In this document: in pieces, positions 1 through 64,000 of the stretch | How positions within the stretch are numbered: position 1 is the stretch's first letter | Layout: every line of letters begins with the position of its first letter | NCBI GenBank assembly: GCA_964398205.1 | Contig: CAYNLU010000002.1 | Location: 1,004-65,003, forward strand | Direction of reading: 5' to 3' | DNA from: an uncultured Candidatus Saccharibacteria bacterium | Lineage (GTDB): Bacteria; Patescibacteriota; Minisyncoccia; Phycocordibacterales; UBA9973 | Length of the DNA: 64,000 nucleotides | The notes under the pieces: model-generated | The model's database searches: none | What the model saw: the letters and a program-made list of their open reading frames with translations, nothing else | What the model was told of the DNA's origin: nothing | Made by a program: the position numbers and the translations under genes

Positions 1-310
1 ACTACCTAGTTTGAAAAAAAGTAGAGTATTGGGTGCAATATAATTCTCACCCCATTCATAACCCGCTTTTGTCATTTGTTCTTTTTCAGTATTAAAGTCT
101 TCCATTTTTGAGACCACTAAAACGATATCAATTAATGGTTTTGCTCTCATTCCTGGTATGGAAGTACTTCCAACATGCTCTATTTTTAGAGCTTTGTTTT
201 TAAAAACATCACTCAAAAAAACTTTAATGGAGTTAAATTTATTTACCCAATTTGGATCATATTCAGAAAGAGAATATTTTCTTTTTATATTCTTGTCGAG
301 TTCTTTACTC
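1..310 (-). CDS. GrpB-family (UPF0157) protein; N-terminal part only, gene continues past window start
   Basis: Reverse-strand translation from ATG at 310 gives MSKELDKNIK...EHVGSTSIPGMRAKPLIDIVLVV, the GrpB nucleotidyltransferase-like motif. No stop before position 1. Confidence 0.55.
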
Positions 311-631
311 ATAGTCTTCAAGTGAATAAATATCAAAAGCCATTTCCTCGTATGGATGAACTTTTCTCACAGTCTCGATAACTTCTTTTAAAATAGTTCT
401 AGGAACTATAACCTCGATTTTTTCTTCCTCAACAGCCTCATATCTCAGTGATTCACCAATAGAAGGGTTTGAGTTCTCATTTCCACGATAGCGACCAGTG
501 CCCCTAGTAGAAAAAGAACAAAAATCATAATTACCGATTTTACCCGCCCCCGCATTACCAAGTGTCTCACGCACGATGTCTGTGTGAGTTAATGGTGTAA
601 ATATAATAAGTTTTACATTTTGTGATTGCAT
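305..631 (-). CDS. small PII/CutA-like protein (homolog of the Nif3/YqfO insert domain, COG3323-like)
   Basis: 108 aa. AGAGKIGNYDFCSFSTRGTGRYRGNENSNPSIGE matches the conserved insert-domain motif of YqfO-type Nif3 proteins. Confidence 0.4.
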   Translation of the reverse strand: MQSQNVKLIIFTPLTHTDIVRETLGNAGAGKIGNYDFCSFSTRGTGRYRGNENSNPSIGESLRYEAVEEEKIEVIVPRTILKEVIETVRKVHPYEEMAFDIYSLEDYE

Positions 632-635
632 ATTA

Positions 636-1136
636 TTATTTTTGACTTAGTCTAAGTTTTTCAGCGAGTATTTTTAACTTTTCAGGATCAGCTTTTGGTC
701 CACCACCTGAACAAATCCATCCTTCATATTTATCAAACCAAAACTCTTTACCCGAAAGTACTTGTTGCCATTCTCCACGTTTAAGATTCTCAGTACCGTG
801 CATAGGAACCAATTTTACATGAGCATGGTCAATACCTGTTCCCTCCATGATAACACCCACCCGTCCTGTATCTTCAAAATAATTTTCTAGAATTCCAGCA
901 ACGTATTTGCTTGCAATGATTAATTTTTGTAAAGCCTCGTCTGGCATTTTCATAATATCGCTTCCGTGGTGTTCTTTCGGGATAACACAAGAAAAACCTT
1001 CAGTGTTTGGATCTATTGAAAGAAATGCCATATGCTCATCATCCTGCCAAAAAATTCCAGGGGTATCAAAACGACCCTGTGCGATTTCGCAGAAAATACA
1101 TTTGTTATCTTTAGTTGTTGCGTCGTAGGTTGCCAT
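636..1136 (-). CDS. HIT-family (histidine triad) hydrolase
   Basis: 166 aa. Histidine-triad-like IDHAHVKLVPMHG near the C-terminus. N-terminal CIFCEI typical of HIT proteins. Confidence 0.55.
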   Translation of the reverse strand: MATYDATTKDNKCIFCEIAQGRFDTPGIFWQDDEHMAFLSIDPNTEGFSCVIPKEHHGSDIMKMPDEALQKLIIASKYVAGILENYFEDTGRVGVIMEGTGIDHAHVKLVPMHGTENLKRGEWQQVLSGKEFWFDKYEGWICSGGGPKADPEKLKILAEKLRLSQK

Positions 1137-1142
1137 ATATTC

Positions 1143-1448
1143 TTAGTATCGACTAATGTCGTTATTTTTTAGTTTTGATAAAATTGGGTTCGGTATATTG
1201 TTTAAGACTTGTTTTACTTCTCCGTCAGAAATAATTGTTCTAATGAAAGCTGTGATTTTTTCTAGTAGTTCTTCCTCATAAGTATTTTCAATCAAAGCAA
1301 AGCGTACTGTGTTTTCTTCATCTTGTGCATTTTCAGCCAAAAGTACAAAGTCATTTTCTATAGCATACTTCCGAAGATTACCTCTGAATTTTACTCCGAT
1401 AAGGTTTTCTGTAGCACTATTTACTTGATAAATATCCCAGTACAACAT
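1143..1448 (-). CDS. hypothetical protein (acylphosphatase-like?)
   Basis: ORF in the operon. Start moved to the internal Met to avoid a 38-nt overlap with the upstream gene. Weak resemblance only. Confidence 0.25.
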   Translation of the reverse strand: MLYWDIYQVNSATENLIGVKFRGNLRKYAIENDFVLLAENAQDEENTVRFALIENTYEEELLEKITAFIRTIISDGEVKQVLNNIPNPILSKLKNNDISRY

Positions 1449-1449
1449 A

Positions 1450-2085
1450 TTACAAAATGTAGCTATCAGTATTAAATCCCTCAGCAACAGCTAATTTAAT
1501 AAACTGCTCTCTAGTTTCAGGAGTTTTCTCGTAATGCATTGGTATGACTTTCCCAATCCTTTTAAATTTCTTTGCAAAGTCAAACGCTTCTTGCGGACCA
1601 AATGTATAGAAAGTTCCAACTGGTAGTAGCGCTACATCTACCTCAAGATTTGTTACATCAATACCAGACTCATAAAACATATCTCCTGCAAAATACACTG
1701 TTTTATTGTCAGCAATAATAAGAAATCCGAAGTTTTCTTTTAGTGGAGCAGAAACATTTGGTCCGTGATCTACATTGAAAAACTGCACTTTGATACTATC
1801 CACCACGATCTCATCGCCAACTTTCACTGATACAATTTCTGAAGTCAAAGCTTCTTCCCCAAGTGTTTCAATACACTCTGCGTTTAAATATAGTTTCTTT
1901 GGAGACAATGCCTTTATTTGTTCAAGAGAGAAGTGGTCACCATGAATATGAGACACTAACATTTCATCTACAGTAATTCCATTTAGTTTTTCAACTGGAG
2001 TTTTGTTCCCAATATCAAAAGCGAGGCGAAAGCCTGCCTCTGTTTCAAGAATAAAACCTGATTGTTCAAATTTAGTGAGTTTCAT
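1450..2085 (-). CDS. MBL-fold metallo-hydrolase
   Basis: 211 aa. HIHGDHFS metal-binding motif (HxHxDH). Confidence 0.7.
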   Translation of the reverse strand: MKLTKFEQSGFILETEAGFRLAFDIGNKTPVEKLNGITVDEMLVSHIHGDHFSLEQIKALSPKKLYLNAECIETLGEEALTSEIVSVKVGDEIVVDSIKVQFFNVDHGPNVSAPLKENFGFLIIADNKTVYFAGDMFYESGIDVTNLEVDVALLPVGTFYTFGPQEAFDFAKKFKRIGKVIPMHYEKTPETREQFIKLAVAEGFNTDSYIL

Positions 2086-2086
2086 A

Positions 2087-2641
2087 TTATTTTATCATTT
2101 CACTTAGTACTGATAATGCTTCAGGTAGTTCTGTAAATCCTGCTGATCCATTCAAATGCTTCCCGTTCGGTATAAGAATAAGTTTTCCATCAAGCTGTCT
2201 TGCTATTTCTTCTGCATCAGACACTGGAACATTTGGATCATTGTCTCCGTGAATTACAGCCACATGATCCACTTTATTTTTCATTACTTCCCAGTTGAAA
2301 TCTGCATGCAAAAAATTAACTATTTTATCATTTGTGTTTTGATGACATGGAGCAGATGCAACGATGACACCTTTGAGATTTGGAGAATCAAAATGTTCAA
2401 GGTATCGAAGAATAGCGGTGCCACCCAAACTGTGACCAACGAGGTAAATATCATCGTTTAAATTTTTATCAACATGTCTTTTTATTTCTTCTAGCCATTC
2501 AGAGAGAATCGGCTCATCAGGATTTTGCATAGAAAGAGCACAAGCATATACATCTTGTTTTTCTAGTTCAGCCATAAGCCAAGGTCGCCAGCCACCGTTG
2601 GGACTTCCTTGAAAACCATGAATTAAGAAAACCTTTTTCAT
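2087..2641 (-). CDS. alpha/beta hydrolase (RBBP9/YdeN-like serine hydrolase)
   Basis: 184 aa. GHSLGG nucleophile-elbow motif. Size typical of YdeN/RBBP9 family. Confidence 0.6.
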   Translation of the reverse strand: MKKVFLIHGFQGSPNGGWRPWLMAELEKQDVYACALSMQNPDEPILSEWLEEIKRHVDKNLNDDIYLVGHSLGGTAILRYLEHFDSPNLKGVIVASAPCHQNTNDKIVNFLHADFNWEVMKNKVDHVAVIHGDNDPNVPVSDAEEIARQLDGKLILIPNGKHLNGSAGFTELPEALSVLSEMIK

Positions 2642-2676
2642 AAACCTATTTTATCATTTTTCACTTATTTTTTCCA

Positions 2677-4005
2677 TTATGCTACCAATGTAATTTTCTT
2701 CTCTTTCAGTATCAATCTACTCCTCAAATGTCCCATCAGTTCACGCTTCTCCAGTGGCGTTCCTTCTCTCAGCACATACTTTGCATACTCTCTGGTATTA
2801 ACATCATCCTCGTTGATTGAGTATTTGGGTGTACCTTTAGTTGCAAGTCTCTGGAGTCGATTGAATCTTTTAATCTCTTCTTCTAGCTTCATTCTCATTC
2901 CCAGTTCGTTGATACTGACTTTGTCTATGACTTTAAATAGTTCCTCGATCAGTTCTTCCTCTCGTATATACTTGTTCTTGCAATTCCTGTCTCTCGCCTT
3001 TGAGCAGGAATAGTAGACGTACTTGGCGGTCGTACCATCTTTGAGTTCCTTGTACTTCTCTTGTGCCGTTATTCCTGATTCGCACATTCCACAGGTGAAG
3101 AGTTTGGTAAATGCGAACTCTCGATTTTCTCTCACGATTCTGTCTCGCTTTAATTGCTCTTGGGCTTTTTCAAACAGCTCTTGAGTAATGATCGGCGTAT
3201 GGCTTCCTTGATACCAGTTATCGCTATTCCGTGGATACTCGAATGGTCCATAATAGATGGGCATATTGAAGATACGATAAACCCCTGAGAGCGTCAGGGG
3301 TTTATTTCCTCGGGTATAGAAGTTCAGATCAAATCGTAACCAATTGTATACTTTTCTTCCGCTCCACTTTTCGTACACCACTTTCTCAAACATTTTCTTG
3401 ATGATTGGTGCTCGTTCTGGATCAATTACTATTTGGCACTTCCTATCCATGAGTTTCTGATTCAGGTATCCAAGCGGTGCCATTCCAGGCCATAATCCCA
3501 TCTCCACTCTCGTTCGCAATCCTCGCTTCACATTGATGCCTCGATTATCATTCTCAAGTTTCGCTTGGCTTCCTAATATCATGAGGAGAAATTTCTCATT
3601 CGGATTGTTTCCAAATGTCTGCCCGAAAGTTCTTATCATATGCAATTTACCTGCATCCATCAGGTCTACGATTTTTCCAAGGTCACCTGCATTTCTTGAA
3701 ATACGATCTGGTGCCCAAGTCAGTATTGCATTGAACTTCTCTTGCTTGAGTTCCTCAATGATTTCGTTGAAGACTGGTCGCTGTCCTGTTTCCTTTGCAC
3801 TATGACTCTCACGCTTCATGGTGACCACTTCAAGCCCCTCACGATCTGCCAACTGGAGCATTTCGCTTATCTGGCTATCAATACTCAATACTTGCCGTTC
3901 CTCAGATTCTGTCGATTTTCTTGCGTACAGGCAGTATTTGATCTTCTTTGGTTCGATTACTACTTTCGCTACACCTTGCTCTAGGTTTGGGTTTTCTATC
4001 TTCAT
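2677..4005 (-). mobile_element. large serine recombinase (resolvase/integrase)
   Basis: 442 aa. N-terminal resolvase catalytic domain (YARKSTESEERQ...SIDSQ), central recombinase domain, C-terminal Cys cluster (CGMCESG...YYSCSKARDRNC). Confidence 0.85.
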
Positions 4006-4030
4006 ACCTACATTGATGACGCAACTCGTC

Positions 4031-4393
4031 CTAGGAGTCTAGTGCGTCCCGAGTGCTATCTGTTGGTAACTCAAAGGGGTCAAAATCCTCAATTTCTTTC
4101 CTGAGCCTGTCCATGTTTTTTAGAACTGTTTTATATATTTTTGATATTTCCTTTATCTTTTTTTCATCTAAATTCTCATCACACTCTTCTAAAAAATCGA
4201 CGAGATCATCGTCGATAAAGGATGCCAGTGATATGTATGCCCCGACCAACAACTGTATCCTTTCCTTGATGGCTCGTTTCAAATGCTTTTTTGATTCAGG
4301 AAGAGAAGAGATACGGTTAAAAGGCGTACTTCCGTTCGGTTCGTGATATTTGAAATGCTTGCTGGCATCTATTATTGCTTCAATGTCTTCCAC
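4031..4393 (-). CDS. hypothetical acidic protein
   Basis: 120-aa ORF between recombinase and helicase. No motif recognised. Confidence 0.3.
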   Translation of the reverse strand: MEDIEAIIDASKHFKYHEPNGSTPFNRISSLPESKKHLKRAIKERIQLLVGAYISLASFIDDDLVDFLEECDENLDEKKIKEISKIYKTVLKNMDRLRKEIEDFDPFELPTDSTRDALDS

Positions 4394-4515
4394 ATTTCAA
4401 TGAATGACGCTGATCTTCGTAGAAGTCTAGGGTATCTCCAATTGGCAACTACGCCCTTATATCTCAGTCTTTTTATCTGTCAATTCTGGTGCAGAAATGG
4501 TAAAATCAAATAGCT

Positions 4516-7500
4516 ATGACTACAGTAAAAAACCGTCCAAATGAAACTTCTGCCGAAGTTTTGAGTCCAAATATAAAAGTTTTGAGAGAGTACGAAAAAA
4601 AGATTGTTGATCTTACTCGACGAAACCGTCTCTTGAAATACCCCGCAAAAGCTCGGGCTATTTCTTTTAAAATGAACATCTCTGATTTTGAAGAGAGTTT
4701 CGGTTCTGCTGAAGAAATAGAGATTGAGTTTCCGCATAAAGCAATTCTTCGCGAAGAGGAAGAAGTGGTAGAGGATGCTGAAAAGGATTCATCTATTCCG
4801 CCTACAGACGTTCAAGGTAAAAAGCTTATAACGATGCTTCAAGCTTTGAGGCTTGATAGTAAAAAGAAATTTGAAGAACATGGACTCCATACTCTATACC
4901 TCACGATTGGTCGTGTGCGTTGGAAAGAACCAGGAAATGGTCGTGGCTCAGAAGGAGCACTAGAAGAAAAAGACTATGACTACGATGCCCCACTTCTTCT
5001 TATTCCTGTTTCAGTTGAAGAAACAAAATCTACGCCAAAGAAAACAATAATCAGAACGTATTTAGAAGCGAATGATATTGTTTTTAATCCTGTACTACTT
5101 TTACTCTCTGAATTGGAATACGGGGTTCAGATTTCTGGGATACCCTCATTTGAAGAAATCACCAGTCTCTCTGGGGCATTCGATTCACTTGTCAAAATAT
5201 TAAAAAAATCATTTGCAGAATCTAAAATTAAAAATGATATCACTGACGATATTCGTATCGGTCAGTACTCTTTTTATGGTCAACAAATATACGAAGATCT
5301 AAGAAATAATGAAGAAGCAATTTGTGAACATGAATTTGTTGATGGTCTTATCGGCAAAGGTTCTATCATTCAAGAAGGTTTACCGTCAGACTCACAACCC
5401 GATGATCTTTTGGCTGTTGAAGAAGACTTCACTGTTCTAGATGCCGATGTAAGCCAGATGCGAGTTATTCAGAAAGCTGTTCAAGGTAACAGTCTTGTTG
5501 TTCAAGGTCCTCCTGGAACAGGAAAAAGTCAGACCATCGTTAACCTTGTTTCTAACTTACTTGCTCGTGGCAAAAAAGTACTCGTTGTCTGTGAAAAACA
5601 GGTTGCTCTTGAAGTTGTTTTTAAACGTCTCAAAGATAAAGGACTCGACAAGCTTTGTCTGCCACTTTTTTATCAGAACGCTGATAAAAAAACATTCGCG
5701 AAATCTGTTATAAACGATAGAGACTTTCTAATTGAAGCCTATGGACATAGTAGTTCTAGTGATGATACGGCTCTTGAATTGCGTGAAGGTGTCCATACAA
5801 AACTATGGAATTACGCATGTTCACTGGCTACTGTTGTTGAACCACTCAAGCGATCAGTTCAATGGGTTCACGGAGAGCTTGCTAAAGCACAAGCACTTAA
5901 CTCTGATCGGGCAATACCATGGGGAGAAAGTAATCCACTAGTTATTACTGAGGACACGTATCGGAAAATTCTTACGATTTTGGAAGCTGTTTCTCCAGTC
6001 CTCCACAAGATTTCTGATCCAAAATTTTCAGCATGGAGTCAAATACAAAAAGAAAATTTCTCTCCTGACTTCGCAAGTAGAGTTCGAGTCGTACTTGAGG
6101 ATGCTCATTCTGCGATTGCCGAACTTAATTCTCTACAACCCGAATCAATAGGCTTGGATACAATTCAAGGTCTGCAAAAGAATATGGAGACTGTTGAAAA
6201 ATTGGCACAGTTTGAAACTAGCTTATTGCCAATACCACTACGAGATGAAGTCATTCTTAGTGCTGGAATTCAGATTTTAAAACAAACGGTTGAAGTTATT
6301 TCTGCCTATCAAAAACTTACCGAGAGTTTTGGGGATATCTATAAAGTGCCTACTGTATGGTCTTTGAGTAAGCTAGATGTCCAGTCCGTAAATGACGAGC
6401 GTGAAATTAAAGAGATTCGCACCGCACTCGATTCTGCATCTAAAATTGAAGCGATCCTGTCTTCCTTATATTCAAATGTAGAGGCTTGCAAGAACGACGA
6501 TCTCTTGAATTTACCTATTGCTGAATTAATTCATTATCGAAATATTTTAATTCTCGATCCACTTATTATTGGAATAAAGGATTGGAGCGAAGCATCATCA
6601 TTACAGGCTTCTCTTGGATCACTTACAACATTACAAGCTATTTACCGTAAACTTGAAGAAGCAAATGCGGTATTTGAAAAATGGGCAATTATTCGTGAAA
6701 ACTTAAATAAAGAAGATGTCGAAAAAGTATTTACTGAATTTAATAAAAGGTATCATAAATACCTACATTTTTTCTCCCGTGATTATAGGGCAACTAAAGC
6801 GATAGTTTCAGATTGGTGCAACCTCAATACACCGAAAAAGTATGTAGATATTAATCAAGTTGTTTCTGCTGTACGCGACAGCCAAAACCTTGAAGAAAAA
6901 TTAGGTATTCTTCTTGCTCAATTTAACGAGAAGTACATTGTTTCAGGTAAATCAATAACGGTACACGAAATTCCAATTCTTTCAGGTAGTGCAAAGAATC
7001 TCAGCGAATGGATGCGTCAAGAAAATAAGAGCGAACTCCCTAGTCATCTAAAGCAGGTTGTCGAGAAAAACAGTAGTCCTCGTGCAACGAAAGCTTTTAG
7101 CGATTCGTTAAAAGATTTGGAGGTAGTACTCAGTAGTCATTGGAGCATATTCAGTGTATTTTCTGATCTTGATCGTGTCTCAATTGCAAATGTCGCTTCT
7201 AAATTTGGAGAGCTGACAGAAAATGCTCAGAGCATAATTTCTCTCGAAGAGATTGTGGAAAATTTCTTGATAAAGAATGATTCTTCTCGAACTTTTGGTT
7301 CTCTCAAGAAAGATGTCCAGAATCTTAACCAACTCAAAACATGTTTAGACAAGATTGATCCAGATATTTTCAGCTTATTTACAGAAGAGGAAAATCCCGC
7401 CTCGCTTATAAATAAACGTAAGTCTCTGGAAAAGAATATCCTTGAACTTGAGGATCTCCTCTGGCATATTTCAAAATTGTCTAATTATCAAGGTGATATT

Positions 7501-9417
7501 TCACTAAGTGATTCGATACAATTAACCACAGAAGCAAAAGCAAAACTTGATAAATGGAAGTCAGCACTCACAAATTACGAAAAGCACGCTTCGGCTTTAA
7601 ATAAGCTGTTTGAGAATGAGCAAAGTTTAGCAATCCTTGAACCTCTAAAAATTGAGACATTTCAGGAAAAATTATCGGAAATGATCCAAGACCAAGAAGG
7701 TCTTGAAGCATGGATGGAATATCGTCGTTATTCGCACCAGATGAAAGATCTAGGTTATTCTTGGTTTTTGGAATCAGTTAAGGGTAGCGATATAAAAAAT
7801 CCAGCAGCTTTGTTTGCTGAATCACTTTGGAATTCTTGGCTTGAAAATTACTATCGTACCGATCCTGATCTGCGAGATTTCAATGTAAGTGAACACAAGA
7901 AAACTATCGAAGAGTTCCGCAAACTTGAGAAGCGTGTACTTGATGTTAATGCGAAACGAATACTCCAAAGAATTGCTCCTGAGATTAAAAAAGTGAAAGA
8001 GCGTCGTGGTGAGCTTGAACGCTTCTTGCTTCACCAAAGCCAACTCCAAAAGCAACACAAACCCGTTCGACAGGTTGTTATGAAGTGTACTTCTCATATA
8101 CAGCAATATAAGCCTTGCTGGATGATGAGTCCTTTGACACTGAGTTCATATATTCCATATGGCTCACTCGATTTCGATACGGTTATTTTCGATGAAGCAT
8201 CACAGATGCGTGTTGAACATGCTCTTGGTGCAATTGCTCGTGGAAAGCAAGTCATTATTTTTGGTGACGAACATCAACTTCCTCCAACATCTTTCTTTGA
8301 CGTAGCTTCAGATTCAGATGACGATTCTGAGGATGTCGAAGAACAAGATTATGAAAGTATCCTTCATGCCGCACGAACCGTTCTTCCTGAATCAAGCGAT
8401 TCTCTCTTATATCACTATCGCAGTAAGTACGAAGATCTTATTGCGTTCTCAAACTGTGAAGTGTATAAGGATCGCCTTATTACTTTCCCAAATCCAGATC
8501 ATTCAAGTCGTGGGGTTCAGTTCGAGTATGTTGAGGACGGTATATTCGATGGTGGGATCAAAAAGGAAGGTCATGCGGGAACCCGTCGTAATGATATCGA
8601 AGCAAAACGCGTCGTTGAAATGTGTGCCCAGTCTGCGACTGACTACCCAGACAAGTCCATTGGTGTGATTGCATTTAGTAAATCTCAAGAGGTGGGTATC
8701 AGAGACGCGATGATCGAGTTTCTTAAAACACACCCTGAACTTCAGGAAAAATTAAACGAAGATCAAGACGGTAGCGATGCGTTTTTCATTAAGAATCTTG
8801 AATCTGTACAAGGAGATGAACGAGATATTATCGTACTCTCTATTGGATATGGTAAAGATAAAAATGGCAACTTCTTCAATCGTTTTGGTCCTATCAATAG
8901 CGTCACTGGCTACAGACGTTTGAACGTAGCAGTAACTCGTGCAAAAGAAAAGTTGATTTGCGTATCTTCTTTTAAATCGACTGAAATGAAAGCTGGCGAA
9001 ACTTCGCGAGGTGCAAAAATGCTACAGAAATATTTGGATTATGCTGAAAATGGCGTTAAGACTCTCGACGGTAGCCGTCTTGTCGTTGCAGGAGAGGATG
9101 TTGAAGCTGATAGTCCATTTGAACTGGAGGTTAAACGAGCACTTGAGGAACGCGGTTATGAAGTTAGAAAACAGATTGGTGTATCAGGTTTTAAAATCGA
9201 CTTGGCAATCATCAATCCTAAGACTGGGACTGACTACATTCTTGGAATCGAATGCGATGGTGCATCGTATCACTCTTCATACTCTGCTCGAGTAAATGAT
9301 CGTTTGAGAGAAGATATTCTTAGAAGACTCGGTTGGGATATATATCGTGTTTGGTCTCAACATTGGATTTCACACAAGGAAGCAATAATCGAGGATATTA
9401 TCAAAACAATCTCATAA
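4516..9417 (+). CDS. DUF4011-type Upf1/DNA2-like SF1 helicase with C-terminal Vsr/DUF559-like endonuclease domain (HheA-like)
   Basis: 1633 aa. Walker A GPPGTGKSQT, Walker B VIFDEASQM, motif VI LNVAVTRAKEKLI. C-terminal ~110 aa (ELEVKRALEERGY...KIDLAI...GIECDGASYHS...R) has the restriction-endonuclease-like DUF559/Vsr signature. Confidence 0.8.
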   Translation: MTTVKNRPNETSAEVLSPNIKVLREYEKKIVDLTRRNRLLKYPAKARAISFKMNISDFEESFGSAEEIEIEFPHKAILREEEEVVEDAEKDSSIPPTDVQGKKLITMLQALRLDSKKKFEEHGLHTLYLTIGRVRWKEPGNGRGSEGALEEKDYDYDAPLLLIPVSVEETKSTPKKTIIRTYLEANDIVFNPVLLLLSELEYGVQISGIPSFEEITSLSGAFDSLVKILKKSFAESKIKNDITDDIRIGQYSFYGQQIYEDLRNNEEAICEHEFVDGLIGKGSIIQEGLPSDSQPDDLLAVEEDFTVLDADVSQMRVIQKAVQGNSLVVQGPPGTGKSQTIVNLVSNLLARGKKVLVVCEKQVALEVVFKRLKDKGLDKLCLPLFYQNADKKTFAKSVINDRDFLIEAYGHSSSSDDTALELREGVHTKLWNYACSLATVVEPLKRSVQWVHGELAKAQALNSDRAIPWGESNPLVITEDTYRKILTILEAVSPVLHKISDPKFSAWSQIQKENFSPDFASRVRVVLEDAHSAIAELNSLQPESIGLDTIQGLQKNMETVEKLAQFETSLLPIPLRDEVILSAGIQILKQTVEVISAYQKLTESFGDIYKVPTVWSLSKLDVQSVNDEREIKEIRTALDSASKIEAILSSLYSNVEACKNDDLLNLPIAELIHYRNILILDPLIIGIKDWSEASSLQASLGSLTTLQAIYRKLEEANAVFEKWAIIRENLNKEDVEKVFTEFNKRYHKYLHFFSRDYRATKAIVSDWCNLNTPKKYVDINQVVSAVRDSQNLEEKLGILLAQFNEKYIVSGKSITVHEIPILSGSAKNLSEWMRQENKSELPSHLKQVVEKNSSPRATKAFSDSLKDLEVVLSSHWSIFSVFSDLDRVSIANVASKFGELTENAQSIISLEEIVENFLIKNDSSRTFGSLKKDVQNLNQLKTCLDKIDPDIFSLFTEEENPASLINKRKSLEKNILELEDLLWHISKLSNYQGDISLSDSIQLTTEAKAKLDKWKSALTNYEKHASALNKLFENEQSLAILEPLKIETFQEKLSEMIQDQEGLEAWMEYRRYSHQMKDLGYSWFLESVKGSDIKNPAALFAESLWNSWLENYYRTDPDLRDFNVSEHKKTIEEFRKLEKRVLDVNAKRILQRIAPEIKKVKERRGELERFLLHQSQLQKQHKPVRQVVMKCTSHIQQYKPCWMMSPLTLSSYIPYGSLDFDTVIFDEASQMRVEHALGAIARGKQVIIFGDEHQLPPTSFFDVASDSDDDSEDVEEQDYESILHAARTVLPESSDSLLYHYRSKYEDLIAFSNCEVYKDRLITFPNPDHSSRGVQFEYVEDGIFDGGIKKEGHAGTRRNDIEAKRVVEMCAQSATDYPDKSIGVIAFSKSQEVGIRDAMIEFLKTHPELQEKLNEDQDGSDAFFIKNLESVQGDERDIIVLSIGYGKDKNGNFFNRFGPINSVTGYRRLNVAVTRAKEKLICVSSFKSTEMKAGETSRGAKMLQKYLDYAENGVKTLDGSRLVVAGEDVEADSPFELEVKRALEERGYEVRKQIGVSGFKIDLAIINPKTGTDYILGIECDGASYHSSYSARVNDRLREDILRRLGWDIYRVWSQHWISHKEAIIEDIIKTIS

Positions 9418-9431
9418 ACTTCTCAGGTAAT

Positions 9432-10931
9432 ATGCCTCTTATATCAAAAACAATATTTATTGACTCACGTAACTGTGCTAAAAATACTTGGCTCAAACTA
9501 CACAAACCTGAGCTTCTGGAGAATTTCGAACTTTCCGAATTTGAAAAGCAACTTATCGAGCAAGGTAATGAAGTAGAGTTATGTGCCCGTGGTCTTTTTC
9601 CTAATGGCGTTGAAGTTATAAGTAAAGGTGAAAATGCATGTCTTGAAACAAGAAAATTGATGGAGGCAAAAACTCCAGCTATTTTTCAAGCTACATTTAT
9701 TGCTGATGGCTTTATTGCTCGAAATGACGTTTTGGTTTATGAACCAAAAAATGATTGCTGGGATCTATATGAAATTAAAGGAACAAATTCTCTCAAAGAG
9801 GGTTCTGACGAGAGAAGTCATGTTGAAGATCTTACATTTCAAGCAATAGTCTTAAAACGCTCAGGTGTTAACCTAGGACGTTCATTTTTAATTCACTTGA
9901 ATAAAGAATACGTACGAACTAGCGGTCTTGATATTGACCAGTTATTTACAATTGAAGATCTTACTGAAACCGTAGCTCAAAGATTTGATGAAATGAGTAT
10001 TTTAATGGAAGGGTCACGTGAGTTTCTCAACCAAGAAACAGAACCTGCGAGTGGTTGTGATTGTCATTATCTAGGACGAAGTAGACATTGTGCCACATTT
10101 CAGTACTCCCATCCCGAAGTGCCAGAATATTCAGTTCATGATCTTTCACGTATTGGAAGTAGTAAAAAGAAGATGGAGTTTTTTGTCGATAATAGTATCT
10201 ACAGTCTTGATGATATCCCTACTGATTATGAGTTGTCTCCCATTCAAACCAACCAATTACAAGCTCATCGAACTAAGACTCCAACTATCGATTTGAGTGA
10301 AGTCAGAAATCAGCTTAGTGTCTTGGAATTTCCTCTATATTTCTTAGATTACGAGACATATGCTCCAGCGATTCCACAGTTTGTGAATTATAGCCCTTAT
10401 AAGCGGATACCATTCCAATTTTCACTCCATATTTTACGTGAACCAAATGGCGGAGTTGAGCATGTTGATTTTCTTCATCCTGAACGTACCGATCCATCAG
10501 AATTGGTCGCGCAACTTTTGACTAAGCATATCCATCCCAAAGGTACAGTTATTTCGTGGAACAAGTCGTTTGAGAAAGGAGTTAATTCTGACATTGCAGA
10601 GCGTCTTCCTGAACATCGAGAAGCAATGGAACGTATAAATAATCAAATGTATGATTTGAAGGATATTTTTTCAAAGCAGTATTACGTTCATCCAGATTTT
10701 CAAGGAAGTGCCTCGATCAAAAAAGTATTGCCAGCCTTAATTCCTGACTTAAACTATAGTGACTTAGTTATCCATGAAGGCGGTCAAGCCTCTGAACAGT
10801 GGTGGTTCATGGTTGCACCAGACACAAGCAAGGAAGAACTTGAGGATATTTCTAAAAATCTTAAAATTTATTGTGGTCTTGATACTTATGCTATGTACGC
10901 AATTTGGAAGCACCTTTATGAAAAAATCTAG
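9432..10931 (+). CDS. DUF2779-like two-domain nuclease: N-terminal RecB/Cas4-like PD-(D/E)xK, C-terminal DnaQ-like 3'-5' exonuclease
   Basis: Start moved to ATG 9432 (MPLISK...), 14 nt after the helicase stop. DVLVYEP...DLYEIKG (D...ExK), Cys cluster CDCHYLGRSRHC, then FLDYETY (DxE) and YCGLDTYAMY (Yx3D). Confidence 0.55.
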   Translation: MPLISKTIFIDSRNCAKNTWLKLHKPELLENFELSEFEKQLIEQGNEVELCARGLFPNGVEVISKGENACLETRKLMEAKTPAIFQATFIADGFIARNDVLVYEPKNDCWDLYEIKGTNSLKEGSDERSHVEDLTFQAIVLKRSGVNLGRSFLIHLNKEYVRTSGLDIDQLFTIEDLTETVAQRFDEMSILMEGSREFLNQETEPASGCDCHYLGRSRHCATFQYSHPEVPEYSVHDLSRIGSSKKKMEFFVDNSIYSLDDIPTDYELSPIQTNQLQAHRTKTPTIDLSEVRNQLSVLEFPLYFLDYETYAPAIPQFVNYSPYKRIPFQFSLHILREPNGGVEHVDFLHPERTDPSELVAQLLTKHIHPKGTVISWNKSFEKGVNSDIAERLPEHREAMERINNQMYDLKDIFSKQYYVHPDFQGSASIKKVLPALIPDLNYSDLVIHEGGQASEQWWFMVAPDTSKEELEDISKNLKIYCGLDTYAMYAIWKHLYEKI

Positions 10932-11213
10932 CTGTTGGTAACCGCACTACACAATAATCTCAATGTAAGCTACAGTACAAAAATACCCTTGAAAATGGTA
11001 TAATTCGTTTACAATTTAATAATAGACCTAACCCCTCAATTTATTGAGGATATGGTCGCCAAATCCGTCCAAAGTAAAGAACTCCTAGTCAGAGTCTACT
11101 TTGGACGGTCATATCTGGAAACGGGTATGGGTATACCTCACGGGGTATATCGGATCTGGCTGGGAGCTTTTTGCTACCTATACGATCCTTCATAACAAAA
11201 CCGTCCAAAGTTT

Positions 11214-11675
11214 ATGAATAAAAAATCACATAGTGAAGAAGTATGGGGCAAAGTCCTCAGTGCACACGAAGAAGTTAAGTACGAGTTCTCAGTCGGAAAG
11301 CAGTATATCAATACATACATTATCATCTGGGCGATCATCAGTTTGCCGTTCGTCTTTGCTGTCGTAGGAATTTTCATATTCCTCATCGCATTCTTGTATT
11401 TGAAGTTCTACTTGCCTAAGGCAAACATCTACGGATTTACCGACAAGCGAGTACTGATCCATCGTGGATTTTTCTCAACTAACTTAATCAGCGTTGACTA
11501 TAAGCAGATCACTGATGTTACTGTCCGTGAATCATTTTTAGATAAGACATTCACAAAAAGCGGACAGTTGTTCATCAACACCGCAGGAACAAGTAAAGAA
11601 GAAATCGTCTTGAGCCACATCGCTCATCCGTACGAGGTTAAAAAGAAGCTCGACGAGTTGAGGGATAATCACTAA
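11214..11675 (+). CDS. bacterial PH-domain (bPH_2/YdbT-like) membrane protein
   Basis: 153 aa. Two hydrophobic helices, then GFTDKRVLIHRGFFSTNLISVDYKQITDVTV...GQLFINTAG typical of bPH_2. Confidence 0.5.
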   Translation: MNKKSHSEEVWGKVLSAHEEVKYEFSVGKQYINTYIIIWAIISLPFVFAVVGIFIFLIAFLYLKFYLPKANIYGFTDKRVLIHRGFFSTNLISVDYKQITDVTVRESFLDKTFTKSGQLFINTAGTSKEEIVLSHIAHPYEVKKKLDELRDNH

Positions 11676-11687
11676 TTGATTCTGAAA

Positions 11688-13169
11688 TTACAATAGTTTT
11701 TTAAACTCAGCAGAATATAATTCTGTTATTTCAGCTACGCTGTCGTCGGCATCAAGATTAAATGTAAAGTTAGCCTCGATAATATCGAGAACATAGAGCA
11801 ATGATTTCTCGGTGTATAGATGCTCTGTTACGGTATCTATTAGTTTACTGAGACTATGATTTAGTAGATCAACTTCTTCTTTGTATCGTTCAAAAAACTC
11901 ACTATAGTTCTCGGTCATATCAATATCAAATATAGTCGATGGTTTTTGAGCCAGATTTTTAAATTCGCAGAGTGTCTTATAGTTCTTAACTGGACTTGCG
12001 TGCTTCTTTGTAAAGAGAAACATATTTGCAAGAGGTAGCAGTACTTCAATCTGTTCTTTATACTCCTGCACAAAATTAACCTCTTCTTTGCAGGTATATA
12101 AATTAGTCCCAGTTATTATCTCTACCACTCTTGGCATTCCCAAGAAATCTTTTTCAAGATTTTGTTTTACCAACTTGCCAGTATCAAATAGCTTTTGAAA
12201 ATACTTTTTGGACTTTTGCAGTTCTGTATACCAAGCCATGAACAAATCCTTGTGACTCTTTTTAGTATTACCATTCCATGTGTCAAAACGCTCACTCATA
12301 CTGAGTGGTGAATATTCATTTACGAATAAGCCATCATCTAGCCACCGAGATAGAGTTTCTTTGACCAATAGCTCAATACTCATGTTTTTACTTTTTGCAT
12401 ATTCTTCCACTATCGACAATATGTTTTCTTCGGTAGCATCGTGTGAAATATGTGTATCGTAAGCTAATTTAAAAAATACATCTTTTATTGGTAGCTCCGC
12501 AAAAAAGTGATGGAGTAAAAACCCGCCTTTTTCCGCCATGGTATTTCTTATTTTCTTCGCTCCGTCATAGTACATACAGGAATAGATACGACTGACAATC
12601 AAGTCTTTCTCCTCCTTACTGAGTTTGTTGCTATCCTTGAATCGTTCATAGAGAAAGACCTGGTCTTCCAAGTATTTGGAATCACTAGCAACCGTATCGT
12701 CAAGGAGAAGTAGGTCTTCTTGTGTTTCTTTTGGTAGGTTATTAAATGTGAATATGTGTAACAGTTTTTGATACTCAAAATAAGTAGATTCTGTAAGCAG
12801 TTTGATACTTTCTTCCTCTGGAATATCTTTTGTGAATTGTTGCATTGCTACCCCCTGAAAGCTTCTTGTACCAGAAAGAAAACTATCAAGCACTCTCTGG
12901 TTTCGTAACAGTGATAGCTCTGACCGATACAAAAACATCTGAGCATCCATTTTCATAGAATTCTCTAGTTGAACAATCTTTATGTATCGGTTGTATTCCT
13001 TTACTTCGAGGGTACGAGGACTCCATGCTTGAGTCAAAACATAGATATCAGAATCAGATAGTGCACCTTTGCCGTTCTTTTCTCTGTAAATATCGTTATG
13101 GACAAGTGCAGTCACTCGCTCAAGCGGTGTGATATTTGATCTTCTAAGTAAATCACTTAAGTTTTTCAT
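11688..13169 (-). CDS. hypothetical 493-aa protein, last gene of the methyltransferase operon
   Basis: No catalytic motif recognised. Tightly packed with upstream genes (2-nt gap). Confidence 0.4.
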   Translation of the reverse strand: MKNLSDLLRRSNITPLERVTALVHNDIYREKNGKGALSDSDIYVLTQAWSPRTLEVKEYNRYIKIVQLENSMKMDAQMFLYRSELSLLRNQRVLDSFLSGTRSFQGVAMQQFTKDIPEEESIKLLTESTYFEYQKLLHIFTFNNLPKETQEDLLLLDDTVASDSKYLEDQVFLYERFKDSNKLSKEEKDLIVSRIYSCMYYDGAKKIRNTMAEKGGFLLHHFFAELPIKDVFFKLAYDTHISHDATEENILSIVEEYAKSKNMSIELLVKETLSRWLDDGLFVNEYSPLSMSERFDTWNGNTKKSHKDLFMAWYTELQKSKKYFQKLFDTGKLVKQNLEKDFLGMPRVVEIITGTNLYTCKEEVNFVQEYKEQIEVLLPLANMFLFTKKHASPVKNYKTLCEFKNLAQKPSTIFDIDMTENYSEFFERYKEEVDLLNHSLSKLIDTVTEHLYTEKSLLYVLDIIEANFTFNLDADDSVAEITELYSAEFKKLL

Positions 13170-13170
13170 A

Positions 13171-13368
13171 TCATCTGTTTTTTCTTAATGCGTTTTCCAA
13201 GAACTCGACCCGTTCTTTAAGTTCTGTGTTGGCTATATTCTTTGAAAGCGTAGAAGTAAGCTTGGCAATCATAGATGCCTGCTTGAGTGACATTTCCTTA
13301 TTCATCACTTTGCGGATAGTATCCGAAAGAATATTATTTATTTCTTCTAGGTTAATTGGTTTAGTCAT
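13171..13368 (-). CDS. hypothetical small protein (65 aa)
   Basis: ORF within operon, 1-nt spacing to neighbours. Confidence 0.35.
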   Translation of the reverse strand: MTKPINLEEINNILSDTIRKVMNKEMSLKQASMIAKLTSTLSKNIANTELKERVEFLENALRKNR

Positions 13369-13369
13369 A

Positions 13370-13744
13370 CTAGTTATTTTCTACGATTTCAAACCAAGCC
13401 CTTACTTCATGAGCCTTGCCACTTTTAATAATGTTTTTGTAGAGTGCAAAAATGACATTCGGAGTTAGTTTTCTTGCCCATGAGTTGATGTCTTTGACTA
13501 GTCCATCTTTCTCAAGTCTCTTATTCCAATCAGTGAGCGTGCCAGTATCAATCTTGTATATTTTTGAGAATTCAAGCTGTGTCTTTATCGCAAGCAATTC
13601 AAATACTGACTCTTCTTCAACACCGAACTTTTCGAGTGCTACTCTTGGTTGCCCTTTAAGAAACGAAGGAAGGGACTTCCAAAGAGCATAGGTTTCGTAG
13701 ACCTGCTTTTTATATGGATCTTTAGAAAAATCTTCTTCCTGCAT
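13370..13744 (-). CDS. small HTH-containing protein (phage terminase-small-subunit-like / DNA-binding)
   Basis: 124 aa. Putative helix-turn-helix around KIYKIDTGTLTDWNKR. Confidence 0.35.
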   Translation of the reverse strand: MQEEDFSKDPYKKQVYETYALWKSLPSFLKGQPRVALEKFGVEEESVFELLAIKTQLEFSKIYKIDTGTLTDWNKRLEKDGLVKDINSWARKLTPNVIFALYKNIIKSGKAHEVRAWFEIVENN

Positions 13745-13751
13745 ATATCAC

Positions 13752-14501
13752 TTAAAGCTTTACTGCTGTCTCGCCAGTAAGCTTTTCAAGCCTTGTGAGA
13801 GATGTTTGCACATACGCCTCATCAAGCTCTATGCCGATACACTTTCGACCCAAGTGTGCACAAGCGACAGCAGTTGAACCACTTCCCAGAAAGGGGTCAT
13901 ATACAACATCACCAACTCTCGTTGAGTTAGGAATTATTTTTCTCAATAACCCAATTGGTTTTTGCGTAGGATGAAGGTTAGATTTATGTGGTCTAGGATG
14001 ATAGATAACATTTCTTGCTTTAGACTGTTCCATTTTGTGTTTACCAAACCATCCATAGGCAATGAGTTCGTACATAGACAAATAGTCTTTTCTGCTCATG
14101 ACTGGTTGATTTTTCAGCCAAATAATCATCTGACTGTAATAGAAACCAGCGGACTTCATACCCAAGCGTAAACTTGGAAACATTAGATCGGCATTAAAGA
14201 TATAGACCGTGTTGTACTCTTCTAGGTGCGGGATAGTCGCACCTAAATACTTACTAGTAAATTGCTCGTATTCTTCTTCTGATTGTAGGTGGTCATTGGC
14301 AATAACTTTTTCATTCTTAACGCCGAGTTTTGAGAATCCTATTTTATTTTCTACATAAGCAACGCCATACGGAGGATCAGTCACAACCGCTCGTATTTTA
14401 TTGTTTCCTATAACTTTTGCGACAAAGGCATTGTCTAGAGAATCGCCACAACCGATAATGTGATCACCAATCTTAAAAATATCTCCTTTATTTATTTTCA
14501 T
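13752..14501 (-). CDS. DNA methyltransferase, beta-class N6-adenine/N4-cytosine (PF01555-like)
   Basis: 249 aa. DPPYGVAY (motif IV) precedes DPFLGSGSTAVAC (motif I). Confidence 0.8.
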   Translation of the reverse strand: MKINKGDIFKIGDHIIGCGDSLDNAFVAKVIGNNKIRAVVTDPPYGVAYVENKIGFSKLGVKNEKVIANDHLQSEEEYEQFTSKYLGATIPHLEEYNTVYIFNADLMFPSLRLGMKSAGFYYSQMIIWLKNQPVMSRKDYLSMYELIAYGWFGKHKMEQSKARNVIYHPRPHKSNLHPTQKPIGLLRKIIPNSTRVGDVVYDPFLGSGSTAVACAHLGRKCIGIELDEAYVQTSLTRLEKLTGETAVKL

Positions 14502-15756
14502 AGATTTTCTTCGCCTTAAGGTTGGTAAACTTTTCCCAACGATCTATAACAATAGTCGCAAAGAGTAGATCTTTTTCGACCCCACGCCACACACGATTTA
14601 ATTCCTCACATGCAATAAGGTCACTACCACTACCAGCGAAGCCAGAAAAGATGATGTGCCCAGGTGCAGAGCATCGCTTGAAGGGCTTTTCATTTAAAGA
14701 AATCGGTTTTTGTGTTGGGTGGAGATAGTTTTGAGTGTTATCTCTTTTAACAAGCCAAAGGTCTATCATGTCTTGCAATTCATCCAAGACCTGATTACCA
14801 GTTGTTACTTCTTGATTAAGAATTTCATTTGCATTCCTGAAGTTTGGATTTAGATATGGCTTACCAAGTGTGCCGTATGTACATGGTTCATAGAGCCTGT
14901 TCCAAGCAATTTTAGGAGTGCAGTTCTGATTCGATTTTATCCAAAGACAAACTCTTCTTTTCTTGATCTGATATTTATCGTATAGAGACTGCGTTAATCC
15001 AATGCTGTTTGGGTCTGACCAGTAAAAGAAGTGTGAGTCTGGCTTAGCAAACTTTTTAGCTGTCTCAATACTTTTACTAATGAATTCAGAGTACTCATCC
15101 TCGCTCTTATTATCTTTGTATTCTCCACCATACTTTCCTCCGTATTCCCAAGAAATATTATAGGGCGGATCACAGAAGACAATATCCGCTAGATCATCTT
15201 TCATGAGTTCTTTGACTTGATCTTCGTTGGTAGAGTCGCCAACTAAAAGGCGGTGCTTCCCGAGTTCCCAAACTTCTCCTAAATTCACTTTTGGTGCCAC
15301 TGTTTCTTTAATGGCTTTCTCAACATCAAAATCATCTTCAACAAGATCCACGTCATCAAATAGATTCTGTAATTCTTCATCTCCAAAACCAACATCAAGA
15401 AGCATGTCCATATCGAACTCTTTTAGTAGTTCTTCATCCCACGACCCAGTATTCTTATTAAGTCTCAAGTTGAGTTCTTTTTCTTCTTCGAGGGTTAGTT
15501 CTCGTGAAGGAATCATGCACTCAATTTCTTCAATACCAAGATCCGCATACACTTTTATGCGTTGTTCACCTCCAATAATAATATTGGCTCTTGAGCCGAT
15601 ATTAAGAACAATAGGCACGACCGTTCCAAATTCCTTAACAGATTTTTGCAAGTCTCTCTTTTCACTCTCACTCAACTTTCTCGGGTTGTATCCGTTATTA
15701 ATTAGGTCTACCAACTTGCGAGTAGTGCTAGACCATGTACGCTTTTGCTTAGCCAT
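14488..15756 (-). CDS. ParB-like nuclease domain fused to beta-class DNA methyltransferase
   Basis: 422 aa. N-terminal ParB/Srx-like (PIVLN...IIGGEQR), then DPPYN and FSGFAGSGSD MTase motifs. Confidence 0.8.
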   Translation of the reverse strand: MAKQKRTWSSTTRKLVDLINNGYNPRKLSESEKRDLQKSVKEFGTVVPIVLNIGSRANIIIGGEQRIKVYADLGIEEIECMIPSRELTLEEEKELNLRLNKNTGSWDEELLKEFDMDMLLDVGFGDEELQNLFDDVDLVEDDFDVEKAIKETVAPKVNLGEVWELGKHRLLVGDSTNEDQVKELMKDDLADIVFCDPPYNISWEYGGKYGGEYKDNKSEDEYSEFISKSIETAKKFAKPDSHFFYWSDPNSIGLTQSLYDKYQIKKRRVCLWIKSNQNCTPKIAWNRLYEPCTYGTLGKPYLNPNFRNANEILNQEVTTGNQVLDELQDMIDLWLVKRDNTQNYLHPTQKPISLNEKPFKRCSAPGHIIFSGFAGSGSDLIACEELNRVWRGVEKDLLFATIVIDRWEKFTNLKAKKIYENK

Positions 15757-15873
15757 AGGGTTTTTATTCAGAAGAGGTTCTTAGCTGCTCTTCTACCCTT
15801 ATTCGTCATTGAATGACAAAATGACAATTTCTTTTTACTTCCTCAAAATGAGTAGCGAGAAAATCTTTAATAC

Positions 15874-15908
15874 AAAAGACCTTTTGCTTGAACGAGCAAA
15901 AGGTCTTT
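15874..15908. terminator. bidirectional rho-independent terminator
   Basis: Perfect 14-bp stem aaagaccttttgc/gcaaaaggtcttt with 7-nt loop, T/A runs on both sides. Sits between the ParB-MTase start and the stop of the 15933-16688 gene. Confidence 0.6.
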
Positions 15909-15932
15909 ATTTCGTCATTTTATATGAAATGA

Positions 15933-16688
15933 CTATTTGTCAGCTCTGAGAGAAAACAGGGCTTTATACCCATACCTTTTAGTGTAATGAGAAATTGGGC
16001 TAGACTTCATACCAAAAAACTTCTTTAAACCTTCATTGAGTTCGTATTTAACATTTCTGCCAAATCTTTTGTCCCATTCTGATTTTGTTAGCGAGCCATC
16101 ATATTCTGCCATTATTCGAAGTAGTGCCCATTTATAATCTGGGTTGTTTGTCTTAGTATTCATAAAACCCATATCTTTGTAATCAAACTTTTGTGGCTTC
16201 ATTCCTGGGTAAGAAACCTTAACAAGGTGTCCATCCAAAAACTTTATATCCAATGCTTCCCATGTAGCATTTTGGGGAAGTAGGTATGATGCAACAACAA
16301 CGCTGCTTTCTTTTTTAGCTGATCCAACATCTAAATCTTCAGGGTTAACAATTCTAACCTCCTGAACCATTCTTGCAGGAATAATATAATCATCTTTATC
16401 TATTGTTGGGAATGAGAATCCAGCCAAAACATCCAACGAGGGTCTTACAGATTCAAATGCGGAATTAGCCATCCCAATGCTTTTTTTCAATGATTCTCTC
16501 ATTGGTTCAAAAGCTTTGAGAGTCTTCTCATGTGCCTCAAAAACAGCCTTCAACGGCGAAACAAGCCTTTCTGCTGTAGCAGGGTCATATCCATCCTTTA
16601 TTGCTTGTTGATATACTAATTCGCCTACGGTCATAGTTTGTATTATATCAAAAATTGGCATTTGTTGGCATTTGAGCTTGCGACCCAC
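15933..16688 (-). CDS. hypothetical 251-aa protein
   Basis: ORF. Weak PD-(D/E)xK-like pattern (D...EALDIK), not convincing. Confidence 0.35.
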   Translation of the reverse strand: MGRKLKCQQMPIFDIIQTMTVGELVYQQAIKDGYDPATAERLVSPLKAVFEAHEKTLKAFEPMRESLKKSIGMANSAFESVRPSLDVLAGFSFPTIDKDDYIIPARMVQEVRIVNPEDLDVGSAKKESSVVVASYLLPQNATWEALDIKFLDGHLVKVSYPGMKPQKFDYKDMGFMNTKTNNPDYKWALLRIMAEYDGSLTKSEWDKRFGRNVKYELNEGLKKFFGMKSSPISHYTKRYGYKALFSLRADK

Positions 16689-16834
16689 AAAGCTAAACTT
16701 CTTCAGTCAGAACGTGCTAGAATAGCCTTACAAGGGTTGAACCCACGGGTACCATACCCGAGTACACCGCCACAACAATCTAGTGTCGGAAGACCCGAGT
16801 ACCTAAATTCTCAAAGTTAAGCTAAAATATATAC

Positions 16835-17335
16835 ATGCAACAGTTTTTAGGTAATGAGTTTAATAAAGAAACCGAGGATGCGATATATTTCTATACGCCT
16901 GTATTTTATGCACTTGATAATTTCTCAGCCCACACAATAGAAATATGGGGCAAAAAATTTCAAACATCTGAACATGCGTACCAATGGAAGAAATTTATAG
17001 ATTCAAATCCTGAGATAGCTGAACAAATATTCAACGCAACAAGCCCTAACGAAGTTAAGAAAATCTCTGATATTCATAAAAGCGAAGCTTCTCGTAATTT
17101 TCCTGATTTAAAACTCAAAATAATGGAAGAAATTCTTCGAGCAAAAACTGAGCAACATGAGAAAGTTAGAATAATTTTAAAAGAAAGTGGAAACAAAACT
17201 ATTGTTGAGAATTCTCCTATAGATAGTTTTTGGGGAGTTGGTCCTGATGGAAAAGGAGAAAATGCCTTGGGCAAGCTTTGGATGAAAATAAGAGATTCTA
17301 AAAATTTTACTAATGACCCCGGTCCCTCGGCTTAA
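16835..17335 (+). CDS. NADAR-domain protein (YbiA-like N-glycosidase family)
   Basis: 166 aa. TSEHAYQWKKF and FWGVGPDGKGENALGKLWM match the NADAR/DUF1768 signature. Confidence 0.65.
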   Translation: MQQFLGNEFNKETEDAIYFYTPVFYALDNFSAHTIEIWGKKFQTSEHAYQWKKFIDSNPEIAEQIFNATSPNEVKKISDIHKSEASRNFPDLKLKIMEEILRAKTEQHEKVRIILKESGNKTIVENSPIDSFWGVGPDGKGENALGKLWMKIRDSKNFTNDPGPSA

Positions 17336-17433
17336 TTTATCGAAACCTAATCTTGATAGTAAAAATTACTCCTCCCCCTATCTTCTTCAAAACCCTTCGT
17401 TTTTTAATATCTAAACTATGCTAAAATGTATCT

Positions 17434-18906
17434 ATGAAAGAAAAGCTAGTAATTTATTGGGCAAGGCGGGATTTTAGATTGCGGGATAATCGAGCTTTAT
17501 TAAGCGCAGTTTTGAATGCTAAAAAAGAAAATATTAAATTCTTGCCGGTATTTATTATTGAGCCTTATATGACCCAAGGTAATCCGAAAGAGCAATTCGG
17601 CTACCCTTCTCGATATTTTTTATCAAAAGCTATTCCCCTTTTTAGTAAAAACTTTAAACAATTTTTATTAATAAAAGAGAAACCGGCTTCATTCTTTTTG
17701 AAACTTGCGAAAACTTATGAGCTCGAAATCTACGTAAACGAAGACGTTTATCCTGATTTCTATAAACAACTAAAAAAGATTAAAAATAGCAGTATCAATA
17801 TTAAACTTTTCCGAGATCAAATCACCGTAGATAAAAATACGAAAACCAGTATGAAAGATATCTATTCAGTATTTACTCCTTTTAAAAAGGCAGTTTGGCA
17901 ATCCTTCATAAACGAGAAAGAAGATAAAATTCCAAGCTTCGAAGGTTTAAGTTTTTTCAATCCTGAGAATTTCAAATTTAAAACTTTAAATCCTAAAAAT
18001 CAAAAAGAAATCCTAGCATTATTTAGCGACAAAGAAAGTATTTTGATTGATAGTGAGGTTATAAATCTCAAAGATATATTAAATACCAATAGAAATCTAG
18101 AGAATAATTATTTTAGTGAAGAAGAAGCTTTAAATCATTTTCGTAAATTTTTGAAAAATAAATTAAGTAAATACGACGAAAAAAGAGATTATTTAGATAA
18201 CGAGAATACTTCTAGGATGTCGCTCGCACTTGCTTGGGGACTAGTCTCTTCGAGAACTTTAGTAAAATTAATACAAAAACATTTCAAGAAAAATTTTGAA
18301 AATCCACTCTCCTTTTTAGAGTCGGATAAAGGCCCTTTGCAATTTATAAGTGAATTGATTTGGAGAGAGTTTTATAAATATTTATTATTTCACAACCCAA
18401 ATCTTTTAAATAAACCTTTTCAAAAGAAATTTGAAAATATAAAATGGATCAATCAAAAAGAAGCTTTAGAAAGATTTAAATTATGGATCAAGGGTGAAAC
18501 CGGCTACGCTATAGTAGACGCAGCAATGAACGAACTTCAGGCGACTGGCTATATGCATAATCGCGCCCGAATGATAGTTTCTTCTATACTTACTAAGAAT
18601 CTCGGAGTTTCTTGGCTTTGGGGTCAAGAATATTTTAGAGAAATGCTTATCGATTTAGATGAAGCTTCGAATAACGGAGGTTGGCAATGGGGAGCTTCGG
18701 TGGGCGCAGATCCGAAACCGATTCGGATTTTTAATCCCTATTTACAAGCTTCGAATTATGATCCGGATAATGTTTATCAAAATAAATGGTTAAGTAAAGA
18801 ATACTTAACAAATCCCCCGAAACCGATAATAGAGCATAAAGACGCTCGCGAACTCGCCTTAGAAAGATACGGATTATCAAAAAATATTAAAAATAGAAAC
18901 TATTAA
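17434..18906 (+). CDS. phr: deoxyribodipyrimidine photolyase / cryptochrome family
   Basis: 490 aa. FAD-binding motifs GYMHNRARMIVSSIL and WQWGAS. N-terminal photolyase alpha/beta domain (YWARRDFRLRDN). Confidence 0.85.
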   Translation: MKEKLVIYWARRDFRLRDNRALLSAVLNAKKENIKFLPVFIIEPYMTQGNPKEQFGYPSRYFLSKAIPLFSKNFKQFLLIKEKPASFFLKLAKTYELEIYVNEDVYPDFYKQLKKIKNSSINIKLFRDQITVDKNTKTSMKDIYSVFTPFKKAVWQSFINEKEDKIPSFEGLSFFNPENFKFKTLNPKNQKEILALFSDKESILIDSEVINLKDILNTNRNLENNYFSEEEALNHFRKFLKNKLSKYDEKRDYLDNENTSRMSLALAWGLVSSRTLVKLIQKHFKKNFENPLSFLESDKGPLQFISELIWREFYKYLLFHNPNLLNKPFQKKFENIKWINQKEALERFKLWIKGETGYAIVDAAMNELQATGYMHNRARMIVSSILTKNLGVSWLWGQEYFREMLIDLDEASNNGGWQWGASVGADPKPIRIFNPYLQASNYDPDNVYQNKWLSKEYLTNPPKPIIEHKDARELALERYGLSKNIKNRNY

Positions 18907-18910
18907 ACAT

Positions 18911-19297
18911 ATGGATAAAAATATAGAAAAATTTATTTTAAACTCTACAGCTAAAGCTTTAGCTACTTTAGGTAAAAACGGACTCAACGTCGTCCCAGTA
19001 TCTTCTCTCAAAGTAGTAGATTATGAGATTTGGCTTATAAATTACTTTATGGATAAAACTGTAGAGAATATTAAAGAAAATAATAAAGTTGCTTTAGTTT
19101 GCTGGAATAAAATGTTCGGTTATCAAATCAAAGGCGAAGTAGAATATTTTGAAAACGGAGAAAAATTCGATGAGGCAGTAATTTGGATTAAAGAAATCTT
19201 GCCTGACCGTATAGTCAAAGGATTGCTCGTGCTTAAACCGGAGGAAATCTTCGATATTGCCCCGACTAAAAATACGAAAGATTTCAGATACGAATAA
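18911..19297 (+). CDS. pyridoxamine-5'-phosphate-oxidase-like FMN-binding split-barrel protein
   Basis: 128 aa. Pattern typical of PF01243-like proteins. 4 nt after photolyase. Confidence 0.45.
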   Translation: MDKNIEKFILNSTAKALATLGKNGLNVVPVSSLKVVDYEIWLINYFMDKTVENIKENNKVALVCWNKMFGYQIKGEVEYFENGEKFDEAVIWIKEILPDRIVKGLLVLKPEEIFDIAPTKNTKDFRYE

Positions 19298-19299
19298 AT

Positions 19300-19333
19300 T
19301 TAAAAATCACAAGTTTAAACTTGTGATTTTTAA
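19300..19333. terminator. bidirectional terminator hairpin
   Basis: Perfect palindrome aaaaatcacaagttt/aaacttgtgattttt between convergent genes. Confidence 0.55.
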
Positions 19334-19350
19334 ATTTAATTTTTATATCT

Positions 19351-20301
19351 TTAATAAAGATAACCGCGAGTACGAACCCCTACTACCCCGTCCGCACCTA
19401 AGTAATTATTTTGTTGGAAAAGCAAAACTGCATTTCGAGTTTCATAATCAAAATAATTATCAAAATTATTATTTACTAAATATCCTTTATTTGCTAAAAG
19501 TTGCTTCAAGCAAGATACGTCTGAACCGTACATACCGAATCTTAGAGTTCTATATAGAGAACAACTATTATAAACAGTTGAAACTCCTAATACATTACCG
19601 CTAATTACAGAATTAGAATTCACTACAGTTACGTTTACAGTATTACAAGTTGAAGGATTATTAGAACAAATAGTTAAACTTGAATAACCTGTATTGGAAG
19701 CATAAATAGTAACAGAATTACTATTGTAACTTAGATTTGAAACCAAATAACAAGGTTGACCAGTTATAGTACTGTATTGATTAGCAGAATTACAACCAAG
19801 ATTATTATAATTATTAGAATTATTTACATTCACAACTCCAGAATTTGAATTACTAGAAACGTAAACTCCACTTGCATTATTTCCTAAAGACAAAGTCGCG
19901 CTACTACCTAAAGGCAAAGTTAGACTAGTTATATTAAGTCCATTATTATTATAATTATTTTGATAATAATTATTTGGCCAAGATGCAGTCGTAGATTGCT
20001 GATTGTTCACCATAACATAAACCCCAGTATTGGTATTTATATTATAAGTACTAGTATTTAGAGAAGTAGAGAAATATCCACTATAATTAGTAGTACCTAA
20101 ATACACACTTTGCAAAGAATAATTATTGTTGTAATAGAGAGTGACGTTTGAATTTGGATCTCCGTACACACTAACGAACACAGTATTATTACCATTATTA
20201 GACAAGGATAAAGTCGGTGTCATTGCAGAGACTTTATTAGTAAAACCTAAAAGAGCGAAAGTCAAAAGGGCAAAAACTAACAATTTACTATATATTTTCA
20301 T
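19351..20301 (-). CDS. secreted N/S/T/Y-rich low-complexity protein with C-terminal peptidoglycan-binding domain
   Basis: Signal peptide MKIYSKLLVFALLTFALLG. Long Asn/Ser/Thr/Tyr-rich region. C-terminal LRFGMYGSDVSCLKQLLANKGYL...GVVGVRTRGYL resembles PG_binding_1. Confidence 0.6.
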   Translation of the reverse strand: MKIYSKLLVFALLTFALLGFTNKVSAMTPTLSLSNNGNNTVFVSVYGDPNSNVTLYYNNNYSLQSVYLGTTNYSGYFSTSLNTSTYNINTNTGVYVMVNNQQSTTASWPNNYYQNNYNNNGLNITSLTLPLGSSATLSLGNNASGVYVSSNSNSGVVNVNNSNNYNNLGCNSANQYSTITGQPCYLVSNLSYNSNSVTIYASNTGYSSLTICSNNPSTCNTVNVTVVNSNSVISGNVLGVSTVYNSCSLYRTLRFGMYGSDVSCLKQLLANKGYLVNNNFDNYFDYETRNAVLLFQQNNYLGADGVVGVRTRGYLY

Positions 20302-20414
20302 AATATTTTACTAAATTAGCTTATAATCTACCTATTTACGGTATTACCTTAAAGCCTATACTAATTTGAATAAATTTACAATAAGAAGGGAAAAACTTAT
20401 GTTATACTAAAAAT

Positions 20415-21527
20415 ATGTCTAGAATATTTTTTGGTTTAATAATGGCGCTTTTTTTAATAGGAATTTCTTACTTTAATACCAAAGTTTATAGCTATGGCTT
20501 AAGATTAAGTGATCAAAATACTAAAATTTTATTTTTTGTATTTTTACTCATTCCCCTATTGTTTGCTTTTAGTATGATTTTAGGGTTTGGAGGTTTAATG
20601 CCGAATTTTTTACATAGAATTATGCAAATGATTGCCGGCTTTGGACTTTATTTATTCTTTGGAGCTATCACACTCGGAATTATTTACATTTTTGGATTTT
20701 TATTAAAAATAAACATTCCTTCTTATTTCGGTTATGCATTTTTCATTTTATCTTTAGCACTAGCAAGTATCGGATTTATTCAAGCTCGATTTATCAAAGT
20801 TGTTGATTATACTATTAAAAGTGAAAAAGTTCCGGATTCTTTAGTAGGCAAAAAAGCTATTCTCGTAGCTGATACTCATTTTGGTAGAATCAATCACAAA
20901 GCTTTTTCTGATAAAGTTGTAAATAAAATAATTTCTCTTAATCCTGATTTCGTATTGCATGCTGGAGATTTCTACGATGGACCAAAGAATAATACAAATT
21001 TAATTAGTGAAAGCTGGACTAAACTCGCTTCCAAATATCCCGTCTTCTTAGCCCCAGGGAATCATGAAGAATACGGTGATTATCCGATCTTCATAGAATC
21101 TATGAAGAAAGCTGGGATTATTGTATTGCAAGACGAAAAAGTTAATTATCAAGACATAGAAATTTTCGGTTTAACTTACAAAGAAAATACTACTGGTAAA
21201 AATCAAAATACCTTAGCTTTAGTAGATAAAGTTCTCAAAAAGATAGAAGTTGATGAAAATAAATTCAACATTTTAATTCATCATTCCCCTACTTCTTTGA
21301 ATATAGCAGAGCAAAATAATATTGACTTACAAGTCTCCGGGCACACTCATAAAGGTCAATTCTGGCCACTTAACTATATAGTAGAATATATTTACAAAGA
21401 ATATGCTTATGGGCTTCACCCGTATCAAGACTTACAAGTATTAACTACTTCCGGCGTCGGTACAGCAAGCGTCCCTTCCCGACTATTTAATACTCCAGAA
21501 TTAGTAAGAATTACTTTTACAAAATAA
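20415..21527 (+). CDS. membrane-anchored calcineurin-like metallophosphoesterase
   Basis: Four N-terminal TM helices, then ILVADTHFG, HAGDFYDG, APGNHE, GHTHKGQ motifs. Confidence 0.75.
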   Translation: MSRIFFGLIMALFLIGISYFNTKVYSYGLRLSDQNTKILFFVFLLIPLLFAFSMILGFGGLMPNFLHRIMQMIAGFGLYLFFGAITLGIIYIFGFLLKINIPSYFGYAFFILSLALASIGFIQARFIKVVDYTIKSEKVPDSLVGKKAILVADTHFGRINHKAFSDKVVNKIISLNPDFVLHAGDFYDGPKNNTNLISESWTKLASKYPVFLAPGNHEEYGDYPIFIESMKKAGIIVLQDEKVNYQDIEIFGLTYKENTTGKNQNTLALVDKVLKKIEVDENKFNILIHHSPTSLNIAEQNNIDLQVSGHTHKGQFWPLNYIVEYIYKEYAYGLHPYQDLQVLTTSGVGTASVPSRLFNTPELVRITFTK

Positions 21528-21590
21528 AACATCTATTATTCTTAATTCCTTATAAATCATAATATAGGGATTTTAACTTGCTTGCCAAGA

Positions 21591-21608
21591 TATATATATA
21601 TATATATA
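21591..21608. repeat. (TA)9 dinucleotide microsatellite
   Basis: tatatatatatatatata, about 30 nt upstream of the 21639 ORF. Confidence 0.9.
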
Positions 21609-21638
21609 ATTTAAGTATTATAAATAACATTCAAATTT

Positions 21639-21836
21639 ATGAGTGAAATAACATTAACAGCCGAAGAAGTAAAAACTATTTTTGAAAAATTACAAAAAGG
21701 TGAATCTACTCAAGAAGAAGAATTACAATTATTAAAAACCCTAAACCTAGGGGTAGAAGCTATGCGTGATTTAGCAAAAGAATTTGGTAATGAAATAAAA
21801 GTCGAAGAACTTAAAAATACTAATACAGAAAAATAA
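21639..21836 (+). CDS. hypothetical small protein (65 aa)
   Basis: ORF immediately preceding and 1-nt spaced from the next gene. Confidence 0.35.
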   Translation: MSEITLTAEEVKTIFEKLQKGESTQEEELQLLKTLNLGVEAMRDLAKEFGNEIKVEELKNTNTEK

Positions 21837-21837
21837 C

Positions 21838-22500
21838 ATGAAATTTAATTTTGAAAAACATATAAAAACTCCTGAACCAGAAACAAAAAAAGAGGAATTA
21901 AATGATGAACAAATAGAAGCGAATTATGAACAAGAAATCTTAGCTGAAACTAAAAAACTAGGCACTAATTTAGCATCTTTAAAATCTGAAATAGACGCAT
22001 TAGGTGGTCCAGAAAAATTTAAAGAATATTTTGAAAAACCAGTATTAATGGAGAATGGAAATGAAATAAGAAAAGGTGAGGTTGGAAACATAGAAACAAG
22101 AGGTTCTTACGAAATCCAAAAATTAAGTCAAAAAATAAAAGAAAAGATAAGTTTAAAAGCTGCTGTAGCCTTAGCTTCTATTATGAATTTTATGCATATT
22201 TATGGTATATCCATGATGAATCAAAATATGGGTAATAAAAATATTCAAGAATATTTTAGCCAAGAAACAATGCAAACTATAATAAATAATTTTAATAATT
22301 TTTCAGAAAAAAATGCAGTTAATCAAGGAGCAATGATTACTGGATTAATGTTCAGTGCTATGATATTAAGTATTCAATCAGGCGCGATTTATACAGGGAT
22401 AAAAGATGCTATTGAAAAAAGAAAACTAAAAAGAGAAAAAGCGAAACAAGAATTGAAGTTCAAAATGACTGATACTGATATAGATAAAAAATTTAATTAA
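21838..22500 (+). CDS. hypothetical protein with C-terminal TM helix
   Basis: 220 aa, Lys/Glu-rich with one hydrophobic segment. Confidence 0.4.
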   Translation: MKFNFEKHIKTPEPETKKEELNDEQIEANYEQEILAETKKLGTNLASLKSEIDALGGPEKFKEYFEKPVLMENGNEIRKGEVGNIETRGSYEIQKLSQKIKEKISLKAAVALASIMNFMHIYGISMMNQNMGNKNIQEYFSQETMQTIINNFNNFSEKNAVNQGAMITGLMFSAMILSIQSGAIYTGIKDAIEKRKLKREKAKQELKFKMTDTDIDKKFN

Positions 22501-22503
22501 AAG

Positions 22504-22538
22504 AAACCCCATAGGTCTTACCTATGGGGTTTCTTTTT
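22504..22538. terminator. bidirectional rho-independent terminator
   Basis: aaaccccatagg-tctta-cctatggggttt followed by a T-run, between convergent genes. Confidence 0.7.
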
Positions 22539-22542
22539 AGTG

Positions 22543-23271
22543 CTATTTAAAATTTTTAATTAAATTCTCTTCAAAATTAACGGTATTTTCGGCAAATCCT
22601 CTATCTAAAAGATAAGTTGCGAATTTTTTATCATAACCGGTAATGATAAAAATTCCAGTTAAAATAAATAAAATAGCAAAGACTTTTTTAACTTTCTCTA
22701 AAGTATTTTCGTTTTTAGCGAAAATATTAATAACTTTATTCCCCAAATAAGCAACTAAAAATAGAGCGAGGGTAAGTCCTAAAATAAATCCCAAAAGATA
22801 TAGCAAGCCTTCATTTATACTTTTAGGTAAGACTGTTCCTAGGATAAAAAAGTAAGTCGGGCTACAAGTCGTAAAGACAGGACCTAAAGAAAAACCAATA
22901 AGTACATCTCCATAAGAATTATTTTTCTTATAACCCTCCCCTAAACTTTTATTTGCAGAGAGATTTAAAATTTTTACAAAAGGTAAATTAGCCCAAATAC
23001 TAGGAAACAAAATACTAAATCCTAAAAATATAATTATTAATCCTGAAAAATATTGCCAGAAGGTTTCCGGTATATCTATAAACAAAGTGCTCGCTTTTAA
23101 TAAAATTGTAAAAATAAAAACAGAAAAAGCTAAAGATAATATAACTCTAAAAGTTTTTGCACTAGATTTTCCAGCATCACTACTACCTACTACCACCGGC
23201 AACAAAGGAAAAATACAAGGCGCAAGTATAGTTAAAGCACCAGCTAAAATTGAAATCAAAAACAAAATCAT
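22543..23271 (-). CDS. ccdA: cytochrome c-type biogenesis / thiol-disulfide transporter CcdA (DsbD transmembrane domain)
   Basis: 242 aa polytopic membrane protein. Conserved Cys in TM1 (LAPCIFPLLP) and later TM (FTTCSPT). Confidence 0.7.
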   Translation of the reverse strand: MILFLISILAGALTILAPCIFPLLPVVVGSSDAGKSSAKTFRVILSLAFSVFIFTILLKASTLFIDIPETFWQYFSGLIIIFLGFSILFPSIWANLPFVKILNLSANKSLGEGYKKNNSYGDVLIGFSLGPVFTTCSPTYFFILGTVLPKSINEGLLYLLGFILGLTLALFLVAYLGNKVINIFAKNENTLEKVKKVFAILFILTGIFIITGYDKKFATYLLDRGFAENTVNFEENLIKNFK

Positions 23272-23272
23272 T

Positions 23273-23788
23273 TTATATTTGTTCGATTAGATCTGCTAAG
23301 GTTGGACTACCGGACCATTTCTTGATCAGATTACCATTTGCATCAACTTGTACTAAAGTATGCTGATAAGTTACTCCGTATTTTTTCTTTAAATCTTTAT
23401 ATTCATCATAATCAACATCCAAGATTAATAAATCTTTTGGAATATTGTTACGATTATTTTCTATATCTCTATCCAAAGCTCGACAAGTCGGACACCAAGA
23501 CGCCCTAAAAAATAAAACTACATTCCCTTTATTGGCGAAAGCGAGAGCTGAAGGCTCGTAAGTTTCATACCCAGAAACTAAACCTTCTTCACCTACCCTA
23601 GACTCTAAGTTTTCTTGATTAGATTTTTGATCATCTAAATCACTCTTTAGACTAGATTCGGAATTTATGTTTTTCTCATTATTTAAATTTTGATTTTCTT
23701 TATCAACAAAGAAAAATACAGCGAAGGCACTTATTAACAAAATAACAACAATTAAATTAAAGTAGCTAAAACCTTTTTGATATTTCAT
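23273..23788 (-). CDS. thioredoxin-like TlpA/ResA-family thiol-disulfide oxidoreductase
   Basis: 171 aa. Signal anchor, WCPTC active site. Translationally coupled to ccdA. Confidence 0.7.
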   Translation of the reverse strand: MKYQKGFSYFNLIVVILLISAFAVFFFVDKENQNLNNEKNINSESSLKSDLDDQKSNQENLESRVGEEGLVSGYETYEPSALAFANKGNVVLFFRASWCPTCRALDRDIENNRNNIPKDLLILDVDYDEYKDLKKKYGVTYQHTLVQVDANGNLIKKWSGSPTLADLIEQI

Positions 23789-23870
23789 ATTTTTATAATT
23801 AATATTAATTACTTTAATTATACTATAAAATCAAATTTACTTTTATACACAAAAGTATTAAGATAAATTT

Positions 23871-24296
23871 ATGAAACAATACGAAGAAATTCTAGACAAT
23901 AAAGGGCTTAAAAAAACTGAAATTCGTATTTTATTACTAGATTTCTTGTCTAAAATCAAAAAACCCATAAGTGCTTCAGAAATTTTACTTCAATTAAAGA
24001 AAAATAAACTTGATCAAGTTACTGTTTATCGAACTTTAGAGTCTTTTTTAGAAAAAGGCATCATTAAAAAAGTAGAAACTGGTAAAAGAGAGTCAGAATA
24101 CGAAATAATTGATAAAAAAAACGATCATCATCATATGATCTGCATGAAATGTAACCGAATCGAGGACTTTGTAGGTTGCGACAGCTTAAAAATCGTAGAA
24201 AGTGCATTAAAAAAAGCAAAAAACTTTAAAAAAATTAGTCATCATTCCTTTGATTTATTTGGTCTTTGCAATAATTGCGAGGAAAATAAAAAATAA
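23871..24296 (+). CDS. fur: Fur-family metalloregulator (Fur/PerR/Zur)
   Basis: 141 aa. HHHMICMKCNRIEDF...C..C metal-site motifs, N-terminal winged helix. Confidence 0.8.
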   Translation: MKQYEEILDNKGLKKTEIRILLLDFLSKIKKPISASEILLQLKKNKLDQVTVYRTLESFLEKGIIKKVETGKRESEYEIIDKKNDHHHMICMKCNRIEDFVGCDSLKIVESALKKAKNFKKISHHSFDLFGLCNNCEENKK

Positions 24297-24333
24297 ACTG
24301 TGGATAACTATAAGACATATTAAAAAATATGCC

Positions 24334-24360
24334 AAATACCTTTATATATAAAGGTATTTT
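24334..24360 (+). terminator. rho-independent terminator after fur
   Basis: aaatacctttatatataaaggtattt perfect palindrome followed by a T-run. Confidence 0.6.
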
Positions 24361-24382
24361 TAACTTTGCTCGAGGTATATCA

Positions 24383-24404
24383 AGTATGATAAAATTATCA
24401 TACT
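24383..24404. promoter_or_regulatory. Fur-box-like palindromic operator upstream of nrdB
   Basis: agtatgataaaattatcatact. The core TGATAAAATTATCA closely matches the 7-1-7 Fur box TGATAATnATTATCA. Confidence 0.5.
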
Positions 24405-24449
24405 AAGGGCGAATTTTTTAGAGAAAAATTATAAATTAATTAACATTTT

Positions 24450-25766
24450 ATGACTACAAACAATAATAAAAATCTTGTAAACTGCGTAACCAAAAGAGAT
24501 GGTACGATTGCAGATTTTAATATCAAAAAAATAGAAAACGCTATATATAAAGCGATGATTTCAGTAGGACAAGGTACGAACGAAGACGCAGAAAAAGTAG
24601 CAGAACAAGTGGTCATAAAATTAAATGCAAAATTTGCTACCGAATTAGATCACAGTGATGGAAAATTAGAGGTTTGCCCGAACGTAGAAGAAGTTCAAGA
24701 TATTGTCGAGGAAACCCTAATGGAAAAAGACTTTTTTGAAGTCGCAAAAGCTTATATTATTTACCGTAAAGAAAGAGCTGAGGAAAGAAAACGAGATATT
24801 TTCAAGAAAAGAATTCAATTAAAGCCTTATGAATACCCTGAATTATATGAATACGTTAGTGCTATCCGTCACTCTTATTGGATCCATACTGAATTTAACT
24901 TTGTTAGCGATATTCAAGACTTCAAAGTTAATGTTTCAGAAAACGAAAAATCTGCTATCAAGCACTGCATGCTAGCTATTGCTCAAATCGAGGTAGCAGT
25001 AAAAACTTTCTGGGGAGATATCTATAAAAAAATGCCAAAACCAGAAATCGGAGCAGTTGGAGCTACTTTTGCAGAAAGTGAAGTTCGCCACACAGACGCT
25101 TACTCTCACCTACTTGAAATCCTGGGCCTCAATACTGAATTCGGTAATATTAAAAATATTCCGGCTTTAATGAATAGAGTTAATTATTTAGAAAAAGCTA
25201 TAGCGAACAAAGGTAGTAATGATAATCGTGAATATACTCAATCAATACTCCTATTTTCTTTGTTTATAGAGCACGTTTCCCTCTTCTCTCAATTTCTAAT
25301 CATAATGTCTTTCAATAAGCACAAGAACCTATTCAAAGGAATTTCTAATGCAGTTGAAGCAACCTCCAAAGAAGAGCAAATTCACGGCTTATTCGGTATA
25401 GATCTTATAAATATTATTAGAGCAGAACATCCAGAATGGTTCGACAAAGAATTTGAGGATAGTATTGTGGCTATGTGTCACGAAGCTTTCGAATCAGAAA
25501 AAGGTGTAGTAGATTGGATTTTTGAAAAAGGAGAATTAGATTTTATGCCAAAAGTAGTAGTCTTAGAGTTTATCAAGCAAAGATTCAATAATTCTTTACA
25601 AAGTATAGGAATTAATAAAATCTTTGAAATTGACGAAATGTTCCTTAAAGAATCTGATTGGTTCTACGATGAAGTGATAGCAACTAAGCACGGAGACTTC
25701 TTTAACAAGAAATCGATAAATTACAACAAAAAAGGTAAAAGTATTACAAGCGACGATCTGTTTTAA
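24450..25766 (+). CDS. nrdB: class I ribonucleotide reductase beta subunit (NrdB) with N-terminal ATP-cone
   Basis: 438 aa. ATP-cone VTKRDGTIADFNIKKIENAIYKA, ferritin-like ligands ESEVRHTDAY (Tyr at H+4), LFIEH, EEQIHGLF. Confidence 0.75.
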   Translation: MTTNNNKNLVNCVTKRDGTIADFNIKKIENAIYKAMISVGQGTNEDAEKVAEQVVIKLNAKFATELDHSDGKLEVCPNVEEVQDIVEETLMEKDFFEVAKAYIIYRKERAEERKRDIFKKRIQLKPYEYPELYEYVSAIRHSYWIHTEFNFVSDIQDFKVNVSENEKSAIKHCMLAIAQIEVAVKTFWGDIYKKMPKPEIGAVGATFAESEVRHTDAYSHLLEILGLNTEFGNIKNIPALMNRVNYLEKAIANKGSNDNREYTQSILLFSLFIEHVSLFSQFLIIMSFNKHKNLFKGISNAVEATSKEEQIHGLFGIDLINIIRAEHPEWFDKEFEDSIVAMCHEAFESEKGVVDWIFEKGELDFMPKVVVLEFIKQRFNNSLQSIGINKIFEIDEMFLKESDWFYDEVIATKHGDFFNKKSINYNKKGKSITSDDLF

Positions 25767-25796
25767 TTATTAATAATATAATCATAAAAAATAAAC

Positions 25797-27527
25797 ATGT
25801 ACTGGTTAAATGAAAATAGTAGAAAATTTTTAGCAAAGGGTTACTTAATGGAAGGCGTTACTGCAGAAGAACGTATTCGTGAAATTGCAAATATTGCAGA
25901 AAAGTATTTAAATAAGCCGGGTTTCGCAGATAAGTTTTATGATTATATGTCTCGTGGCTTTTATTCTTTAGCCTCTCCTGTTTGGTCTAACTATGGACTT
26001 AGTAGAGGGTTACCTATAAGCTGTTTTTCAAGTTTTATTGCAGACGATATGTCTCGTATACTTTTTACTCATGCTGAAGTAGGTATGATGACTAAATACG
26101 GAGGAGGTACTGCTGGTCACTTTGCAGGTCTTCGTCCTCGTGGAGCAGTTATTAAAGATAACGGGCATTCTTCAGGAGCAGTACACTTTATGGAACTTTT
26201 TGATAATCTTATAAATATAGTTAGTCAAGGTTCTGTACGTCGTGGTCATTTCGCACCTTATTTACCTGTAGAGCACGGTGATATTGAAGAATTCCTAAAT
26301 ATCGGTAAAGAAGGTCACCCTATACAAGAATCTACTTATGCGGTTACTGTTACAGATGCTTGGATTAAAGATATGGTAGGAGGAGATCAAGAAAAAAGAA
26401 AGATTTGGGCAAAAATAATTCAACGCCGAACTGAAATAGGTTATCCTTATATTTTATTCTCTGATACCGTAAACAATAACACTGTAGACGTATATAAAGA
26501 TAAAAATATGAAAATTTATGGTAGTAATCTTTGTTCAGAAATTTGTTTACCTACTAGTGATGAAATTTCTTTTGTTTGTTGTTTGTCATCTATGAATTTA
26601 CGTCACTACAAAGAATGGAAAGATACTGACGCGGTTGAAACTTTAACTATGTTCCTCGATACTGTTATTTCTGACTTTTTAGCTCGACTCGAAAGTCTAC
26701 GTGATCATGAAGATCCTCAAAAGCAAAGTGCGTTTTATTTTATGCAACGTGCATATAAATTTGCTAAAGAACACAGAGCTTTAGGTTTAGGGGTTTTAGG
26801 TTGGCACACTTTCCTTCAAGAAAACAACATTGCTTTTGAAAGCAAAGAAGCTATCGAACTTAACAAAGAAATCTTTAAATTAATTAACGAGAAATCTTAT
26901 AATGCATCAGCAGAGCTTGCGAAAGAATACGGTGAACCAGAAATTCTAAAAGGTTACGGACGTCGCAATACTACCCTTATCGCTATCGCGCCTACTACTT
27001 CTTCGGCTTTTATCTTAGGTCAAGTTTCTCAAAGTATTGAGCCTATTATGTCTAACGCTTTTGTTAAAGACGTAGACAAGATGAAAGTTACAATCAAAAA
27101 TCCTACTCTAGAAAAATTATTAGAAGAAAAAGGTATGAACACTAATGAAGTTTGGAGTAGTATTCGGGACAATGACGGCTCCGTGCAACACTTAGACGGA
27201 TTAACTGAGCACGAGAAAATGGTATTTAGAACTTTCAGCGAACTTGATCAAAAGATAATCATAGATCAAGCTTCTGATCGTCAAAAATATATCGATCAAG
27301 CTCAATCTTTAAACCTTATGATTGACCCTACTATGCCTACTAAAGACTTAAATGCGCTTTATCTCTATGCTTGGGAAAAGGGGGTTAAAACTCTTTACTA
27401 TCAACACAGTATGAATGCCGCTCAACAATTCGGACGCAAGAAATTGCAAGAAGTTGAGATGAAAAAGAAAGCTCTCAAAGAAGCAGAAGAAAACGGCTAC
27501 AACGTCTGCGTAAGTTGCGAAGGATAA
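25797..27527 (+). CDS. nrdA: class I ribonucleotide reductase catalytic subunit (NrdA-like, no ATP-cone)
   Basis: 576 aa. NLCSEI active-site motif, C-terminal CVSCEG redox cysteines. No N-terminal ATP-cone. Confidence 0.75.
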   Translation: MYWLNENSRKFLAKGYLMEGVTAEERIREIANIAEKYLNKPGFADKFYDYMSRGFYSLASPVWSNYGLSRGLPISCFSSFIADDMSRILFTHAEVGMMTKYGGGTAGHFAGLRPRGAVIKDNGHSSGAVHFMELFDNLINIVSQGSVRRGHFAPYLPVEHGDIEEFLNIGKEGHPIQESTYAVTVTDAWIKDMVGGDQEKRKIWAKIIQRRTEIGYPYILFSDTVNNNTVDVYKDKNMKIYGSNLCSEICLPTSDEISFVCCLSSMNLRHYKEWKDTDAVETLTMFLDTVISDFLARLESLRDHEDPQKQSAFYFMQRAYKFAKEHRALGLGVLGWHTFLQENNIAFESKEAIELNKEIFKLINEKSYNASAELAKEYGEPEILKGYGRRNTTLIAIAPTTSSAFILGQVSQSIEPIMSNAFVKDVDKMKVTIKNPTLEKLLEEKGMNTNEVWSSIRDNDGSVQHLDGLTEHEKMVFRTFSELDQKIIIDQASDRQKYIDQAQSLNLMIDPTMPTKDLNALYLYAWEKGVKTLYYQHSMNAAQQFGRKKLQEVEMKKKALKEAEENGYNVCVSCEG

Positions 27528-27534
27528 AAAAAAT

Positions 27535-27558
27535 AAAAAACCACATTAGTGGTTTTTT
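27535..27558. terminator. bidirectional terminator hairpin
   Basis: aaaaaaccacattagtggtttttt between the nrdA stop and the convergent cob(I)alamin adenosyltransferase gene. Confidence 0.6.
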
Positions 27559-27566
27559 ATTTTTAT

Positions 27567-28139
27567 TTATTTGTAATTTGGTTTTTTGTATGGAAAACCT
27601 TTTTTATAATTAGCATATCTAGCTAAAGCATATAGAACGCTCGATAATCTATTTAAATATTGAAGACTTATAGGATTTACTTCTTTTTCTTTTTTATCAG
27701 ATAGAATGACAAGAGATCTCTCTACCCTTCTCGAAACAGCTCTTAATACGTCCAAATATGCTCCTAATTGGGTTCCACCTGATATTATGAAGGAATCAAT
27801 CGTTGGTAAAAATTTTTCTACTTCCGAAATTCTATTTTCTAAAAAAGAAATATGATCTAATTTTAGATAAAAAGTGTCGCTTGCTAATTCCGCTTGAATA
27901 GAAAATAAATTCTCTTGTATTTCTTCCAAGAAATCTTCATAAGTAAAAATATTTTCTAAAGAAAAATTATCTTCTTTTGCTAAAGTTTTAGCAAAACCAA
28001 TACCAGAATTCAATTCATCAACATTACCTAAAGCTTCAAAGATAAAAGCTCCCTTGGTAATTCTTTCACCTGGTTTAGAATTAAATAATTTTGTCGTACC
28101 ATTATCCCCTTTTCTAGTGTATAACATATTAGATTTCAC
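27567..28139 (-). CDS. PduO-type ATP:cob(I)alamin adenosyltransferase
   Basis: 190 aa. N-terminal MLYTRKGDNGTTKLF is the PduO-type ATR signature. Overlaps the nrdJ stop by 11 nt. Confidence 0.75.
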   Translation of the reverse strand: MKSNMLYTRKGDNGTTKLFNSKPGERITKGAFIFEALGNVDELNSGIGFAKTLAKEDNFSLENIFTYEDFLEEIQENLFSIQAELASDTFYLKLDHISFLENRISEVEKFLPTIDSFIISGGTQLGAYLDVLRAVSRRVERSLVILSDKKEKEVNPISLQYLNRLSSVLYALARYANYKKGFPYKKPNYK

Positions 28140-30399
28140 AAATACCTGCTACGCAAGCAAGCTCTTTTTTAACTTCTGTTTCATCTTCTTTTTCATAAGT
28201 TACAATCTTAGAAAAATCAATTCCTTCAAAATGTTTCAACATAGATTCGTATTTTTCTTTCGTAATTTCTTCATAAGGAGCAAGCGGATAGACGTGATTA
28301 TCTCTTGGCAAAAAAGACAAACCTCCTACTAAATCCCAGTTTTCGTATATCCAGTTTGCTACCGATAACCATTCATAATCTCCAACAGAAATAGTTACAG
28401 AAGGATTATGTTCAGTATAATTAACCTTAACAGTTTTCCAATGTTCAAGCTGATCTAAAGCAGAAATATCATTTTTACAAATCGAACCTTCTGGCGCTTT
28501 TACTGGAAATTCTAATACATAAGTGGTAGCATTTTCTTCATTTTGACCAATTTCTGGGAAATATGGGACTCCTTGATCTTTTAACATTTTAAAAAGTGAA
28601 TCTGTCGCTGAAATACGAACTCTCCTGATATAGTATTCGGAATGTCTAGTATGCATACCAGAGGAACAATCTACAGTCTGAGAAACGGTACCGGAAGGCT
28701 TAACACAAGTAATACAAGTAGATTGATTGATTTCAAATTTTTTTGCGTACTTTTTATTTATTTCAATTGCATAATTTTTTAATTTTTCTAAAACTTTTCC
28801 ATCGCGAGCAACTTTTGAATCCCATTGACCAGTAACAGAAACTCCTAGCAATCTTTCTTTTTCACAATTTTTCTTCCATTCTTTTGAAAGATATGGGAAA
28901 TAAGTAAGAGTTGATTGATAAGTACCTAAAATAGTAGCTAAACGAATTTTACGCATTAAAGTTTCTTCAGTATCTTCTTTACGAGCAATAACTTCAGACA
29001 AATTACAAAATTGTTTTGATTGTAAAATAATTTCTCCACAAGGATTAGTCCCCCAAGCTGGATAAATTCCTCCTTTGAATTGATCTAATCTTCTTTTTGG
29101 TAAAGTTTTAGCTAAACTTCCACGATTAAATATTCCTCTTTCACCAGATCCGGATTTTACCAAAGCATTCCATTCATCCAAAAATTCAGAAGTAGTTGGT
29201 TTTTGTATATAAACAGCTGAATTATTTGCGAGCATTCGTTGTGACTCAGAAATATAAAATTGGCCTTTTTTAGAATCTCTTATAGCTTCATCGTCTAAAT
29301 CAGAAAGAGATATCATAGCACTACGACGCACTCCCCCAGCAACAACACATTCTCCTATTTTACAAATAATATCGTGAGCATCCATATTATTTAGTCGACG
29401 TCCTTGTCTACGCAATATTCTTTCTCGAGAAAAATTGATTAAAGATTTTAATGGTTCTGGTCCAGAGCTTTTTCCACCCATAGTTTTTAAACGAGATCCG
29501 GCTTTACGTATTTTAGAATAATCAAAATTTACATCATTACCATCAAACCAAGTTTCTAAAGCAAAAGTAAAAGCATCTGCCCAACCTTCTTTGCTATCTA
29601 AAACTACATAAGTAGGTAATATTTTTCCAGTTTGTTTTTTAATTTGTGGTAAAGCTTGAATATTTTCACTCTCAACAGACCAACCCACACCCGTACCACA
29701 CATAGATATATACATTATTTCAGCAAAGTCTTTTAAGGCTACAGGGGCAATAAAAGAACAATTGTAAGCACAAACATTAGTTTTACGAGCAGGTTTACCA
29801 GCAAACTGTACCAGCCTCATAGAAGGCATAACTTCTTGATTTAAAATAGCTTCACGAATTTCTTTATATTCAGAATCGCTCAATTTACCGTTTAAATTCT
29901 CTCTCATAAAATCAACATAACGATCAACTGTTTCTATCCAAGTTTCTCTTCGACCCTCTTCCTCAATCCATTTAGCATAAGTACGATAATAAACAAATTC
30001 AGACAAAGAATTCCGAAAATATTTTTTACTTTGATTTACCAAATCTCTAACTTTTTCTGGGACAAAACCTATCTTTTCTCTAACACTAGCTCTTTCTTTA
30101 CGATATAAAATATAAGCCTTTGCTGTTTGCAAAAAATTTGCAGAAATTAATTCATTCTCAACTATGTCCTGAATAGTTTCAACTTTTGGTATGAAGTTTT
30201 TAATTTTATTTTCTTTTTTAAGATTCAAAAGGGCCTTTAACACATTTTGCGTAATTCTTTTAGCATCCACTTCTACCCCTTCTCCGGTCGCATTTAAAGC
30301 TTTAAAAATAGCCCTAAAGATTCTGTTTTCATCGAAAGGCACAATAGAACCATCTCTTTTTTCGATGTTTAGTAGTACACTTTTTTGATTTTTTTTCAT
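28129..30399 (-). CDS. nrdJ: class II (adenosylcobalamin-dependent) ribonucleotide reductase NrdJ with N-terminal ATP-cone
   Basis: 756 aa. ATP-cone IEKRDGSIVPFDENRIFRAI, RNR barrel motifs (NPCGEI, C-terminal Cys pair). Followed by the B12 adenosyltransferase. Confidence 0.75.
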   Translation of the reverse strand: MKKNQKSVLLNIEKRDGSIVPFDENRIFRAIFKALNATGEGVEVDAKRITQNVLKALLNLKKENKIKNFIPKVETIQDIVENELISANFLQTAKAYILYRKERASVREKIGFVPEKVRDLVNQSKKYFRNSLSEFVYYRTYAKWIEEEGRRETWIETVDRYVDFMRENLNGKLSDSEYKEIREAILNQEVMPSMRLVQFAGKPARKTNVCAYNCSFIAPVALKDFAEIMYISMCGTGVGWSVESENIQALPQIKKQTGKILPTYVVLDSKEGWADAFTFALETWFDGNDVNFDYSKIRKAGSRLKTMGGKSSGPEPLKSLINFSRERILRRQGRRLNNMDAHDIICKIGECVVAGGVRRSAMISLSDLDDEAIRDSKKGQFYISESQRMLANNSAVYIQKPTTSEFLDEWNALVKSGSGERGIFNRGSLAKTLPKRRLDQFKGGIYPAWGTNPCGEIILQSKQFCNLSEVIARKEDTEETLMRKIRLATILGTYQSTLTYFPYLSKEWKKNCEKERLLGVSVTGQWDSKVARDGKVLEKLKNYAIEINKKYAKKFEINQSTCITCVKPSGTVSQTVDCSSGMHTRHSEYYIRRVRISATDSLFKMLKDQGVPYFPEIGQNEENATTYVLEFPVKAPEGSICKNDISALDQLEHWKTVKVNYTEHNPSVTISVGDYEWLSVANWIYENWDLVGGLSFLPRDNHVYPLAPYEEITKEKYESMLKHFEGIDFSKIVTYEKEDETEVKKELACVAGICEI

Positions 30400-30401
30400 T
30401 T

Positions 30402-30947
30402 TTAGATTTGCTTAGAATTCAAAAAATTCATAATGAATGAAGTTTCAAATTTTTTATTAGTAATAACAAATTTATACAAGCTAGGACTTAAAACAATAGC
30501 AAAAGAAACATTTCCCAATAAATGCCATAAGGTAAATGGGATTTGTCCTGTTAAAGCTTCTATAAAAGGTTGATTGTAGAATAACGGACCAAAAGATAAA
30601 CCAGTGATTCCGTCAAAAAACAAAGTTCCTATAATTGCGAAAGATACGTAATTCCATTTATTTTCTTTATATTTTTTAAAAAAATAAACTGCTCCAAAAC
30701 CCAAAACTCCATAAGTTGTAGCTGTTAATAATGTCCAATAACCTAATTTTTGAGTTAGTAAATCATAAATAATGATATTCAAGAAAGCAAAAAGAAAACC
30801 AGCGACGCCGCCATAAGCACGACTGAAAGGCATTTGAGTCGCTAAAATAGGTTCTATATTCGGGGGACGAAAAGGAATAAGCCTAATAAGGCTACAAGCA
30901 ACTATACCGAGAGTAAACTTAAACCAATTCTTTCTATATGTCTCCAT
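30402..30947 (-). CDS. small polytopic membrane protein (possible ECF-type vitamin S-component; cobalamin uptake?)
   Basis: 181 aa, ~5 TM helices. 3 nt upstream of nrdJ in the same operon. S-component assignment rests on size, topology and context only. Confidence 0.35.
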   Translation of the reverse strand: METYRKNWFKFTLGIVACSLIRLIPFRPPNIEPILATQMPFSRAYGGVAGFLFAFLNIIIYDLLTQKLGYWTLLTATTYGVLGFGAVYFFKKYKENKWNYVSFAIIGTLFFDGITGLSFGPLFYNQPFIEALTGQIPFTLWHLLGNVSFAIVLSPSLYKFVITNKKFETSFIMNFLNSKQI

Positions 30948-31121
30948 AAATATATTTAATTATTAATAATAATAGTTTTATAAAAAACTACTCGTGTATC
31001 AATTATAATCAACATGTCTCAGTAAAGGAAGGGTGGATAACTTATAGTAAAAAACCCTTAAAAATACAAGACGGCTTAAAAACAATAGACACAAATCCTG
31101 ATATTTTGTTATACTTAATAA

Positions 31122-31586
31122 GTGGAAAATAATAATAAACTATCTTGGGCTGTGCCTGCATATAATCACTCTAAAAAAAGCATTGATTGGTTTTGGGCTT
31201 TAGGTCTTATTGTATTAGTTGGAGCAATAACTTCCTTTATTTTTGATAATTACTTTTTTTCTATTTTACTTGTATTAGGAGGAATACTTATGGGTCACTT
31301 TGCAAACGAAGAACCTGAAACTCTATATTATGAATTGAACGAAAAAGGTTTAACTATCAAAGACCGCATATATCCTTTTAAGGCAATCAAATCTTATTAC
31401 ATAAACACTGAAAAGAACCCTACCCTATTTATTAAAACAGACAGGTTCTTCTTGCCTGTAATACCAGTCGCTATTAACCTAAATGTGGCTCAAAAAATCA
31501 ACGAAATATTTGAAAAAGAAGGTATAGAAGTAGAAGAAATGAGTGAAGGGCCAATAGAGCAAATAATGGATATGATAGGTTACTAA
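31122..31586 (+). CDS. hypothetical membrane protein
   Basis: 154 aa with two N-terminal TM helices. Confidence 0.4.
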   Translation: MENNNKLSWAVPAYNHSKKSIDWFWALGLIVLVGAITSFIFDNYFFSILLVLGGILMGHFANEEPETLYYELNEKGLTIKDRIYPFKAIKSYYINTEKNPTLFIKTDRFFLPVIPVAINLNVAQKINEIFEKEGIEVEEMSEGPIEQIMDMIGY

Positions 31587-31640
31587 CTAGATTTTTTTAT
31601 TAAAACCTGATAAGGTATTCTAAGTAAGTCTTTTAGATTT

Positions 31641-31712
31641 GCTTCCGTCGTTCAATGGATAGGACGCAACTTTGCGGAAGTTGTGATGCAGGTTCGATTC
31701 CTGCCGGGAGCA
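31641..31712 (+). tRNA. tRNA-Arg (anticodon GCG)
   Basis: Cloverleaf: acceptor GCTTCCG/CGGGAGC, D-stem GTTC/GGAC, anticodon stem CAACT/AGTTG with loop TTGCGGA, T-arm GCAGG-TTCGATT-CCTGC. 72 nt, no encoded CCA. Confidence 0.75.
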
Positions 31713-31715
31713 CAA

Positions 31716-32435
31716 ATGATATTTCCTATACGTATAAATAAATATTTAAGTGAAAAGGGTTATGCGACCCGCAGAGAAGCCGATAGACTTATCGAAGATG
31801 GTAAGGTTTTTTTAAATGGCAAGAAGGCTAAGCTCGGAGATAAAGTAAACGAGAGCGATAAAGTAGAACTCAAAGGTGAGAAAAAAGTTTATTCATATTA
31901 CGCTTATAATAAAGCTCGCGGAGTATTAACTAACAAAGATAACGAAGAAGACCAAGATATTAAAAATGCTTTAAAAAAGGAAAACTTAAAAGAAAACATC
32001 TTCCCTATTGGCAGATTAGACAAAGATTCTCACGGGCTTATAATACTCACTAATGATGGGCGAATTACAGATAAATTGTTAAATCCAGACTACTATCACG
32101 AAAAAGAATACGTGGTAAAAACCAAAAATAAATTAAGAAATAATTTTAAAGAAAAGATGGAGGCTGGAGTTATACTTAAAGGCAATAAAAATACGAAAGA
32201 CTATAAAACTAAACCTTGTAAAGTTAAAATCATAAACGATTATACTTTTAGTATAATTTTAACCGAAGGCAAAAAACATCAAATTCGCCGCATGTGTGAC
32301 GCACTCTTTGCAGAAGTTTTAGAGCTTAAAAGAGTTCGAATTATGAATATCGAACTAAAAAAACTTCAAGCAAATTCTATACGCAAAATCGAAGGTAAAG
32401 AATTAGAAACTTTCTTGAAAAGCTTAGGATTTTAA
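31716..32435 (+). CDS. RluB/RsuA-family pseudouridine synthase (S4 domain + PseudoU_synth_2)
   Basis: Start moved to ATG 31716 to clear the tRNA. S4 motif INKYLSEKGYATRREADRLIEDGKVFLNG. Catalytic GRLDKDSHGLIILTNDG. Confidence 0.75.
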   Translation: MIFPIRINKYLSEKGYATRREADRLIEDGKVFLNGKKAKLGDKVNESDKVELKGEKKVYSYYAYNKARGVLTNKDNEEDQDIKNALKKENLKENIFPIGRLDKDSHGLIILTNDGRITDKLLNPDYYHEKEYVVKTKNKLRNNFKEKMEAGVILKGNKNTKDYKTKPCKVKIINDYTFSIILTEGKKHQIRRMCDALFAEVLELKRVRIMNIELKKLQANSIRKIEGKELETFLKSLGF

Positions 32436-32692
32436 TCCTCAGCCCACTCTTTAAGCTCTTTATAAGTAGCTTCTCCACAAATAAATTTTTTATTTTTAGT
32501 ATTATAGAAAAACGGTACCCCCCCGCAAAGATCTTTGTCTAACTCTAAAAGTCTTTTTTCATTTTCTTCATTGTGCCAAACTTCTAAAGCTTCTACCTTG
32601 ATTCCCTTTTCCTTTTCGAGCTTAACTACAAGTTTATGCATATCTAAACAATGAGGACATTCTTCTCCATAAAATTCTAATAAATGTGACAT
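32432..32692 (-). CDS. glutaredoxin/thioredoxin-like small redox protein
   Basis: 86 aa. CPHC active site near the N-terminus. Confidence 0.6.
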   Translation of the reverse strand: MSHLLEFYGEECPHCLDMHKLVVKLEKEKGIKVEALEVWHNEENEKRLLELDKDLCGGVPFFYNTKNKKFICGEATYKELKEWAED

Positions 32693-32722
32693 ACTTATAT
32701 TATATAAAAAATATCACAAATT

Positions 32723-32746
32723 AAAAACTCCCTTATGGGAGTTTTT
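32723..32746 (-). terminator. rho-independent terminator downstream of rpsT
   Basis: aaaaactccc-ttat-gggagttttt hairpin with flanking T-run on the minus strand. Confidence 0.6.
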
Positions 32747-32748
32747 AA

Positions 32749-33000
32749 TTATTTTACTAATTTAGTTAAGCGAGATTTCTTGCGAGAAGCGTTATTTTTC
32801 TTAATAACTCCTCTTTTCGCTGCTTTATCGATTGCTTGATAAGCTTGAGAAAGTATCTTTTCTGCTTCTTTTTTGTCTTTTTTAGCAGTTTTTTCGATTT
32901 TCTTGATAAGCTCTTTCATAACCTTCTTGCGACGGTCATTAACAGCCTTTTTACGAGAAGAAACTCGAATATTCTTTTTTGCTGATTTTGTTATTGGCAT
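32749..33000 (-). CDS. rpsT: 30S ribosomal protein S20
   Basis: 83 aa, very basic. MPITKSAKKNIRVSSRKKAVNDRRKK...AKRGVIKKNNASRKKSRL is S20-like. Confidence 0.8.
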   Translation of the reverse strand: MPITKSAKKNIRVSSRKKAVNDRRKKVMKELIKKIEKTAKKDKKEAEKILSQAYQAIDKAAKRGVIKKNNASRKKSRLTKLVK

Positions 33001-33054
33001 AAAACTAATATAACAGAAAAATTGAGAAAAGGCAAATTTTAAAAGAAAATTTTA

Positions 33055-33450
33055 TTACAAGAAATTAATAGTAAAATTATACATACCCATACTACAAGTA
33101 CCGGTTAAAGGCACACCAGAAACAGGCACACCAATATCAATAACCTCTTCTCCAGTTTGAGGTAGGATCTTTTGATAGTTAATAGACCTAATAGTTAAAG
33201 CAGCAGAACAATCAAAAACTCCGTTAGTCTTCACGATGAGCTTAGTAGGAATACCGGCTTTTGCTTGTGTGACTCTAGGAAAGTAACCTCCTCCTGCATT
33301 AATAGTGATATATTGAACCCCATCAATAATTTCTACTTTTTGCTGGTTTTGCTCTATGTTATTATTTGGTTTATTTTTTATAATTAGAGCTAAACCTACC
33401 AATAACAACACAGCTACTATACTCAGGAAAATTTTTGAATTAAATTTCAT
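33055..33450 (-). CDS. secreted small protein, possibly metal-binding (Cys/Met motifs)
   Basis: 131 aa. Signal peptide. DCS...CSMGMY. Last gene of the copper operon. Confidence 0.35.
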   Translation of the reverse strand: MKFNSKIFLSIVAVLLLVGLALIIKNKPNNNIEQNQQKVEIIDGVQYITINAGGGYFPRVTQAKAGIPTKLIVKTNGVFDCSAALTIRSINYQKILPQTGEEVIDIGVPVSGVPLTGTCSMGMYNFTINFL

Positions 33451-33459
33451 ATTTCTAAA

Positions 33460-34467
33460 TTATATATTAAATAACGGATTAATAATACCCAAAGCGACAA
33501 GCCCACCCAAAAATGCAAATAAACCGAGTCCTATCACGACTATTCCAGCAGATTTAAAGAAAAGATTAGCATACTTGGAATTAGCAAAAGAAGACGAACC
33601 AAAAGACAATAATAGAAGTACCGGCAAAGTCCCTAAAGCAAAAGCAAACATAATTAAACTTCCATTAAGAAATGATCCACTCGATAGAGCCACAACTTGC
33701 ATCGATTGAGTAAAACCACAAGGCAAGAAAAAAGTACCAAAACCAACGAGCAAAGGAGTGAGAGTTTTATGTTCTATTTTTCTAAAGAATTTAAAAATCC
33801 CAGAGTGCAATACGATTTTATTCTTTGAAAATACTCCCACCAAATTCAAACCGAGGAATATCATGACGATAGATGCGATTATACCCAAAATAGCAGTCAA
33901 GGTAAAATTAATACCAATAATATTTCCCACTAACCCCAAAGCTCCACCGAGCAAACCGAAACTAACTAATCTCCCAACGTGGAACAAAATGAAGGTTCTC
34001 TTGTCGCTCACATTGTCTTGAGACATCTTGGCGGACAAAGACAATACGAGCCCTCCAACAATAGCCAAACACGAAGACACTGAAGCTATAAGTCCGATAA
34101 TAAAACTTGTAATTGGTGTAGTTTTGCCTCCAATACCTAAGTTTAAAATTCCAGATTTTTGAAGCATAAAGAAAAGCGCTAAAAAACCTAAGCCGATAGG
34201 TATTGCTTGCCATAAAATATCATTGCTCTTTTTTTCTACTTTAAGATTCTCAGCTGAAAGAATATAGCCATTGGTTTTAATAAGACTCCCCAGTATTTCA
34301 ATTAACTCTTCTTTACTTTTCGGACTATCAGTCTCAATATCTACTGTCTTAGTTTTTAAATTAACTTCTACTTTTTTTACTATATCCTCTTCCCCTAAAA
34401 CATCTTCAATTAATATTTTGCAAGATGCACAATGTGTCCCCGAAACATGAAATGTATATTTATTCAT
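33460..34467 (-). CDS. HMA (heavy-metal-associated) domain fused to CcdA/DsbD-like transmembrane protein
   Basis: 335 aa. N-terminal GTHCASCK HMA motif. Polytopic membrane domain with conserved Cys (SVSSCLAIVGG, FFLPCGFTQ). Confidence 0.6.
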   Translation of the reverse strand: MNKYTFHVSGTHCASCKILIEDVLGEEDIVKKVEVNLKTKTVDIETDSPKSKEELIEILGSLIKTNGYILSAENLKVEKKSNDILWQAIPIGLGFLALFFMLQKSGILNLGIGGKTTPITSFIIGLIASVSSCLAIVGGLVLSLSAKMSQDNVSDKRTFILFHVGRLVSFGLLGGALGLVGNIIGINFTLTAILGIIASIVMIFLGLNLVGVFSKNKIVLHSGIFKFFRKIEHKTLTPLLVGFGTFFLPCGFTQSMQVVALSSGSFLNGSLIMFAFALGTLPVLLLLSFGSSSFANSKYANLFFKSAGIVVIGLGLFAFLGGLVALGIINPLFNI

Positions 34468-34476
34468 AAATTTATT

Positions 34477-36735
34477 TTATAATTTTTTACTTTTAATTCT
34501 TAATGAATTTCCAACGACAGAAACGGAAGACATAGCCATAGCTAAACCTGCAAAAATAGGATTAAGTAGCCATCCAGTAATTGGATAAAAAACTCCAGCA
34601 GCCAAAGGTATACCTATAACATTAAATATAAAAGCCCAAAAAAGATTTTGCCTAATACCAAGCATCGTTATTTTTGATAACTTTATTGCTTTTGCAATTT
34701 TAATAATATCTCCCCCCAATAAAGTAATAGAAGCTGACTCGATAGCCACATCTGTTCCTGTTCCCATAGCAATACCTACGTCTGCTTTCGCTAAAGCCGG
34801 GGCATCATTAATACCGTCTCCCACCATAACAACCACTTTATTTTCTTTTTGTAATTCTTGAATCTTACCAGCTTTTTCTTTCGGCAACACCCCAGAAATA
34901 ACTTCATCTATACCTAATTGCTTAGCTATATATTTTGCTGTTAGACTGTTGTCTCCTGTAAGCATAACAGTTTTAATATTTAATTTATGCAATATTTTAA
35001 CCAATTCCACTGACTCAGTTTTTAAAGTATCACTCAATGCAATTAAGCCTGCTTGTTTTTTGTTTACTTCAACGATTATTACTGTTTTCCCTTGTTCTTG
35101 CAATTTAACTATCTGAGTATTTTTTAAATCTAAGTCAGTTGGTTTATGAATATAAATTGAAAGATTATTTATTTCACCTATAACCCCGACTCCTTCTTGA
35201 GCTATAAATTTTTCTACTTTGTACAAATCAAGATTTTGTTCAACAGCTTTTTTTACAACTGCATAAGCGAGTGGATGCTCTGATAGGTTTTCTACACTTG
35301 CAGCAATTTTTAAAATTTCTTGATCAGAAAAACTATTGTCTAAATTAATCAAATCAGTAACTTCTGGTTTACCTTTTGTTAAGGTTCCAGTTTTATCCAT
35401 AACAACAATACTAGCTTTACTTAATTTTTCCAAAGATTCTGCGTCTTTAATCAAGATACCGTTTTCTGCTCCCTTTCCAACTCCTACGATAATAGCCGTT
35501 GGAGTAGCAAGTCCAAGAGCACAAGGACAAGCAATAACTAATATACCCACAAAAGATAAAATTCCAAATGATAGGGCTTGCGAAAAACCTAAAAACATAG
35601 TTCCCACAGTTAACCACAAAATTAAAGTCACAATAGAAATTATTAAAACTAAAGGCACAAATATGTTTGAAATTTTATCAGCCAAACTTTGAATTGGAGC
35701 TCTAGAACCTTCAGCTTGTTCTACCATCTTTATAATTTGTGACAAAAAAGTGTCTTTACCAATTTTATTAGTTTTAAATTTAAAATTACCTTGAATATTC
35801 ATAGTTGCTCCAAAAACGATGTCACCAGTTTTTTTATCTACCGGAATAGGTTCCCCCGTTATCATTGATTCATCGACTGAAGATTGACCTTCTATTATTT
35901 CTCCATCTACTGGAATTTTTTCACCAGGACGAACAACGACAATATCTCCAATTTTCACTTCACTAATAGGTATTTCAACTTCAATTCCATTTTTTAGAAC
36001 TCGAGCAGTTTTTGCCTGTAAATTTAATAATTTTTCAATTGCTTCTCCGGTTCTGATTTTTGATTTCATTTCAAGATATTTACCGAAAATCACAAAACCG
36101 ATAACTACTATGGTTACATCGAAATATGTCACTTCGCTCAGATTAAGCAACAATCTAATATCAGGGAATAACACTACAAAAACACTATAAAAATAAGCGA
36201 CAGAAGTTCCAATACCTATTAAAGTATCCATATTAGCAACGCGGTATTTTATAAATCTTAATACTCCTTTTAGGAAAGATTGTCCTGACCAAAAAAGTAA
36301 AATAGTTCCTAAAATTAAAGAAATAGCATTGTGTAAATTCATGGGAATCGGGAAATTAGGCACAAAGGCAAATAGCTTTGAACCAATTTCCCACATCATC
36401 AAAAAGAATACAAGCAAAGCAACAGGGAGAGCAAAATACATTTTGCTTTTAATTTCTAATAATTCTTTTTGTTTTTCGTTTTTAGATTTATTAACATCAT
36501 TACCAGAAATATCCTCAATTGAATCTTCATCAATAAAACTATAACCTAACTTGTTTATCTCGTCATTCATCTTCGAAACAGATATTTTATCCAAATCAAA
36601 TAATAATTCGGCTTTTTCGGTAGCGTAATTTATTTTTACAGAATCAACACCTTCTAATTTTGAAACTTTTTTAGTAATAATAGCTGAACAACTAGCGCAA
36701 TGCATTCCTTTAACTTTAAGAGTTTTATTTATCAT
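34477..36735 (-). CDS. copA: copper-translocating P1B-type ATPase
   Basis: 752 aa. [14 protein letters not shown] in TM6 ([11 protein letters not shown]), DKTGTLT phosphorylation site, [10 protein letters not shown]. Confidence 0.9.
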
Positions 36736-36741
36736 AAAAAA

Positions 36742-37305
36742 TTAAATATTATACCAATCCTTTCTCCAGTTCTTAAAAATTTCTAAAGTATCTTTAAGAA
36801 AAGTTTCGACCGCATCTGCATTATTCAAAACCTCCAATCTACTTGATTTGGTTTTTATTTCTTTTGTCATAAGTAAACCCATTTCATGATGAGCAATAAG
36901 TGCATTCAAAAAACGCAAATCAAAATTATCATCGTAAACTCCTAAGTTTACAACAACTGGGTCTTTGATATTACGAGTATCTTTATACCAATCTTTTTTC
37001 CAGGTATACAGTTCGTCTATAGCCGAAGGCTCATTGGTTAATATTTTTTCAGCTAAACCTTTTATTTCAGGGCGTTCGGAGTATAAAGCAGCCTCTTGCG
37101 CTAGAAGCATTGCTCCCCTATGATGAGATATCATCGCATTTAGATATCTTAAATCTAAATTTCTATCAGCTCGACCAAAATCCATTTCAGACTTGTCATA
37201 CATACTAACCTTATATTCAGGATTTACAAAAAATCCTAAAAGCAAACCTGAAACAAAAGACACAACTATTAATGCTATCGCTAAAATTGTAGATATTTTT
37301 GACAT
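36742..37305 (-). CDS. DUF305-family protein (periplasmic, copper-resistance associated)
   Basis: 187 aa, signal anchor. Duplicated N(A)(M/L)I(S/A)HH...A motif characteristic of DUF305. Confidence 0.7.
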   Translation of the reverse strand: MSKISTILAIALIVVSFVSGLLLGFFVNPEYKVSMYDKSEMDFGRADRNLDLRYLNAMISHHRGAMLLAQEAALYSERPEIKGLAEKILTNEPSAIDELYTWKKDWYKDTRNIKDPVVVNLGVYDDNFDLRFLNALIAHHEMGLLMTKEIKTKSSRLEVLNNADAVETFLKDTLEIFKNWRKDWYNI

Positions 37306-37310
37306 ATATT

Positions 37311-37574
37311 TTATTTTTTCTTTAATTGATAAACTTTTAAAATTTCATTGGTGGCTTTTTCGGTTTCGCCTTTTTTAATTTGATTCACTAAACAATGACT
37401 TAAATGACTCTGAAGCAATAAATCTTCTACCCCAGAAAGGGCTTGTTTAATTGCCGAAGTTTGAGTAATAATATCAATACAATAAGTATTTTTTTCTATT
37501 AAATTTTGTAAACCTCTAACTTGCCCTTCTATTATTTTTAATCTCTTTTTTATTTTTTGTTTATTTATATCCAT
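37311..37574 (-). CDS. csoR: CsoR/RcnR-family metal-sensing transcriptional repressor
   Basis: 87 aa. RLKIIEGQVRGLQNLIEKNTYCIDIITQ...HLSHC matches the CsoR signature including Cys/His metal ligands. Confidence 0.8.
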   Translation of the reverse strand: MDINKQKIKKRLKIIEGQVRGLQNLIEKNTYCIDIITQTSAIKQALSGVEDLLLQSHLSHCLVNQIKKGETEKATNEILKVYQLKKK

Positions 37575-37634
37575 GTTTATATGGTATACCCACCGGGGGT
37601 ATATGTCAAATAGTATGTGTGCTATAATGGAATT

Positions 37635-38201
37635 ATGTTTGGAAGCATAAAAGGTAAGATTATCTTAATAAAAGAAAAATTTGTAGTTATTGAGACCACT
37701 GAAGGGATTGGTTACAAAGTCTACTTATCCCCTAGCGATATGGCTTTTTTAGAAAATAACAAAAGTGAAATATCTTTCTGGATACATCATCATATTCGCG
37801 AAGACGCTTCTTTGCTTTATGGATTTAAAGAATACGAGGATTTAGAATTTTTTGAAATGCTTATTAACGTTTCTGGAATTGGACCGAAAGGTGCAATGAC
37901 TATATTAGGTATAGCAAACCCGAAAATCATCAAAAAGGCTATCCGTAATAATGATTTAGCATACTTAACTAAAATTTCTGGTATTGGTAAAAAAACAGCC
38001 GAAAAAATGATCTTGGAATTACGAGATAAATTAGGAGACTTAGATAATAACGATTTGGGAGATGATTTAGATGTACTAGAGGCTTTAAAAGCTCTCGGCT
38101 ACAATCAGTACAAAATTCGTGAAGTTTTAAAAGACTTAAAATCTGATTTAGATACTAATACAAAAATAAGAGAAGCCTTAAAAGTTTTAGGGAAAAAATA
38201 A
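37635..38201 (+). CDS. ruvA: Holliday junction helicase subunit RuvA
   Basis: Start moved to MFGSIKGKI (typical RuvA N-terminus). HhH GIGPKGA and ISGIGKKTAEKMILEL. Confidence 0.8.
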   Translation: MFGSIKGKIILIKEKFVVIETTEGIGYKVYLSPSDMAFLENNKSEISFWIHHHIREDASLLYGFKEYEDLEFFEMLINVSGIGPKGAMTILGIANPKIIKKAIRNNDLAYLTKISGIGKKTAEKMILELRDKLGDLDNNDLGDDLDVLEALKALGYNQYKIREVLKDLKSDLDTNTKIREALKVLGKK

Positions 38202-38202
38202 A

Positions 38203-39138
38203 ATGCCTGAATTACCTGAAGTAGAAAATCTTAGAATTGGTTTAGAAAAATATATTCTAAATCAAAAAATTCTAAAAATAGAAGTCAGTAAACCGAAACT
38301 TGTAAGTGGAAACGGAACTAAAAGAACAGCTTCCAAGAAAAAGGTTTTAGAATTTATAGAAGGCTTAACTAATGCTAAATTTTTAAAGGTAGAAAGAGTT
38401 GCAAAAAACCTTATCTTTAGATTGACTAAAGATAAAACTATTTTAGTTCACCTTAAAATGACTGGGCAATTTGTTTACCTGCCTTCGCATAAAGCTACGG
38501 CAAGGCAAGTAAATCAAAAATCTTATCTAGAAGGTAAAATAGATGGGGGTCATCCGATAGAACTTTCTGAAACTACTTTGCCTAATAAGCATACTCATAT
38601 TATTTTTGAATTAGAAAAAGGTACGCTTTATTATAACGATACGCGAATGTTTGGATATGTATTATATTTTGAAAATCAAAAAGAATTTGATAAATTAAAT
38701 CATTTTAAAAAATATGGACTTGAACCTTTAGACAAAAACTTTACCGTAGAGTATTTCGAAAAATCTTTAAAGGCAAAGAAAAGTTCAATCAAAAAAGTCC
38801 TCCTTGATCAAGATATCGTAGTAGGTATCGGTAATATTTATGCTGATGAAAGTTTATTTGAAGCAGGCATCTCCCCTAACCGTAATGCAAATACTTTAAA
38901 AATAAAAGAAGTAGAAAAACTTCATCAAGCTATAATAAGGATAATTAAAAGAGCTATCGAGGTCGGAGGTTCTTCTGTTGCGACTTATAGACTAATAGAC
39001 GAAGCCCGAGGTAATTATGCGCGAGAGCATAAAGTTTACGGTAAAGATGGCGAGGATTGCTATATTTGTAGAAAGCCTTTAAAAAGAATTTTAATTGGGA
39101 GTCGAACTACTATTTTCTGTGAAAAGTGTCAGAAATAA
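38203..39138 (+). CDS. mutM: formamidopyrimidine-DNA glycosylase (Fpg/MutM family)
   Basis: Starts MPELPEVE (catalytic Pro2/Glu3). H2TH and C-terminal zinc finger CYICRKP...CEKCQ. Confidence 0.85.
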   Translation: MPELPEVENLRIGLEKYILNQKILKIEVSKPKLVSGNGTKRTASKKKVLEFIEGLTNAKFLKVERVAKNLIFRLTKDKTILVHLKMTGQFVYLPSHKATARQVNQKSYLEGKIDGGHPIELSETTLPNKHTHIIFELEKGTLYYNDTRMFGYVLYFENQKEFDKLNHFKKYGLEPLDKNFTVEYFEKSLKAKKSSIKKVLLDQDIVVGIGNIYADESLFEAGISPNRNANTLKIKEVEKLHQAIIRIIKRAIEVGGSSVATYRLIDEARGNYAREHKVYGKDGEDCYICRKPLKRILIGSRTTIFCEKCQK

Positions 39139-39174
39139 ATATTCAAAAAACAAAATCTAGTATATAATAAAAAT

Positions 39175-39324
39175 ATGAAAATGTTATTAGGATTTTTTGG
39201 AATAATTGCAATTATGTGGATAGCTTGGTATTTTAGCGGAGGAGTTTATCGTTTTGAACAAGAAAATCCAGGCAAATTTATAAAACCACTAGAATTAGAC
39301 AAGGAAGCAGAAACTTATAATTAA
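39175..39324 (+). CDS. small membrane peptide (49 aa), not in ORF track
   Basis: ATG 39175 to TAA 39324. MKMLLGFFGIIAIMWIAWYFSGG... single TM helix. Confidence 0.3.
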   Translation: MKMLLGFFGIIAIMWIAWYFSGGVYRFEQENPGKFIKPLELDKEAETYN

Positions 39325-39797
39325 AGTTTCAAAACTCCGTACAAGAAAATCCCCAAAGATACCGATACGTTTAGGGATTCCTTTTTCCCACGCATCGGTA
39401 TTTCCCCTATTTGATCGCATTTTGCTAAAGTCTTTTTATCAATACCTAAAACTTCGTTTCCCACAAGGAAAGCGTTTTTCTCTCCAAGTTTAATTTTACG
39501 ATAATGTACTGAATTTTTATCTTGCTCAAGCGCTATGATTTGATAACCGTCTTTCTTAAGTTTATTTAAAAGCATACTAAAGCTTTTTTTTATTTCCCAA
39601 GGCACAGATTCTTCAGCTCCGAGCGCTGACTTTGCGATATCATTACGTTTTTTACCGAACCTATCTAATGGCGCCGGGGTATATCCGGTAATATATATCT
39701 TATCTATACCTACCGCATCGGAAGTTCTAAAAATAGCTCCGACGTTCTCGGTACTACGTATATTATTCAGTATTAAAATATTTGTTTGTTTTTTCAT
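39321..39797 (-). CDS. SpoU/TrmH-family RNA 2'-O-methyltransferase
   Basis: 158 aa. SPOUT motifs incl. GNEVLGI and C-terminal knot region. Confidence 0.7.
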   Translation of the reverse strand: MKKQTNILILNNIRSTENVGAIFRTSDAVGIDKIYITGYTPAPLDRFGKKRNDIAKSALGAEESVPWEIKKSFSMLLNKLKKDGYQIIALEQDKNSVHYRKIKLGEKNAFLVGNEVLGIDKKTLAKCDQIGEIPMRGKKESLNVSVSLGIFLYGVLKL

Positions 39798-39798
39798 A

Positions 39799-40995
39799 TT
39801 ATTTTAAAAAATTTTTATTGCGCATTTGTTTATGATAAGTTATAGCGAAACGATGAGCTTCCGAATTCACTAATAGGATTTCTCGTTCGTATTTCCGAGC
39901 GAAGGTTTTATCACCTAGTATATCTTTCGGTTTATGACGCTCATCTTTTAAAACTGAAACTATCAGTATATCGAGATTAAATTGCTTAAGAATTTTATTA
40001 GTTATATTTAATTGAGCCTTACCTCCGTCTACAACGATCAGATTAGGGATAGGCCACTCGGAATGATTAAATCTTCTCTCTAAAATTTCAGCTAAAGCTC
40101 CAGTATCGTCTGCCTCAAATTTAGTTTTAATTTTAAATTTCTTATATTCTCGTTTAGCTACTTCCCCATTTAAAAGCACAGTCATAACTCCTACCATATT
40201 TTTACCGCTCATATGAGCTATATCATAAGCTTCTATCCTAAAATCAGATTGATTACCTGAATTATTTAAATCTTCTTTAATAAGAGCGATATCGTTAATA
40301 TGCTCTAAGGCAAAAATCTTTCTTTTGACTTCACCGGCTTTTTCAAAAGCTTTTTCTTTCGCATATTGATTCATCTCTTTTTTAAAAAGAGAAATTATTT
40401 TCTTTTTCTTACCTTCAAAGAAAAGAATTATATTTTTAATATTCTTTTTATTCTCTTCGTTAGTTTCAGGATTGAGAGCAAGTTGCTTATAAAATTCTTC
40501 TTTACCTTTTGTGCCTTTGCGGTCTTCTATATACGGGAAAAATTTACGAATAATTTTCAAAGCTTCCCGTAAAGAATTCCCCGAAGTAAAAGGGCCGAAA
40601 ACTTTTTTAAACTTTTTTATTTCTTGTGAGTACAATAATTCTTTACCCCTTATAGTTCCTAATTTATAGTCTTGAGTTATATAAACATAGTTGAAACTCT
40701 TATCGGATTTCTCTTTGGTATTATATTTCGGTTGATATTTCTTTATTAAATTTGCCTCAAGAATTAAAGCCTCAAGAACGCTAGGAGTAATCTCAAATTT
40801 TAAATCATCAGCTTTAAAAACCATATCTAAGATAAGTGGCCCGCGAGTATTTATCAAATCAGGAGAAAAATAACTTTTAACTCTATCTTTTAAATTAGTT
40901 GCTTTACCGATATATATAATCTCCCCCTTCTCCATAAAGAAATAAACTCCGGGTTTTTCAGGTAGGTTATATTTTTTAATATCTTGACTTTTCAT
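39799..40995 (-). CDS. uvrC: excinuclease ABC subunit C, short form (GIY-YIG + UVR + RNase H-like domain, no HhH)
   Basis: 398 aa. GIY-YIG GVYFFMEKGEIIYIGKATNLKDRVKSY, UVR-like KEKAFEKAGEVKRKIFALEHI, C-terminal RIEAYDIAHMSG...VDGGKAQL...EAHRFAI. Confidence 0.7.
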   Translation of the reverse strand: MKSQDIKKYNLPEKPGVYFFMEKGEIIYIGKATNLKDRVKSYFSPDLINTRGPLILDMVFKADDLKFEITPSVLEALILEANLIKKYQPKYNTKEKSDKSFNYVYITQDYKLGTIRGKELLYSQEIKKFKKVFGPFTSGNSLREALKIIRKFFPYIEDRKGTKGKEEFYKQLALNPETNEENKKNIKNIILFFEGKKKKIISLFKKEMNQYAKEKAFEKAGEVKRKIFALEHINDIALIKEDLNNSGNQSDFRIEAYDIAHMSGKNMVGVMTVLLNGEVAKREYKKFKIKTKFEADDTGALAEILERRFNHSEWPIPNLIVVDGGKAQLNITNKILKQFNLDILIVSVLKDERHKPKDILGDKTFARKYEREILLVNSEAHRFAITYHKQMRNKNFLK

Positions 40996-41057
40996 AGAAA
41001 TATTCTAATATAAATACTGACAAAAGTACATTTTTAACATTTCAAACAAATACCACA

Positions 41058-41177
41058 ATGGAAGCACTAAATGCATTATTGGTTTTTTTAGTTACCGGTT
41101 TAGCAATGCTTGGGATCGTCAAAATTTGCGAATTTTTTAAAAATTATTCTTCTAACTTTAAAAAAAGTGAGAGATGA
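41058..41177 (+). CDS. small hydrophobic peptide (39 aa), not in ORF track
   Basis: ATG 41058 to TGA 41177. MEALNALLVFLVTGLAMLGIVKICEFF... Confidence 0.25.
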   Translation: MEALNALLVFLVTGLAMLGIVKICEFFKNYSSNFKKSER

Positions 41178-41395
41178 ATGGATTGTGGCTAATATTTATA
41201 GGCTTGTGTATGGTTGTTTTTTTAATAAAAGCTTTTGAGGATGAACTTGAAGAGATTTTAAGTAAAATAGCAACTTTTTTTGGGACTTATCATAGGTTCC
41301 TATCGTTTGGCTTAATAGCCATATTTGAAACAATGAAACCACGTACAGATACGTGGTACCAGAAAAAAGTTAAAGAGTTTGAAGCCCTTAAATAG
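41174..41395 (+). CDS. small membrane protein (73 aa)
   Basis: ORF with N-terminal TM helix. Overlaps the preceding small ORF. Confidence 0.3.
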   Translation: MNGLWLIFIGLCMVVFLIKAFEDELEEILSKIATFFGTYHRFLSFGLIAIFETMKPRTDTWYQKKVKEFEALK

Positions 41396-41402
41396 GGCTT
41401 TT

Positions 41403-44141
41403 TTATTTTCTCAAAATCTTCTTGAGGTAAAATCCAGTATGGGAATTCTTGTTATTCGCTACTTCTTCTGGAGTTCCTTTTGCTATTAATTTACCTCCTC
41501 CGATTCCTCCTTCAGGACCGAAGTCTAGTAAATAATCCGAATTCTTAATAATATCTAGATTGTGCTCTATCAATACTACTGTATTACCTTTACTTACTAA
41601 TTTATTTAAAACTTCTAGAAGTTTATGAACGTCATCGTAGTGAAGCCCTACGGTCGGCTCGTCGAGTAGGTAGATAGTTTTCTCTAAATGCGGACGATAA
41701 AGTTCACTTGAAATTTTAACTCTTTGAGCTTCTCCTCCAGAAAGCGTAGTCGCACTTTGACCTAATTCTAAATATCCGAGCCCTACGTCCATCAGGGTTT
41801 GCAATCTATCATAAATAGCCGGAATATCTTTAAAGAATTTTAATCCTTCTTCAACTGTCATCCGTAAAACTTCATAAATATTTTTCTTCTTGTATTTTAC
41901 AGTCAAAGTTTCTTTATCAAATCTCTTACCTCCACAAACGTCACAAGTAACGTAAACCGTCGGCAAGAAATGCATCTCAACCGCAATCTCACCGTTCCCT
42001 TCACAAGCTTCGCAACGCCCACCTTTGACGTTAAAAGAAAACCGATTAGACTTCCAACCTCGAAGCCGAGCTTCTTCAGTTTCCGCAAATAAATCTCGAA
42101 TATGAGTAAAAGTTCCTGTATAAGTCGCGATATTAGAACGAGGAGTTCGTCCGATTGGAGACTGATCTATTAGAATCACTCGAGATAGATACTCGGTACC
42201 CGAGAAAGAACTACAATTAAAAACTTGCGCGGTGCGATATTTCCTCTCTAGACGAGCTTGAAGATTTTTAAATAAAACTTCATACATAAAAGAAGATTTA
42301 CCAGAACCTGAAACCCCAGTAATAGTAGTCATAACTCCGAGAGGAATTTCAGCATTCAAATTATCAATATTAAAAATCTTTGCTCCAACTACTTTTAGAG
42401 AACCCTTACCTTCGCGTCTTTTTTCTGGAATTTCGATTTTAATTTCTTCTCTTAAATATCCTAATGTGCGAGAATTACTAGTATTCTTTTTAGCAGTTAA
42501 TAAATCTTCTAAATATCCTGACGCTACTACTTCCCCTCCGTGCACTCCTGCTTTCGGGCCTATATCTACTATATAATCCGAAGCATAAATAGTATCTTCG
42601 TCATGCTCAACTACTAAAATAGTATTTCCTAAATCTCTTAAATCAAGTAAAGTTTTAATAAGTCTATCGTTATCGCGTTGATGAAGTCCAATAGTCGGCT
42701 CGTCTAATACGTATAAAGCTCCTACGAGTTTCGAGCCAAGTTGAGAAGCGAGACGTATTCTTTGGGCTTCTCCTCCTGAGAGAGTATTTGCTTTTCTAGA
42801 AAGCTCTAGATAATCAAGTCCTACGTCTAGCATAAATTTAAGTCTATCTTCTATCTCACGAACTACAGGCAAAGATATCTCGCGTTCTTTCGGAGAAAGT
42901 TTTAAGTTTTTGAAAAATTCATAAGCGTCTTTAATAGACATAGAAGTTAAATCTAAAATATTTATTCTATCTTTATTTTCTTTGCCCTTATCTCCGCCCA
43001 GACCTCGGGACTGATTTTTTTTACTACTCACCCCGAGGTCTGGGCGGGAGTCTTTAATTAAAAATACGTTAAGAGCTTCTACTCTTAAACGTGCACCCTT
43101 ACAATCATCGCAAGGTTCGTCCCCTCCAAAATATTTACTACCGAGACCGTTACAAGTAGGACAAGCTCCATAAGGAGAATTAAAAGAAAAAAGTCTAGGT
43201 TCTACTTCTGGGAAAGAAAAACCGTCATTCTTACAAGCAAATTTATTTGAGAAAAGGAATTCAAAACCCCCTAAATCCCCCTTATCAGGGGGATTATTCT
43301 TCCCCTGATAAGGGGAAGTTAGATGGGGTTCTTGCCCAATATCAATCAGTACTAACCCATCCGCCTCGAGCAAAGCTCGCTCGACTGCTTCCGCTAGTCT
43401 AGCTCGCGCCTCATCTTTATTGTCAAAAAATTCGTGCACTAAAAATTGATCTACTAAAATATCAATATTATGAGCTTTATTTTTAGAAAGAGTTATTTGC
43501 TCGCGGAGACTTTTCATAACTCCGTCTAAGCGAATATTAGAAAATCCTTTAGAAAGTAAATCATAAAGCATTTGATAATATTCCCCTTTTCTACCTCTAA
43601 CTACTGGCGCGTAAATATTTATAGGAGTATCATCCCAAGAAACTCCCAAAACACTTTTCTTGGATTTTTGATTTTTATTTAAAGTATTTATTTTTTCTAA
43701 AATAAAATTAATGATTTCTTCGTTAGAAAGTTTTTTGATTTCTTCTTTACAGATTGGACAATGCGGTACCCCTATCCGCGCATACATAACGCGAAGATAA
43801 TCATATATTTCCGTAATAGTTGCTACAGTCGAACGAGGATTATTGCTTCGTGATTTTTGATCAATAGAGATAGCTGGAGATAAGCCTGTGATTTCGTCGA
43901 TATCAGGCTTCGGCATTTGATTTAGAAATTGTCTAGCATAAGAAGAAAGACTCTCTACGTAGCGTCTTTGCCCTTCAGCAAAAATAGTATCGAAAGCCAA
44001 AGAAGACTTACCCGAACCCGAAACTCCGGTAATCACAGTCATTTTATTCCTAGGCATAGAAACGGAGATATTTTTCAGATTATGAGTCCGAGCTCCTTTT
44101 ACTATTATCTCGTCTATTTTTTTATCTTCCTTTTTCGCCAT
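41403..44141 (-). CDS. uvrA: excinuclease ABC subunit A
   Basis: 912 aa. Two ABC modules ([28 protein letters not shown]), signature LSGGEAQR x2, Zn modules [14 protein letters not shown] and CEACEG...CDVC. Insertion domain appears absent. Contains two in-frame palindromic insertions. Confidence 0.9.
42992..43050. repeat. near-perfect 18/19-bp inverted repeat (23-nt loop) inside uvrA, translated in-frame
   Basis: ctccgcccagacctcggg...cccgaggtctgggcgggag. Encodes [23 protein letters not shown], extra relative to E. coli UvrA at this position. Confidence 0.8.
43261..43330. repeat. palindromic doublet of the CCCCTGATAAGGGGA(T)TTAGGGGTT repeat family inside uvrA, in-frame
   Basis: aaaaccccctaaatcccccttatcaggggg + cccctgataaggggaagttagatggggtt. 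Encodes [25 protein letters not shown]. Confidence 0.8.
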
Positions 44142-44173
44142 AAAACTTGATTATAACATAAAAGAGCTTTATT

Positions 44174-46360
44174 TTAAAGCTCTTTTTCCATCCTATTTTT
44201 TAGTACTATGATTTCATCGCGAAGTATTGCAGCAGTTTCGAAGTCTAGTTCTTTTACGGCTTTATTCATTTCTTTCTCTTTCATTTTGATTATCTTTTCG
44301 TAAACGAGTTTATTTCTCTCTTCATCAGAGAGCATAGTATTTTTAATACTATCACTTTCGTTTTTACCTTTATTGCTTTTATCTTTTGCAAAAGCTTTTT
44401 TGAAAAGCTCAATATCGAGTTCTAATTCTGCATTCACCTTTTTGCCGTGCTCGCTTTCCATAGCTTCGGTTATATCTTTAATATTTTTGATAATCGTTTG
44501 CGGAGTAATTCCGTTTTTCTTATTATAAGCTATTTGAATATCGCGACGGCGTTTAGTTTCTTTGAGTGCATTCTCTAAAGAATTAGTTAGTCTGTCTGCA
44601 TAAAGAATAACTCGCCCTTCAGAATTACGCGCAGCCCGTCCGATAGTTTGAATAAGTGAAGTTTCACTACGCAAGAAACCTTCTTTATCCGCATCGAAAA
44701 TACCGATTAACGCTACTTCCGGCAAGTCTAAACCTTCACGAAGTAGATTAACTCCAACTAAAACGTCATACTTACCTTTGCGAAACTCTGTAATAATTTT
44801 AATTCTATCTATAGTCTTAACGTCACTATGCAAATACTCAGCTTTTATATTCCGTTCTTTTAAATAGCCAGATAAATCTTCAGCCATTTTTTTAGTGAGA
44901 GTTGTCGCTAAAACTCTAAAACCTTTCTTGATTGTGATTTCAGTTTCTTTGATAAAATCTTGTACTTGGCCTTCGTATTTATCTTGCGATAATACAGGGC
45001 GCACAATAGTTTCCGGATCAAGGAGCCCTGTGGGACGAATAATTTGCTCTACTATTTGCTCACTTTCTTTCTTTTCGTATTCACTAGGAGTCGCCGAAAC
45101 ATAAATCACGTTAGATATTCTTTCTTCAAATTCATCATACTTTAAAGGGCGATTGTCTTTCGCACTAGGTAAACGAAAACCGTATTCAACTAAAGTCTTT
45201 TTACGAGAAGCATCACCCGCATACATTCCCCCTAATTGAGGCAAAGTTACGTGAGACTCGTCAATAATAGTAAGGAAATCTGGAACAAGTGATGAAAATT
45301 TCTTTTTCGAATGGTCTGGTTCTACTTGCGACCCGAGGACCTGAGAAAAAGAATTTTTCATCGCGGAATGAGGAAAATATGAAAGCAAAGTTTCAGGAGC
45401 TTCTCCTTCTACCTTACCTGATAAATGCCTAGAATAATTCTCGATTCCTGAACAATACCCAATCTCGCGAATCATAGCGAGATCGTAATTAGTGCGTCTT
45501 TTAATTCTTTCAGCTTCGAGCAATTTCCCCTCTTTTTCAAACTTTTTAATTTGAAGTTTTAATTCTTTTTCAATATTTTTAATCGCAACTTTAGTTTTTT
45601 CGTCTTCGGTTATAAAATGCTTAGCTGGGAAAATAAATACAAATTCTTCTTCTTTTAAGATTTTAGAAGAAACCGGATCTATGCGTAAGATTTTAGAAAT
45701 ATTAGAACCTTTCATCTCAATATAATAACTAAAAGTTTCCGAAGTCGGCATAAATTCTACGTTATTCCCCACAGAACGAAATTGTCCCGAAGAGAGATCA
45801 GCATTAGTTCTTTCAAAATGAATATTGACTAACTTTTTCATTAAAGTAGTTCGATCCATCTTCATCCCGACTTCAAGTTTAAGATTTACTTTTTGATATT
45901 CTTCCGGACTACCTAGACCGTAAATACAAGAAACCGAAGCAACTATAATCACATCTTTACGAGTGAGAAGTGCTTGCGTAGTAGCGTGACGAAGTCTATC
46001 TATTTCTTTGTTTATTTGAGCGTCTTTTTCGATATAAGTATCTGAGACTGGCATATAAGCTTCAGGTTGATAGTAATCATAATAAGACACGAAATAATGC
46101 ACCGCTGCATCAGGAAAAAATTCTTTAAACTCACTTGCGAGTTGAGCTGCAAGAGTTTTATTATGAGCTATTACTAGAGTCGGTTTATTGTATTTCTCTA
46201 TCACGTTTGCAATAGTAAAGGTTTTACCGGTACCTGTAGCTCCAAGTAAGGTTTGCTTTTTCATTCCCTTTTTAAGCCCTTCAAACAAAGACGAAATAGC
46301 TTCCGGTTGATCTCCGGAAGGCTTAAAATTACTTTTTAATTTAAAGACTTTCTCGCTCAT
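44174..46360 (-). CDS. uvrB: excinuclease ABC subunit B
   Basis: 728 aa. Walker A GATGTGKTF, helicase motifs, C-terminal UVR domain (LDFETAAILRDEIIVLK). Confidence 0.9.
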   Translation of the reverse strand: MSEKVFKLKSNFKPSGDQPEAISSLFEGLKKGMKKQTLLGATGTGKTFTIANVIEKYNKPTLVIAHNKTLAAQLASEFKEFFPDAAVHYFVSYYDYYQPEAYMPVSDTYIEKDAQINKEIDRLRHATTQALLTRKDVIIVASVSCIYGLGSPEEYQKVNLKLEVGMKMDRTTLMKKLVNIHFERTNADLSSGQFRSVGNNVEFMPTSETFSYYIEMKGSNISKILRIDPVSSKILKEEEFVFIFPAKHFITEDEKTKVAIKNIEKELKLQIKKFEKEGKLLEAERIKRRTNYDLAMIREIGYCSGIENYSRHLSGKVEGEAPETLLSYFPHSAMKNSFSQVLGSQVEPDHSKKKFSSLVPDFLTIIDESHVTLPQLGGMYAGDASRKKTLVEYGFRLPSAKDNRPLKYDEFEERISNVIYVSATPSEYEKKESEQIVEQIIRPTGLLDPETIVRPVLSQDKYEGQVQDFIKETEITIKKGFRVLATTLTKKMAEDLSGYLKERNIKAEYLHSDVKTIDRIKIITEFRKGKYDVLVGVNLLREGLDLPEVALIGIFDADKEGFLRSETSLIQTIGRAARNSEGRVILYADRLTNSLENALKETKRRRDIQIAYNKKNGITPQTIIKNIKDITEAMESEHGKKVNAELELDIELFKKAFAKDKSNKGKNESDSIKNTMLSDEERNKLVYEKIIKMKEKEMNKAVKELDFETAAILRDEIIVLKNRMEKEL

Positions 46361-46412
46361 AGATATAATATAGCATAGACAAGTTAGAAAGTAGAAAGTT
46401 AAAAGTTACAAA

Positions 46413-46485
46413 GTCCCCTGATAAGGGGATTAGGGGTTAAAATAAAAAGACCTGCACAAGATTCCATCAGGAATCCAGGCAGGTC
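46413..46485. repeat. intergenic copy of the CCCCTGATAAGGGGATTAGGGGTT element plus adjacent hairpin
   Basis: gtcccctgataaggggattaggggttaaaataaaaag then gacctgc...gcaggtc hairpin. Shares core and A-rich linker with copy at 51.8 kb. Confidence 0.7.
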
Positions 46486-46512
46486 AAGTGCGGTAAGTTG
46501 GGATTAAAAATA

Positions 46513-47055
46513 TTATTTCTTAAAAATCTTTTTTACATCAAGTTCAGTGATGAAACCAAAACCAAAAAAATTTTCTTTTTGGGAAAGATTTTTACCTAAT
46601 TCTACAAAAAGTACAATCTCACCTTTTTCATCATGAAAAAAATATTCTGTTCCAAGAGATATTCTTTTCTCGTGGTGAAAATGTTCTCCTTCAGCCTCTT
46701 GAATGGAGTCAAATCCATAAGCAAAAAAAAGGTAAGATCCCAAATTATCATTCCATAAGTAACCTTGAGTAGTATTTAATTCATTACTGAAAAAATCATA
46801 AGCTAAAAAATGGTAAGTTTTTGGAGACAGGTATAAAATATCTCCACCTAAAAGGATATTAGGATTTTCAAATTTTTTTGTTTTTACTCCGGAAAACCCG
46901 AAGAACATATTAAAATGAATTCCTAAATCTTCACCGTGCTCAGACGGCTCAATTTTCTCTTCGGTTTTTTCTTCCCCTTCAGCCAAGGCTAAGGTTTGAG
47001 AAAAAAGTGATAAAGAAAAAAAATGACAAAGAACTAATAAATAAAGTTTTTTCAT
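46513..47055 (-). CDS. secreted hypothetical protein
   Basis: 180 aa. Signal peptide MKKLYLLVLCHFFSLSLFSQT. Confidence 0.4.
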   Translation of the reverse strand: MKKLYLLVLCHFFSLSLFSQTLALAEGEEKTEEKIEPSEHGEDLGIHFNMFFGFSGVKTKKFENPNILLGGDILYLSPKTYHFLAYDFFSNELNTTQGYLWNDNLGSYLFFAYGFDSIQEAEGEHFHHEKRISLGTEYFFHDEKGEIVLFVELGKNLSQKENFFGFGFITELDVKKIFKK

Positions 47056-47125
47056 ATCGAAAAAATTTAATGATTATTTAATTTTATTTCGTTAAAATAC
47101 TAACACGTTTTAACTAAAAAGTAAA

Positions 47126-47143
47126 ATCCCGCTTTCGCGGGAT
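47126..47143 (-). terminator. terminator hairpin downstream of tRNA-Lys
   Basis: atcccgc-tttc-gcgggat followed (minus strand) by a T-run. Confidence 0.5.
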
Positions 47144-47148
47144 CCTTG

Positions 47149-47221
47149 TGCGCTCGGAAGGAATCGAACCTTCGACCATCTCCTTAAAAGGGAGCTGCTC
47201 TACCGACTGAGCTACGAGCGC
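47149..47221 (-). tRNA. tRNA-Lys (anticodon UUU)
   Basis: Reverse complement folds: acceptor GCGCTCG/CGAGCGC, D-arm GCTC-AGTCGGTA-GAGC, anticodon loop CTTTTAA, T-arm GAAGG-TTCGATT-CCTTC. 73 nt. Confidence 0.8.
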
Positions 47222-47325
47222 ATTTCTAAATAGCTACAAAACTTAGTTATTAACTTATATAAACAATAAAATAAATATACCTTAAATATATTTAAAAATC
47301 AAGGATTTAATGTTATAATTTTTAT

Positions 47326-47655
47326 ATGAAAGAAACACCAGAAACAAAACATGTTAAAAGACCTCCTGATAAATATCAGGCGGTAAATGAAGTAGGTGCA
47401 TTAAAAAGAGAAATGAAACTTCTAAATTCAATGCCTTCAAAAATTAAAGAAACCTTTATAAATAAAATTCAAATTGAACCTGAAGATTTAGAAAAAATCT
47501 ACGATAAAACACCAGAAGAAAGGCTACAATATTTAGAAGAAAAATTCATAAAAAATAATTCTCCTGAGGAATCTTTAGAAGAAATAGTAAGGAGAATTAA
47601 CGAATCCTTAGAAGAATTTGAAAAGAACAAGAAACTTACACCACCTCAAGAATAA
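47326..47655 (+). CDS. hypothetical acidic protein
   Basis: 109-aa ORF, Glu/Lys-rich. Confidence 0.3.
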   Translation: MKETPETKHVKRPPDKYQAVNEVGALKREMKLLNSMPSKIKETFINKIQIEPEDLEKIYDKTPEERLQYLEEKFIKNNSPEESLEEIVRRINESLEEFEKNKKLTPPQE

Positions 47656-48280
47656 ACTTCTCGAACATTGCTTCGTCATCTTTCCCTTCCTTGCGAGACT
47701 CCGATAATAAATAAGAAAGCTTAAAACTAATATCTTTTAGTTCTTCTTCCTTATATTTTAAAAATCTTTTATTTAAAATCATATCTTTCACTTTCCAAAA
47801 CAAAACTCCGGAAAGCTCTTCTAGAGATACTCCTATATCTACTGCTTGCCTATAATAAAGCCAAAGCTTAATTTTATCTCTGAGTGCGAAAGCGTCTGCG
47901 AGGAGAAAGTTATTAAACTTTTCTTTTTGCTCTTTTTTAAGCTCAAAAATACTGATTTCTGCTTTTACTTTTTTAAAAGCTTCGAGTGGAGCTTTGAGTA
48001 ATTTACTTTCATTAAAAATGAAAATATTATTAGAAGAACTCATATAATCTAAATTCTTAAAAAGAAAATCCGCGTTATCTGTATCTTCTAAGATATTAGA
48101 GAAAAAAACTATACTTTTAGCATCAAATAAATTTCCCCCGCTATATAAACCCTCAATCATATTAGGGTCAAAGTTATTACGATTAATAGTATATAAAGGA
48201 AAATTACTTAATTTACCAAGTAGATTTTCGTAAGCTTTTATTTTATTTTTAATATCGTCGCCAACGAAAAGATATATCAT
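47636..48280 (-). CDS. DNA polymerase III delta subunit-like (HolA-like, short)
   Basis: 214 aa. N-terminus MIYLFVGDD resembles HolA MIYLxxGED. Rest weakly similar. Confidence 0.35.
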   Translation of the reverse strand: MIYLFVGDDIKNKIKAYENLLGKLSNFPLYTINRNNFDPNMIEGLYSGGNLFDAKSIVFFSNILEDTDNADFLFKNLDYMSSSNNIFIFNESKLLKAPLEAFKKVKAEISIFELKKEQKEKFNNFLLADAFALRDKIKLWLYYRQAVDIGVSLEELSGVLFWKVKDMILNKRFLKYKEEELKDISFKLSYLLSESRKEGKDDEAMFEKFILEVV

Positions 48281-48281
48281 A

Positions 48282-48791
48282 TTAGAATTTTACTTTCTTT
48301 TTATACTCGATATAAGGTGTCCCATATTTTTCTACAAGAATAGCTTCTTGTTGTTTCAAGAAAATTAACTTAGCAAATACAAAAGAAATAATAGTCGCAA
48401 TAACTAAGAAGAAAGCGTTTATAACTAAAGCAAAACCTAAAACTAAAAAGAAAAGTCCGAAATTCGTAGGAGTACGAGTATAGCAATACGGACCTTTACA
48501 GAAAGTTTCTACAGTTATTTCTTTTTTAATGTCTAATCTATGAGAAGTTCTTTGCGCCCAAAATATTAAAAAAGTAGATAAAATAATTATTATCATACCG
48601 ATACCGAGAGTGATGGCTGGGTGGATTGAAATCTTGATTGGGAAAAATAAATCAAAACTAAGCCCTATCAAAAATAAAATAAAATAAGAATAATAAGAAT
48701 GCGCTAAAGTATGATGCACTTTAGTTTTGTGATGTTTGACAGCCTTATCTTCTTGTAATCCGAAATTATCCATACCTAAATCATAGCACAA
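48282..48791 (-). CDS. isoprenylcysteine carboxyl methyltransferase (ICMT)-family membrane protein
   Basis: 169 aa multi-TM. KGPYCYTRTPTNFGLFF resembles the ICMT/PEMT GPY..RHP.Y.G motif. Confidence 0.4.
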   Translation of the reverse strand: MCYDLGMDNFGLQEDKAVKHHKTKVHHTLAHSYYSYFILFLIGLSFDLFFPIKISIHPAITLGIGMIIIILSTFLIFWAQRTSHRLDIKKEITVETFCKGPYCYTRTPTNFGLFFLVLGFALVINAFFLVIATIISFVFAKLIFLKQQEAILVEKYGTPYIEYKKKVKF

Positions 48792-48796
48792 AATGA

Positions 48797-51187
48797 TTAT
48801 TTTACATCTCCCAAAGAATCCCCTACTTTATAATTCACAAGTATTGGTATGGGAGTTTTATATTTCAAATAAGACCTAGATAATACTGATTCCATAGCCT
48901 CTTTGATTATAGGTATAGCTTTATCTAGAGCTTCCTCTTTAATTTCAAAAACTAATTCGTCGTGAATCTGAAGCAACAAATTTACATCCTTTAATAAATC
49001 ATTATTCTTCAAATCTTGCCAAACGAAAAGTATAGCAAGTTTGATAATATCCGCAGCGGTTCCCTGCACCGGTGCGTTGATAGCAGTCCTCTCGGCCATA
49101 GAAGCCAAAAAAGGGATACGAGAATTAATATCTTTAAAATATCTTTTTCGCCCGAATAAAGTTTCAGTATAAGAATTCTTCTTAGCAAAAGCTTTAACAC
49201 TCTCTAAATAATTTGAGACCCCGGAGAATTGATTAAAATAATTATCATAAAACTTTTGAGCTTCTACTCGAGTAACCTCTTTACCTAAATTCTTACGCAA
49301 AGCTGAAACCCCCATACCGTAAATAATACCGAAGTTGATAACCTTTGCTCTTCGACGCATCTCGCTATCAACTTTCTCGGGATCTACTCCAAATACAAAA
49401 CTCGCAACTCCAGTATGAATATCTTTTCCTTCTCTAAAGATTTCAGTCATTTTTGGATCCCCGGATAAAATCGCTATAGTCCGTAATTCAATCTGAGAAT
49501 AATCAAAAGCACAAAGCTTATAACCTTTATCTGTAATAAAACCGTCTCGTATCTTTTTACCTAATTCAGTTTTGACTGGTAGATTTTGCAAATTTGGATC
49601 AAGAGAAGAAAATCTACCGGTTGTAGTAGCGTTTTGAATAAATTTAGAATGAAGCCTACCATCTTCCCCTATCATTTTAGGAATAACATCAATATAAGTC
49701 GAAAGTAGTTTTTGTAATTCGCGATATTCCATAATCAAACTAATTATAGGATTATCTTCTTCTAATTCTTCTAAGATTTCTATCTTAGTCGAGAAATTTC
49801 CACTAGCATTTTTCTTCTTAGAATTTTTAATACCCATCTTAACAAACAAAACTTCACCTAATTGTTTCGGAGAATTTATATTAAATTCTGTACCGGCTAT
49901 ATCGTATATCTTTTGAGTTAAAATATCTAAAGACTTATGATAATCTTTAGATAATTTTTCAAAATACTTTTGATCAATCAAAATTCCCCTCTCACCCATA
50001 GATTTTACAATAGGCAAAATCGGTAATTCTATCTCTTTGTAAATATTTATTAAATTTTTTTTCTCTACTTCTTTATAAATAATATCGCGAGCCTCATTAA
50101 AAGTAAGCTTATAATTTTTAGTTAAGTTTTTAGCATAATTTAATATATCTTCTTGGTTCGGATTACTGATTTCAGTATTTAAAATCCAAAGTAATAAAGA
50201 GGCTTCTTCTACCTTTTCAAGAGGTACAACTTCTGCGTCTTTAATAAAGTTTTCTAATTCTTCTTCACTCTTATAATTTCCAAAAAAGCTCTTGAGTCTA
50301 GTCATCAAACTACGAAAACCAAATTCCAAAAAAGTTTTCTCAATTTTCTCAAAACTTATATTTTCCCAAAAGGTTTTCTCGGGCAATTTGAAATCTATCG
50401 GGGCATCGCGACGAATAGTCGCTAAAACCTTTGAGAATAAAGCTTCTTCTTCATTATTCTTTATCAAATCTAAAATCCGTGGAGTAAGGCCTAAATCTTT
50501 GAAAACTTTTTCATCTTTTTTAACTTGCTTATAGATTTCTTCTATAGTTCCAAAATGACTTATGAGAGTAGTCGCAGTTTTCTCACCTATACCTTTAATA
50601 CCGATAATATTATCCGAAGGGTCTCCGCGTAATCCTTTATAATCCGGCAAGAATTTCGGTTTAAAATTAAATCGCTCTACAACCTTATCTTCATCATAAA
50701 GTATAGTGTCCGTAATCCCCTTTTTCAAAGTATAAACTTGCACTCGTTTACCGTCGACGAGTTGCATCGTATCCATATCTCCGGAAGCAATAATAATATT
50801 TATATTTTGATCTTTCAAAATCTCGCAAATAGTTCCTAATTCATCATCGGCTTCGAAACCTGGAGCATCATAAATCGGAATATTAAAAGCTTCGAAAATT
50901 TTTCTCGAACTTATTAGTTGTGCGATTAAAGCTTCGTCCGCTTTCGCTCTACCGGCTTTATATGCATCGTAAGCTTCATGACGAAAAGTTTTCTGAGGTA
51001 AATCATAACAAGCTACGATATAGTCCGGTTTCAAATCCGAAACTATTTTCATAAGCATATTAGATAATCCATAAAGCGCCCCAGTAGGAACTCCATCGTT
51101 AGACATAAAGTCTGGGAGTGCGTGATAAGCACGGTGAATTATAGCGTGAGAATCGAGCAGTACTAAAAGCTTAGGTTTTTCTTTCAT
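48797..51187 (-). CDS. polA: DNA polymerase I (5' nuclease + polymerase; 3'-5' exonuclease domain vestigial)
   Basis: 796 aa. 5'-3' exonuclease N-terminus. Pol A motifs RRRAKVINFGIIYG, QIHDELVFE, DYSQIELR. Only ~100 aa between the nuclease and polymerase domains. Confidence 0.9.
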   Translation of the reverse strand: MKEKPKLLVLLDSHAIIHRAYHALPDFMSNDGVPTGALYGLSNMLMKIVSDLKPDYIVACYDLPQKTFRHEAYDAYKAGRAKADEALIAQLISSRKIFEAFNIPIYDAPGFEADDELGTICEILKDQNINIIIASGDMDTMQLVDGKRVQVYTLKKGITDTILYDEDKVVERFNFKPKFLPDYKGLRGDPSDNIIGIKGIGEKTATTLISHFGTIEEIYKQVKKDEKVFKDLGLTPRILDLIKNNEEEALFSKVLATIRRDAPIDFKLPEKTFWENISFEKIEKTFLEFGFRSLMTRLKSFFGNYKSEEELENFIKDAEVVPLEKVEEASLLLWILNTEISNPNQEDILNYAKNLTKNYKLTFNEARDIIYKEVEKKNLINIYKEIELPILPIVKSMGERGILIDQKYFEKLSKDYHKSLDILTQKIYDIAGTEFNINSPKQLGEVLFVKMGIKNSKKKNASGNFSTKIEILEELEEDNPIISLIMEYRELQKLLSTYIDVIPKMIGEDGRLHSKFIQNATTTGRFSSLDPNLQNLPVKTELGKKIRDGFITDKGYKLCAFDYSQIELRTIAILSGDPKMTEIFREGKDIHTGVASFVFGVDPEKVDSEMRRRAKVINFGIIYGMGVSALRKNLGKEVTRVEAQKFYDNYFNQFSGVSNYLESVKAFAKKNSYTETLFGRKRYFKDINSRIPFLASMAERTAINAPVQGTAADIIKLAILFVWQDLKNNDLLKDVNLLLQIHDELVFEIKEEALDKAIPIIKEAMESVLSRSYLKYKTPIPILVNYKVGDSLGDVK

Positions 51188-51199
51188 GTATACTATTAT

Positions 51200-51284
51200 A
51201 GCATCTAAAGTACTTTTTTAGATGGTCTGGCCGAGCGTAATCGCGAGGAGAACCGAGGACCTCTTAAAAAGTATTTTAGATGCT
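51200..51284. repeat. ~85-nt element: 21-nt terminal inverted repeats flanking a GC-rich core, between tsaE and polA
   Basis: agcatctaaagtactttttta ... ttaaaaagtattttagatgct around ggtctggccgagcgtaatcgcgaggagaaccgaggacctc. Core has a tRNA D-arm-like TGGCCGAGCG. Confidence 0.55.
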
Positions 51285-51762
51285 AGAAATCAAAAATTCT
51301 TGAATTATCTCCGTTGTGTTTTATTTTAATTTTAAGTACTTTTTTAGGTAAATTTTTACCTAAGATTTCCGGCCATTCTATAAAAATTATATTTTTAGGA
51401 TTATTTAAAATATCTTGAAATTTTAAAAGTTGTAATTCTTTTTTAATATCTTTACCTTCTAAACGATAAGCGTCTATATGATATAAATTCTCCCATACAT
51501 AGGTCTTGCCTATGGGGTAGCGTTTCATTAATACAAAAGTCGGACTAACTACTTTCTTTTGAATTTTTAAAATTTTAGCCACACTTTGCACGAAAGTAGT
51601 TTTCCCTGCCCCTAGATCTCCAGAAAGAGTTACAATAGTAGCTTGCTTTACTTGCGTTAGGTCCCCGCCTAGCGGACGGGCAGGTTGCTTAACGTAAAGT
51701 TTATCTATAAAAATCTTTGCAATTTTTTCTATATCTTTAATATTTTCAGTAATGTATTTCAC
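51283..51762 (-). CDS. tsaE: tRNA threonylcarbamoyladenosine biosynthesis protein TsaE
   Basis: 159 aa. P-loop GDLGAGKTTFVQ and YHIDAYRL typical of YjeE/TsaE. Confidence 0.75.
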   Translation of the reverse strand: MKYITENIKDIEKIAKIFIDKLYVKQPARPLGGDLTQVKQATIVTLSGDLGAGKTTFVQSVAKILKIQKKVVSPTFVLMKRYPIGKTYVWENLYHIDAYRLEGKDIKKELQLLKFQDILNNPKNIIFIEWPEILGKNLPKKVLKIKIKHNGDNSRIFDF

Positions 51763-51783
51763 TTTTAAATAATAGCATAAGTC

Positions 51784-51866
51784 ACCTGATAAGGGGATTT
51801 AGGGGTTGTAAAAATAAAAAAGCACTCCAGGACGAACCTTGAAGTGCTTATCTTTTACCCCTAATA
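51784..51866. repeat. intergenic copy of the CCTGATAAGGGGATTTAGGGGTT element with internal hairpin and terminal inverted repeat
   Basis: cctgataaggggatttaggggtt-gtaaaaataaaaa-aagcact...agtgctt-...acccctaata. Termini ttaggggt/acccctaa are inverted. Confidence 0.7.
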
Positions 51867-51896
51867 CTTTTTCAAATAAAAGCTAAGGGTTTGCTT

Positions 51897-52664
51897 TTAT
51901 CTGTATCCCATTCTCACAAATTGGTTTTGGTAAGCCTCTTTGTGAATACCGAAGTCGGCGTAGTCAGCATCGCTGAACTCACGCCAATAATAAATTTTTC
52001 CTTCCCAGTTGGGCTGAGATGGCCCTTGGTCGACTAAGGCTGCAGCTTCGGATTGCGGAAGTCTCTTCCATTTTCCAGTAGCTCCTCCCCAACCCGACCA
52101 TTTTGAACATCTTGCGTACGTATAGACTTCTCTAACATACACAAAGTTCTCCCCAGGAGGCATTCTTTCATAAATCACATACTCCTGGGGAGGATTTTGT
52201 AATTTATTTTCGGGAGATACCCACTCCCTTTTTGGAGCAGGTTGCTCCATTTTTTTTAAAACCTTCTCCGGGGTCTTTTCCCCTTCGTAAGCTTCTAAAA
52301 AAACCAATAAATTACCACAGACTGTGGCGTAAATTTTTCCATCCGAACTTCGGACTACTTTCGTAGTCCCCTCAAGCTCACAAATGTGAGCCATCCCGTT
52401 AGGAGAAAAATTTAAAAACAATCCTCGGCCATTAAGACCGATTTGGGGGAAAATTTCCCCCAAATTCTGAGTTTCCTCAGAAGAATTTATCTTTTTAAAA
52501 AATGGCCCGGTTTCACCCGGAACCTTTTGAGAGCCGTAGTAGGCTCTTTCTTTCCCTACAAGGAAACGGGTTCCTTGTGGTTCATAACTATACCCAGATT
52601 GGGCAGTAGTTATTGTTAAAGAAAAAAATAAACCGAACGCTATTATAAAAAAAACTTTTCTCAT
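51897..52664 (-). CDS. secreted hypothetical protein
   Basis: 255 aa. Signal peptide MRKVFFIIAFGLFFSLTITTA. Confidence 0.4.
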   Translation of the reverse strand: MRKVFFIIAFGLFFSLTITTAQSGYSYEPQGTRFLVGKERAYYGSQKVPGETGPFFKKINSSEETQNLGEIFPQIGLNGRGLFLNFSPNGMAHICELEGTTKVVRSSDGKIYATVCGNLLVFLEAYEGEKTPEKVLKKMEQPAPKREWVSPENKLQNPPQEYVIYERMPPGENFVYVREVYTYARCSKWSGWGGATGKWKRLPQSEAAALVDQGPSQPNWEGKIYYWREFSDADYADFGIHKEAYQNQFVRMGYR

Positions 52665-52851
52665 TTTAATGAATTTTAATTTTGTTTGAAAAAGTTTTGC
52701 TAAGAAATACTTCCAAACAAGACTTTTCCAAACAATTTTTAATCTAAAAAATGAGATTTTACAAAGAACAATTTACCTATATAGTATAGCATATTTTAGG
52801 TAAAAAGTCAAGGGGGCAGGAAGATAAAAAATCCTGTATAATTAAGGCTAT

Positions 52852-54549
52852 ATGCACGATTTTGATGAAGATAAACAAAATAAGCAACTCGCAGATCTCA
52901 AGAGAAAAGAAGAAGAAGATTTGGTTTCCCTATTGGCTGAAACTAAATATAACCTCCCCTACGCTGATTTATATAAAGTTGGTATAGATAACGAAGCCTT
53001 ACGAGCAATAGACGAACGAGATGCTCACGAAAAACACATTGCTCCTTTTAAAATTATTGGTAAAAAAATTTATATCGCTCTACGCACTCCAACAGAAGAA
53101 TTAAAACAAGAATTAATCGAGGATATGGGACGTAAAGATTTAGAAGCTGTGTTTTATATGACTTCTCTCGCTAGTATAGAAAAAGTTTGGGACCGATATA
53201 AAGAGCTTTCAATGGCTGAAAGTTCTAAGATAGGAGGCATTGATATATCTTCTGAGATTTTAAGAGAAACAGCTAAAAATATCAAAAGGATGCAAGATAT
53301 CAAACTTGCTTTAGAGCAAGAAATGGAAAGTGGTAAAATTCACAAAATCACTCGCTTACTTGAGATAATCCTTGCTGGAGCTATCGCTATTAATGCTTCT
53401 GATATTCATATCAAGCCCGAAGAAAATGGAGCAAAACTTCGCTTGCGCTTAGATGGAGTACTTCAAGATATAGAATTCTTTAATACTAATATTTATCACC
53501 TGCTAAATTCTCGCATCAAATTACTCTCTGGAATGAAATTAACTTCTCTTGGAGCTCAAGATGGTAGATTTGCGATAGTCGAAGACGAAACCGAAATCAG
53601 TATTCGTACTTCTCTGATTCCAGGATCTTACGGAGAAACTATCGTGATGCGTATACTTGATCCAAAATCAATTCAAATTAATATCGAAGATATGGGTATG
53701 GATCCTTATTTATACGAAATAGTTCTAAAAGAAATCGCAAAACCCAACGGGCTAATTCTAGTAACAGGTCCTACAGGCTCCGGTAAAACTACTACCTTAT
53801 ACGCTTTCTTAAGAAGAATCTATTCCACAGAAATAAACATAATCACTATCGAAGACCCGGTAGAATATAGACTGAAAGGTATTACCCAAACTCAAATCAG
53901 TGATAAAAAAGATTACGGATTTGCTGAAGGATTAAAGGCCGCTCTCCGTCAGGACCCCGACGTAATAATGGTTGGAGAAATCCGCGATAGCGAAACTGCT
54001 AAAACTGCAGTACAATCTGCTCTCACCGGTCACTTGGTTTTCTCTACTTTGCACACTAATAATGCAGCTGGAGTTATCCCTCGACTTTCGGACCTAGAAG
54101 TAAATCCCAAAATTATGCCTTCTGCTTTATCTCTCTCTATTGCTCAAAGATTAGTTAGAAAACTTTGTGAAAAGTGTAAAAAAGAAAAAGAAGCAAAAGA
54201 AAAAGAAATCAATACTCTAAAAACAATAGTAGATAAAATGATAATAAATGGTAAGGATTTAAATAGGTATAATTTAAACAAAGACGGTCCTATAAAATTA
54301 TATGAGGCAGTAGGTTGCGAAGAATGTAACATGACTGGATACAAAGGGCGTATAGGAATATTTGAGGCAATTATGACCAACGAAGATATAGAAAAAATAA
54401 TGCCAAATAATCCTTCGGAAAGAGAAATAAAACAGGTTGCAAACAAACAAGGAATATTATCAATGCGTGAGGATGGTTTAGTAAAAATACTTCGCGGTGT
54501 TACGTCTTATGAAGAAGTATTAAGTGTTGTCGATCTTAATGAAGAATAA
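52852..54549 (+). CDS. pilB: type IV pilus / type II secretion assembly ATPase (PilB/GspE family)
   Basis: 565 aa. Walker A GPTGSGKTTTL, Asp box, His box, tetracysteine CEKC...CEEC. Confidence 0.85.
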   Translation: MHDFDEDKQNKQLADLKRKEEEDLVSLLAETKYNLPYADLYKVGIDNEALRAIDERDAHEKHIAPFKIIGKKIYIALRTPTEELKQELIEDMGRKDLEAVFYMTSLASIEKVWDRYKELSMAESSKIGGIDISSEILRETAKNIKRMQDIKLALEQEMESGKIHKITRLLEIILAGAIAINASDIHIKPEENGAKLRLRLDGVLQDIEFFNTNIYHLLNSRIKLLSGMKLTSLGAQDGRFAIVEDETEISIRTSLIPGSYGETIVMRILDPKSIQINIEDMGMDPYLYEIVLKEIAKPNGLILVTGPTGSGKTTTLYAFLRRIYSTEINIITIEDPVEYRLKGITQTQISDKKDYGFAEGLKAALRQDPDVIMVGEIRDSETAKTAVQSALTGHLVFSTLHTNNAAGVIPRLSDLEVNPKIMPSALSLSIAQRLVRKLCEKCKKEKEAKEKEINTLKTIVDKMIINGKDLNRYNLNKDGPIKLYEAVGCEECNMTGYKGRIGIFEAIMTNEDIEKIMPNNPSEREIKQVANKQGILSMREDGLVKILRGVTSYEEVLSVVDLNEE

Positions 54550-54568
54550 TTAATTAATAAAAACAGAA

Positions 54569-55237
54569 ATGAAAAAAATAGAAAATCAAATTAAAAACCA
54601 ACAAGAAAATCCAGATTTTTTTAGAGTATCAATCTTTGGTAGTGCAAAAATTAAAAAGAATGACCCAATCTACAAAAGTGTTAAAAATTTAGCAAAAGAA
54701 TTAGCAAAAATGGAAATTGACCTTGTTACAGGTGGAGGTAAAGGATTAATGGAAGCTGCAAGTCTAGGCCACAAACAAGGTAAGAAAAATGCAAATGTTA
54801 GAACTATTGGAGTAGGAGTTAAGTTACCTTGGAATCAAGGTTTTAACGAAGCAATAGAATACAAAAAAGAGTATGGAAGATTTTCAGGACGCTTAGATGA
54901 ATTTATGCTTTTATCAAACGCAGTTATTGTAACCCCGGGAGGTATTGGAACTTTATTAGAACTTTTTTATACTTGGCAACTAGTTCAAGTTCACCATATT
55001 TGCAACATTCCTATTATACTGATGGGAGAACAATGGAACGGTTTACTTACTTGGATCAAGAACAATCCTCTAAAAACTGAATACTTAACTAAAAGAGATT
55101 TTGATTTAGTTTTTTATGCAAAAAATGAAGAAGAGGTTTTAGATATGATTCACGATGTTCACACTCACTTCAAAAATAAAGGTAAAGATTTCTGCTTAAA
55201 CTACAAAAGATATAACAAATTTAAAAACCCGAAATAA
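54569..55237 (+). CDS. LOG-family protein (TIGR00730; cytokinin riboside 5'-monophosphate phosphoribohydrolase-like)
   Basis: 222 aa. GGGKGLMEAASLG and PGGIGTLLELF motifs. Confidence 0.7.
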   Translation: MKKIENQIKNQQENPDFFRVSIFGSAKIKKNDPIYKSVKNLAKELAKMEIDLVTGGGKGLMEAASLGHKQGKKNANVRTIGVGVKLPWNQGFNEAIEYKKEYGRFSGRLDEFMLLSNAVIVTPGGIGTLLELFYTWQLVQVHHICNIPIILMGEQWNGLLTWIKNNPLKTEYLTKRDFDLVFYAKNEEEVLDMIHDVHTHFKNKGKDFCLNYKRYNKFKNPK

Positions 55238-55248
55238 TTCGGGTTTTT
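55223..55248 (+). terminator. rho-independent terminator after LOG gene
   Basis: aaaaacccgaa-ataa-ttcgggttttt overlapping the stop codon. Confidence 0.65.
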
Positions 55249-55271
55249 AAATTGAGAAATAAAAAAGAGCA

Positions 55272-55410
55272 TTAATCTCTAAACAATCCTTTGTAAGCTT
55301 AGCCCACAAAGTAACAGATCGCCATAGGATAGCCCCAGAAGTATTATAAATAAAACCAAGTCGTCCTAATCAGAAATGTAGAACCTAAGGCTGATTGCTT
55401 AGAGATTAAC
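55272..55410. ncRNA. candidate structured RNA / long imperfect inverted repeat in the 390-nt LOG-ruvB intergenic region
   Basis: cattaatctctaaacaatcc ... gattgcttagagattaac arms enclose ~100 nt of relatively GC-rich sequence. No known RNA family recognised by eye. Confidence 0.25.
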
Positions 55411-55629
55411 ACCCTCTTAATATAATTTTACTATTTCATTTTACAACCGTAAACAAAAGTTGTGGAAAATATTGTGAATAAACTGTATATAACTTTTCTT
55501 AATCTTTCTAGAGTATAGCATATTATTAAAATAATGTCAATACCCTTTTCTTTAAACCGATAAATTAAGGGTTTTTAAGAAATAAATACTTATATGAGTG
55601 TTGTATTTAAAATATGTTAAAATATAGAG

Positions 55630-56637
55630 ATGGAAGACAAAGAACCAACTAAAAAAACCAGAGAAAACAAAGAAGAATCTTTCTTGGATCAAGCCCTAAG
55701 ACCAAATACATTCAAAGAATACATAGGTCAAGAACACATCAAAGACAATATCAACATATTATTAACCGCGGCGAAAGAACGCGGACACACTCCTGAACAT
55801 ATTTTATTCTACGGACCTCCAGGACTCGGTAAAACCACCCTTGCTCACCTGATAGCAAAAGAAACTGGAAAACAAATCAAAATTACTTCTGGCCCAGCAA
55901 TAGAAAAAGTTGGTGATTTAGCTTCAATACTTACGAATTTATCTCCGGGAGATATTTTATTTATTGATGAAATTCATCGTCTAAACAAAATGATAGAAGA
56001 AATCCTCTACCCCGCTATGGAATCTGGAGTTTTAGATATTATTATTGGTAAAGGTCCTTCAGCGCGATCAATACAACTCGACTTACCTCCTTTTACTCTT
56101 ATCGCAGCAACAACTAGAGTTTCTATGATATCTTCGCCGTTGCGTTCTAGGTTTTCAGGAGGAGTATTTCGTTTAGAGTTTTATTCTGACAACGAATTAG
56201 CTGAAATAGTAAAAAGATCTAGTAAACTTTTAAATACAAATTTAGAAGGAGAAGCAATTTTAGAAATTGCGAAACGAAGTAGATTTACTCCTCGAACTGC
56301 AAACTATTTTCTTAAACGTGTTCGTGATTATGCTCAAGTTTATAAAAAAGATTTAAATCAAGAAACAGTTAAGCAAGCACTAAATATGCTTTCAATAGAC
56401 GAGCTCGGACTAGACGCTTCTGATAGAAAATTTTTAGAAATCCTAATAGATAAATTCGGTGGTGGCCCAGTAGGACTTAAAACTATTGCTGCAGCGCTCG
56501 GCGAAGAAGAAGCAACAATCGAAGAAGTGATTGAACCCTATTTAATTCAACTAGGCTTAATAGAAAAAACTGCTCGCGGCCGCGTAGCAACCGATAAAGC
56601 GTATTTACATTTAGGTTTTGAAATTAAAGAAAAATAA
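55630..56637 (+). CDS. ruvB: Holliday junction branch-migration ATPase RuvB
   Basis: 335 aa. Walker [12 protein letters not shown], Walker [11 protein letters not shown], sensor motifs. Confidence 0.9.
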
Positions 56638-56638
56638 T

Positions 56639-57124
56639 ATGAAAATATTAGGAATTGATCCAGGTTATGAAAGGTTGGGTATAGCTATACTAGAGAAAAA
56701 TAAAGGCGATAAAAAAGAGACACTAATTTATAGTGAGTGTTTTAAAACTTCTAGTAAGTTAGATTTTAATGAGAGGTTACTTATGATTGGTAGTAAAATA
56801 AAAGAAATTCTCAAAGAATATGAACCGGCAATTCTTTCTATTGAAACACTTTTTTTAAACACCAATCAAAAGACAGTAATGCAAGTAGCAGAAGTAAGAG
56901 GAATAATTATTTACCTTGCCAAAGAACATAAACTAGAAATCTTTGAAGCCTCCCCTCCTCAAATCAAGAATAGTATTACTGGATATGGTAAATCAGACAA
57001 AGAACAAATTCGCAAAATGGTAGGACTTTTAATAGATCTACCTAAAGATAAAAAAAATAGCCTGGACGATGAATTAGACGCTATAGCGATAGCCTTAACG
57101 GCTTTTGCCCACAAAAGATTTTAG
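56639..57124 (+). CDS. ruvC: Holliday junction resolvase RuvC
   Basis: Start moved to MKILGIDPGYERLGIAI (canonical RuvC N-terminus with catalytic Asp). C-terminal DDELDAIAIAL. Confidence 0.8.
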   Translation: MKILGIDPGYERLGIAILEKNKGDKKETLIYSECFKTSSKLDFNERLLMIGSKIKEILKEYEPAILSIETLFLNTNQKTVMQVAEVRGIIIYLAKEHKLEIFEASPPQIKNSITGYGKSDKEQIRKMVGLLIDLPKDKKNSLDDELDAIAIALTAFAHKRF

Positions 57125-57240
57125 TTATCCACAATATTCAATAAAAAGAATTTGCTTTGGGATTATCTTTTTGATAAAACTATAATAGTTAAAAATAATT
57201 TTTTATTAAGGTCGTTTAAAAAAATAAATTTAAAAATAAA

Positions 57241-57420
57241 ATGGACGAATTTGAAAACGATATAAATGGATCTGATTTCTATGGTGGTAGTTATACTGAG
57301 GATGATGTTTACGATCCTCTACTATTAGACGATGACTTGGATATTGGAGATGACGAGATGGAAGGTATGCATATTGCCGACGAAGATGATGAAGAAGATC
57401 CAGATGATAAGTTTCACTAG
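57241..57420 (+). CDS. small highly acidic protein (59 aa), not in ORF track
   Basis: MDEFENDINGSDFYGGSYTEDDVYDPLLLDDDLDIGDDEMEGMHIADEDDEEDPDDKFH. Followed directly by a strong terminator. Confidence 0.35.
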   Translation: MDEFENDINGSDFYGGSYTEDDVYDPLLLDDDLDIGDDEMEGMHIADEDDEEDPDDKFH

Positions 57421-57430
57421 TTTTAAAATA

Positions 57431-57458
57431 AAAAATACCAGCTAAGCTGGTATTTTTT
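57431..57458. terminator. bidirectional terminator
   Basis: aaaaataccagc-taa-gctggtatttttt between the acidic ORF and the convergent tyrS. Confidence 0.65.
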
Positions 57459-58629
57459 ATTTTATCTCTATGAATAACTTTTTACCTATTTTAAACTTCT
57501 GACCTTTTTTTGGAATATATTTAAAATCTAAAATCTTTTCTTTACTTTCCAAATCTAGCACCGCCCCTTCTTCAAACAATCTCCGTGCTTGATTTTTAGA
57601 AGTTATTAATTTGTTTCCAATAAGAATATCAATAAGCTCTCCCTCACCAAAAACTTGGATCAAGTCATCTGGTATTTCTTTATTTTGGAACTTTTTTACC
57701 CAATCTTCTTGAGCTAGATTAGCTTTTTTATCTCCATGATAGATTTTAGTAATTTCCAAAGCTAATTGCATTTTTTGGTCTTTGGGATTATTGGTGTTTA
57801 TGATTTCTTTTTCTTCTAGATTTGTACAAAGCTCAAAACCAATTTTAATCAAAGAATCATTCCAACTCATAATCTTACCAAACATATCTTCCGGATTATC
57901 TTCAAAAGAAATCATGTTTCCTTCGGTTTTACCCATCTTTTTGCCAGTATTATCTGCAAGCAATTTCATTGCAATTACTGATTTATCCTTTTTAAGAATT
58001 TCATGAACTAAATCTCTACCCATAAGCATATTAAAGGTTTGATCGTTACCTCCAACTTCTACATCTATATCCATAGCAACCGAATCATATCCTTGCATAA
58101 GAGGATAAAAGAATTCATGACCAAAGATAGGCTTACCTTCTTCGTGCCTACGAACAAACATATCTCTTTTTAGCATTTGATCAACGGTGATTTTAGAAGA
58201 TAATTCTAATACTTCTTTAAAATTCATCTTCATTAACCACTTAGAATTAAATTTAATCTGGGCAGGATTTTTACCGGTAAAACTTAAAAATTTGGAAGCT
58301 TGTTTTTTGTATTTTTTTAAATTAGTTAAAACTTCTTTATGAGTTAATTGTTTTCGCGCTGAGGATTTGTCAGTAGGATCCCCTATCATTGCTGTAAAAT
58401 CTCCCATAAGCAGAATTACCTGATGACCTAAATCTTGAAATTCTTTTAACTTCATCATTGGTATTGTGTGACCCATATGCAAGGTTGGCCCGGTTGGATC
58501 AATACCTAAATAAACCTTTAGTCTTTTACCAGAAAGTAATTTGTTTTTTAATGTTTCTTTTACAAAAATATTTTCTACCCCTCGACTTAATAGTCTTTCA
58601 ATTTTATTTTGGTCGGTTATAACTTTCAT
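57457..58629 (-). CDS. tyrS: tyrosyl-tRNA synthetase
   Basis: 390 aa. HIGH-type motif (GPTLHMGH), KMSKS-type KMGKT, C-terminal S4 domain. Confidence 0.8.
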   Translation of the reverse strand: MKVITDQNKIERLLSRGVENIFVKETLKNKLLSGKRLKVYLGIDPTGPTLHMGHTIPMMKLKEFQDLGHQVILLMGDFTAMIGDPTDKSSARKQLTHKEVLTNLKKYKKQASKFLSFTGKNPAQIKFNSKWLMKMNFKEVLELSSKITVDQMLKRDMFVRRHEEGKPIFGHEFFYPLMQGYDSVAMDIDVEVGGNDQTFNMLMGRDLVHEILKKDKSVIAMKLLADNTGKKMGKTEGNMISFEDNPEDMFGKIMSWNDSLIKIGFELCTNLEEKEIINTNNPKDQKMQLALEITKIYHGDKKANLAQEDWVKKFQNKEIPDDLIQVFGEGELIDILIGNKLITSKNQARRLFEEGAVLDLESKEKILDFKYIPKKGQKFKIGKKLFIEIK

Positions 58630-58667
58630 AAGTCGAATTATAACATATTTATTGATATAATAAATAA

Positions 58668-61202
58668 ATGAAAAAGTGGTTAAAAAAAATAAAAAAATTA
58701 GTTCATAAACACAAAAAGCAAGACTTTTGGCACGAAGTCTTTTTATTCTTAATTGGTTTTATTCTTATTTGTATTTCAGTCGTAATTTTTTGGGTAGCAA
58801 CCTTAAAAATACCTGATTTTAGTGATTTCGAAGAAAGGTTAATAATTAACTCAACTAAGATTTACGACCGGACTGGTGAGGTTTTACTTTATAATGTTCA
58901 TCAAGACATAAAAAGAACCAATATTCCTTTCGAGGAAATGGGTAATAATATTAAAAATGCTACTTTAGCCATTGAAGATAAAGAATTTTATAATCACGGT
59001 GGGGTTAGAATAACTTCAACTATTCGTGCTATTATTTCTAATTTATCAGGATTCGGTATTGGAGGAGGAGGTTCAACCATAACTCAACAATTAATAAAAA
59101 ATACTTTGCTTACCTCAAAAAGAAGTATAATTCGAAAAGTTAAAGAATGGATTTTAGCAGTTAAAATAGAAAACGCTTTAACTAAAGACGAAATATTCGA
59201 GCTTTATCTAAACGAAGTTCCTTATGGAGGAACGGTTTATGGAGTAGAAGAAGCAAGTAAAACTTATTTTAATAAAAAAGCTATAGACTTAACCATCGCC
59301 GAGGCTGCGTATTTAGCAGCTATTCCTCAATCCCCTACTAGACTTTCTCCTTTTGGTAAAAATTTAGATAAATTAGAAGAAAGAAAAAATCTAGTTTTAT
59401 ATCAAATGTATGATGCTAATTTTATAACCAAAGAAGAATATGAATCTGCAAAAATAGAAGTTGTAGAATTTCAAAAACAAAATATAAGTAATATTAAAGC
59501 TCCTCATTTTGTATTTTATATTAAAGAATATTTAGAAGAAAAATACGGTAAAGATGTAGTTGAAAAGGGTGGTTTAAAAGTTATAACTACTTTAGATTGG
59601 AAGATGCAAGAAAAAGCTGAAGAAATAGTAAAAGAAGGCGCTTTAAAAAACGACAAAGAATGGAATGGTAAGAATGCCGCATTGGTTGCAATAGACCCTA
59701 AAACCGGGCAAATACTTTCTATGGTTGGATCAAGGGATTATTTTGATAAAGACATAGATGGAAACTTTAATGTAGCTACAGCATTAAGACAACCAGGTTC
59801 TTCTTTTAAGCCTTTTATTTACGCTACAGCTTTCAATAAAGGTTTTACAGATGATACTGTTTTATTTGATTTACCTACTGAATTCCAAACTACCTGTGAT
59901 GCTTACGGTAAAGCAATAACAGGTAGTCAAAGTAATTGTTATAGTCCTCAGAACTATGATGGAAAATTTAGAGGCCCTATGAGTCTAAGAAACGCCCTTG
60001 CTCAATCAATAAACATCCCAGCAATTAAATTGTTTTATTTAGCAGGGCTTAGAGATTCACTAAAAACAGCCGAAGATATGGGTATTAGCACCTTAGGAGA
60101 TATTAACCGTTATGGTTTAACTTTAGTTATTGGAGGTGGTGAAGTAACATTACTTGATATAACTTCTGCTTACGGGGTTTTTGCGAACAGTGGTATAAAA
60201 AATAAACACACTGGGGTTTTAGAAGTCATAGACAGAAACGGCGAAAGTTTAGAAAAATATAATCAAAAAGAAATAGAAGTTTTACCTAAAAATACTGCTT
60301 TAACAATATCTTCTATTATGTCTGATAATGTAGCCCGAGTTCCTACTTTTGGAAATGGCTCTGCTTTAGAAGTTCCTGGATATAAGGTGGCGGTTAAAAC
60401 CGGTACCACAAACAGCAACAAAGACGCTTGGACAGTAGGTTACACCCCTTCTTTAGTAGTTGGTGTGTGGGCGGGAAATAACGATAATAAACCGATGAGA
60501 AAAGGAGGTTCTGCTTTAGCTGGGCCTATTTGGAACGCTTTTATGAGGCACGCTTTACCTTTAGTATCTAGTGAAACTTTTGAAGAACCAATACCTTACG
60601 ACAAAAACATAAAACCAATCCTAAGAGGCGTTTGGTGGGGAAACGAAAGTTATGTTGTAGATTCAGTAACAGGAAAATTAGCTACAGAATTTACACCAGA
60701 ACAGACTAAGGTAGAAAAAACTGTAACAAACGTAAAATCTATTTTGTATTGGGTAGACAGAAACAACATATTAGGAGATAGACCAACAGGAATAGAAAAT
60801 AGTAGGGTTTTTATTAACTGGAATACCCCAATTCAAGATTGGTGGGAAAAAAATAAATATAAATATGACAACACTACAATAAACGAAATACCTAAAGAAT
60901 ATGATAATATACATGGAAATTATAAACCGGAAGTTTTATTGATAGAACCTAAAAACAATAAATTGTATGGTAGTAATGAATTAATTCAAATAAAAACAGA
61001 AACCAATAGCTTATATCCTATAATTAAAATGGATGTATTTATTAATGGTTCTTTTGTTGGAACATTAGAACCTCCTTTTAATTATAGTTTTACACCGGAA
61101 AGCTTAGAAAACTTAAAAGACGAAAATGAAATTAGGATAAATGTGTACGATAGTATTTATAACTCCAAAGAAATTATATCAACTTTTAGGGTTGGACTTT
61201 AA
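58668..61202 (+). CDS. class A penicillin-binding protein (bifunctional glycosyltransferase/transpeptidase, PBP1A-like)
   Basis: 844 aa. N-terminal TM. GT51 motifs EDKEFYNHGG, GGSTITQQL. Transpeptidase SSFKP (SxxK), KTGTTN (KTG). Confidence 0.9.
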   Translation: MKKWLKKIKKLVHKHKKQDFWHEVFLFLIGFILICISVVIFWVATLKIPDFSDFEERLIINSTKIYDRTGEVLLYNVHQDIKRTNIPFEEMGNNIKNATLAIEDKEFYNHGGVRITSTIRAIISNLSGFGIGGGGSTITQQLIKNTLLTSKRSIIRKVKEWILAVKIENALTKDEIFELYLNEVPYGGTVYGVEEASKTYFNKKAIDLTIAEAAYLAAIPQSPTRLSPFGKNLDKLEERKNLVLYQMYDANFITKEEYESAKIEVVEFQKQNISNIKAPHFVFYIKEYLEEKYGKDVVEKGGLKVITTLDWKMQEKAEEIVKEGALKNDKEWNGKNAALVAIDPKTGQILSMVGSRDYFDKDIDGNFNVATALRQPGSSFKPFIYATAFNKGFTDDTVLFDLPTEFQTTCDAYGKAITGSQSNCYSPQNYDGKFRGPMSLRNALAQSINIPAIKLFYLAGLRDSLKTAEDMGISTLGDINRYGLTLVIGGGEVTLLDITSAYGVFANSGIKNKHTGVLEVIDRNGESLEKYNQKEIEVLPKNTALTISSIMSDNVARVPTFGNGSALEVPGYKVAVKTGTTNSNKDAWTVGYTPSLVVGVWAGNNDNKPMRKGGSALAGPIWNAFMRHALPLVSSETFEEPIPYDKNIKPILRGVWWGNESYVVDSVTGKLATEFTPEQTKVEKTVTNVKSILYWVDRNNILGDRPTGIENSRVFINWNTPIQDWWEKNKYKYDNTTINEIPKEYDNIHGNYKPEVLLIEPKNNKLYGSNELIQIKTETNSLYPIIKMDVFINGSFVGTLEPPFNYSFTPESLENLKDENEIRINVYDSIYNSKEIISTFRVGL

Positions 61203-61456
61203 TAAAAATTTTTTATATTTTTATCCATACCATATTCTTTAATTTTACTTAAAATGAGATCTTTGTTTAAAAAGATCTCATTTTTATATAAAGGATGAAT
61301 ATCTAATTTTAATACACCATTCTTAAAAGATATTTTTTCTTTCGGTATATCTATTTTTAAAACATCTAAAATCACATCTCTAATGATAGATATTTTTAAT
61401 TCTTCATTATCTACTAGTTTATTAAATCGAATTAATAAATCTTTAATTTCAATCAT
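61199..61456 (-). CDS. small conserved protein downstream of dnaN (DUF721/DciA-like or YaaA-like)
   Basis: 85 aa. Position immediately after dnaN mirrors the dnaA-dnaN-(small protein) arrangement. No motif confirmed. Confidence 0.3.
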   Translation of the reverse strand: MIEIKDLLIRFNKLVDNEELKISIIRDVILDVLKIDIPKEKISFKNGVLKLDIHPLYKNEIFLNKDLILSKIKEYGMDKNIKNFY

Positions 61457-62553
61457 TATCTATTCATAGGCATTATTAAATAAGTAAAACTATTATCAGA
61501 AACAGGGTTTATTATCATAGGTTTAAAAGATCCATCTAGTTTAATAGAAACACTGTCTGTAGACAAAGAAGGAAAACAGTCTAAAAAGTATTTATAATTA
61601 AAAGAAAGAACAACATCTTCCCCTTTCAAAACAGCATCTAGATAGGTGTTATTTTCTCCTATATCGTTATTAGAGGAAGATAATTCACAAACCTTATCTT
61701 TTATATTAATATTTAAATTTAATTGATTAAATTTATCTGAAAATATATTTGAAATTTTTAAAGCATTAAGTAAATCTTGTTTCAGTAAAATTATTTCTGT
61801 TTTATTTTCTTTTGGTATTATTTGTCTATAATCAGGGTAAATCCCATCTATTATTCTTGAGGTTAAGTAAACACCATCTAATGAAAAAGAAATTTGATTT
61901 TTATTAAAACAAACTTTTACATTTTGATTACCTTCACCTAAAACCCTTAAAATTTCACCTATATTTTTAAAAGGGATTAAAATATTAAAATCTTCTATAT
62001 TCTTTTTTAATTTTATTTTCTTCTCAGCTAAACGAAAAGAATCTGTTGACACGAAAACTAAATTATCATTTTCGCTATAAATATAAACACTAGATATTTC
62101 TGGTTTTATATCTGAAGGAGAAGCGCTATAATAAACAGCTTTTATACCTTCTACGAGCTTTTTAGACTCTATCTCAAAACTTTCCCCAGAAACATTCGGA
62201 ATAGTAGGAAAATCTTCATAAGACATACCTTTTAATTTAATTTTATTCTTTTTGGTTTTAATAGAAAGATTTCCTTCTTCCCCTGTTAGTATAATATTTT
62301 CTTTTTGTACAATATTTGTAAAAACCGAAGCGAGAGCATTGCCAGAAATAGCTAAAGTTCCTTCTTGTTCAACTTTTGCTGGTATTTCTATTTCAACACC
62401 TAGAGATAAATTCATAGCCTTAAGTTTTAAAACTTTATTTGAAGCTTCAAGTAGAATAGAACTTAATACAGGTAGAGTTAAATTTCTTCCAGTTATTTTT
62501 TCTGCTAATAAAATTCCATTCTTTAATTTTTCAATTTCACATTCTACCTTCAT
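61456..62553 (-). CDS. dnaN: DNA polymerase III beta sliding clamp
   Basis: 365 aa, three-domain clamp length. Adjacent to dnaA. C-terminal ...MPMNR. Confidence 0.85.
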   Translation of the reverse strand: MKVECEIEKLKNGILLAEKITGRNLTLPVLSSILLEASNKVLKLKAMNLSLGVEIEIPAKVEQEGTLAISGNALASVFTNIVQKENIILTGEEGNLSIKTKKNKIKLKGMSYEDFPTIPNVSGESFEIESKKLVEGIKAVYYSASPSDIKPEISSVYIYSENDNLVFVSTDSFRLAEKKIKLKKNIEDFNILIPFKNIGEILRVLGEGNQNVKVCFNKNQISFSLDGVYLTSRIIDGIYPDYRQIIPKENKTEIILLKQDLLNALKISNIFSDKFNQLNLNINIKDKVCELSSSNNDIGENNTYLDAVLKGEDVVLSFNYKYFLDCFPSLSTDSVSIKLDGSFKPMIINPVSDNSFTYLIMPMNR

Positions 62554-62596
62554 ATGTTTATATTTTATATATTTAATCTATTAATATTGTTAGCCC

Positions 62597-62613
62597 TGTG
62601 GATATGTGGATAA
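62597..62613. promoter_or_regulatory. tandem DnaA boxes (TGTGGATAT / TGTGGATAA) in dnaN-dnaA intergenic region
   Basis: cctgtggatatgtggataag. Second box is a perfect TTATCCACA reverse complement. Confidence 0.6.
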
Positions 62614-62758
62614 GATATTTATATTTATATTTTATAAGGGTTTTTTCGGCTTTTTTAATTTAATAACTTTCTAATTTTATTTTTAAATTGTTAATAATTT
62701 TTATTTTTAATTTAACCACTATTCTTTATAAGAAATTATCAACAAACATTTTTACACT

Positions 62759-62767
62759 TTATCCACA
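62759..62767. promoter_or_regulatory. DnaA box TTATCCACA immediately 3' of dnaA stop
   Basis: Perfect consensus 9-mer in the AT-rich dnaN-dnaA spacer. Confidence 0.55.
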
Positions 62768-64000
62768 CTATTTAAACATGATTCTTATATTCTCTATTTC
62801 TTGCATTAATTGAGGATCCTCTTTTAAATCTTCTTTGATTTTTAAATACGAGTGAATAACTGTTGTGTGATCTCTACCCCCTAATTTTTGACCAATTAAA
62901 GGATAAGAAACATTAAAATCTTCTCTAAGTAAATACATAACAACTTGTCTCGCTTTTACTATTTCTTTTCTTCTTGTTTTATCATATACAGCATCCTCCT
63001 CTATTTCGTAATGATCACTCACAATTTTAACAACATCCTTCACTGATATGTTTTTCTTAGGTTTAATATTGTTTTTAAGTATATTTTTTACATCTAAAAG
63101 AGAAAGAGGTTTGTTTTTTATTTTATATTGCATAACAATAGCATTTAAACTACCTTCTAATTCCCGAATATTACCCCTTATTGTTTCTGCTATGTAATTT
63201 ACTACTCCCTCATCTAAATCAACCCCTTGATCTCGCAATTTAACCTTAAGTATAGCTAATCTAGACTCGTATTCTGGCTCAGAAACATCAACAATCATCC
63301 CTTGAGCAAAACGAGATTTTAATCTATCAGCTAGTTCTGGTATATAGTTTGGGTGTTTATCAGACGAAAATATTATTTGCTTATTGTTCTCATAAAAAGT
63401 ATTAAATGTGTGAAATAATTCTTCTTGAATTTTCTCCATTTTTCCAATAAATTGAATATCATCTATGATTAAAAGATCATATTTACGGTATTTTTCCTTA
63501 AAAGAATTAGCTTTGTTTGATTGTAGTGAATTAATGAAATCAGTAGCGAATCTCTCAAGGGTTATATAATGAACCTTTTTGTTTTGATATTTTTCTTTTA
63601 TAGCGTTACCAACCGCTTGTAGTAGGTGGGTTTTACCTAAACCGGTATTACCATAAACAAAGTAAGGGTTATATTTGGTTCCAGGGTTTTCTATTATCGC
63701 CTGAGAAGCCGCATAAGCTAATTCATTAAAACCTCCTACAATAAAAGAATCAAATCTGTATCTAGGGTTTAAATTATCTTCTGGGCTTATATATAAATCT
63801 TTTAAAGGTAATTCTTTGTTAACACTTACTTCTATTGTGTTTGTTTTTGAATCGTCTTCTTTATTTTCTACTTTAGCAATTACATACTCAACAGCTCTCA
63901 TGTTTTCATAAATATCAGCAATAGTTTTAGTTATTAGTTTATGATATTTATTAAAAAGCCAATCTCTAACAAATTCATTTGGCACAGCTATGTATATAAT
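62768..64000 (-). CDS. dnaA: chromosomal replication initiator DnaA (N-terminus beyond window end)
   Basis: AAA+ Walker A GNTGLGKTHLL, Walker B LLIIDDIQF, C-terminal DNA-binding domain (YPLIGQKLGGRDHTTVIHS). Reading frame stays open to position 64000. Confidence 0.9.
   Translation of the reverse strand: MIYIAVPNEFVRDWLFNKYHKLITKTIADIYENMRAVEYVIAKVENKEDDSKTNTIEVSVNKELPLKDLYISPEDNLNPRYRFDSFIVGGFNELAYAASQAIIENPGTKYNPYFVYGNTGLGKTHLLQAVGNAIKEKYQNKKVHYITLERFATDFINSLQSNKANSFKEKYRKYDLLIIDDIQFIGKMEKIQEELFHTFNTFYENNKQIIFSSDKHPNYIPELADRLKSRFAQGMIVDVSEPEYESRLAILKVKLRDQGVDLDEGVVNYIAETIRGNIRELEGSLNAIVMQYKIKNKPLSLLDVKNILKNNIKPKKNISVKDVVKIVSDHYEIEEDAVYDKTRRKEIVKARQVVMYLLREDFNVSYPLIGQKLGGRDHTTVIHSYLKIKEDLKEDPQLMQEIENIRIMFK

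Follow-up and report, generated by a model that had tools for sequence, protein, structure and literature searches.

The window, the 64-kb stretch of DNA analysed here, carries an nrdB-nrdA operon in which the radical-generating subunit of a class I ribonucleotide reductase (RNR) begins with an ATP-cone. This arrangement raises the question of which cofactor the enzyme uses and whether its cone works as an allosteric switch. We consider it very likely that the operon encodes a class Id aerobic RNR of Paceibacteria with a Mn2(IV,III) cofactor and a dATP switch borne by the cone. The enzyme type is already well described, and the pair in the window is closely orthologous to a system whose structure and biochemistry have been characterised. 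For the enzyme itself, the main change is that the expectation of a tyrosyl radical is corrected; the added value lies in the distribution, with beta-borne cones being the rule in the genome-reduced, uncultured Paceibacteria.

Architecture of the nrdBA operon

The operon and the domains of NrdB are laid out as follows.

24450..25766, + strand: nrdB, 438-aa radical-generating subunit of class Id (NrdBi) that begins with an ATP-cone; best PDB match 5OLK
24486..24779, + strand: ATP-cone of NrdB, residues 13-110 (Pfam PF03477, E 2.8e-21)
24810..25631, + strand: ferritin-like metal-binding core of NrdB, residues 121-394 (Ribonuc_red_sm, E 3.5e-60)
25632..25766, + strand: C-terminal tail of NrdB, residues 395-438, and stop codon (Y425 and F438 invariant in 82 of 82 sequences)
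25797..27527, + strand: nrdA, 576-aa minimal catalytic subunit of class Id (NrdAi) that lacks an ATP-cone (Pfam, TIGR02510 and PDB matches)
27529..27564, no strand given: terminator-like hairpin, bidirectional, between nrdA and the convergent PduO gene

The first-pass annotation had placed an ATP-cone on NrdB, and both this assignment and the two reading frames hold: PF03477 scores 76.3 bits on the NrdB cone against a gathering score of 25.8, and the peptide VTKRDGTIADFNIKKIENAIYKA quoted there corresponds to NrdB residues 13-35. In an alignment of 82 sequences, the conserved cone residues are K15/R16, F23, D84, E87, M91, K100, Y102, I103, I104, Y105 and R106. K15/R16, E87, Y102, Y105 and R106 are invariant (82 of 82), and the last-helix motif reads AKAYIIYR; at the cone interface positions, M91 is replaced by Ala in 27 and D84 by Asn in 19 of the 82 members of this CPR family. 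A role of an aromatic residue in the nucleotide-binding ATP-cone has been described (PMC9110341). The AlphaFold2 model of NrdB predicts cone residues 11-110 at a pLDDT of ~82-93 as a beta-hairpin and four helices (E12-14, E20-22, H25-39, H44-68, H79-92 and H96-114). A Foldseek search with this model returned 5OLK as its best PDB match (E 3.6e-31, 400 columns). The tail, which presumably binds NrdA and carries radical transfer, ends in ...SITSDDLF; it has low pLDDT in the model, that is, it is disordered, as it is in 5OLK (PMC5794259).

The catalytic subunit had been described as a 576-residue protein that lacks a cone and starts directly in the barrel. Its length and the missing cone stand, whereas its start needs amending, as a small all-alpha N-terminal domain at residues 3-70 (Pfam Ribonuc_red_lgN) precedes the barrel domain. 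When the window was searched in all six frames with an HMM built from 82 cones, two cones emerged, those of NrdB and of the neighbouring NrdJ; the search found neither a hidden or divergent NrdA cone, which had been named as one of the findings that would overturn the first reading, nor NrdR. A missed cone exon upstream of nrdA is impossible because the gap between nrdB and nrdA is only 30 nt. NrdA scores 767 bits with TIGR02510 (cut-off 602), and its key residues C76, N244, C246, E248, C261, Y534/Y535 and the C-terminal C571-x-x-C574 are conserved among 72 homologues. Its PDB matches, 6dqx (E 6.9e-216) and 6dqw (E 1.6e-178), we take to be the class Id alpha structures of Rose et al. 2019. In a passage of a preprint that cites this work (bioRxiv 10.1101/2022.04.23.489257), Rose et al. 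2019 are credited with solving class Id alpha subunits.

Cofactor class and the proposed dATP switch

Judged by sequence, the NrdB-NrdA pair is a class Id RNR (NrdAi/NrdBi). The top PDB matches of NrdB are all class Id beta subunits (5olk, E 8.7e-181; 6sf4, 3.8e-158; 8dq3, 7e-120; 6cwo, 3.1e-93), Foldseek ranks the class Id beta structures in the same order, and the next family, Chlamydia class Ic, follows at an E of 1e-16. The beta subunit is not named by any curated HMM because every NCBIfam beta-subunit equivalog model scores under its cut-off on NrdB (best 147 bits versus 237). The metal ligands E181, E211, H214, E274, E309 and H312 are invariant (82 of 82), as are Y218, T305 and the class-Id Lys and Trp, K185 and W188, which lie within the motif QIEVAVKTFWGD that is identical to L. 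blandensis. In L. blandensis the equivalent Lys, K174, reaches towards the metal site from a bulge in helix B, and the equivalent Trp, W177, is invariant across the subclass. Class Id is defined by its Mn2(IV,III) oxidant, which is activated by superoxide or H2O2 without NrdI; the corresponding L. blandensis ligands are listed as E170, E200, H203, E263, E298 and H301 (PMC6754362). By analogy with these enzymes, the cofactor is most likely manganese rather than a tyrosyl radical.

This departs from the first-pass annotation, which had read an E-x-x-H...Y pattern with the tyrosine at H+4 as the mark of a tyrosyl-radical enzyme. The pattern itself is present, as E211, H214 and Y218, and a class Ia or Ib-like enzyme with a Y218 radical near a diiron or Mn2(III,III) site would accord with the invariance of this tyrosine next to the first ExxH (82 of 82) and with six carboxylate/histidine ligands that make up a generic R2 site. 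We nevertheless regard such an enzyme as quite improbable. The presence of the tyrosine does not discriminate, because class Id enzymes that lack a tyrosyl radical have the same residue; the closest characterised homologues, with 47-72% identity in the core, belong without exception to class Id and are devoid of this radical (PMC5794259, PMC6187632, PMC6754362), with the F. ignava NrdB described as showing 'no trace of a tyrosyl radical' (PMC6187632). K185 and W188 also speak against it, as do the family models: NrdB scores 40 bits with TIGR04171 (class Ib NrdF, cut-off 355) and 19.6 bits with NF006576 (class Ia beta, cut-off 346). In addition, no NrdI-like neighbour recurs within ~6 kb in 80 loci. 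Flanking-ORF clustering over 81 loci, examined for NrdI, NrdH/Grx and thioredoxin accessory genes, found that only nrdA recurs. In the window itself, no flavodoxin-like gene lies beside the operon.

For the class Id enzyme, we propose a mechanism in which metal identity, the absence of a tyrosyl radical, the binding of two nucleotides and tetramerisation are taken over by homology at 66% identity. NrdA would serve as a minimal catalytic subunit that retains specificity regulation and lacks the overall-activity site. The dimanganese site of NrdB would, by homology, be oxidised by superoxide or H2O2 to Mn2(IV,III), and this cofactor would itself start the transfer of the radical, which would pass along the C-terminal tail (Y425) and reach C246 in NrdA, with no stable tyrosyl radical and no NrdI taking part in the cofactor chemistry. 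The N-terminal cone would be the master on/off switch: ATP on the cone would favour a beta dimer and hence active alpha2beta2, and two dATP per cone would cause the cones of two dimers to pair via their last two helices, giving a beta4 that could form only non-productive alpha2beta4 or alpha4beta4 with alpha2. The dATP-induced inactive beta4 is the most likely mechanism because residues and family match the published L. blandensis enzyme, whose NrdB forms beta4, binds two dATP per cone and contains Mn(III)Mn(IV) (PMC5794259). A symmetric inhibited RNR complex is known to block the asymmetric active one (PMC8350387). Counting against this reading are the nucleotide stoichiometry, which can vary among beta cones, with one ATP in F. 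ignava and two in L. blandensis (PMC6187632), and the divergence of the window cone from that of L. blandensis (46% identity, 7-residue insertion). An O2/superoxide-dependent manganese RNR with a dATP switch would point to an oxygen-exposed lifestyle and a tight dNTP economy in Paceibacteria.

Distribution, regulatory signals and gene neighbourhood

The host is a Paceibacteria (Patescibacteria/CPR) bacterium, and the earlier view that a beta-borne cone is notable in it proved overstated. The arrangement is the norm in Paceibacteria: NrdB bears a cone in 80 of 80 retrieved species-level loci and in all of the best 120 protein clusters, and the beta-alpha operon is kept in 78 of the 80 loci. Homologues at 64-94% identity are spread over hundreds of contigs from Patescibacteria, among which are one complete chromosome and sequences longer than 600 kb, and the cone-on-beta arrangement is also found in Firmicutes phages. 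Published surveys, which drew on RefSeq, present cones on the beta subunit as uncommon and largely Flavobacterial, and our literature searches found nothing on cone-bearing NrdB in Patescibacteria, CPR or Parcubacteria. In a neighbour-joining tree of the NrdB core domain, L. blandensis has a near-basal place among the cone-bearing sequences, and the sole 'Flavobacteriales' MAG contig (L045) nests within a Patescibacteria clade; the tree gives no direction of transfer between Bacteroidota and CPR because it contains one reliable Bacteroidota sequence. A search with the cone alone against 1.84 billion representative proteins yielded 2957 relatives from every RNR type, among which nothing was diagnostic of the origin of the cone.

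Several features upstream of nrdB and downstream of nrdA bear on the control and surroundings of the operon (L numbers denote related loci).

23871..24296, + strand: Fur-family regulator gene directly upstream (Pfam FUR, E 1.3e-21)
24299..24307, + strand: perfect DnaA box TGTGGATAA lying 143 nt before the start codon of nrdB; candidate DnaA control site for nrdBA
24334..24359, + strand: perfect hairpin (13+13 nt) with a T-run behind it; compensatory changes preserve its stem in L001-L004 and L082
24383..24404, + strand: palindrome AGTATGATAAAATTATCATACT around an extended -10 element, candidate operator
27567..30947, - strand: class II RNR module, absent from the closest relatives
27567-28139, - strand: PduO-type cobalamin adenosyltransferase
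28129-30399, - strand: monomeric RTPR-like NrdJ with its own ATP-cone
30402-30947, - strand: ECF S-component-like membrane protein

The window contains four perfect DnaA boxes versus 0.45 expected, two of the others being in the dnaA-dnaN intergenic region, and in the set of 80 related loci DnaA boxes lie at most 400 nt upstream of nrdB in 28 of 52 cases versus 2.2 expected. If the box upstream of nrdB is a true control site, it would couple dNTP supply to replication initiation. The hairpin probably terminates transcription of the fur-like gene that precedes it. The palindrome and the extended -10 element (TGATAAAAT at 24387-24395, with TGnTAAAAT conserved in relatives) probably mark the nrdBA promoter, with the palindrome as a candidate operator. 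Outside the window, the palindrome recurs in full only in L001, and L082 has an imperfect version; a scan of the window for more copies that might point to a regulon gave no convincing second site. Only the closest relatives (L001, L003, L004 and L081-L084) share the linkage of the fur-like gene to nrdBA, and the product of this gene is a candidate metal- or peroxide-responsive regulator. None of the more specific names Fur, PerR, Zur and Mur could be assigned to this protein, as all NCBIfam scores fall far under the cut-offs.

Near the RNR genes, no Rfam element or riboswitch was found at gathering scores, and none at E<=1 across 23700-31200. In a sister clade, a covarying 5' leader RNA of ~200 nt that belongs to no Rfam family occurs only before cone-bearing nrdB; it is possibly a riboswitch or attenuator and could give a new RNR-linked regulatory RNA. 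More tentatively, and with considerable doubt, we suggest that in a large part of the Paceibacteria, across hundreds of species, the class Id enzyme with a cone-bearing beta subunit is the standard aerobic RNR, and that its switch, operating as published, is joined by undescribed layers of control (the DnaA box, the leader RNA of one clade, and the Fur-family gene with the -10 palindrome).

The class II module is a separate acquisition outside the class I operon and provides the cell's second, B12-dependent RNR; in the closest relatives, the homologues of 31122-31586 and 31683-32435 come immediately after nrdA. The ECF S-component-like protein of the module has no relative in the PDB and matches riboflavin-type proteins only weakly, and a part in cobalamin uptake is a guess from context. 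Elsewhere in the window are thioredoxin-like and DsbD-like genes; close relatives lack them, and their products appear to be extracytoplasmic.

These data also bear on the function of the cone and on the provenance of the operon. We judge it very improbable that the cone is not a dATP off-switch but, for example, an ATP-only binding module or an oligomerisation or solubility domain, with control left to transcription. Such a role would fit the cone being the least conserved part of NrdB (46% identity to L. blandensis versus 72% for the core), the variation of some interface residues within the CPR family, and the signals at the promoter level, namely the DnaA box, the -10 palindrome and the structured leader of the sister clade. 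It sits poorly, however, with the invariance of the nucleotide-contacting Lys-Arg, Y102, Y105, R106 and E87 in 82 sequences, and with both beta-borne cones tested to date, those of L. blandensis and F. ignava, being functional switches; moreover, the cone is kept at full length in 80 of 80 species-level genomes, which argues for purifying selection on function. The chance that the operon is foreign, having come from a Flavobacterial or phage sequence through mis-assembly or mis-binning, is practically negligible: the 66% identity to a Bacteroidota enzyme and the phages with the same fusion at 57-59% identity are outweighed by flanks (Fur-like, metallophosphatase, peptidoglycan-binding protein, RluA, RuvA, Fpg, UvrC and UvrA) that are syntenic with the Paceibacterota assemblies L001 and L082, by a GC content that is uniform across the region, by the many Patescibacteria contigs with homologues at 64-94% identity, and by dnaA and dnaN on the same 64-kb window.

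Comparison with known systems

The first-pass annotation had named the Leeuwenhoekiella blandensis enzyme as the precedent, and the two do belong to the same family. L. blandensis NrdAi/NrdBi (5OLK, 6SF4/6SF5; Rozman Grinberg et al. 2018, eLife, PMC5794259) likewise has a cone on NrdB, a cone-less NrdA of ~570 aa and the gene order beta-alpha, and the window NrdB aligns with 5OLK over residues 10-438 (E 8.7e-181), with an overall identity of 66% that drops to 46% within the cone. L. blandensis K174, W177, Y207 (Y218 here), T294 and the six metal ligands are identical in the window NrdB, and the C-terminal ...SITSDDLF is common to both. The alignment that had been proposed as a check shows the cone Lys-Arg (K15/R16) to be present, and the interface residues D73, M80, K89, I92/I93 and R95 of L. 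blandensis are identical to D84, M91, K100, I103/I104 and R106 in the window. At least five of the seven beta4 interface positions named for that enzyme (D73, D76, M80, K89, I92, I93 and R95) are thus identical, and those that are not probably reflect a numbering slip in the L. blandensis paper; its Asp76 corresponds to Glu76 and Asp77 in the 5OLK numbering used here, and the window has E87 and E88. The two systems differ in a 7-residue insertion in the second helix of the window cone, in their hosts (Patescibacteria versus Bacteroidota) and in their class II RNRs, as the class II enzyme in the window has an ATP-cone of its own, whereas that of L. blandensis has none (PMC5794259).

Phage cone::NrdBi proteins (Staphylococcus/Mammaliicoccus myoviruses and Sporosarcina phage Lietuvens) share 57-59% identity over 98% of the query, with the cone covered, but come from a viral context and are often annotated as 'class Ia'. 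Facklamia ignava Grx::ATP-cone::NrdBi is of the same NrdBi subclass with a beta-borne cone, which acts as a dATP off-switch via beta4, and its cofactor is Mn2(IV,III) without a tyrosyl radical (PMC6187632); unlike it, the window NrdB has no extra glutaredoxin domain at its N-terminus, and no conserved reductant gene lies beside the operon. The class Id RNRs of Flavobacterium johnsoniae and Aggregatibacter actinomycetemcomitans (6CWO, 8DQ3, 6DQW) have the same core and a minimal alpha subunit, and the window beta core is 46-47% and 55-56% identical to theirs, respectively; these enzymes would be without an overall-activity switch, because their solved beta chains have no ATP-cone. Finally, the N-terminal cone of Pseudomonas aeruginosa NrdA (5IM3) is of the same kind as that of the window NrdB, binding two dATP tail-to-tail and self-associating via its last two helices (PMC5794259, PMC11226230), but it is carried on the catalytic subunit and leads to an alpha4 ring rather than to beta4.

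The ATP-cone of NrdB and class assignment

The first-pass annotation described a class I RNR that carries its ATP-cone, the overall-activity switch domain, on the small subunit NrdB and not on the catalytic subunit NrdA. Both reading frames are located exactly where it had placed them:

24450-25766, + strand: nrdB, 438 aa; ATP-cone and RNR small-chain ferritin-like domain (Pfam)
25797-27527, + strand: nrdA, 576 aa; small all-alpha N-domain, then the barrel; cone-less (Pfam)

Pfam assigns residues 13-110 of NrdB to an ATP-cone (76.3 bits, gathering score 25.8; E = 2.8e-21) and residues 121-394 to the RNR small-chain ferritin-like domain (E = 3.5e-60), while in NrdA it detects the all-alpha N-domain at residues 3-70, the barrel after it and no cone. 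In an AlphaFold2 model (36 homologues) the NrdB cone folds as a β-hairpin and four helices, with pLDDT values of 82-93. The cone on NrdB is real and not a chance match. The nrdB-nrdA spacing is 30 nt, and there is therefore no space for an overlooked NrdA cone. In addition, a hidden Markov model made from 82 homologous cones has only two matches when all six frames of the 64-kb window are searched, namely NrdB and the class II enzyme next to it. The proposed architecture thus stands, also with respect to a divergent cone on NrdA.

The suggested kinship with the Leeuwenhoekiella blandensis enzyme is borne out by PDB searches, as the best match of NrdB is the cone-bearing L. blandensis NrdB structure 5OLK (E = 8.7e-181, aligned from residue 10 to the C-terminus), followed by cone-deleted L. 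blandensis NrdB and then by the class Id β subunits of Aggregatibacter actinomycetemcomitans and Flavobacterium johnsoniae. The window and L. blandensis NrdB proteins are 65.6% identical overall (cone, 46%; core plus tail, 72%). NrdA passes the NCBIfam model TIGR02510 (767 bits, curated cut-off 602), with 6dqx and 6dqw as its top PDB hits. On the basis of these matches to both subunits, the pair is assigned to the class Id RNRs, phylogenetic subclass NrdAi/NrdBi.

Functional residues, cofactor and predicted mechanism

Residues were compared using the numbering of the L. blandensis papers, and conservation was read from an 82-sequence alignment. The six metal ligands listed for L. blandensis (Glu170, Glu200, His203, Glu263, Glu298 and His301; PMC6754362) correspond to E181, E211, H214, E274, E309 and H312 in the window NrdB; the class-Id lysine Lys174, which enters the site from the helix B bulge, corresponds to K185, the subclass-invariant Trp177 to W188, and Tyr207 and its hydrogen-bond partner Thr294 to Y218 and T305, respectively. 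All of these residues are identical to those of L. blandensis and invariant across the 82 sequences. The cone is the least conserved portion of NrdB; within it, the Lys-Arg pair K15/R16 and the last-helix motif AKAYIIYR (K100, Y102, I103, Y105 and R106) are invariant in the same alignment. Residues forming the L. blandensis β4 cone-cone interface (Asp73, Met80, Lys89, Ile92, Ile93 and Arg95; PMC5794259) have D84, M91, K100, I103, I104 and R106 as their window counterparts, and 'Asp76' of PMC5794259 corresponds to Glu76-Asp77 in the numbering applied here to the 5OLK chain and to E87-E88 in the window. Two cone interface positions vary among CPR (candidate phyla radiation) family members in the 82-sequence alignment. 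Relative to L. blandensis, the window cone contains a 7-residue insertion in its second helix. The C-terminus of NrdB (...SITSDDLF) is the same in both proteins; Y425 in this tail is invariant. The NrdA catalytic set is present (C76, N244, C246, E248, C261, Y534/Y535 and the C-terminal C-V-S-C) and conserved in 72 full-length homologues, except for the C-terminal Cys pair (~50 of 72).

A tyrosyl-radical enzyme had been proposed from the E-x-x-H...Y pattern, but this proposal is not supported. The tyrosine is also kept in class Id, where it does not store a radical, and the window NrdB scores far under the cut-offs of the class Ia and class Ib β-subunit models. In Facklamia ignava NrdB, 'no trace of a tyrosyl radical' was reported (PMC6187632). 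By analogy, the cofactor reading should be corrected from a tyrosyl radical to a Mn2(IV,III) centre; judging from the homologue, this radical initiator would form from Mn(II)2 and superoxide or H2O2 without NrdI (PMC6754362). In view of the high identity to the biochemically and structurally characterised L. blandensis enzyme and the retention of almost all named functional residues, the mechanism is most likely the one published for that homologue. In the presence of ATP, β would be a dimer that forms active α2β2, whereas two dATP molecules would bind tail-to-tail in each cone, and the dATP-loaded cones of two dimers would pair via helices 3 and 4 to produce β4, which would take up α2 only as inactive α2β4 or α4β4 (PMC5794259). 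Inhibition would probably operate via a quasi-symmetric complex that is unable to reach the asymmetric active geometry (PMC8350387).

Regulatory and genomic context of the operon

The region upstream of nrdB, the remaining DnaA boxes and a second RNR module comprise the following features:

23871-24296: Fur-family regulator gene, directly upstream of nrdB
24299-24307: perfect DnaA box TGTGGATAA, 143 nt upstream of nrdB
24334-24359: perfect 13+13-nt hairpin with a T-run, upstream of nrdB
24383-24404: 22-nt palindrome AGTATGATAAAATTATCATACT, enclosing the extended -10 element of the probable nrdB promoter
24387-24395: extended -10 element TGATAAAAT, inside the palindrome
27567-30947, - strand: B12-dependent class II RNR module, downstream of nrdA on the opposite strand
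57125-57133, 62605-62613 and 62759-62767: other perfect DnaA boxes

The half sites of the palindrome are Fur-box-like (TGATAA/TTATCA). The Fur-family gene is linked to nrdB in the closest relatives only, the full palindrome is confined to the window and L001 (a related locus from the genome scan), and the window contains no second palindrome site. Perfect DnaA boxes number 4 in the window, as compared to 0.45 expected. Of the 52 perfect boxes in 80 related loci, 28 are positioned ≤400 nt upstream of nrdB versus 2.2 expected (binomial P ~7e-25), with the boxes concentrated in few clades and therefore not independent events. In E. coli, DnaA is an established regulator of nrdAB (reviewed in PMC8203912); by analogy, the window operon may be subject to similar DnaA-coupled control. 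The dnaN and dnaA genes (61456-63985, - strand) hold two of the window's four boxes in the gap between them, and the window therefore ends near a probable replication origin; the RNR operon is located ~38 kb from dnaA.

A sister Paceibacteria clade, whose NrdB is 64-68% identical to that of the window, contains a conserved ~200-nt leader before nrdB that starts with CACACGA...TCGTGTGTCGGAGGTAAGACACAC. The leader occurs at 20 of the 80 genome loci and on 31 metagenome stretches (L086-L116); the leader alignment A3 includes:

L055, 5777-6000
L050, 5773-6000
L049, 5791-6000
31 more sequences

In all 25 stretches that extend far enough downstream, a cone-bearing nrdB follows 200-330 nt after the leader, and nrdA follows nrdB in those leader-bearing contigs that reach that far; since nrdB leaders themselves supplied the search pattern, an exclusive link to nrdB is not proven. 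For a three-helix model, pairing across the 34-sequence alignment amounts to 93%, as compared to 25-50% when the partners are slid. Compensatory changes occur at 16 pairs, a level that none of 500 shuffles attained, and 13 pairs of a single 18-pair helix covary. The leader matches no Rfam family at E ≤ 0.5 and is a candidate new cis-regulatory RNA. It is absent from the window, where the nrdB leader is only ~50 nt.

The class II module encodes a PduO-type adenosyltransferase, a monomeric RTPR-like NrdJ (best PDB match 1L1L) and an ECF S-component-like membrane protein. An ATP-cone is present on NrdJ too; it shares 38% identity with the NrdB cone and finds the L. blandensis NrdB cone (5OLK) as its best PDB match; ATP-cones are reported in <10% of class II RNRs (PMC11226230). 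The module forms an insertion between nrdA and the following gene of the backbone that the closest relatives (loci L001, L003, L004 and L082) lack; in these, the next two window genes directly follow nrdA. Two further blocks are missing in the syntenic L082, so that three small islands interrupt a backbone that is otherwise conserved. The block at 21838-23788 encodes a DsbD-like membrane protein, a thioredoxin-like protein with a membrane anchor and a 220-aa protein of unknown function. The other, at 33460-37305, is a heavy-metal block that encodes an HMA/DsbD_2 protein, an HMA-domain P-type ATPase and a DUF305 protein.

Elsewhere, the window contains a LOOT RNA, an orphan structured RNA (Rfam RF03000; 11025-11151, + strand; 81 bits, gathering score 46.4). 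A tRNA gene (31641-31712, + strand) overlaps the proposed GTG start of the pseudouridine-synthase ORF 31683-32435, whose true start therefore lies further downstream. A possible helicase-nuclease of defence or repair, 1633 aa in length, is encoded at 4516-9417 (+ strand); it joins DUF4011 and superfamily-1 helicase domains (AAA_11/AAA_12) to an MTES_1575 restriction-endonuclease-like domain at the C-terminus. Genes for a DNA photolyase and for UvrA, UvrB and UvrC (17434-18906 and 39799-46360) alongside an O2-dependent RNR are consistent with a light- and oxygen-exposed habitat of the host.

Host, distribution and relation to known systems

The genes flanking the operon are syntenic with two CPR assemblies (L001 and L082), and the window also contains dnaA and dnaN; the nrdBA operon is therefore native to a CPR bacterium. 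When a single genome was scanned for each GTDB species, 232 stretches encoding relatives were identified, of which the best 80 were analysed; almost all of these are labelled Paceibacterota, Paceibacteria, Nomurabacteria, Kaiserbacteria, Parcubacteria or Patescibacteria, and they include a complete 0.99-Mb chromosome. Throughout these best 80 loci the gene order is β-α, all NrdB homologues (422-452 aa) carry the cone, and the complete NrdA homologues (538-588 aa) are all cone-less; a single apparent 623-aa NrdB ORF is a read-through artefact over a run of N. The arrangement is common in the host lineage. The only 'Flavobacteriales' MAG contig among the best 80, L045 (JALVEJ010000288.1, 1702 nt), has an NrdB core 86% identical to Nomurabacteria loci and a Paceibacteria-type structured leader, and is probably a mis-binned CPR contig.

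In a 5.8-billion-protein collection, at least 8000 clusters match at E ≤ 1e-20. All of the best 120 (70-94% identity) have both Pfam domains, and every source-named cluster among them is annotated as a Paceibacterota, Pacebacteria, Nomurabacteria or Patescibacteria β subunit. The cone-NrdB fusion also occurs in Staphylococcus/Mammaliicoccus and Sporosarcina phages (57-59% identity). In a neighbour-joining tree of the core domain, L. blandensis branches close to the base of the clade with cones; the tree is compatible with either direction of transfer.

Within the literature library searched, no paper ties the cone-on-NrdB arrangement to Patescibacteria or CPR, and its distribution may be under-reported. 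A published phylogeny noted that β-borne cones accompany β-α gene order and are carried by most of the NrdAi subclade that diverged latest (bioRxiv 10.1101/2022.04.23.489257). The system is of a type that is already known and well characterised, and not a new kind. What interest remains mostly concerns the regulatory surroundings of the operon and its distribution in CPR, and not the enzyme.

Follow-up and report, generated by a model that had tools for sequence, protein, structure and literature searches.

We identified a three-gene operon that is likely to serve as a self-contained system for the salvage and use of vitamin B12. It lies on the minus strand of the window, the whole 64-kb stretch of DNA that was analysed, where three closely spaced genes run from 30947 to 27567 and encode, in this order, a small membrane protein, the class II ribonucleotide reductase (RNR) NrdJ, and an adenosyltransferase. 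The operon and its surroundings comprise the following features:

30402..30947, minus strand: gene of the 181-aa CbrT-like ECF-type S-component, predicted to span the membrane with six helices and to bind and translocate corrinoids (vitamin B12)
28129..30399, minus strand: nrdJ (756 aa), adenosylcobalamin-dependent class II RNR of the monomeric RTPR type with an N-terminal ATP-cone
27567..28127, minus strand: gene of the PduO-type ATP:cob(I)alamin adenosyltransferase (186 aa from the ATG at 28127)
27529..27564, bidirectional: intrinsic terminator hairpin common to pduO and the convergent nrdA, from a terminator scan
27538..31102, no strand: cassette present as an insertion or deletion relative to L090, the closest relative found, from blastn

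The three open reading frames reported by the first-pass annotation were confirmed at their minus-strand coordinates. The gap between the membrane protein stop codon and the nrdJ ATG, given there as 3 nt, measures 2 nt, and a single nucleotide separates the nrdJ stop codon from the pduO ATG at 28127 (product beginning MLYTRKGDNG). The GTG listed as the pduO start at 28139 is probably not the start used. On both strands, the terminator hairpin forms a 16-pair stem followed by T runs.

NrdJ contains the Pfam domains ATP-cone (residues 11-104, E 2e-21), RNR_Alpha, RNR-II_ins_dom, and Ribonuc_red_lgC, and possesses the insertion domain, the thiyl-radical NPCGE motif, and the C-terminal cysteine pair of an RTPR core (PF21995, PF17975). 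This core aligns end to end with the RTPR of L. leichmannii (PDB 1L1L; E 2.3e-50, residues 13-737 of 739 aligned), and the alignment includes the GTNPCGEI active-site motif and the redox cysteine pair in the C-terminal CxxxxC. Compared with the L. leichmannii enzyme, the window NrdJ has an additional N-terminal ATP-cone, which is 35% identical to the cone of the neighbouring NrdB. The score against the NCBIfam RTPR model (290 bits) is under the equivalog cutoff of 340, indicating that NrdJ belongs to a divergent RTPR subgroup. The adenosyltransferase exceeds the cutoff of TIGR00636 (143.4 versus 108.45 bits), covers PF01923 over the full length of the model (E 1.8e-44), and matches 37 PduO-type PDB structures (best E 4.5e-23).

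The coexistence of a class I and a class II RNR had been considered unusual for such a streamlined genome, a view that our comparisons do not support. The class I enzyme with an ATP-cone-bearing NrdB is represented by more than 120 clusters (70% identity or above), all from Paceibacteria/Patescibacteria where a source is named. The juxtaposition of the two classes is seen again in the sister lineage L092, whose arrangement is the same as that of the window. The class II cassette is merely present or absent among close relatives: L090 (GCA_031972685.1) is collinear with the window at 80-86% identity by blastn, and the segment 27538-31102 has no counterpart there. The window NrdB matches that of L. 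blandensis with an E-value of 8.7e-181. The idea that the window's class I RNR was recently acquired from Flavobacteriia by horizontal transfer was set aside in view of the number of clusters and the paceibacterial origin of those with a named source.

The membrane protein is predicted to form a small bundle of six transmembrane helices, one more than first annotated, with the fold of an S-component and a length within the S-component range of about 160-220 aa. It passes two Pfam models, PF07155 (31.8 bits, threshold 26.7) and PF20221 (28.7 bits, threshold 27). The latter, DUF6580, is described as a "putative transport protein" and is uncharacterised. PF07155 was matched by 37 of the 40 family members scanned, while PF20221 is passed or approached by the window protein and by 12 of these members; most members score better on PF07155. 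One distant representative of the family, P0489, was found only on a 652-bp contig.

CbrT and BtuM had been proposed as the B12 transporters to compare it with, and homology was established for CbrT, whereas BtuM showed none at E<=10. A single-sequence phmmer search of the PDB gave no match, and CbrT was reached by the family profile only. With a limit of E<=10, CbrT (6fnp_A, E 0.0022) was the sole match of that profile in the PDB, and no RibU, FolT, ThiT, BioY, or BtuM chain was reported. Aligning the family with 22 CbrT-family proteins by hhalign gave a probability of 97.1% and an E-value of 6e-11 over 143 columns, at only 23% identity. Besides the S-component fold, the family shares the motifs R22/R26, PN[IV][EQ]P, GxWT, and FxxxHxxGN with CbrT of Lactobacillus delbrueckii, solved as ECF-CbrT (PMC5997447; PDB 6FNP). 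Across the 79 family sequences, R22, N30, E32, D62, and H142 are invariant or almost so, and some of these residues recur in CbrT. Judged by sequence, the window family is a distant relative of CbrT, a sister family and not an orthologue. The low identity and three differences count against a B12 transporter. The best Pfam models differ (PF07155 and PF20221 versus PF12822 for CbrT), and the predicted structure resembles CbrT and BtuM no more closely than it does other S-components. Moreover, the (A/G)xxxA motif in helix 1 of CbrT is not conserved at the aligned positions: A/G16 and A20 align with family positions 12 and 16, where most members have I/V, and a G14xxxC18 pair lies two residues away from the aligned positions. 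Mutagenesis of ThiT reportedly linked this small-xxx-small (AxxxA) motif to EcfT docking.

The gene order is conserved well beyond the window. Among 78 informative species-representative Patescibacteria loci, 64 have the S gene directly followed by an RTPR-type nrdJ, with spacers in the conserved S/nrdJ/adenosyltransferase order mostly between -4 and +29 nt, indicating that the arrangement is not due to chance. An adenosyltransferase gene follows nrdJ in 57 of the 59 loci with enough downstream sequence. It is of the PduO type in 48; in the other 9, a CobA/BtuR-type enzyme, unrelated to PduO, stands in its place. Linkage of the S gene extends to two further NrdJ subclasses, and the gene also occurs in a Woesearchaeota locus (L073, L079, L065).

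Further support came from genes that relatives add to the cluster. At 28 loci, these encode a membrane-anchored DUF4430 (cbrS-like) protein and a larger protein (about 650 aa). In Rfam scans of 10 loci carrying such genes, a riboswitch of the cobalamin clan scored above threshold immediately ahead of them in every case, and the element was detected by nhmmer in 22 loci. One example of the element lies at 13454-13550 of L016. The Pfam domain links these proteins to transcobalamins, which carry DUF4430 as their C-terminal domain (PMC4350170). Neither protein had a significant match among PDB sequences, and the 650-aa protein gave only sub-threshold Pfam hints. An archaeal DUF6580 gene adjoins a DUF4430 gene. 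The window itself contains no DUF4430 gene. A search of it for cobalamin riboswitches was negative at gathering thresholds, as was one of 30300-31700 with the limit relaxed to E<=10, and a relative's riboswitch used as nhmmer query found no copy in the window. Both absences count against a B12 operon.

The closest characterised counterpart is the nrdJ-cbrS-cbrT-pduO cluster of Lactobacillus, which served to predict CbrT before B12 transport by CbrT was demonstrated experimentally (PMC5997447). It is built from the same families: a monomeric RTPR-type NrdJ, PduO, an S-component, and DUF4430. The first three are together in the window, and many patescibacterial relatives have DUF4430 as well. 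The L. helveticus cluster reads nrdJ-DUF4430-cbrT-pduO, has no ECF module genes beside cbrT, and encodes an NrdJ that lacks the ATP-cone present in the window enzyme. The window differs further in its gene order (S-nrdJ-adenosyltransferase) and its lack of cbrS. In relatives, the cbrS-like gene follows a riboswitch, and the operon follows a DnaA-box-like site. The first-pass reading, in which an operon combines a B12-dependent RNR, a dedicated adenosyltransferase, and a small membrane protein acting as B12 S-component, is supported by the predicted fold, the homology to CbrT, the conserved synteny, the non-orthologous displacement of the adenosyltransferase, and the B12 riboswitches in relatives' clusters. 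The B12 specificity of the S-component is well supported by inference from the recurrent gene order, the exchange of PduO for CobA, the riboswitch-controlled DUF4430 genes, and the same four families in Lactobacillus.

Genes for ECF A, A', or T components, which would energise transport, were found neither in the 64-kb window nor in 1.2 Mb of flanks extending up to 10 kb from 82 distinct related loci, indicating that no dedicated (group I) module is encoded beside the S gene. In a motif scan for ABC ATPases of the window, only UvrA carries the ABC signature. The flanks contain 10 ABC ATPases; those matched to a family are ABC-F, LivF-type, FtsE, and SufC, and the remaining ones are exporter-like by size and neighbours. 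The first-pass annotation would have abandoned the S-component assignment if no energising ECF module existed, but this argument is invalid because BtuM and, in rare organisms, BioY function without one (PMC6072759). The S-component may rely on a shared ECF module from another locus or on no module at all, two options that we consider about equally likely.

It is conceivable, at somewhat less than even chance, that the S-component acts alone on a corrinoid by facilitated diffusion through toppling, made effectively one-way by adenosylation and capture by NrdJ. The absence of ECF ATPase and T genes from the window and the relatives' flanks, the bulky I/V residues aligned with the helix-1 motif of CbrT, and the portability of the three-gene cassette (its insertion or deletion relative to L090, its varied genomic contexts, and the archaeal locus) all point this way. 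So does BtuM of Thiobacillus denitrificans (PDB 6FFV/8OVV), which, like the window S-component, has an adenosyltransferase gene adjacent and no ECF module nearby; btuM co-localises with btuR, and metabolic trapping has been proposed for it (PMC6072759) and is plausible here. However, BtuM is proteobacterial and linked to BtuB, unlike the window protein, and its invariant loop-3 cysteine (Cys80, the cobalt ligand) is missing in the window family, so neither decyanation nor base-off binding with a cysteine ligand is to be expected. Ligation by a cysteine, as in BtuM, was rejected since the 79 family sequences contain no invariant one; the only conserved one, C18 (65 of 79), is located in helix 1. 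Solitary action is also at odds with CbrT, the nearest characterised homologue, which works with a shared module encoded away from its cluster (PMC5997447).

An equally credible reading takes the S-component as a group II protein that uses ATP and docks on a shared EcfAA'T module whose genes lie elsewhere in the genome, as in Lactobacillus ECF-CbrT. The homology to CbrT favours it, as do the Lactobacillus cluster of the same families, whose module is likewise encoded elsewhere (PMC5997447), and the name "ECF transporter S component" that some databases give to relatives. The lack of a module in the window and in the relatives' flanks and the non-conserved helix-1 motif argue against it. Within the library searched, the literature held nothing relevant on DUF6580, on CPR with ECF transporters, or on CPR NrdJ with an adenosyltransferase; for a shared module in this phylum, this is weak counter-evidence.

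It is improbable that the S-component serves a different vitamin, cobalt or another metal, or a nucleoside and adjoins nrdJ for co-regulation instead of B12 supply: the top Pfam match is nominally the riboflavin S-component family PF07155, RibU and FolT outrank BtuM and CbrT in fold searches, and 10 divergent family members have no nrdJ in the surrounding sequence at hand, but the PF07155 match is weak and partial (residues 23-100) and shared by CbrT proteins, the family profile recovered CbrT and none of RibU, FolT, ThiT, and BioY from the PDB at E<=10, and the linkage tracks the cofactor across three NrdJ subclasses and two unrelated adenosyltransferase families, in clusters that hold B12 riboswitches and DUF4430 proteins and lack any other candidate B12 transporter. 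Cobalt import would also be useless in Patescibacteria, whose genomes are not known to encode corrin synthesis.

Upstream of the operon, three candidate regulatory elements were located:

31033..31040, minus strand: DnaA-box-like octamer TTATCCAC, 25 nt upstream of the -10 hexamer, a putative regulatory site
31002..31007, minus strand: probable -10 hexamer TATAAT of the operon promoter, read from the sequence
30973..30990, minus strand: inverted repeat TAGTTTT-TTAT-AAAACTA, a possible operator that lies downstream of the -10 hexamer and ahead of the start codon

The hexamer at 31002..31007 was not called by a two-hexamer consensus scan, but it sits relative to the conserved box as in relatives. 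The motif TTATCC[AC]C precedes the S gene in 51 of 79 loci, compared with a background of 0.0096 per 200 nt, and in 50 of these 51 it lies 22-28 nt from a -10-like hexamer. It is missing in all 14 loci where an RTPR-type nrdJ does not directly follow the S gene. Elsewhere in the window, two copies of the octamer are located in the dnaA-dnaN intergenic region and one upstream of nrdB. The operon may be controlled by DnaA. A 14-bp palindrome, TAGTT[TG]CG[AC]AACTA, occurs in 18 relatives with the same half-sites and at the same place as the inverted repeat of the window.

These data suggest a scheme in which corrinoid specificity, the direction of transport, metabolic trapping, control by DnaA, and the energy source are inferred. 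The three genes would be co-transcribed from one promoter with a DnaA-box-like site to one terminator. The CbrT-related S-component would bind an external corrinoid at an outward-facing pocket and carry it across the membrane by toppling, as S-components typically do. PduO would convert the imported cobalamin, once reduced to cob(I)alamin, into adenosylcobalamin, which would also trap the vitamin in the cell. Adenosylcobalamin would then act as the radical cofactor of the RTPR-type RNR, allowing deoxyribonucleotides to be made independently of oxygen, with the ATP-cone presumably conferring on-off control by dATP/ATP. A bolder proposal, which we advance only tentatively, is that the S-component is a solitary CbrT-related cobalamin transporter, the first of its kind, and the general B12 entry of Paceibacteria and some DPANN archaea, within a portable nrdJ/adenosyltransferase cassette that provides ultra-small symbionts with oxygen-independent dNTPs under DnaA-box instead of riboswitch control.

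Patescibacteria (CPR) are abundant, mostly uncultured, and rely on other cells, and very few nutrient importers have been recognised in them. As a counterpart of the characterised Lactobacillus cluster, the cassette makes sense and would be expected by specialists rather than surprise them. It is a test case for whether S-components work in reduced genomes without an ECF motor, and a concrete target for cultivation with B12 supply and for heterologous transport assays. In relatives, capture of the vitamin is probably the task of the surface proteins that have a transcobalamin-like domain and are under riboswitch control. Our analysis predicts that many Paceibacteria require external B12 for DNA precursors and that one small membrane protein is its likely point of entry.

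The operon occupies the minus strand as three head-to-tail ORFs, and its terminator is shared with the convergent class I gene nrdA. The coordinates and gene calls of the first-pass annotation were retained, whereas its spacer lengths and pduO start required small corrections, giving the following layout.

30947-30402, minus strand: membrane protein, 181 aa
30399-28129, minus strand: nrdJ, product of 756 aa, starting 2 nt past the membrane-protein ORF
28127-27567, minus strand: pduO, product of 186 aa with N-terminus MLYTRKGDNG, starting 1 nt past nrdJ
27529-27564, both strands: terminator hairpin of 16 pairs, with T runs flanking it on both strands, common to the operon and nrdA

NrdJ carries an ATP-cone (residues 11-104; PF03477, E 2e-21), followed in Pfam by RNR_Alpha, the class II insertion domain and the RNR barrel. 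Its best NCBIfam match is RTPR, the monomeric adenosylcobalamin-dependent triphosphate reductase, at 290 bits, below the equivalog cutoff of 340. The Lactobacillus leichmannii RTPR (1l1l) aligns with NrdJ over residues 13-737 of 739 (E 2.3e-50), and the alignment includes GTNPCGEI and the C-terminal CxxxxC pair. The 186-aa protein is an ATP:cob(I)alamin adenosyltransferase of the PduO type: it scores 143 bits with TIGR00636, whose cutoff is 108, and matches 37 solved PduO-type structures in the PDB.

The membrane protein has the S-component fold and is distantly related to CbrT. Its scores exceed the Pfam thresholds for PF07155 (31.8 versus 26.7 bits) and PF20221/DUF6580 (28.7 versus 27). A search of 5.8 billion proteins returned 855 relatives; the best 120 of these share 61-90% identity and are nearly all about 181 aa long, and those with a named source are Patescibacteria/Paceibacteria. 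Mean column identity is 73% in a family alignment of 40 sequences. The family is compact: at E<=0.001 its profile matched only 265 clusters among 1.84 billion representatives clustered at 50% identity. When the family HMM was compared with every PDB chain (limit E<=10), the sole match was 6fnp_A (E 0.0022), from the structure of the L. delbrueckii cobalamin transporter ECF-CbrT (PMC5997447). A CbrT profile was built from 22 aligned relatives and compared with the S-component family by hhalign, giving 97.1% probability (E 6e-11, 143 columns, 23% identity). Invariant residues coincide between the two families, including R22/R26 in helix 1, PN[IV][EQ]P in loop 1, GxWT, and FxxxHxxGN in the last helix. 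Both also weakly match the same three Pfam models, in differing order.

Eighty loci were retrieved from species-representative genomes, almost entirely of Paceibacteria-type lineages, and 78 were informative. The S gene is directly followed by an RTPR-type nrdJ in 64 of the 78, with intergenic spacers mostly of -4 to +29 nt. Where enough sequence lies downstream of the S-nrdJ pair (59 loci), nrdJ is followed by the gene for PduO in 48 and by that for the unrelated adenosyltransferase CobA/BtuR (PF02572, E 2e-49) in 9. Four further loci hold the S gene in rearranged clusters or beside other class II subclasses: nrdJ-cobA-S in L045, a PRK06556-type NrdJ adjoining S in L073 and L079, and NrdJ_Z-pduO-S-nrdR in L065, a Woesearchaeota assembly. 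Because the association of S spans three subclasses of reductase and two families of adenosyltransferase, it tracks the cofactor, which is the classic signature of a functional link. Separately, loci L088 and L089 carry DUF4430-DUF6580 pairs on archaeal-looking contigs with MCM and GatE-like genes, and the presence of the S family or of DUF6580 relatives on such contigs, L065 included, hints at exchange of the B12 module between ultra-small bacteria and archaea.

Further B12 markers adjoin the relatives' clusters. In 28 loci the cluster is extended by genes for a membrane-anchored DUF4430 protein and a protein of about 650 aa (e.g., L005:13893-15839). The latter gives sub-threshold hints of DUF4430, of a squalene-cyclase/TED-like alpha/alpha-toroid and of a SpaA-like domain, and no significant PDB sequence match was obtained; a possible role is B12 binding at the surface in the manner of transcobalamin. 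Rfam scans of 10 loci with both genes placed a cobalamin-clan riboswitch above gathering score between the adenosyltransferase and DUF4430 genes in all 10 (AdoCbl-II in 8, AdoCbl in 1, Cobalamin in 1), namely at L016:13454-13550 and in L007, L012, L027, L039, L042, L051, L052, L057 and L072. With nhmmer, the element was located at this position in 22 loci. It would control only the DUF4430 and ~650-aa genes, not the transporter-reductase operon. The C-terminal domain of vertebrate transcobalamins is DUF4430 (PMC4350170). In Lactobacillus helveticus the order is nrdJ-DUF4430-cbrT-pduO, and CbrT function was first predicted from the nrdJ-cbrS-cbrT-pduO cluster and later proven (PMC5997447). In Patescibacteria, the window operon corresponds to that cluster, but neither a cbrS-like gene nor a cobalamin riboswitch was found in the window.

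For the energy source of uptake, two readings are about equally likely: the S protein uses a shared (group II) ECF module encoded elsewhere, as in Lactobacillus, or it is solitary, as BtuM is, and as BioY is in rare organisms. The helix-1 (A/G)xxxA motif matters for EcfT docking, and in CbrT it aligns with bulky residues of the S family, which was counted as a hint of solitary function. The gene btuM is found together with btuR, which encodes an adenosyltransferase, and metabolic trapping has been proposed for BtuM (PMC6072759); by analogy, the same logic would fit the window operon. A dedicated (group I) module beside the gene is excluded, since UvrA was the sole ABC ATPase with a signature motif in a scan of the window and no EcfA-EcfA'-EcfT arrangement occurred among ten ABC ATPases in 1.2 Mb flanking 82 distinct related loci. 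Family matching, where applied, identified ABC-F, LivF-type, FtsE and SufC proteins, and the others resemble exporters in size and gene neighbours. Membership of the BtuM family was ruled out because BtuM's invariant cobalt-ligating cysteine is absent.

Convergent with the cassette lie the class I genes nrdB-nrdA (24450-27527, plus strand), preceded by a Fur/PerR-family regulator gene (23871-24296). NrdB has an N-terminal ATP-cone, 35% identical to that of NrdJ, and matches Leeuwenhoekiella blandensis NrdB (5olk, E 8.7e-181); NrdA is cone-less, of the NrdE-prime type. The co-occurrence of the two classes had been regarded as unusual, a view that the sequences compared do not support: the cone-bearing NrdB type is widespread in Paceibacteria, forming more than 120 clusters at identities of at least 70%, with Paceibacteria as the named sources. 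It is the class II cassette that varies among close relatives. Of the relatives with a long contig, L090 (GCA_031972685.1) is the closest; its NrdB is 94% identical to that of the window, and the two stretches are collinear at 80-86% DNA identity, save for three window-only segments.

27538-31102: precisely the operon, promoter and terminator included
21528-23884: DsbD-like and thioredoxin-fold-sized membrane proteins
33038-37606: HMA-DsbD_2 membrane protein and CopA-type P-type ATPase, flanked by small ORFs and resembling a cassette for copper or heavy-metal resistance

In the sister lineage L092 the cassette is likewise convergent on fur-nrdB-nrdA, and in most other Paceibacteria its surroundings differ, ftsH lying on the upstream side and arsR-recG on the downstream side. 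The class II cassette is mobile or dispensable.

Elsewhere, window positions 1-17000 have a G+C of 0.35-0.40 versus about 0.31. They encode a large serine recombinase (2677-4005) and a DUF4011/SF1-helicase protein (4516-9417, 1633 aa) that also has an MTES_1575 nuclease domain. A DUF2779 protein and two N6/N4 DNA methylases are encoded as well, one of the methylases being fused to ParB-N; the region is probably a mobile or defence island that has integrated. LOOT RNA (RF03000) was detected at 11025-11151 (plus strand, 81 bits) and in a relative's locus (L012:2453-2569, 72 bits), both well above gathering score.

Upstream of the S gene, TTATCC[AC]C occurs in 51 of 79 loci compared (background 0.0096 per 200 nt), and in 50 of these 51 it lies 22-28 nt ahead of a -10-like hexamer. 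It is found in none of the 14 loci where an RTPR-type nrdJ does not directly follow S. The DnaA-box core, TTATCCAC, has five occurrences in the window.

31033-31040, minus strand: upstream of the S-nrdJ operon
24300-24307, minus strand: between fur and nrdB
62606-62613, minus strand, and 62759-62766, plus strand: dnaA-dnaN intergenic region
57125-57132, plus strand: fifth copy

This count alone is not significant, as five matches also turn up in 5 of 100 shuffles; the argument for a DnaA box rests on cross-species conservation. In E. coli, nrd genes are under DnaA control. Boxes precede both RNR operons, which suggests that dNTP supply may be under DnaA-linked control. Past the -10 hexamer, 18 relatives have a palindrome with TAGTT/AACTA half-sites, of which the window has a longer-spaced version (30973-30990). 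A highly conserved ArsR/HTH_5 regulator gene, 77-91% identical, ends the cluster in 32 relatives (e.g., L001:13452-13766 and L005:15883-16185) and is absent from the window. A candidate target of the relatives' regulator is the TAGTTnCGnAACTA palindrome of the operon promoter.

The presence of the S, nrdJ and adenosyltransferase operon was confirmed, and its interpretation as a B12 operon is supported by CbrT homology, the S-component fold and the same gene families as in the Lactobacillus cluster. It is probably a cassette for salvaging and using B12, representing in Patescibacteria and DPANN what the nrdJ-cbrS-cbrT-pduO system is in Lactobacillus.

Follow-up and report, generated by a model that had tools for sequence, protein, structure and literature searches.

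In-frame palindromic repeats in uvrA of a Patescibacteria genome, one of them a probable derivative of a small DUF559 nuclease cassette

The 64-kb stretch of Patescibacteria DNA analysed here (the window) carries a uvrA gene within which two GC-rich palindromic segments, elements 1 and 2, lie in frame and without stop codons. Further palindromic elements are found in uvrB, in tsaE and between genes. The features considered below are:

41403-44141, minus strand: uvrA, a 912-aa ORF, host gene of elements 1 and 2
42992-43050, minus strand: element 1, a family 1 hairpin with an A-rich loop, in the turn that follows the second zinc module (site 1)
43261-43296, minus strand: element 2, A-type unit, coding strand CCCCCTGATAAGGGGGATTTAGGGGGTT (covariance model 48 bits, E = 1e-10)
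43297-43332, plus strand: element 2, diverged B'-type unit, coding strand AACCCCATCTAACTTCCCCTTATCAGGGG (covariance model 37.8 bits)
45281-45367, minus strand: in-frame 29-aa insert in uvrB (SAMKNSFSQVLGSQVEPDHSKKKFSSLVP), the core of which (45297-45351) is a family-3 palindromic element
46410-46445, plus strand: solo unit flanked by the upstream gene's terminator and the uvrB promoter
51196-51290, no strand: intergenic family-3 palindrome between tsaE and polA (fold z = -6.2)
51664-51684, minus strand: palindromic insert in tsaE (CCTGCCCGTCCGCTAGGCGGG), 21 nt, in frame, 81% GC
51778-51813, plus strand: solo unit upstream of tsaE

The encoded UvrA retains both ATPase modules and its zinc modules intact, with their motifs present, and the protein aligns end to end with solved UvrA structures (E = 2e-292); an identical protein is recorded on 13 contigs. 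Class I UvrA is defined by two ABC ATPase modules, three zinc modules, a UvrB-binding domain and an insertion domain. The last of these is missing from this UvrA, and from the whole clade, since residues 337-393 (57 residues) stand where solved UvrA has about 143. An AlphaFold model of UvrA (20 near-identical sequences) reached a mean pLDDT of 37, too poor for mapping the loops in three dimensions; from their position in turns, it is plausible that the two inserts form surface loops. Two tRNAs, for Arg and Lys, are also encoded in the window.

An earlier note on this DNA had described two palindromes in frame inside uvrA, and our analysis bears this out: element 1 is a perfect 16-bp hairpin, element 2 is an inverted doublet, and translation of element 1 gives the peptide reported there. 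The arms of element 1 (42994-43009 and 43032-43047) are 16 nt each, 100% complementary and separated by 22 nt, and the region folds as RNA with -41.5 kcal/mol (z = -7.5). Its 16-mer occurs at only these two places in the window, as compared to 0.03 expected from shuffles, and there is no second copy of element 1 within the 64 kb. Element 2 (43261-43332) is built from two copies of a ~30-nt unit, with the B'-type unit inverted relative to the A-type unit and a 9-nt spacer (AAGAATAAT) joining them. Its arms (43271-43291 and 43302-43322) are 21 nt long and 90% complementary, with a fold energy of -44.7 kcal/mol (z = -5.9). Element 1 belongs to a family separate from that of element 2.

Comparison with orthologues showed that both segments are insertions, confirming the previous assumption that their peptides are extra. 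The closest UvrA orthologues (P0002-P0005, 92-96% identity) lack element 1 as well as element 2, DNA alignment to the relative L001 leaves the window 60 nt longer at site 2 and 51 nt longer at site 1 between conserved flanks, and solved UvrA structures have a 21-residue gap opposite element 2. Both segments are lineage-specific and in frame. Loop lengths counted at four sites in 100-112 UvrA orthologues revealed that the same turns have been used repeatedly. The basal length is 15 aa at site 0 (71 of 104 orthologues), 8 aa at site 1 (24 of 100), 9 aa at site 2 (69 of 102) and 18 aa at site 3 (108 of 112), and non-basal orthologues carry inserts of different families at these sites (PPDKGDLGG, RxDLG...GLGG, QVLGS..PDHS and PEGK..SYGAG). 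Sites 0 and 2 belong to the UvrB-binding domain. Equivalent insertion hotspots are present in UvrB and UvrC of the clade.

The element 2 doublet is stop-free in two of its six frames and element 1 in three of six. All in-gene copies that were found use an open frame and have a length that is a multiple of three, a pattern that evidently reflects a frame filter acting on in-gene copies; the uvrA inserts would persist because they have such a length and a stop-free frame in use. The two filled/empty site pairs, the uvrA site and the indel upstream of tsaE, showed neither a target-site duplication nor an excision junction, so that the case for mobility is purely comparative. Regarding proteins that carry the insert peptide, a word-index search with a 50-aa composite query found nothing, and the only HMMER hits among cluster representatives were unrelated repeat proteins plus a single noisy fragment of UvrA.

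In relatives, the element 1 family has copies in both uvrA and uvrB, and those in uvrB of L138, L139 and L141 contain the same 22-nt loop. Across the family this loop is conserved and the arms are genome-specific, yet strictly Watson-Crick complementary: 13 of 23 stem pairs have changed on both sides, and 92.9% of cells in the alignment are paired, as opposed to 25-54% with the partner shifted by 1-3 columns. None of the 17 inner stem pairs has changed on one side only and G-U intermediates are absent, indicating symmetry at the DNA level and not selection on RNA structure. In L138, the arms of the uvrA copy and the uvrB copy are near-identical, a similarity that calls for copying between loci. 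The arm variant of the window recurs in the more distant relative L140 and the nearest relatives have no element 1, so that a loss in the latter explains the pattern as parsimoniously as a gain in the window lineage; L001 retains a loop-like A-rich stretch at the site, with the arms missing. A metagenome search with the element 1 arm pattern returned only two further site-1 copies in uvrA together with unrelated high-GC palindromes.

For element 2, the free-standing intergenic copies mentioned in the earlier note are indeed present. Allowing up to two mismatches, CCCCTGATAAGGGG gives seven strand-matches at four places in the window, as compared to 0.05 expected, and a covariance model of the unit detects exactly four units in the 64 kb, two in uvrA and two intergenic (46410-46445 and 51778-51813); the next best match has E > 1. 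The former solo unit is identical and in the same position in L001, and the latter is missing there as a clean ~33-nt indel. Also missing from L001 are 67 nt at the family-3 palindrome between tsaE and polA and the in-frame tsaE insert. The core of the uvrB insert has a BLAST match to an element in uvrC of L001 and folds with z = -4.3; this insert falls between two residues that are adjacent in solved UvrB (356 and 357), and the same site holds family-1 hairpins in relatives. Rfam at gathering scores reported no family in the window or in ten unit-bearing loci, and under permissive E-values nothing beyond generic hairpin hits to microRNA models. A search of cultured phages gave no match.

Near-identical units were found in Poribacteria, Nitrospinota, Nitrospirota, Omnitrophota, Chloroflexota, Zixibacteria, Gammaproteobacteria, Cyanobacteria and Patescibacteria, where they are organised as inverted doublets, solo units and tandem clusters. 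A literature search for the unit motif sequence found no paper. The orientation of the units with respect to adjacent genes is unbiased (42 against 36), and a role as promoter or 5'-UTR element was rejected on this ground. We also dismissed the unit as a DNA uptake sequence (at four units per 64 kb the density is far too low) and, by inspection, as an integron attC site (the R'/R'' cores fit inconsistently) or a mimic of the tRNA-Ile anticodon arm (the resemblance is limited to the CUGAUAA loop).

Elsewhere the unit bounds a gene. The full cassette, about 0.48-0.5 kb in length, consists of a unit, a DUF559 endonuclease gene and an inverted unit, with DUF559 (PF04480; 120-135 aa) as its only ORF. 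The B' unit of the cassette supplies the GGAGG ribosome-binding site of this gene, while its stop codon is supplied by the inverted A unit or another inverted unit. At all five distinct CPR loci of this gene examined at the DNA level (L066, L144, L149, L150 and L151) it is flanked by units, and in L066 it is embedded among them. Among the loci searched by tblastn, DUF559 homologues were detected in only three others (Nitrospirales, Omnitrophota and Poribacteria), each directly flanked by units. The C-terminus is encoded by a unit in 82 of the 120 best DUF559 homologues, and a C-terminal Pro is present in 48 of these 120. Cassette units occur in at least eight bacterial phyla, and in several CPR copies the terminal inverted repeats reach ATACAACCCC...GGGGTTGTAT. 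No paper connecting DUF559 with repeats was found in a literature search.

Comparing doublets with full cassettes showed how the two are related. Doublets in L059, in uvrC of L138, in uvrA of L002 and in uvrA of the window have the same two termini as full cassettes, with 9-26 nt (AGGA...AGT) between them, and the A-type unit of element 2 corresponds to the right terminus of the cassette. Judged by these junctions, element 2 is a 66-nt gene-less deletion derivative of the DUF559 cassette, consisting of the two termini joined by 9 nt, and its spacer AAGAATAAT is a relic of the cassette interior. An origin of the doublet from two separate unit insertions was rejected: the spacer in L002 is in another frame and matches cassette junctions. 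Likewise, the units do not qualify as ends of a classical insertion sequence, as pairs 0.8-3.6 kb apart enclose ordinary genes and no transposases. Neither the 64-kb window nor any uvrA locus of the relatives contains a DUF559 gene. In the three non-CPR loci the units flank the DUF559 gene in opposite orientation, [B->] gene [A<-], so most doublets of those phyla are not simple deletion derivatives of that arrangement. The link could also be the reverse, with units preferentially inserting beside DUF559 genes.

The cassette protein has the character of a nuclease. Residues D58, E69, D71, G72, H75, D82 and R99 are invariant over 123 DUF559 sequences, including those from other phyla, and the protein matches PDB entry 3hrl (E = 8e-14). 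Foldseek comparison of its structure model (pLDDT 89.7) retrieved 3hrl (E = 7e-6), 1cw0 (Vsr) and, with probability 1.00 and a TM-score of 0.79 normalised by target length, 3r3p (I-Bth0305I). Vsr, DUF559 and 3r3p have been grouped in one PD-(D/E)XK clade (PMC3424549). We infer that the cassette endonuclease is catalytic, and by analogy with MITE/IS and REPIN/RAYT pairs it presumably mobilises element 2 in trans.

Overall, we consider it probable that both uvrA segments are copies of short non-autonomous palindromic repeats and that element 2 stems from the DUF559 cassette. Repeat copies would have landed in insertion-tolerant turns of UvrA and would be read through as extra loop peptides. Element 2 would have kept only the two cassette termini and been moved in trans by the DUF559 nuclease, through a putative transposition chemistry.

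Part of the evidence for element 1 would also fit an immobile hairpin that arose, or is maintained, by local intrastrand template switching (quasi-palindrome correction) inside a variable loop that is itself old, with a simple deletion in the nearest relatives. The window has no second copy, the strictly Watson-Crick arms are what templated correction would give, L001 has an A-rich loop-like remnant without arms, and the arms of L140 nearly equal those of the window while the nearest relatives have no element 1. However, the same family with its 22-nt loop is present in uvrB of L138, L139 and L141, and the near-identical uvrA and uvrB arms of L138 need inter-locus copying, which makes a purely local origin unlikely. 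For the family-2 units, it might be argued that they are ordinary REP/REPIN sequences moved by a RAYT-type Y1 (HUH) transposase, with DUF559 being a mere neighbour or a preferred target. Their architecture of hairpin-forming inverted doublets, solo units and tandem clusters matches that of REPINs (PMC3116915), and tblastn gave two weak Y1-transposase-like hits in Poribacteria loci. Yet neither hit is adjacent to units and there are none in the CPR loci; with approximate IS200 TnpA and YafM queries, no unit-flanked Y1 (HUH) RAYT gene was detected in the loci searched and nothing at all in the window or the CPR loci. The gene that is flanked by units is DUF559, in each of the five CPR loci as well as in three other phyla, it takes its ribosome-binding site and stop codon from the unit, and doublets retain cassette junctions. 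Together with the absence of a GTAG or CGTC tag and a near-identity across phyla that is unlike lineage-specific REPs, this renders transposition by a RAYT distinctly improbable.

A functional role of the hairpins as conserved, non-selfish cis-elements of excision-repair genes, acting in mRNA pacing or stability or as DNA cruciforms, would be in line with the strong covariation of element 1 across lineages at a fixed uvrA and uvrB position, and both uvrA elements would give very stable mRNA hairpins. We nevertheless regard such a role as very improbable: close relatives do without the hairpins, the loop is short and basal in the majority of orthologues, a given site is taken by unrelated families in different lineages, the same units lie between genes and, in other phyla, beside a nuclease gene, and neither the 17 inner stem pairs without one-sided change nor the unbiased orientation of the units is expected for a cis-element. 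Finally, the segments could be removed or skipped (intron, intein or translational bypass) instead of being translated. Both are very stable hairpins inside an ORF, and the AT-rich mitochondrial genomes of yeast provide a precedent, with GC-rich bypass elements in their coding regions. This is hardly credible here, however, as in-gene copies are all multiples of three in the few stop-free frames, an intein or a group I/II intron would have to be longer than these segments, and the possible take-off site has no stop codon.

Insertion of mobile repeat copies, our preferred explanation, invites comparison with known systems. The label Rickettsia-RPE-like, which the earlier note had used, holds for the behaviour of the elements and not for family membership. 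RPEs are ~100-150 bp long and known from Rickettsia only (Ogata et al. 2000, summarised in PMC10969869). Like them, the elements described here are palindromic, lie in frame in unrelated housekeeping genes with orthologues that lack them, comprise several families with genic and intergenic copies and would be read as extra peptides. They are set apart by their size (51-66 nt, with units of ~30 nt) and their host, which the names of homologues place in Patescibacteria/Paceibacteria, and element 2 differs further in its gene-bearing parent and cross-phylum distribution. With REP/REPIN sequences they share, beyond the architecture named above, ~30-nt units and one small gene flanked by units (PMC3116915). 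Whereas the gene of REPIN/RAYT systems encodes a Y1 HUH transposase, the one here encodes a PD-(D/E)XK (DUF559) nuclease; moreover, copies lie inside the uvrA and uvrC ORFs, lack a GTAG or CGTC tag and have a unit that is near-identical across phyla, in contrast to the lineage-specific, vertically inherited REPINs. As in MITEs (PMC10969869), the doublet represents the termini of a longer gene-bearing element with its interior deleted, but no target-site duplication accompanies it at the two filled/empty site pairs, and the parent is only ~0.48 kb long and encodes no known transposase family. Vsr-like homing endonucleases of the EDxHD clade, whether free-standing or borne by introns (I-Bth0305I, 3r3p), resemble the cassette gene in the DUF559 fold, in being small and selfish-looking and in their patchy distribution. 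The DUF559 gene differs from these in that it has no intron/intein context or known target site and is bounded by inverted hairpin units that also multiply alone. The small dispersed repeats (SDRs) of Nostoc and, in yeast mitochondria, mobile GC clusters or bypass elements are likewise tiny structured repeats of ~20-50 nt that reportedly behave as mobile insertions, also into protein-coding parts of AT-rich genomes. The yeast bypass elements interrupt the frame and are skipped, whereas the inserts here keep it open; SDRs are not known to have an associated gene.

A broader reading, which we offer tentatively and put at somewhat below even, is that the CCCCCTGAYAAGGGGGATTKAGGGGGTT ~30-nt unit and its partner are the ends of an undescribed tiny mobile element, spread over at least eight phyla, with DUF559 as its only gene. 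Gene-less doublets and solo units would descend from this element in the way that MITEs descend from an insertion sequence, and these derivatives would colonise the excision-repair coding sequences of Patescibacteria, whose genomes are gene-dense, and be tolerated there as extra loops. If true, it would constitute a REPIN/RAYT-like system with a PD-(D/E)XK nuclease in the place of a HUH transposase.

Discussion of palindromic repeats that lie in frame in essential genes has mostly concerned Rickettsia, and the same behaviour is now seen in the Candidate Phyla Radiation. A small set of UvrA, UvrB and UvrC loops, repeatedly hit by several families, provides a natural chart of where the excision-repair proteins tolerate insertions, and one of the repeat families is traceable to a parent cassette with a small DUF559 nuclease as its sole gene. 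For DUF559, an abundant domain family without an assigned role, the link to the cassette offers a testable function. It also offers a candidate mechanism for the movement of ~30-nt repeats, and would explain how a near-identical 30-nt motif comes to be found from sponge symbionts to groundwater CPR bacteria.

Both palindromes that the earlier note had placed in frame inside uvrA were confirmed by their inverted-repeat arms, their fold energies and a continuous 912-aa ORF, and the peptides assigned to them match the translation of the gene. The features concerned, with L001 (GCA_031972685.1) as a syntenic relative of 81-91% nucleotide identity to the window, are:

41403-44141, minus strand: uvrA, 912-aa ORF, host of both elements
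42994-43009 / 43032-43047: arms of element 1, an inverted repeat of 16 perfectly matched bp around an A-rich loop of 22 nt
43261-43332: element 2, an inverted doublet of two ~30-nt units
46410-45: solo unit, intergenic, upstream of uvrB, identical in L001
51778-813: solo unit, intergenic, upstream of tsaE, ~33-nt indel relative to L001

Ortholog alignment identified the two peptides as lineage-specific extras, with both elements missing from the four closest UvrA orthologues (92-96% identity, 874-876 aa). At the DNA level, L001 has 51 nt fewer than the window at the site of element 1 and 60 nt fewer at that of element 2, with conserved flanks, and in solved UvrA structures (E = 2e-292 to the window protein) element 2 faces a clean gap of 21 residues. 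The interpretation as insertions is thus supported, with the refinements described below. The names of homologues place the organism in Patescibacteria/Paceibacteria, and the GC content of the window is 28-40%.

The same UvrA lacks the canonical insertion domain (43101-43163, residues ~327-347), as do 120/120 close orthologues: CPTCNGLG and PCDDCKG are just 11 residues apart, and just 57 residues take the place of the ~143 in solved UvrA. UvrC is also short (398 aa, 39799-40995, vs 414-445 aa in relatives), and Pfam matches in the relatives' UvrC are restricted to GIY-YIG and the UvrC RNase H-like domain; ORF 39321-39797 is the counterpart of the relatives' SpoU methylase gene and therefore not a split-off UvrC C-terminus. 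Elsewhere in the window, 11025-11151 scores 81 bits for LOOT RNA (RF03000), whose gathering score is 46.4.

Insertion into the same loops is recurrent. Four variable UvrA sites were compared over 100-112 orthologues of 78-100% identity:

Basal loop lengths in UvrA
Site 0: 15 aa, kept in 71/104 orthologues
Site 1 (holds element 1): 8 aa, kept in 24/100
Site 2 (holds element 2): 9 aa, kept in 69/102
Site 3: 18 aa, kept in 108/112

Non-basal orthologues carry inserts of up to ~37 aa, encoded by GC-rich palindromic DNA and, apart from some left unclassified, sortable into families: RxDLG...GLGG (element 1 type), PPDKGDLGG (element 2 type), QVLGS..PDHS (family 3) and PEGK..SYGAG (family 4). A family-3 palindrome encodes 29 extra residues of the window's UvrB, inserted precisely where residues 356 and 357 of solved UvrB adjoin, and recurs at 51196-51290 (intergenic) and within L001 uvrC; relatives have family-1 hairpins at this UvrB site, and doublets or family-4 elements are inserted in their UvrC. 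Stop-free frames number 2/6 for the doublet and 3/6 for element 1, and all copies within genes sit in an open frame; a frame filter on genic copies is thus visible. A 255-aa ORF (51897-52664) contains a GC-rich hairpin (52147-52194, 13-bp arms, 22-nt loop) and, adjoining it, an 18-nt palindromic indel missing from L001 (AGGGAGTGGGTATCTCCC, 52212-52229), which look like more small in-frame palindromes. L001 uvrB has a 30-nt GC-rich in-frame insert of its own (CAATCCCCACTACGCCAAGGCTACGCGGGT, 9047-9076 of that locus) that the window lacks.

The arm sequence of element 1 has no further occurrence in the window (0.03 expected by chance), and the element would fold at -41.5 kcal/mol (z = -7.5). Alignment of ten family-1 copies, taken from the uvrA or uvrB genes of seven genomes, revealed a common 22-nt loop (..TAAAAAA.AAAAGT) and arms that vary, complementary within each copy. 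Over the 23 stem pairs, 92.9% of cells are paired, whereas shifting the partner by 1-3 columns leaves 25-54%; both sides have changed in 13 pairs, and the 17 inner pairs have zero one-sided changes. Selection on RNA structure would be expected to pass through G-U intermediates, and their absence argues instead for symmetry maintained at the DNA level, with one arm probably copied or corrected from the other. At locus L138, the uvrA and uvrB copies have near-identical arms, which means that sequence passes between loci. The more distant relative L140 has the window's arm variant and the nearest relatives are without element 1; gain in the window's lineage and loss in these nearest relatives are equally likely. 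Three high-GC metagenome contigs (L130, L131, L137) carry an unrelated palindrome family (GAAGTCCCAGACCTCGGG...CCCGAGGTCTGGGACTTC) that has the 12-nt core in common with the arms of element 1, probably by coincidence.

Around uvrA of L138 lie a type I restriction-modification system (HsdM, HsdS), DUF3800, AbiEii and a Gp49/HTH pair (132-4632, 7478-9584), inserted material that keeps uvrB and uvrA apart. Beside polA of another relative (L141, 29-1412) are genes for bAvd (PF22296) and a reverse transcriptase (RVT_1), which together look like a diversity-generating retroelement.

Element 2 has 21-nt arms of 90% complementarity and folds at -44.7 kcal/mol (z = -5.9). A covariance model of the unit found four units and no more in the 64-kb window, the doublet pair and the two solo units, so that the free-standing intergenic copies claimed nearby do exist. 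Comparison with L001 showed no target duplication at the solo unit upstream of tsaE. TGCTATATT (46361-46385, uvrB) and TGCTATTAT (51763-51790, tsaE) resemble extended -10 boxes with gene starts ~7 nt downstream, which suggests leaderless or near-leaderless transcripts.

A unit-pattern scan of one genome per species returned at least 120 loci. Among the matches listed, the consensus AAGTCCCCCTGAYAAGGGGGATTKAGGGGGTT is nearly identical across groups: most loci are in Poribacteria, whose genomes have many copies each, some of them in tandem arrays, and others in Nitrospinota, Nitrospirota, Omnitrophota, Chloroflexota, Zixibacteria, a sponge-associated gammaproteobacterium and several Patescibacteria classes. 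Units are almost always extragenic outside CPR. Their orientation with respect to adjacent genes is unbiased. Pseudanabaena plasmids carry a variant with a different loop; on plasmid pPg_02 of the cyanobacterium P. galeata (L142), doublets at 1500-1570 and 1618-1690 have the same architecture with a TTTACAA / TTGTAAA loop, and one of them overlaps an annotated oxidoreductase gene at its 3' end. At five Poribacteria loci (L009, L014, L029, L040, L032), the unit lies within larger composite repeats bordered by TAGGACTTACGCA ... TGCGTAAGTCCT, beside AAGAGGAAATGCGTAAGTCCTAA on the reverse strand (a ribosome-binding site and 4-codon mini-ORF), with tandem arrays of 41-49 nt period and identical spacers.

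At the Paceibacterota locus L066, a 126-aa DUF559 gene lies amid four units. Comparing its protein with all collected loci yielded homologues of 45-50% identity in only three others (Nitrospirales, Omnitrophota, Poribacteria), each directly flanked by units. The database search gave 941 homologues at E <= 1e-10; among the best 120 of these, 82 have a unit-encoded C-terminus and 48 a C-terminal proline. Additional CPR loci inspected as DNA were all unit-flanked, including two without such a C-terminal protein signal, and unit orientation toward the gene is reversed in the three non-CPR loci. The full cassette reads AACCCTCC..CCTCCCTTRTCAGGG-AGGAnnAAA-ATG..[ORF]..-AAGT-CCCCCTGATAAGGGGGATTTAGGGGGTT. 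The doublets of L059, L138 uvrC, L002 uvrA and the window's uvrA consist of its two termini with 9-26 nt between them, starting with AGGA and finishing with AGT or AAT; judged by this composition, the uvrA doublet derives from the DUF559 cassette by deletion. The window itself contains no DUF559 gene, and neither a transposition event nor a target duplication or junction came to light among the loci compared. The protein has an invariant D..E.DG..H..D motif, matches PDB entry 3hrl (E = 8e-14), and has a confident structure model (pLDDT 89.7) similar to 3hrl, Vsr and the homing endonuclease I-Bth0305I, in agreement with a published grouping of these nuclease families (PMC3424549). Catalysis by DUF559 is presumed, any chemistry of element movement is hypothetical, and the inserts are putatively translated.

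The label "Rickettsia-RPE-like" holds for behaviour, which is that of RPE (PMC10969869), but not for identity, because size, host and sequence differ. Unit and cassette recall REPINs with their RAYT gene (PMC3116915), although the gene tied to the units encodes a nuclease of the PD-(D/E)XK type and not a Y1 transposase. Doublet and cassette likewise recall MITEs with a parent insertion sequence, yet no target duplication was found. On these grounds the elements belong to none of the three. The literature searched yielded no description of the unit motif, of palindromic in-frame insertions in Patescibacteria or of a DUF559-repeat link. The in-frame insertions are a fresh instance of a type of event already known. 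What was unexpected, and is worth following up, is the DUF559 cassette together with its cross-phylum unit.
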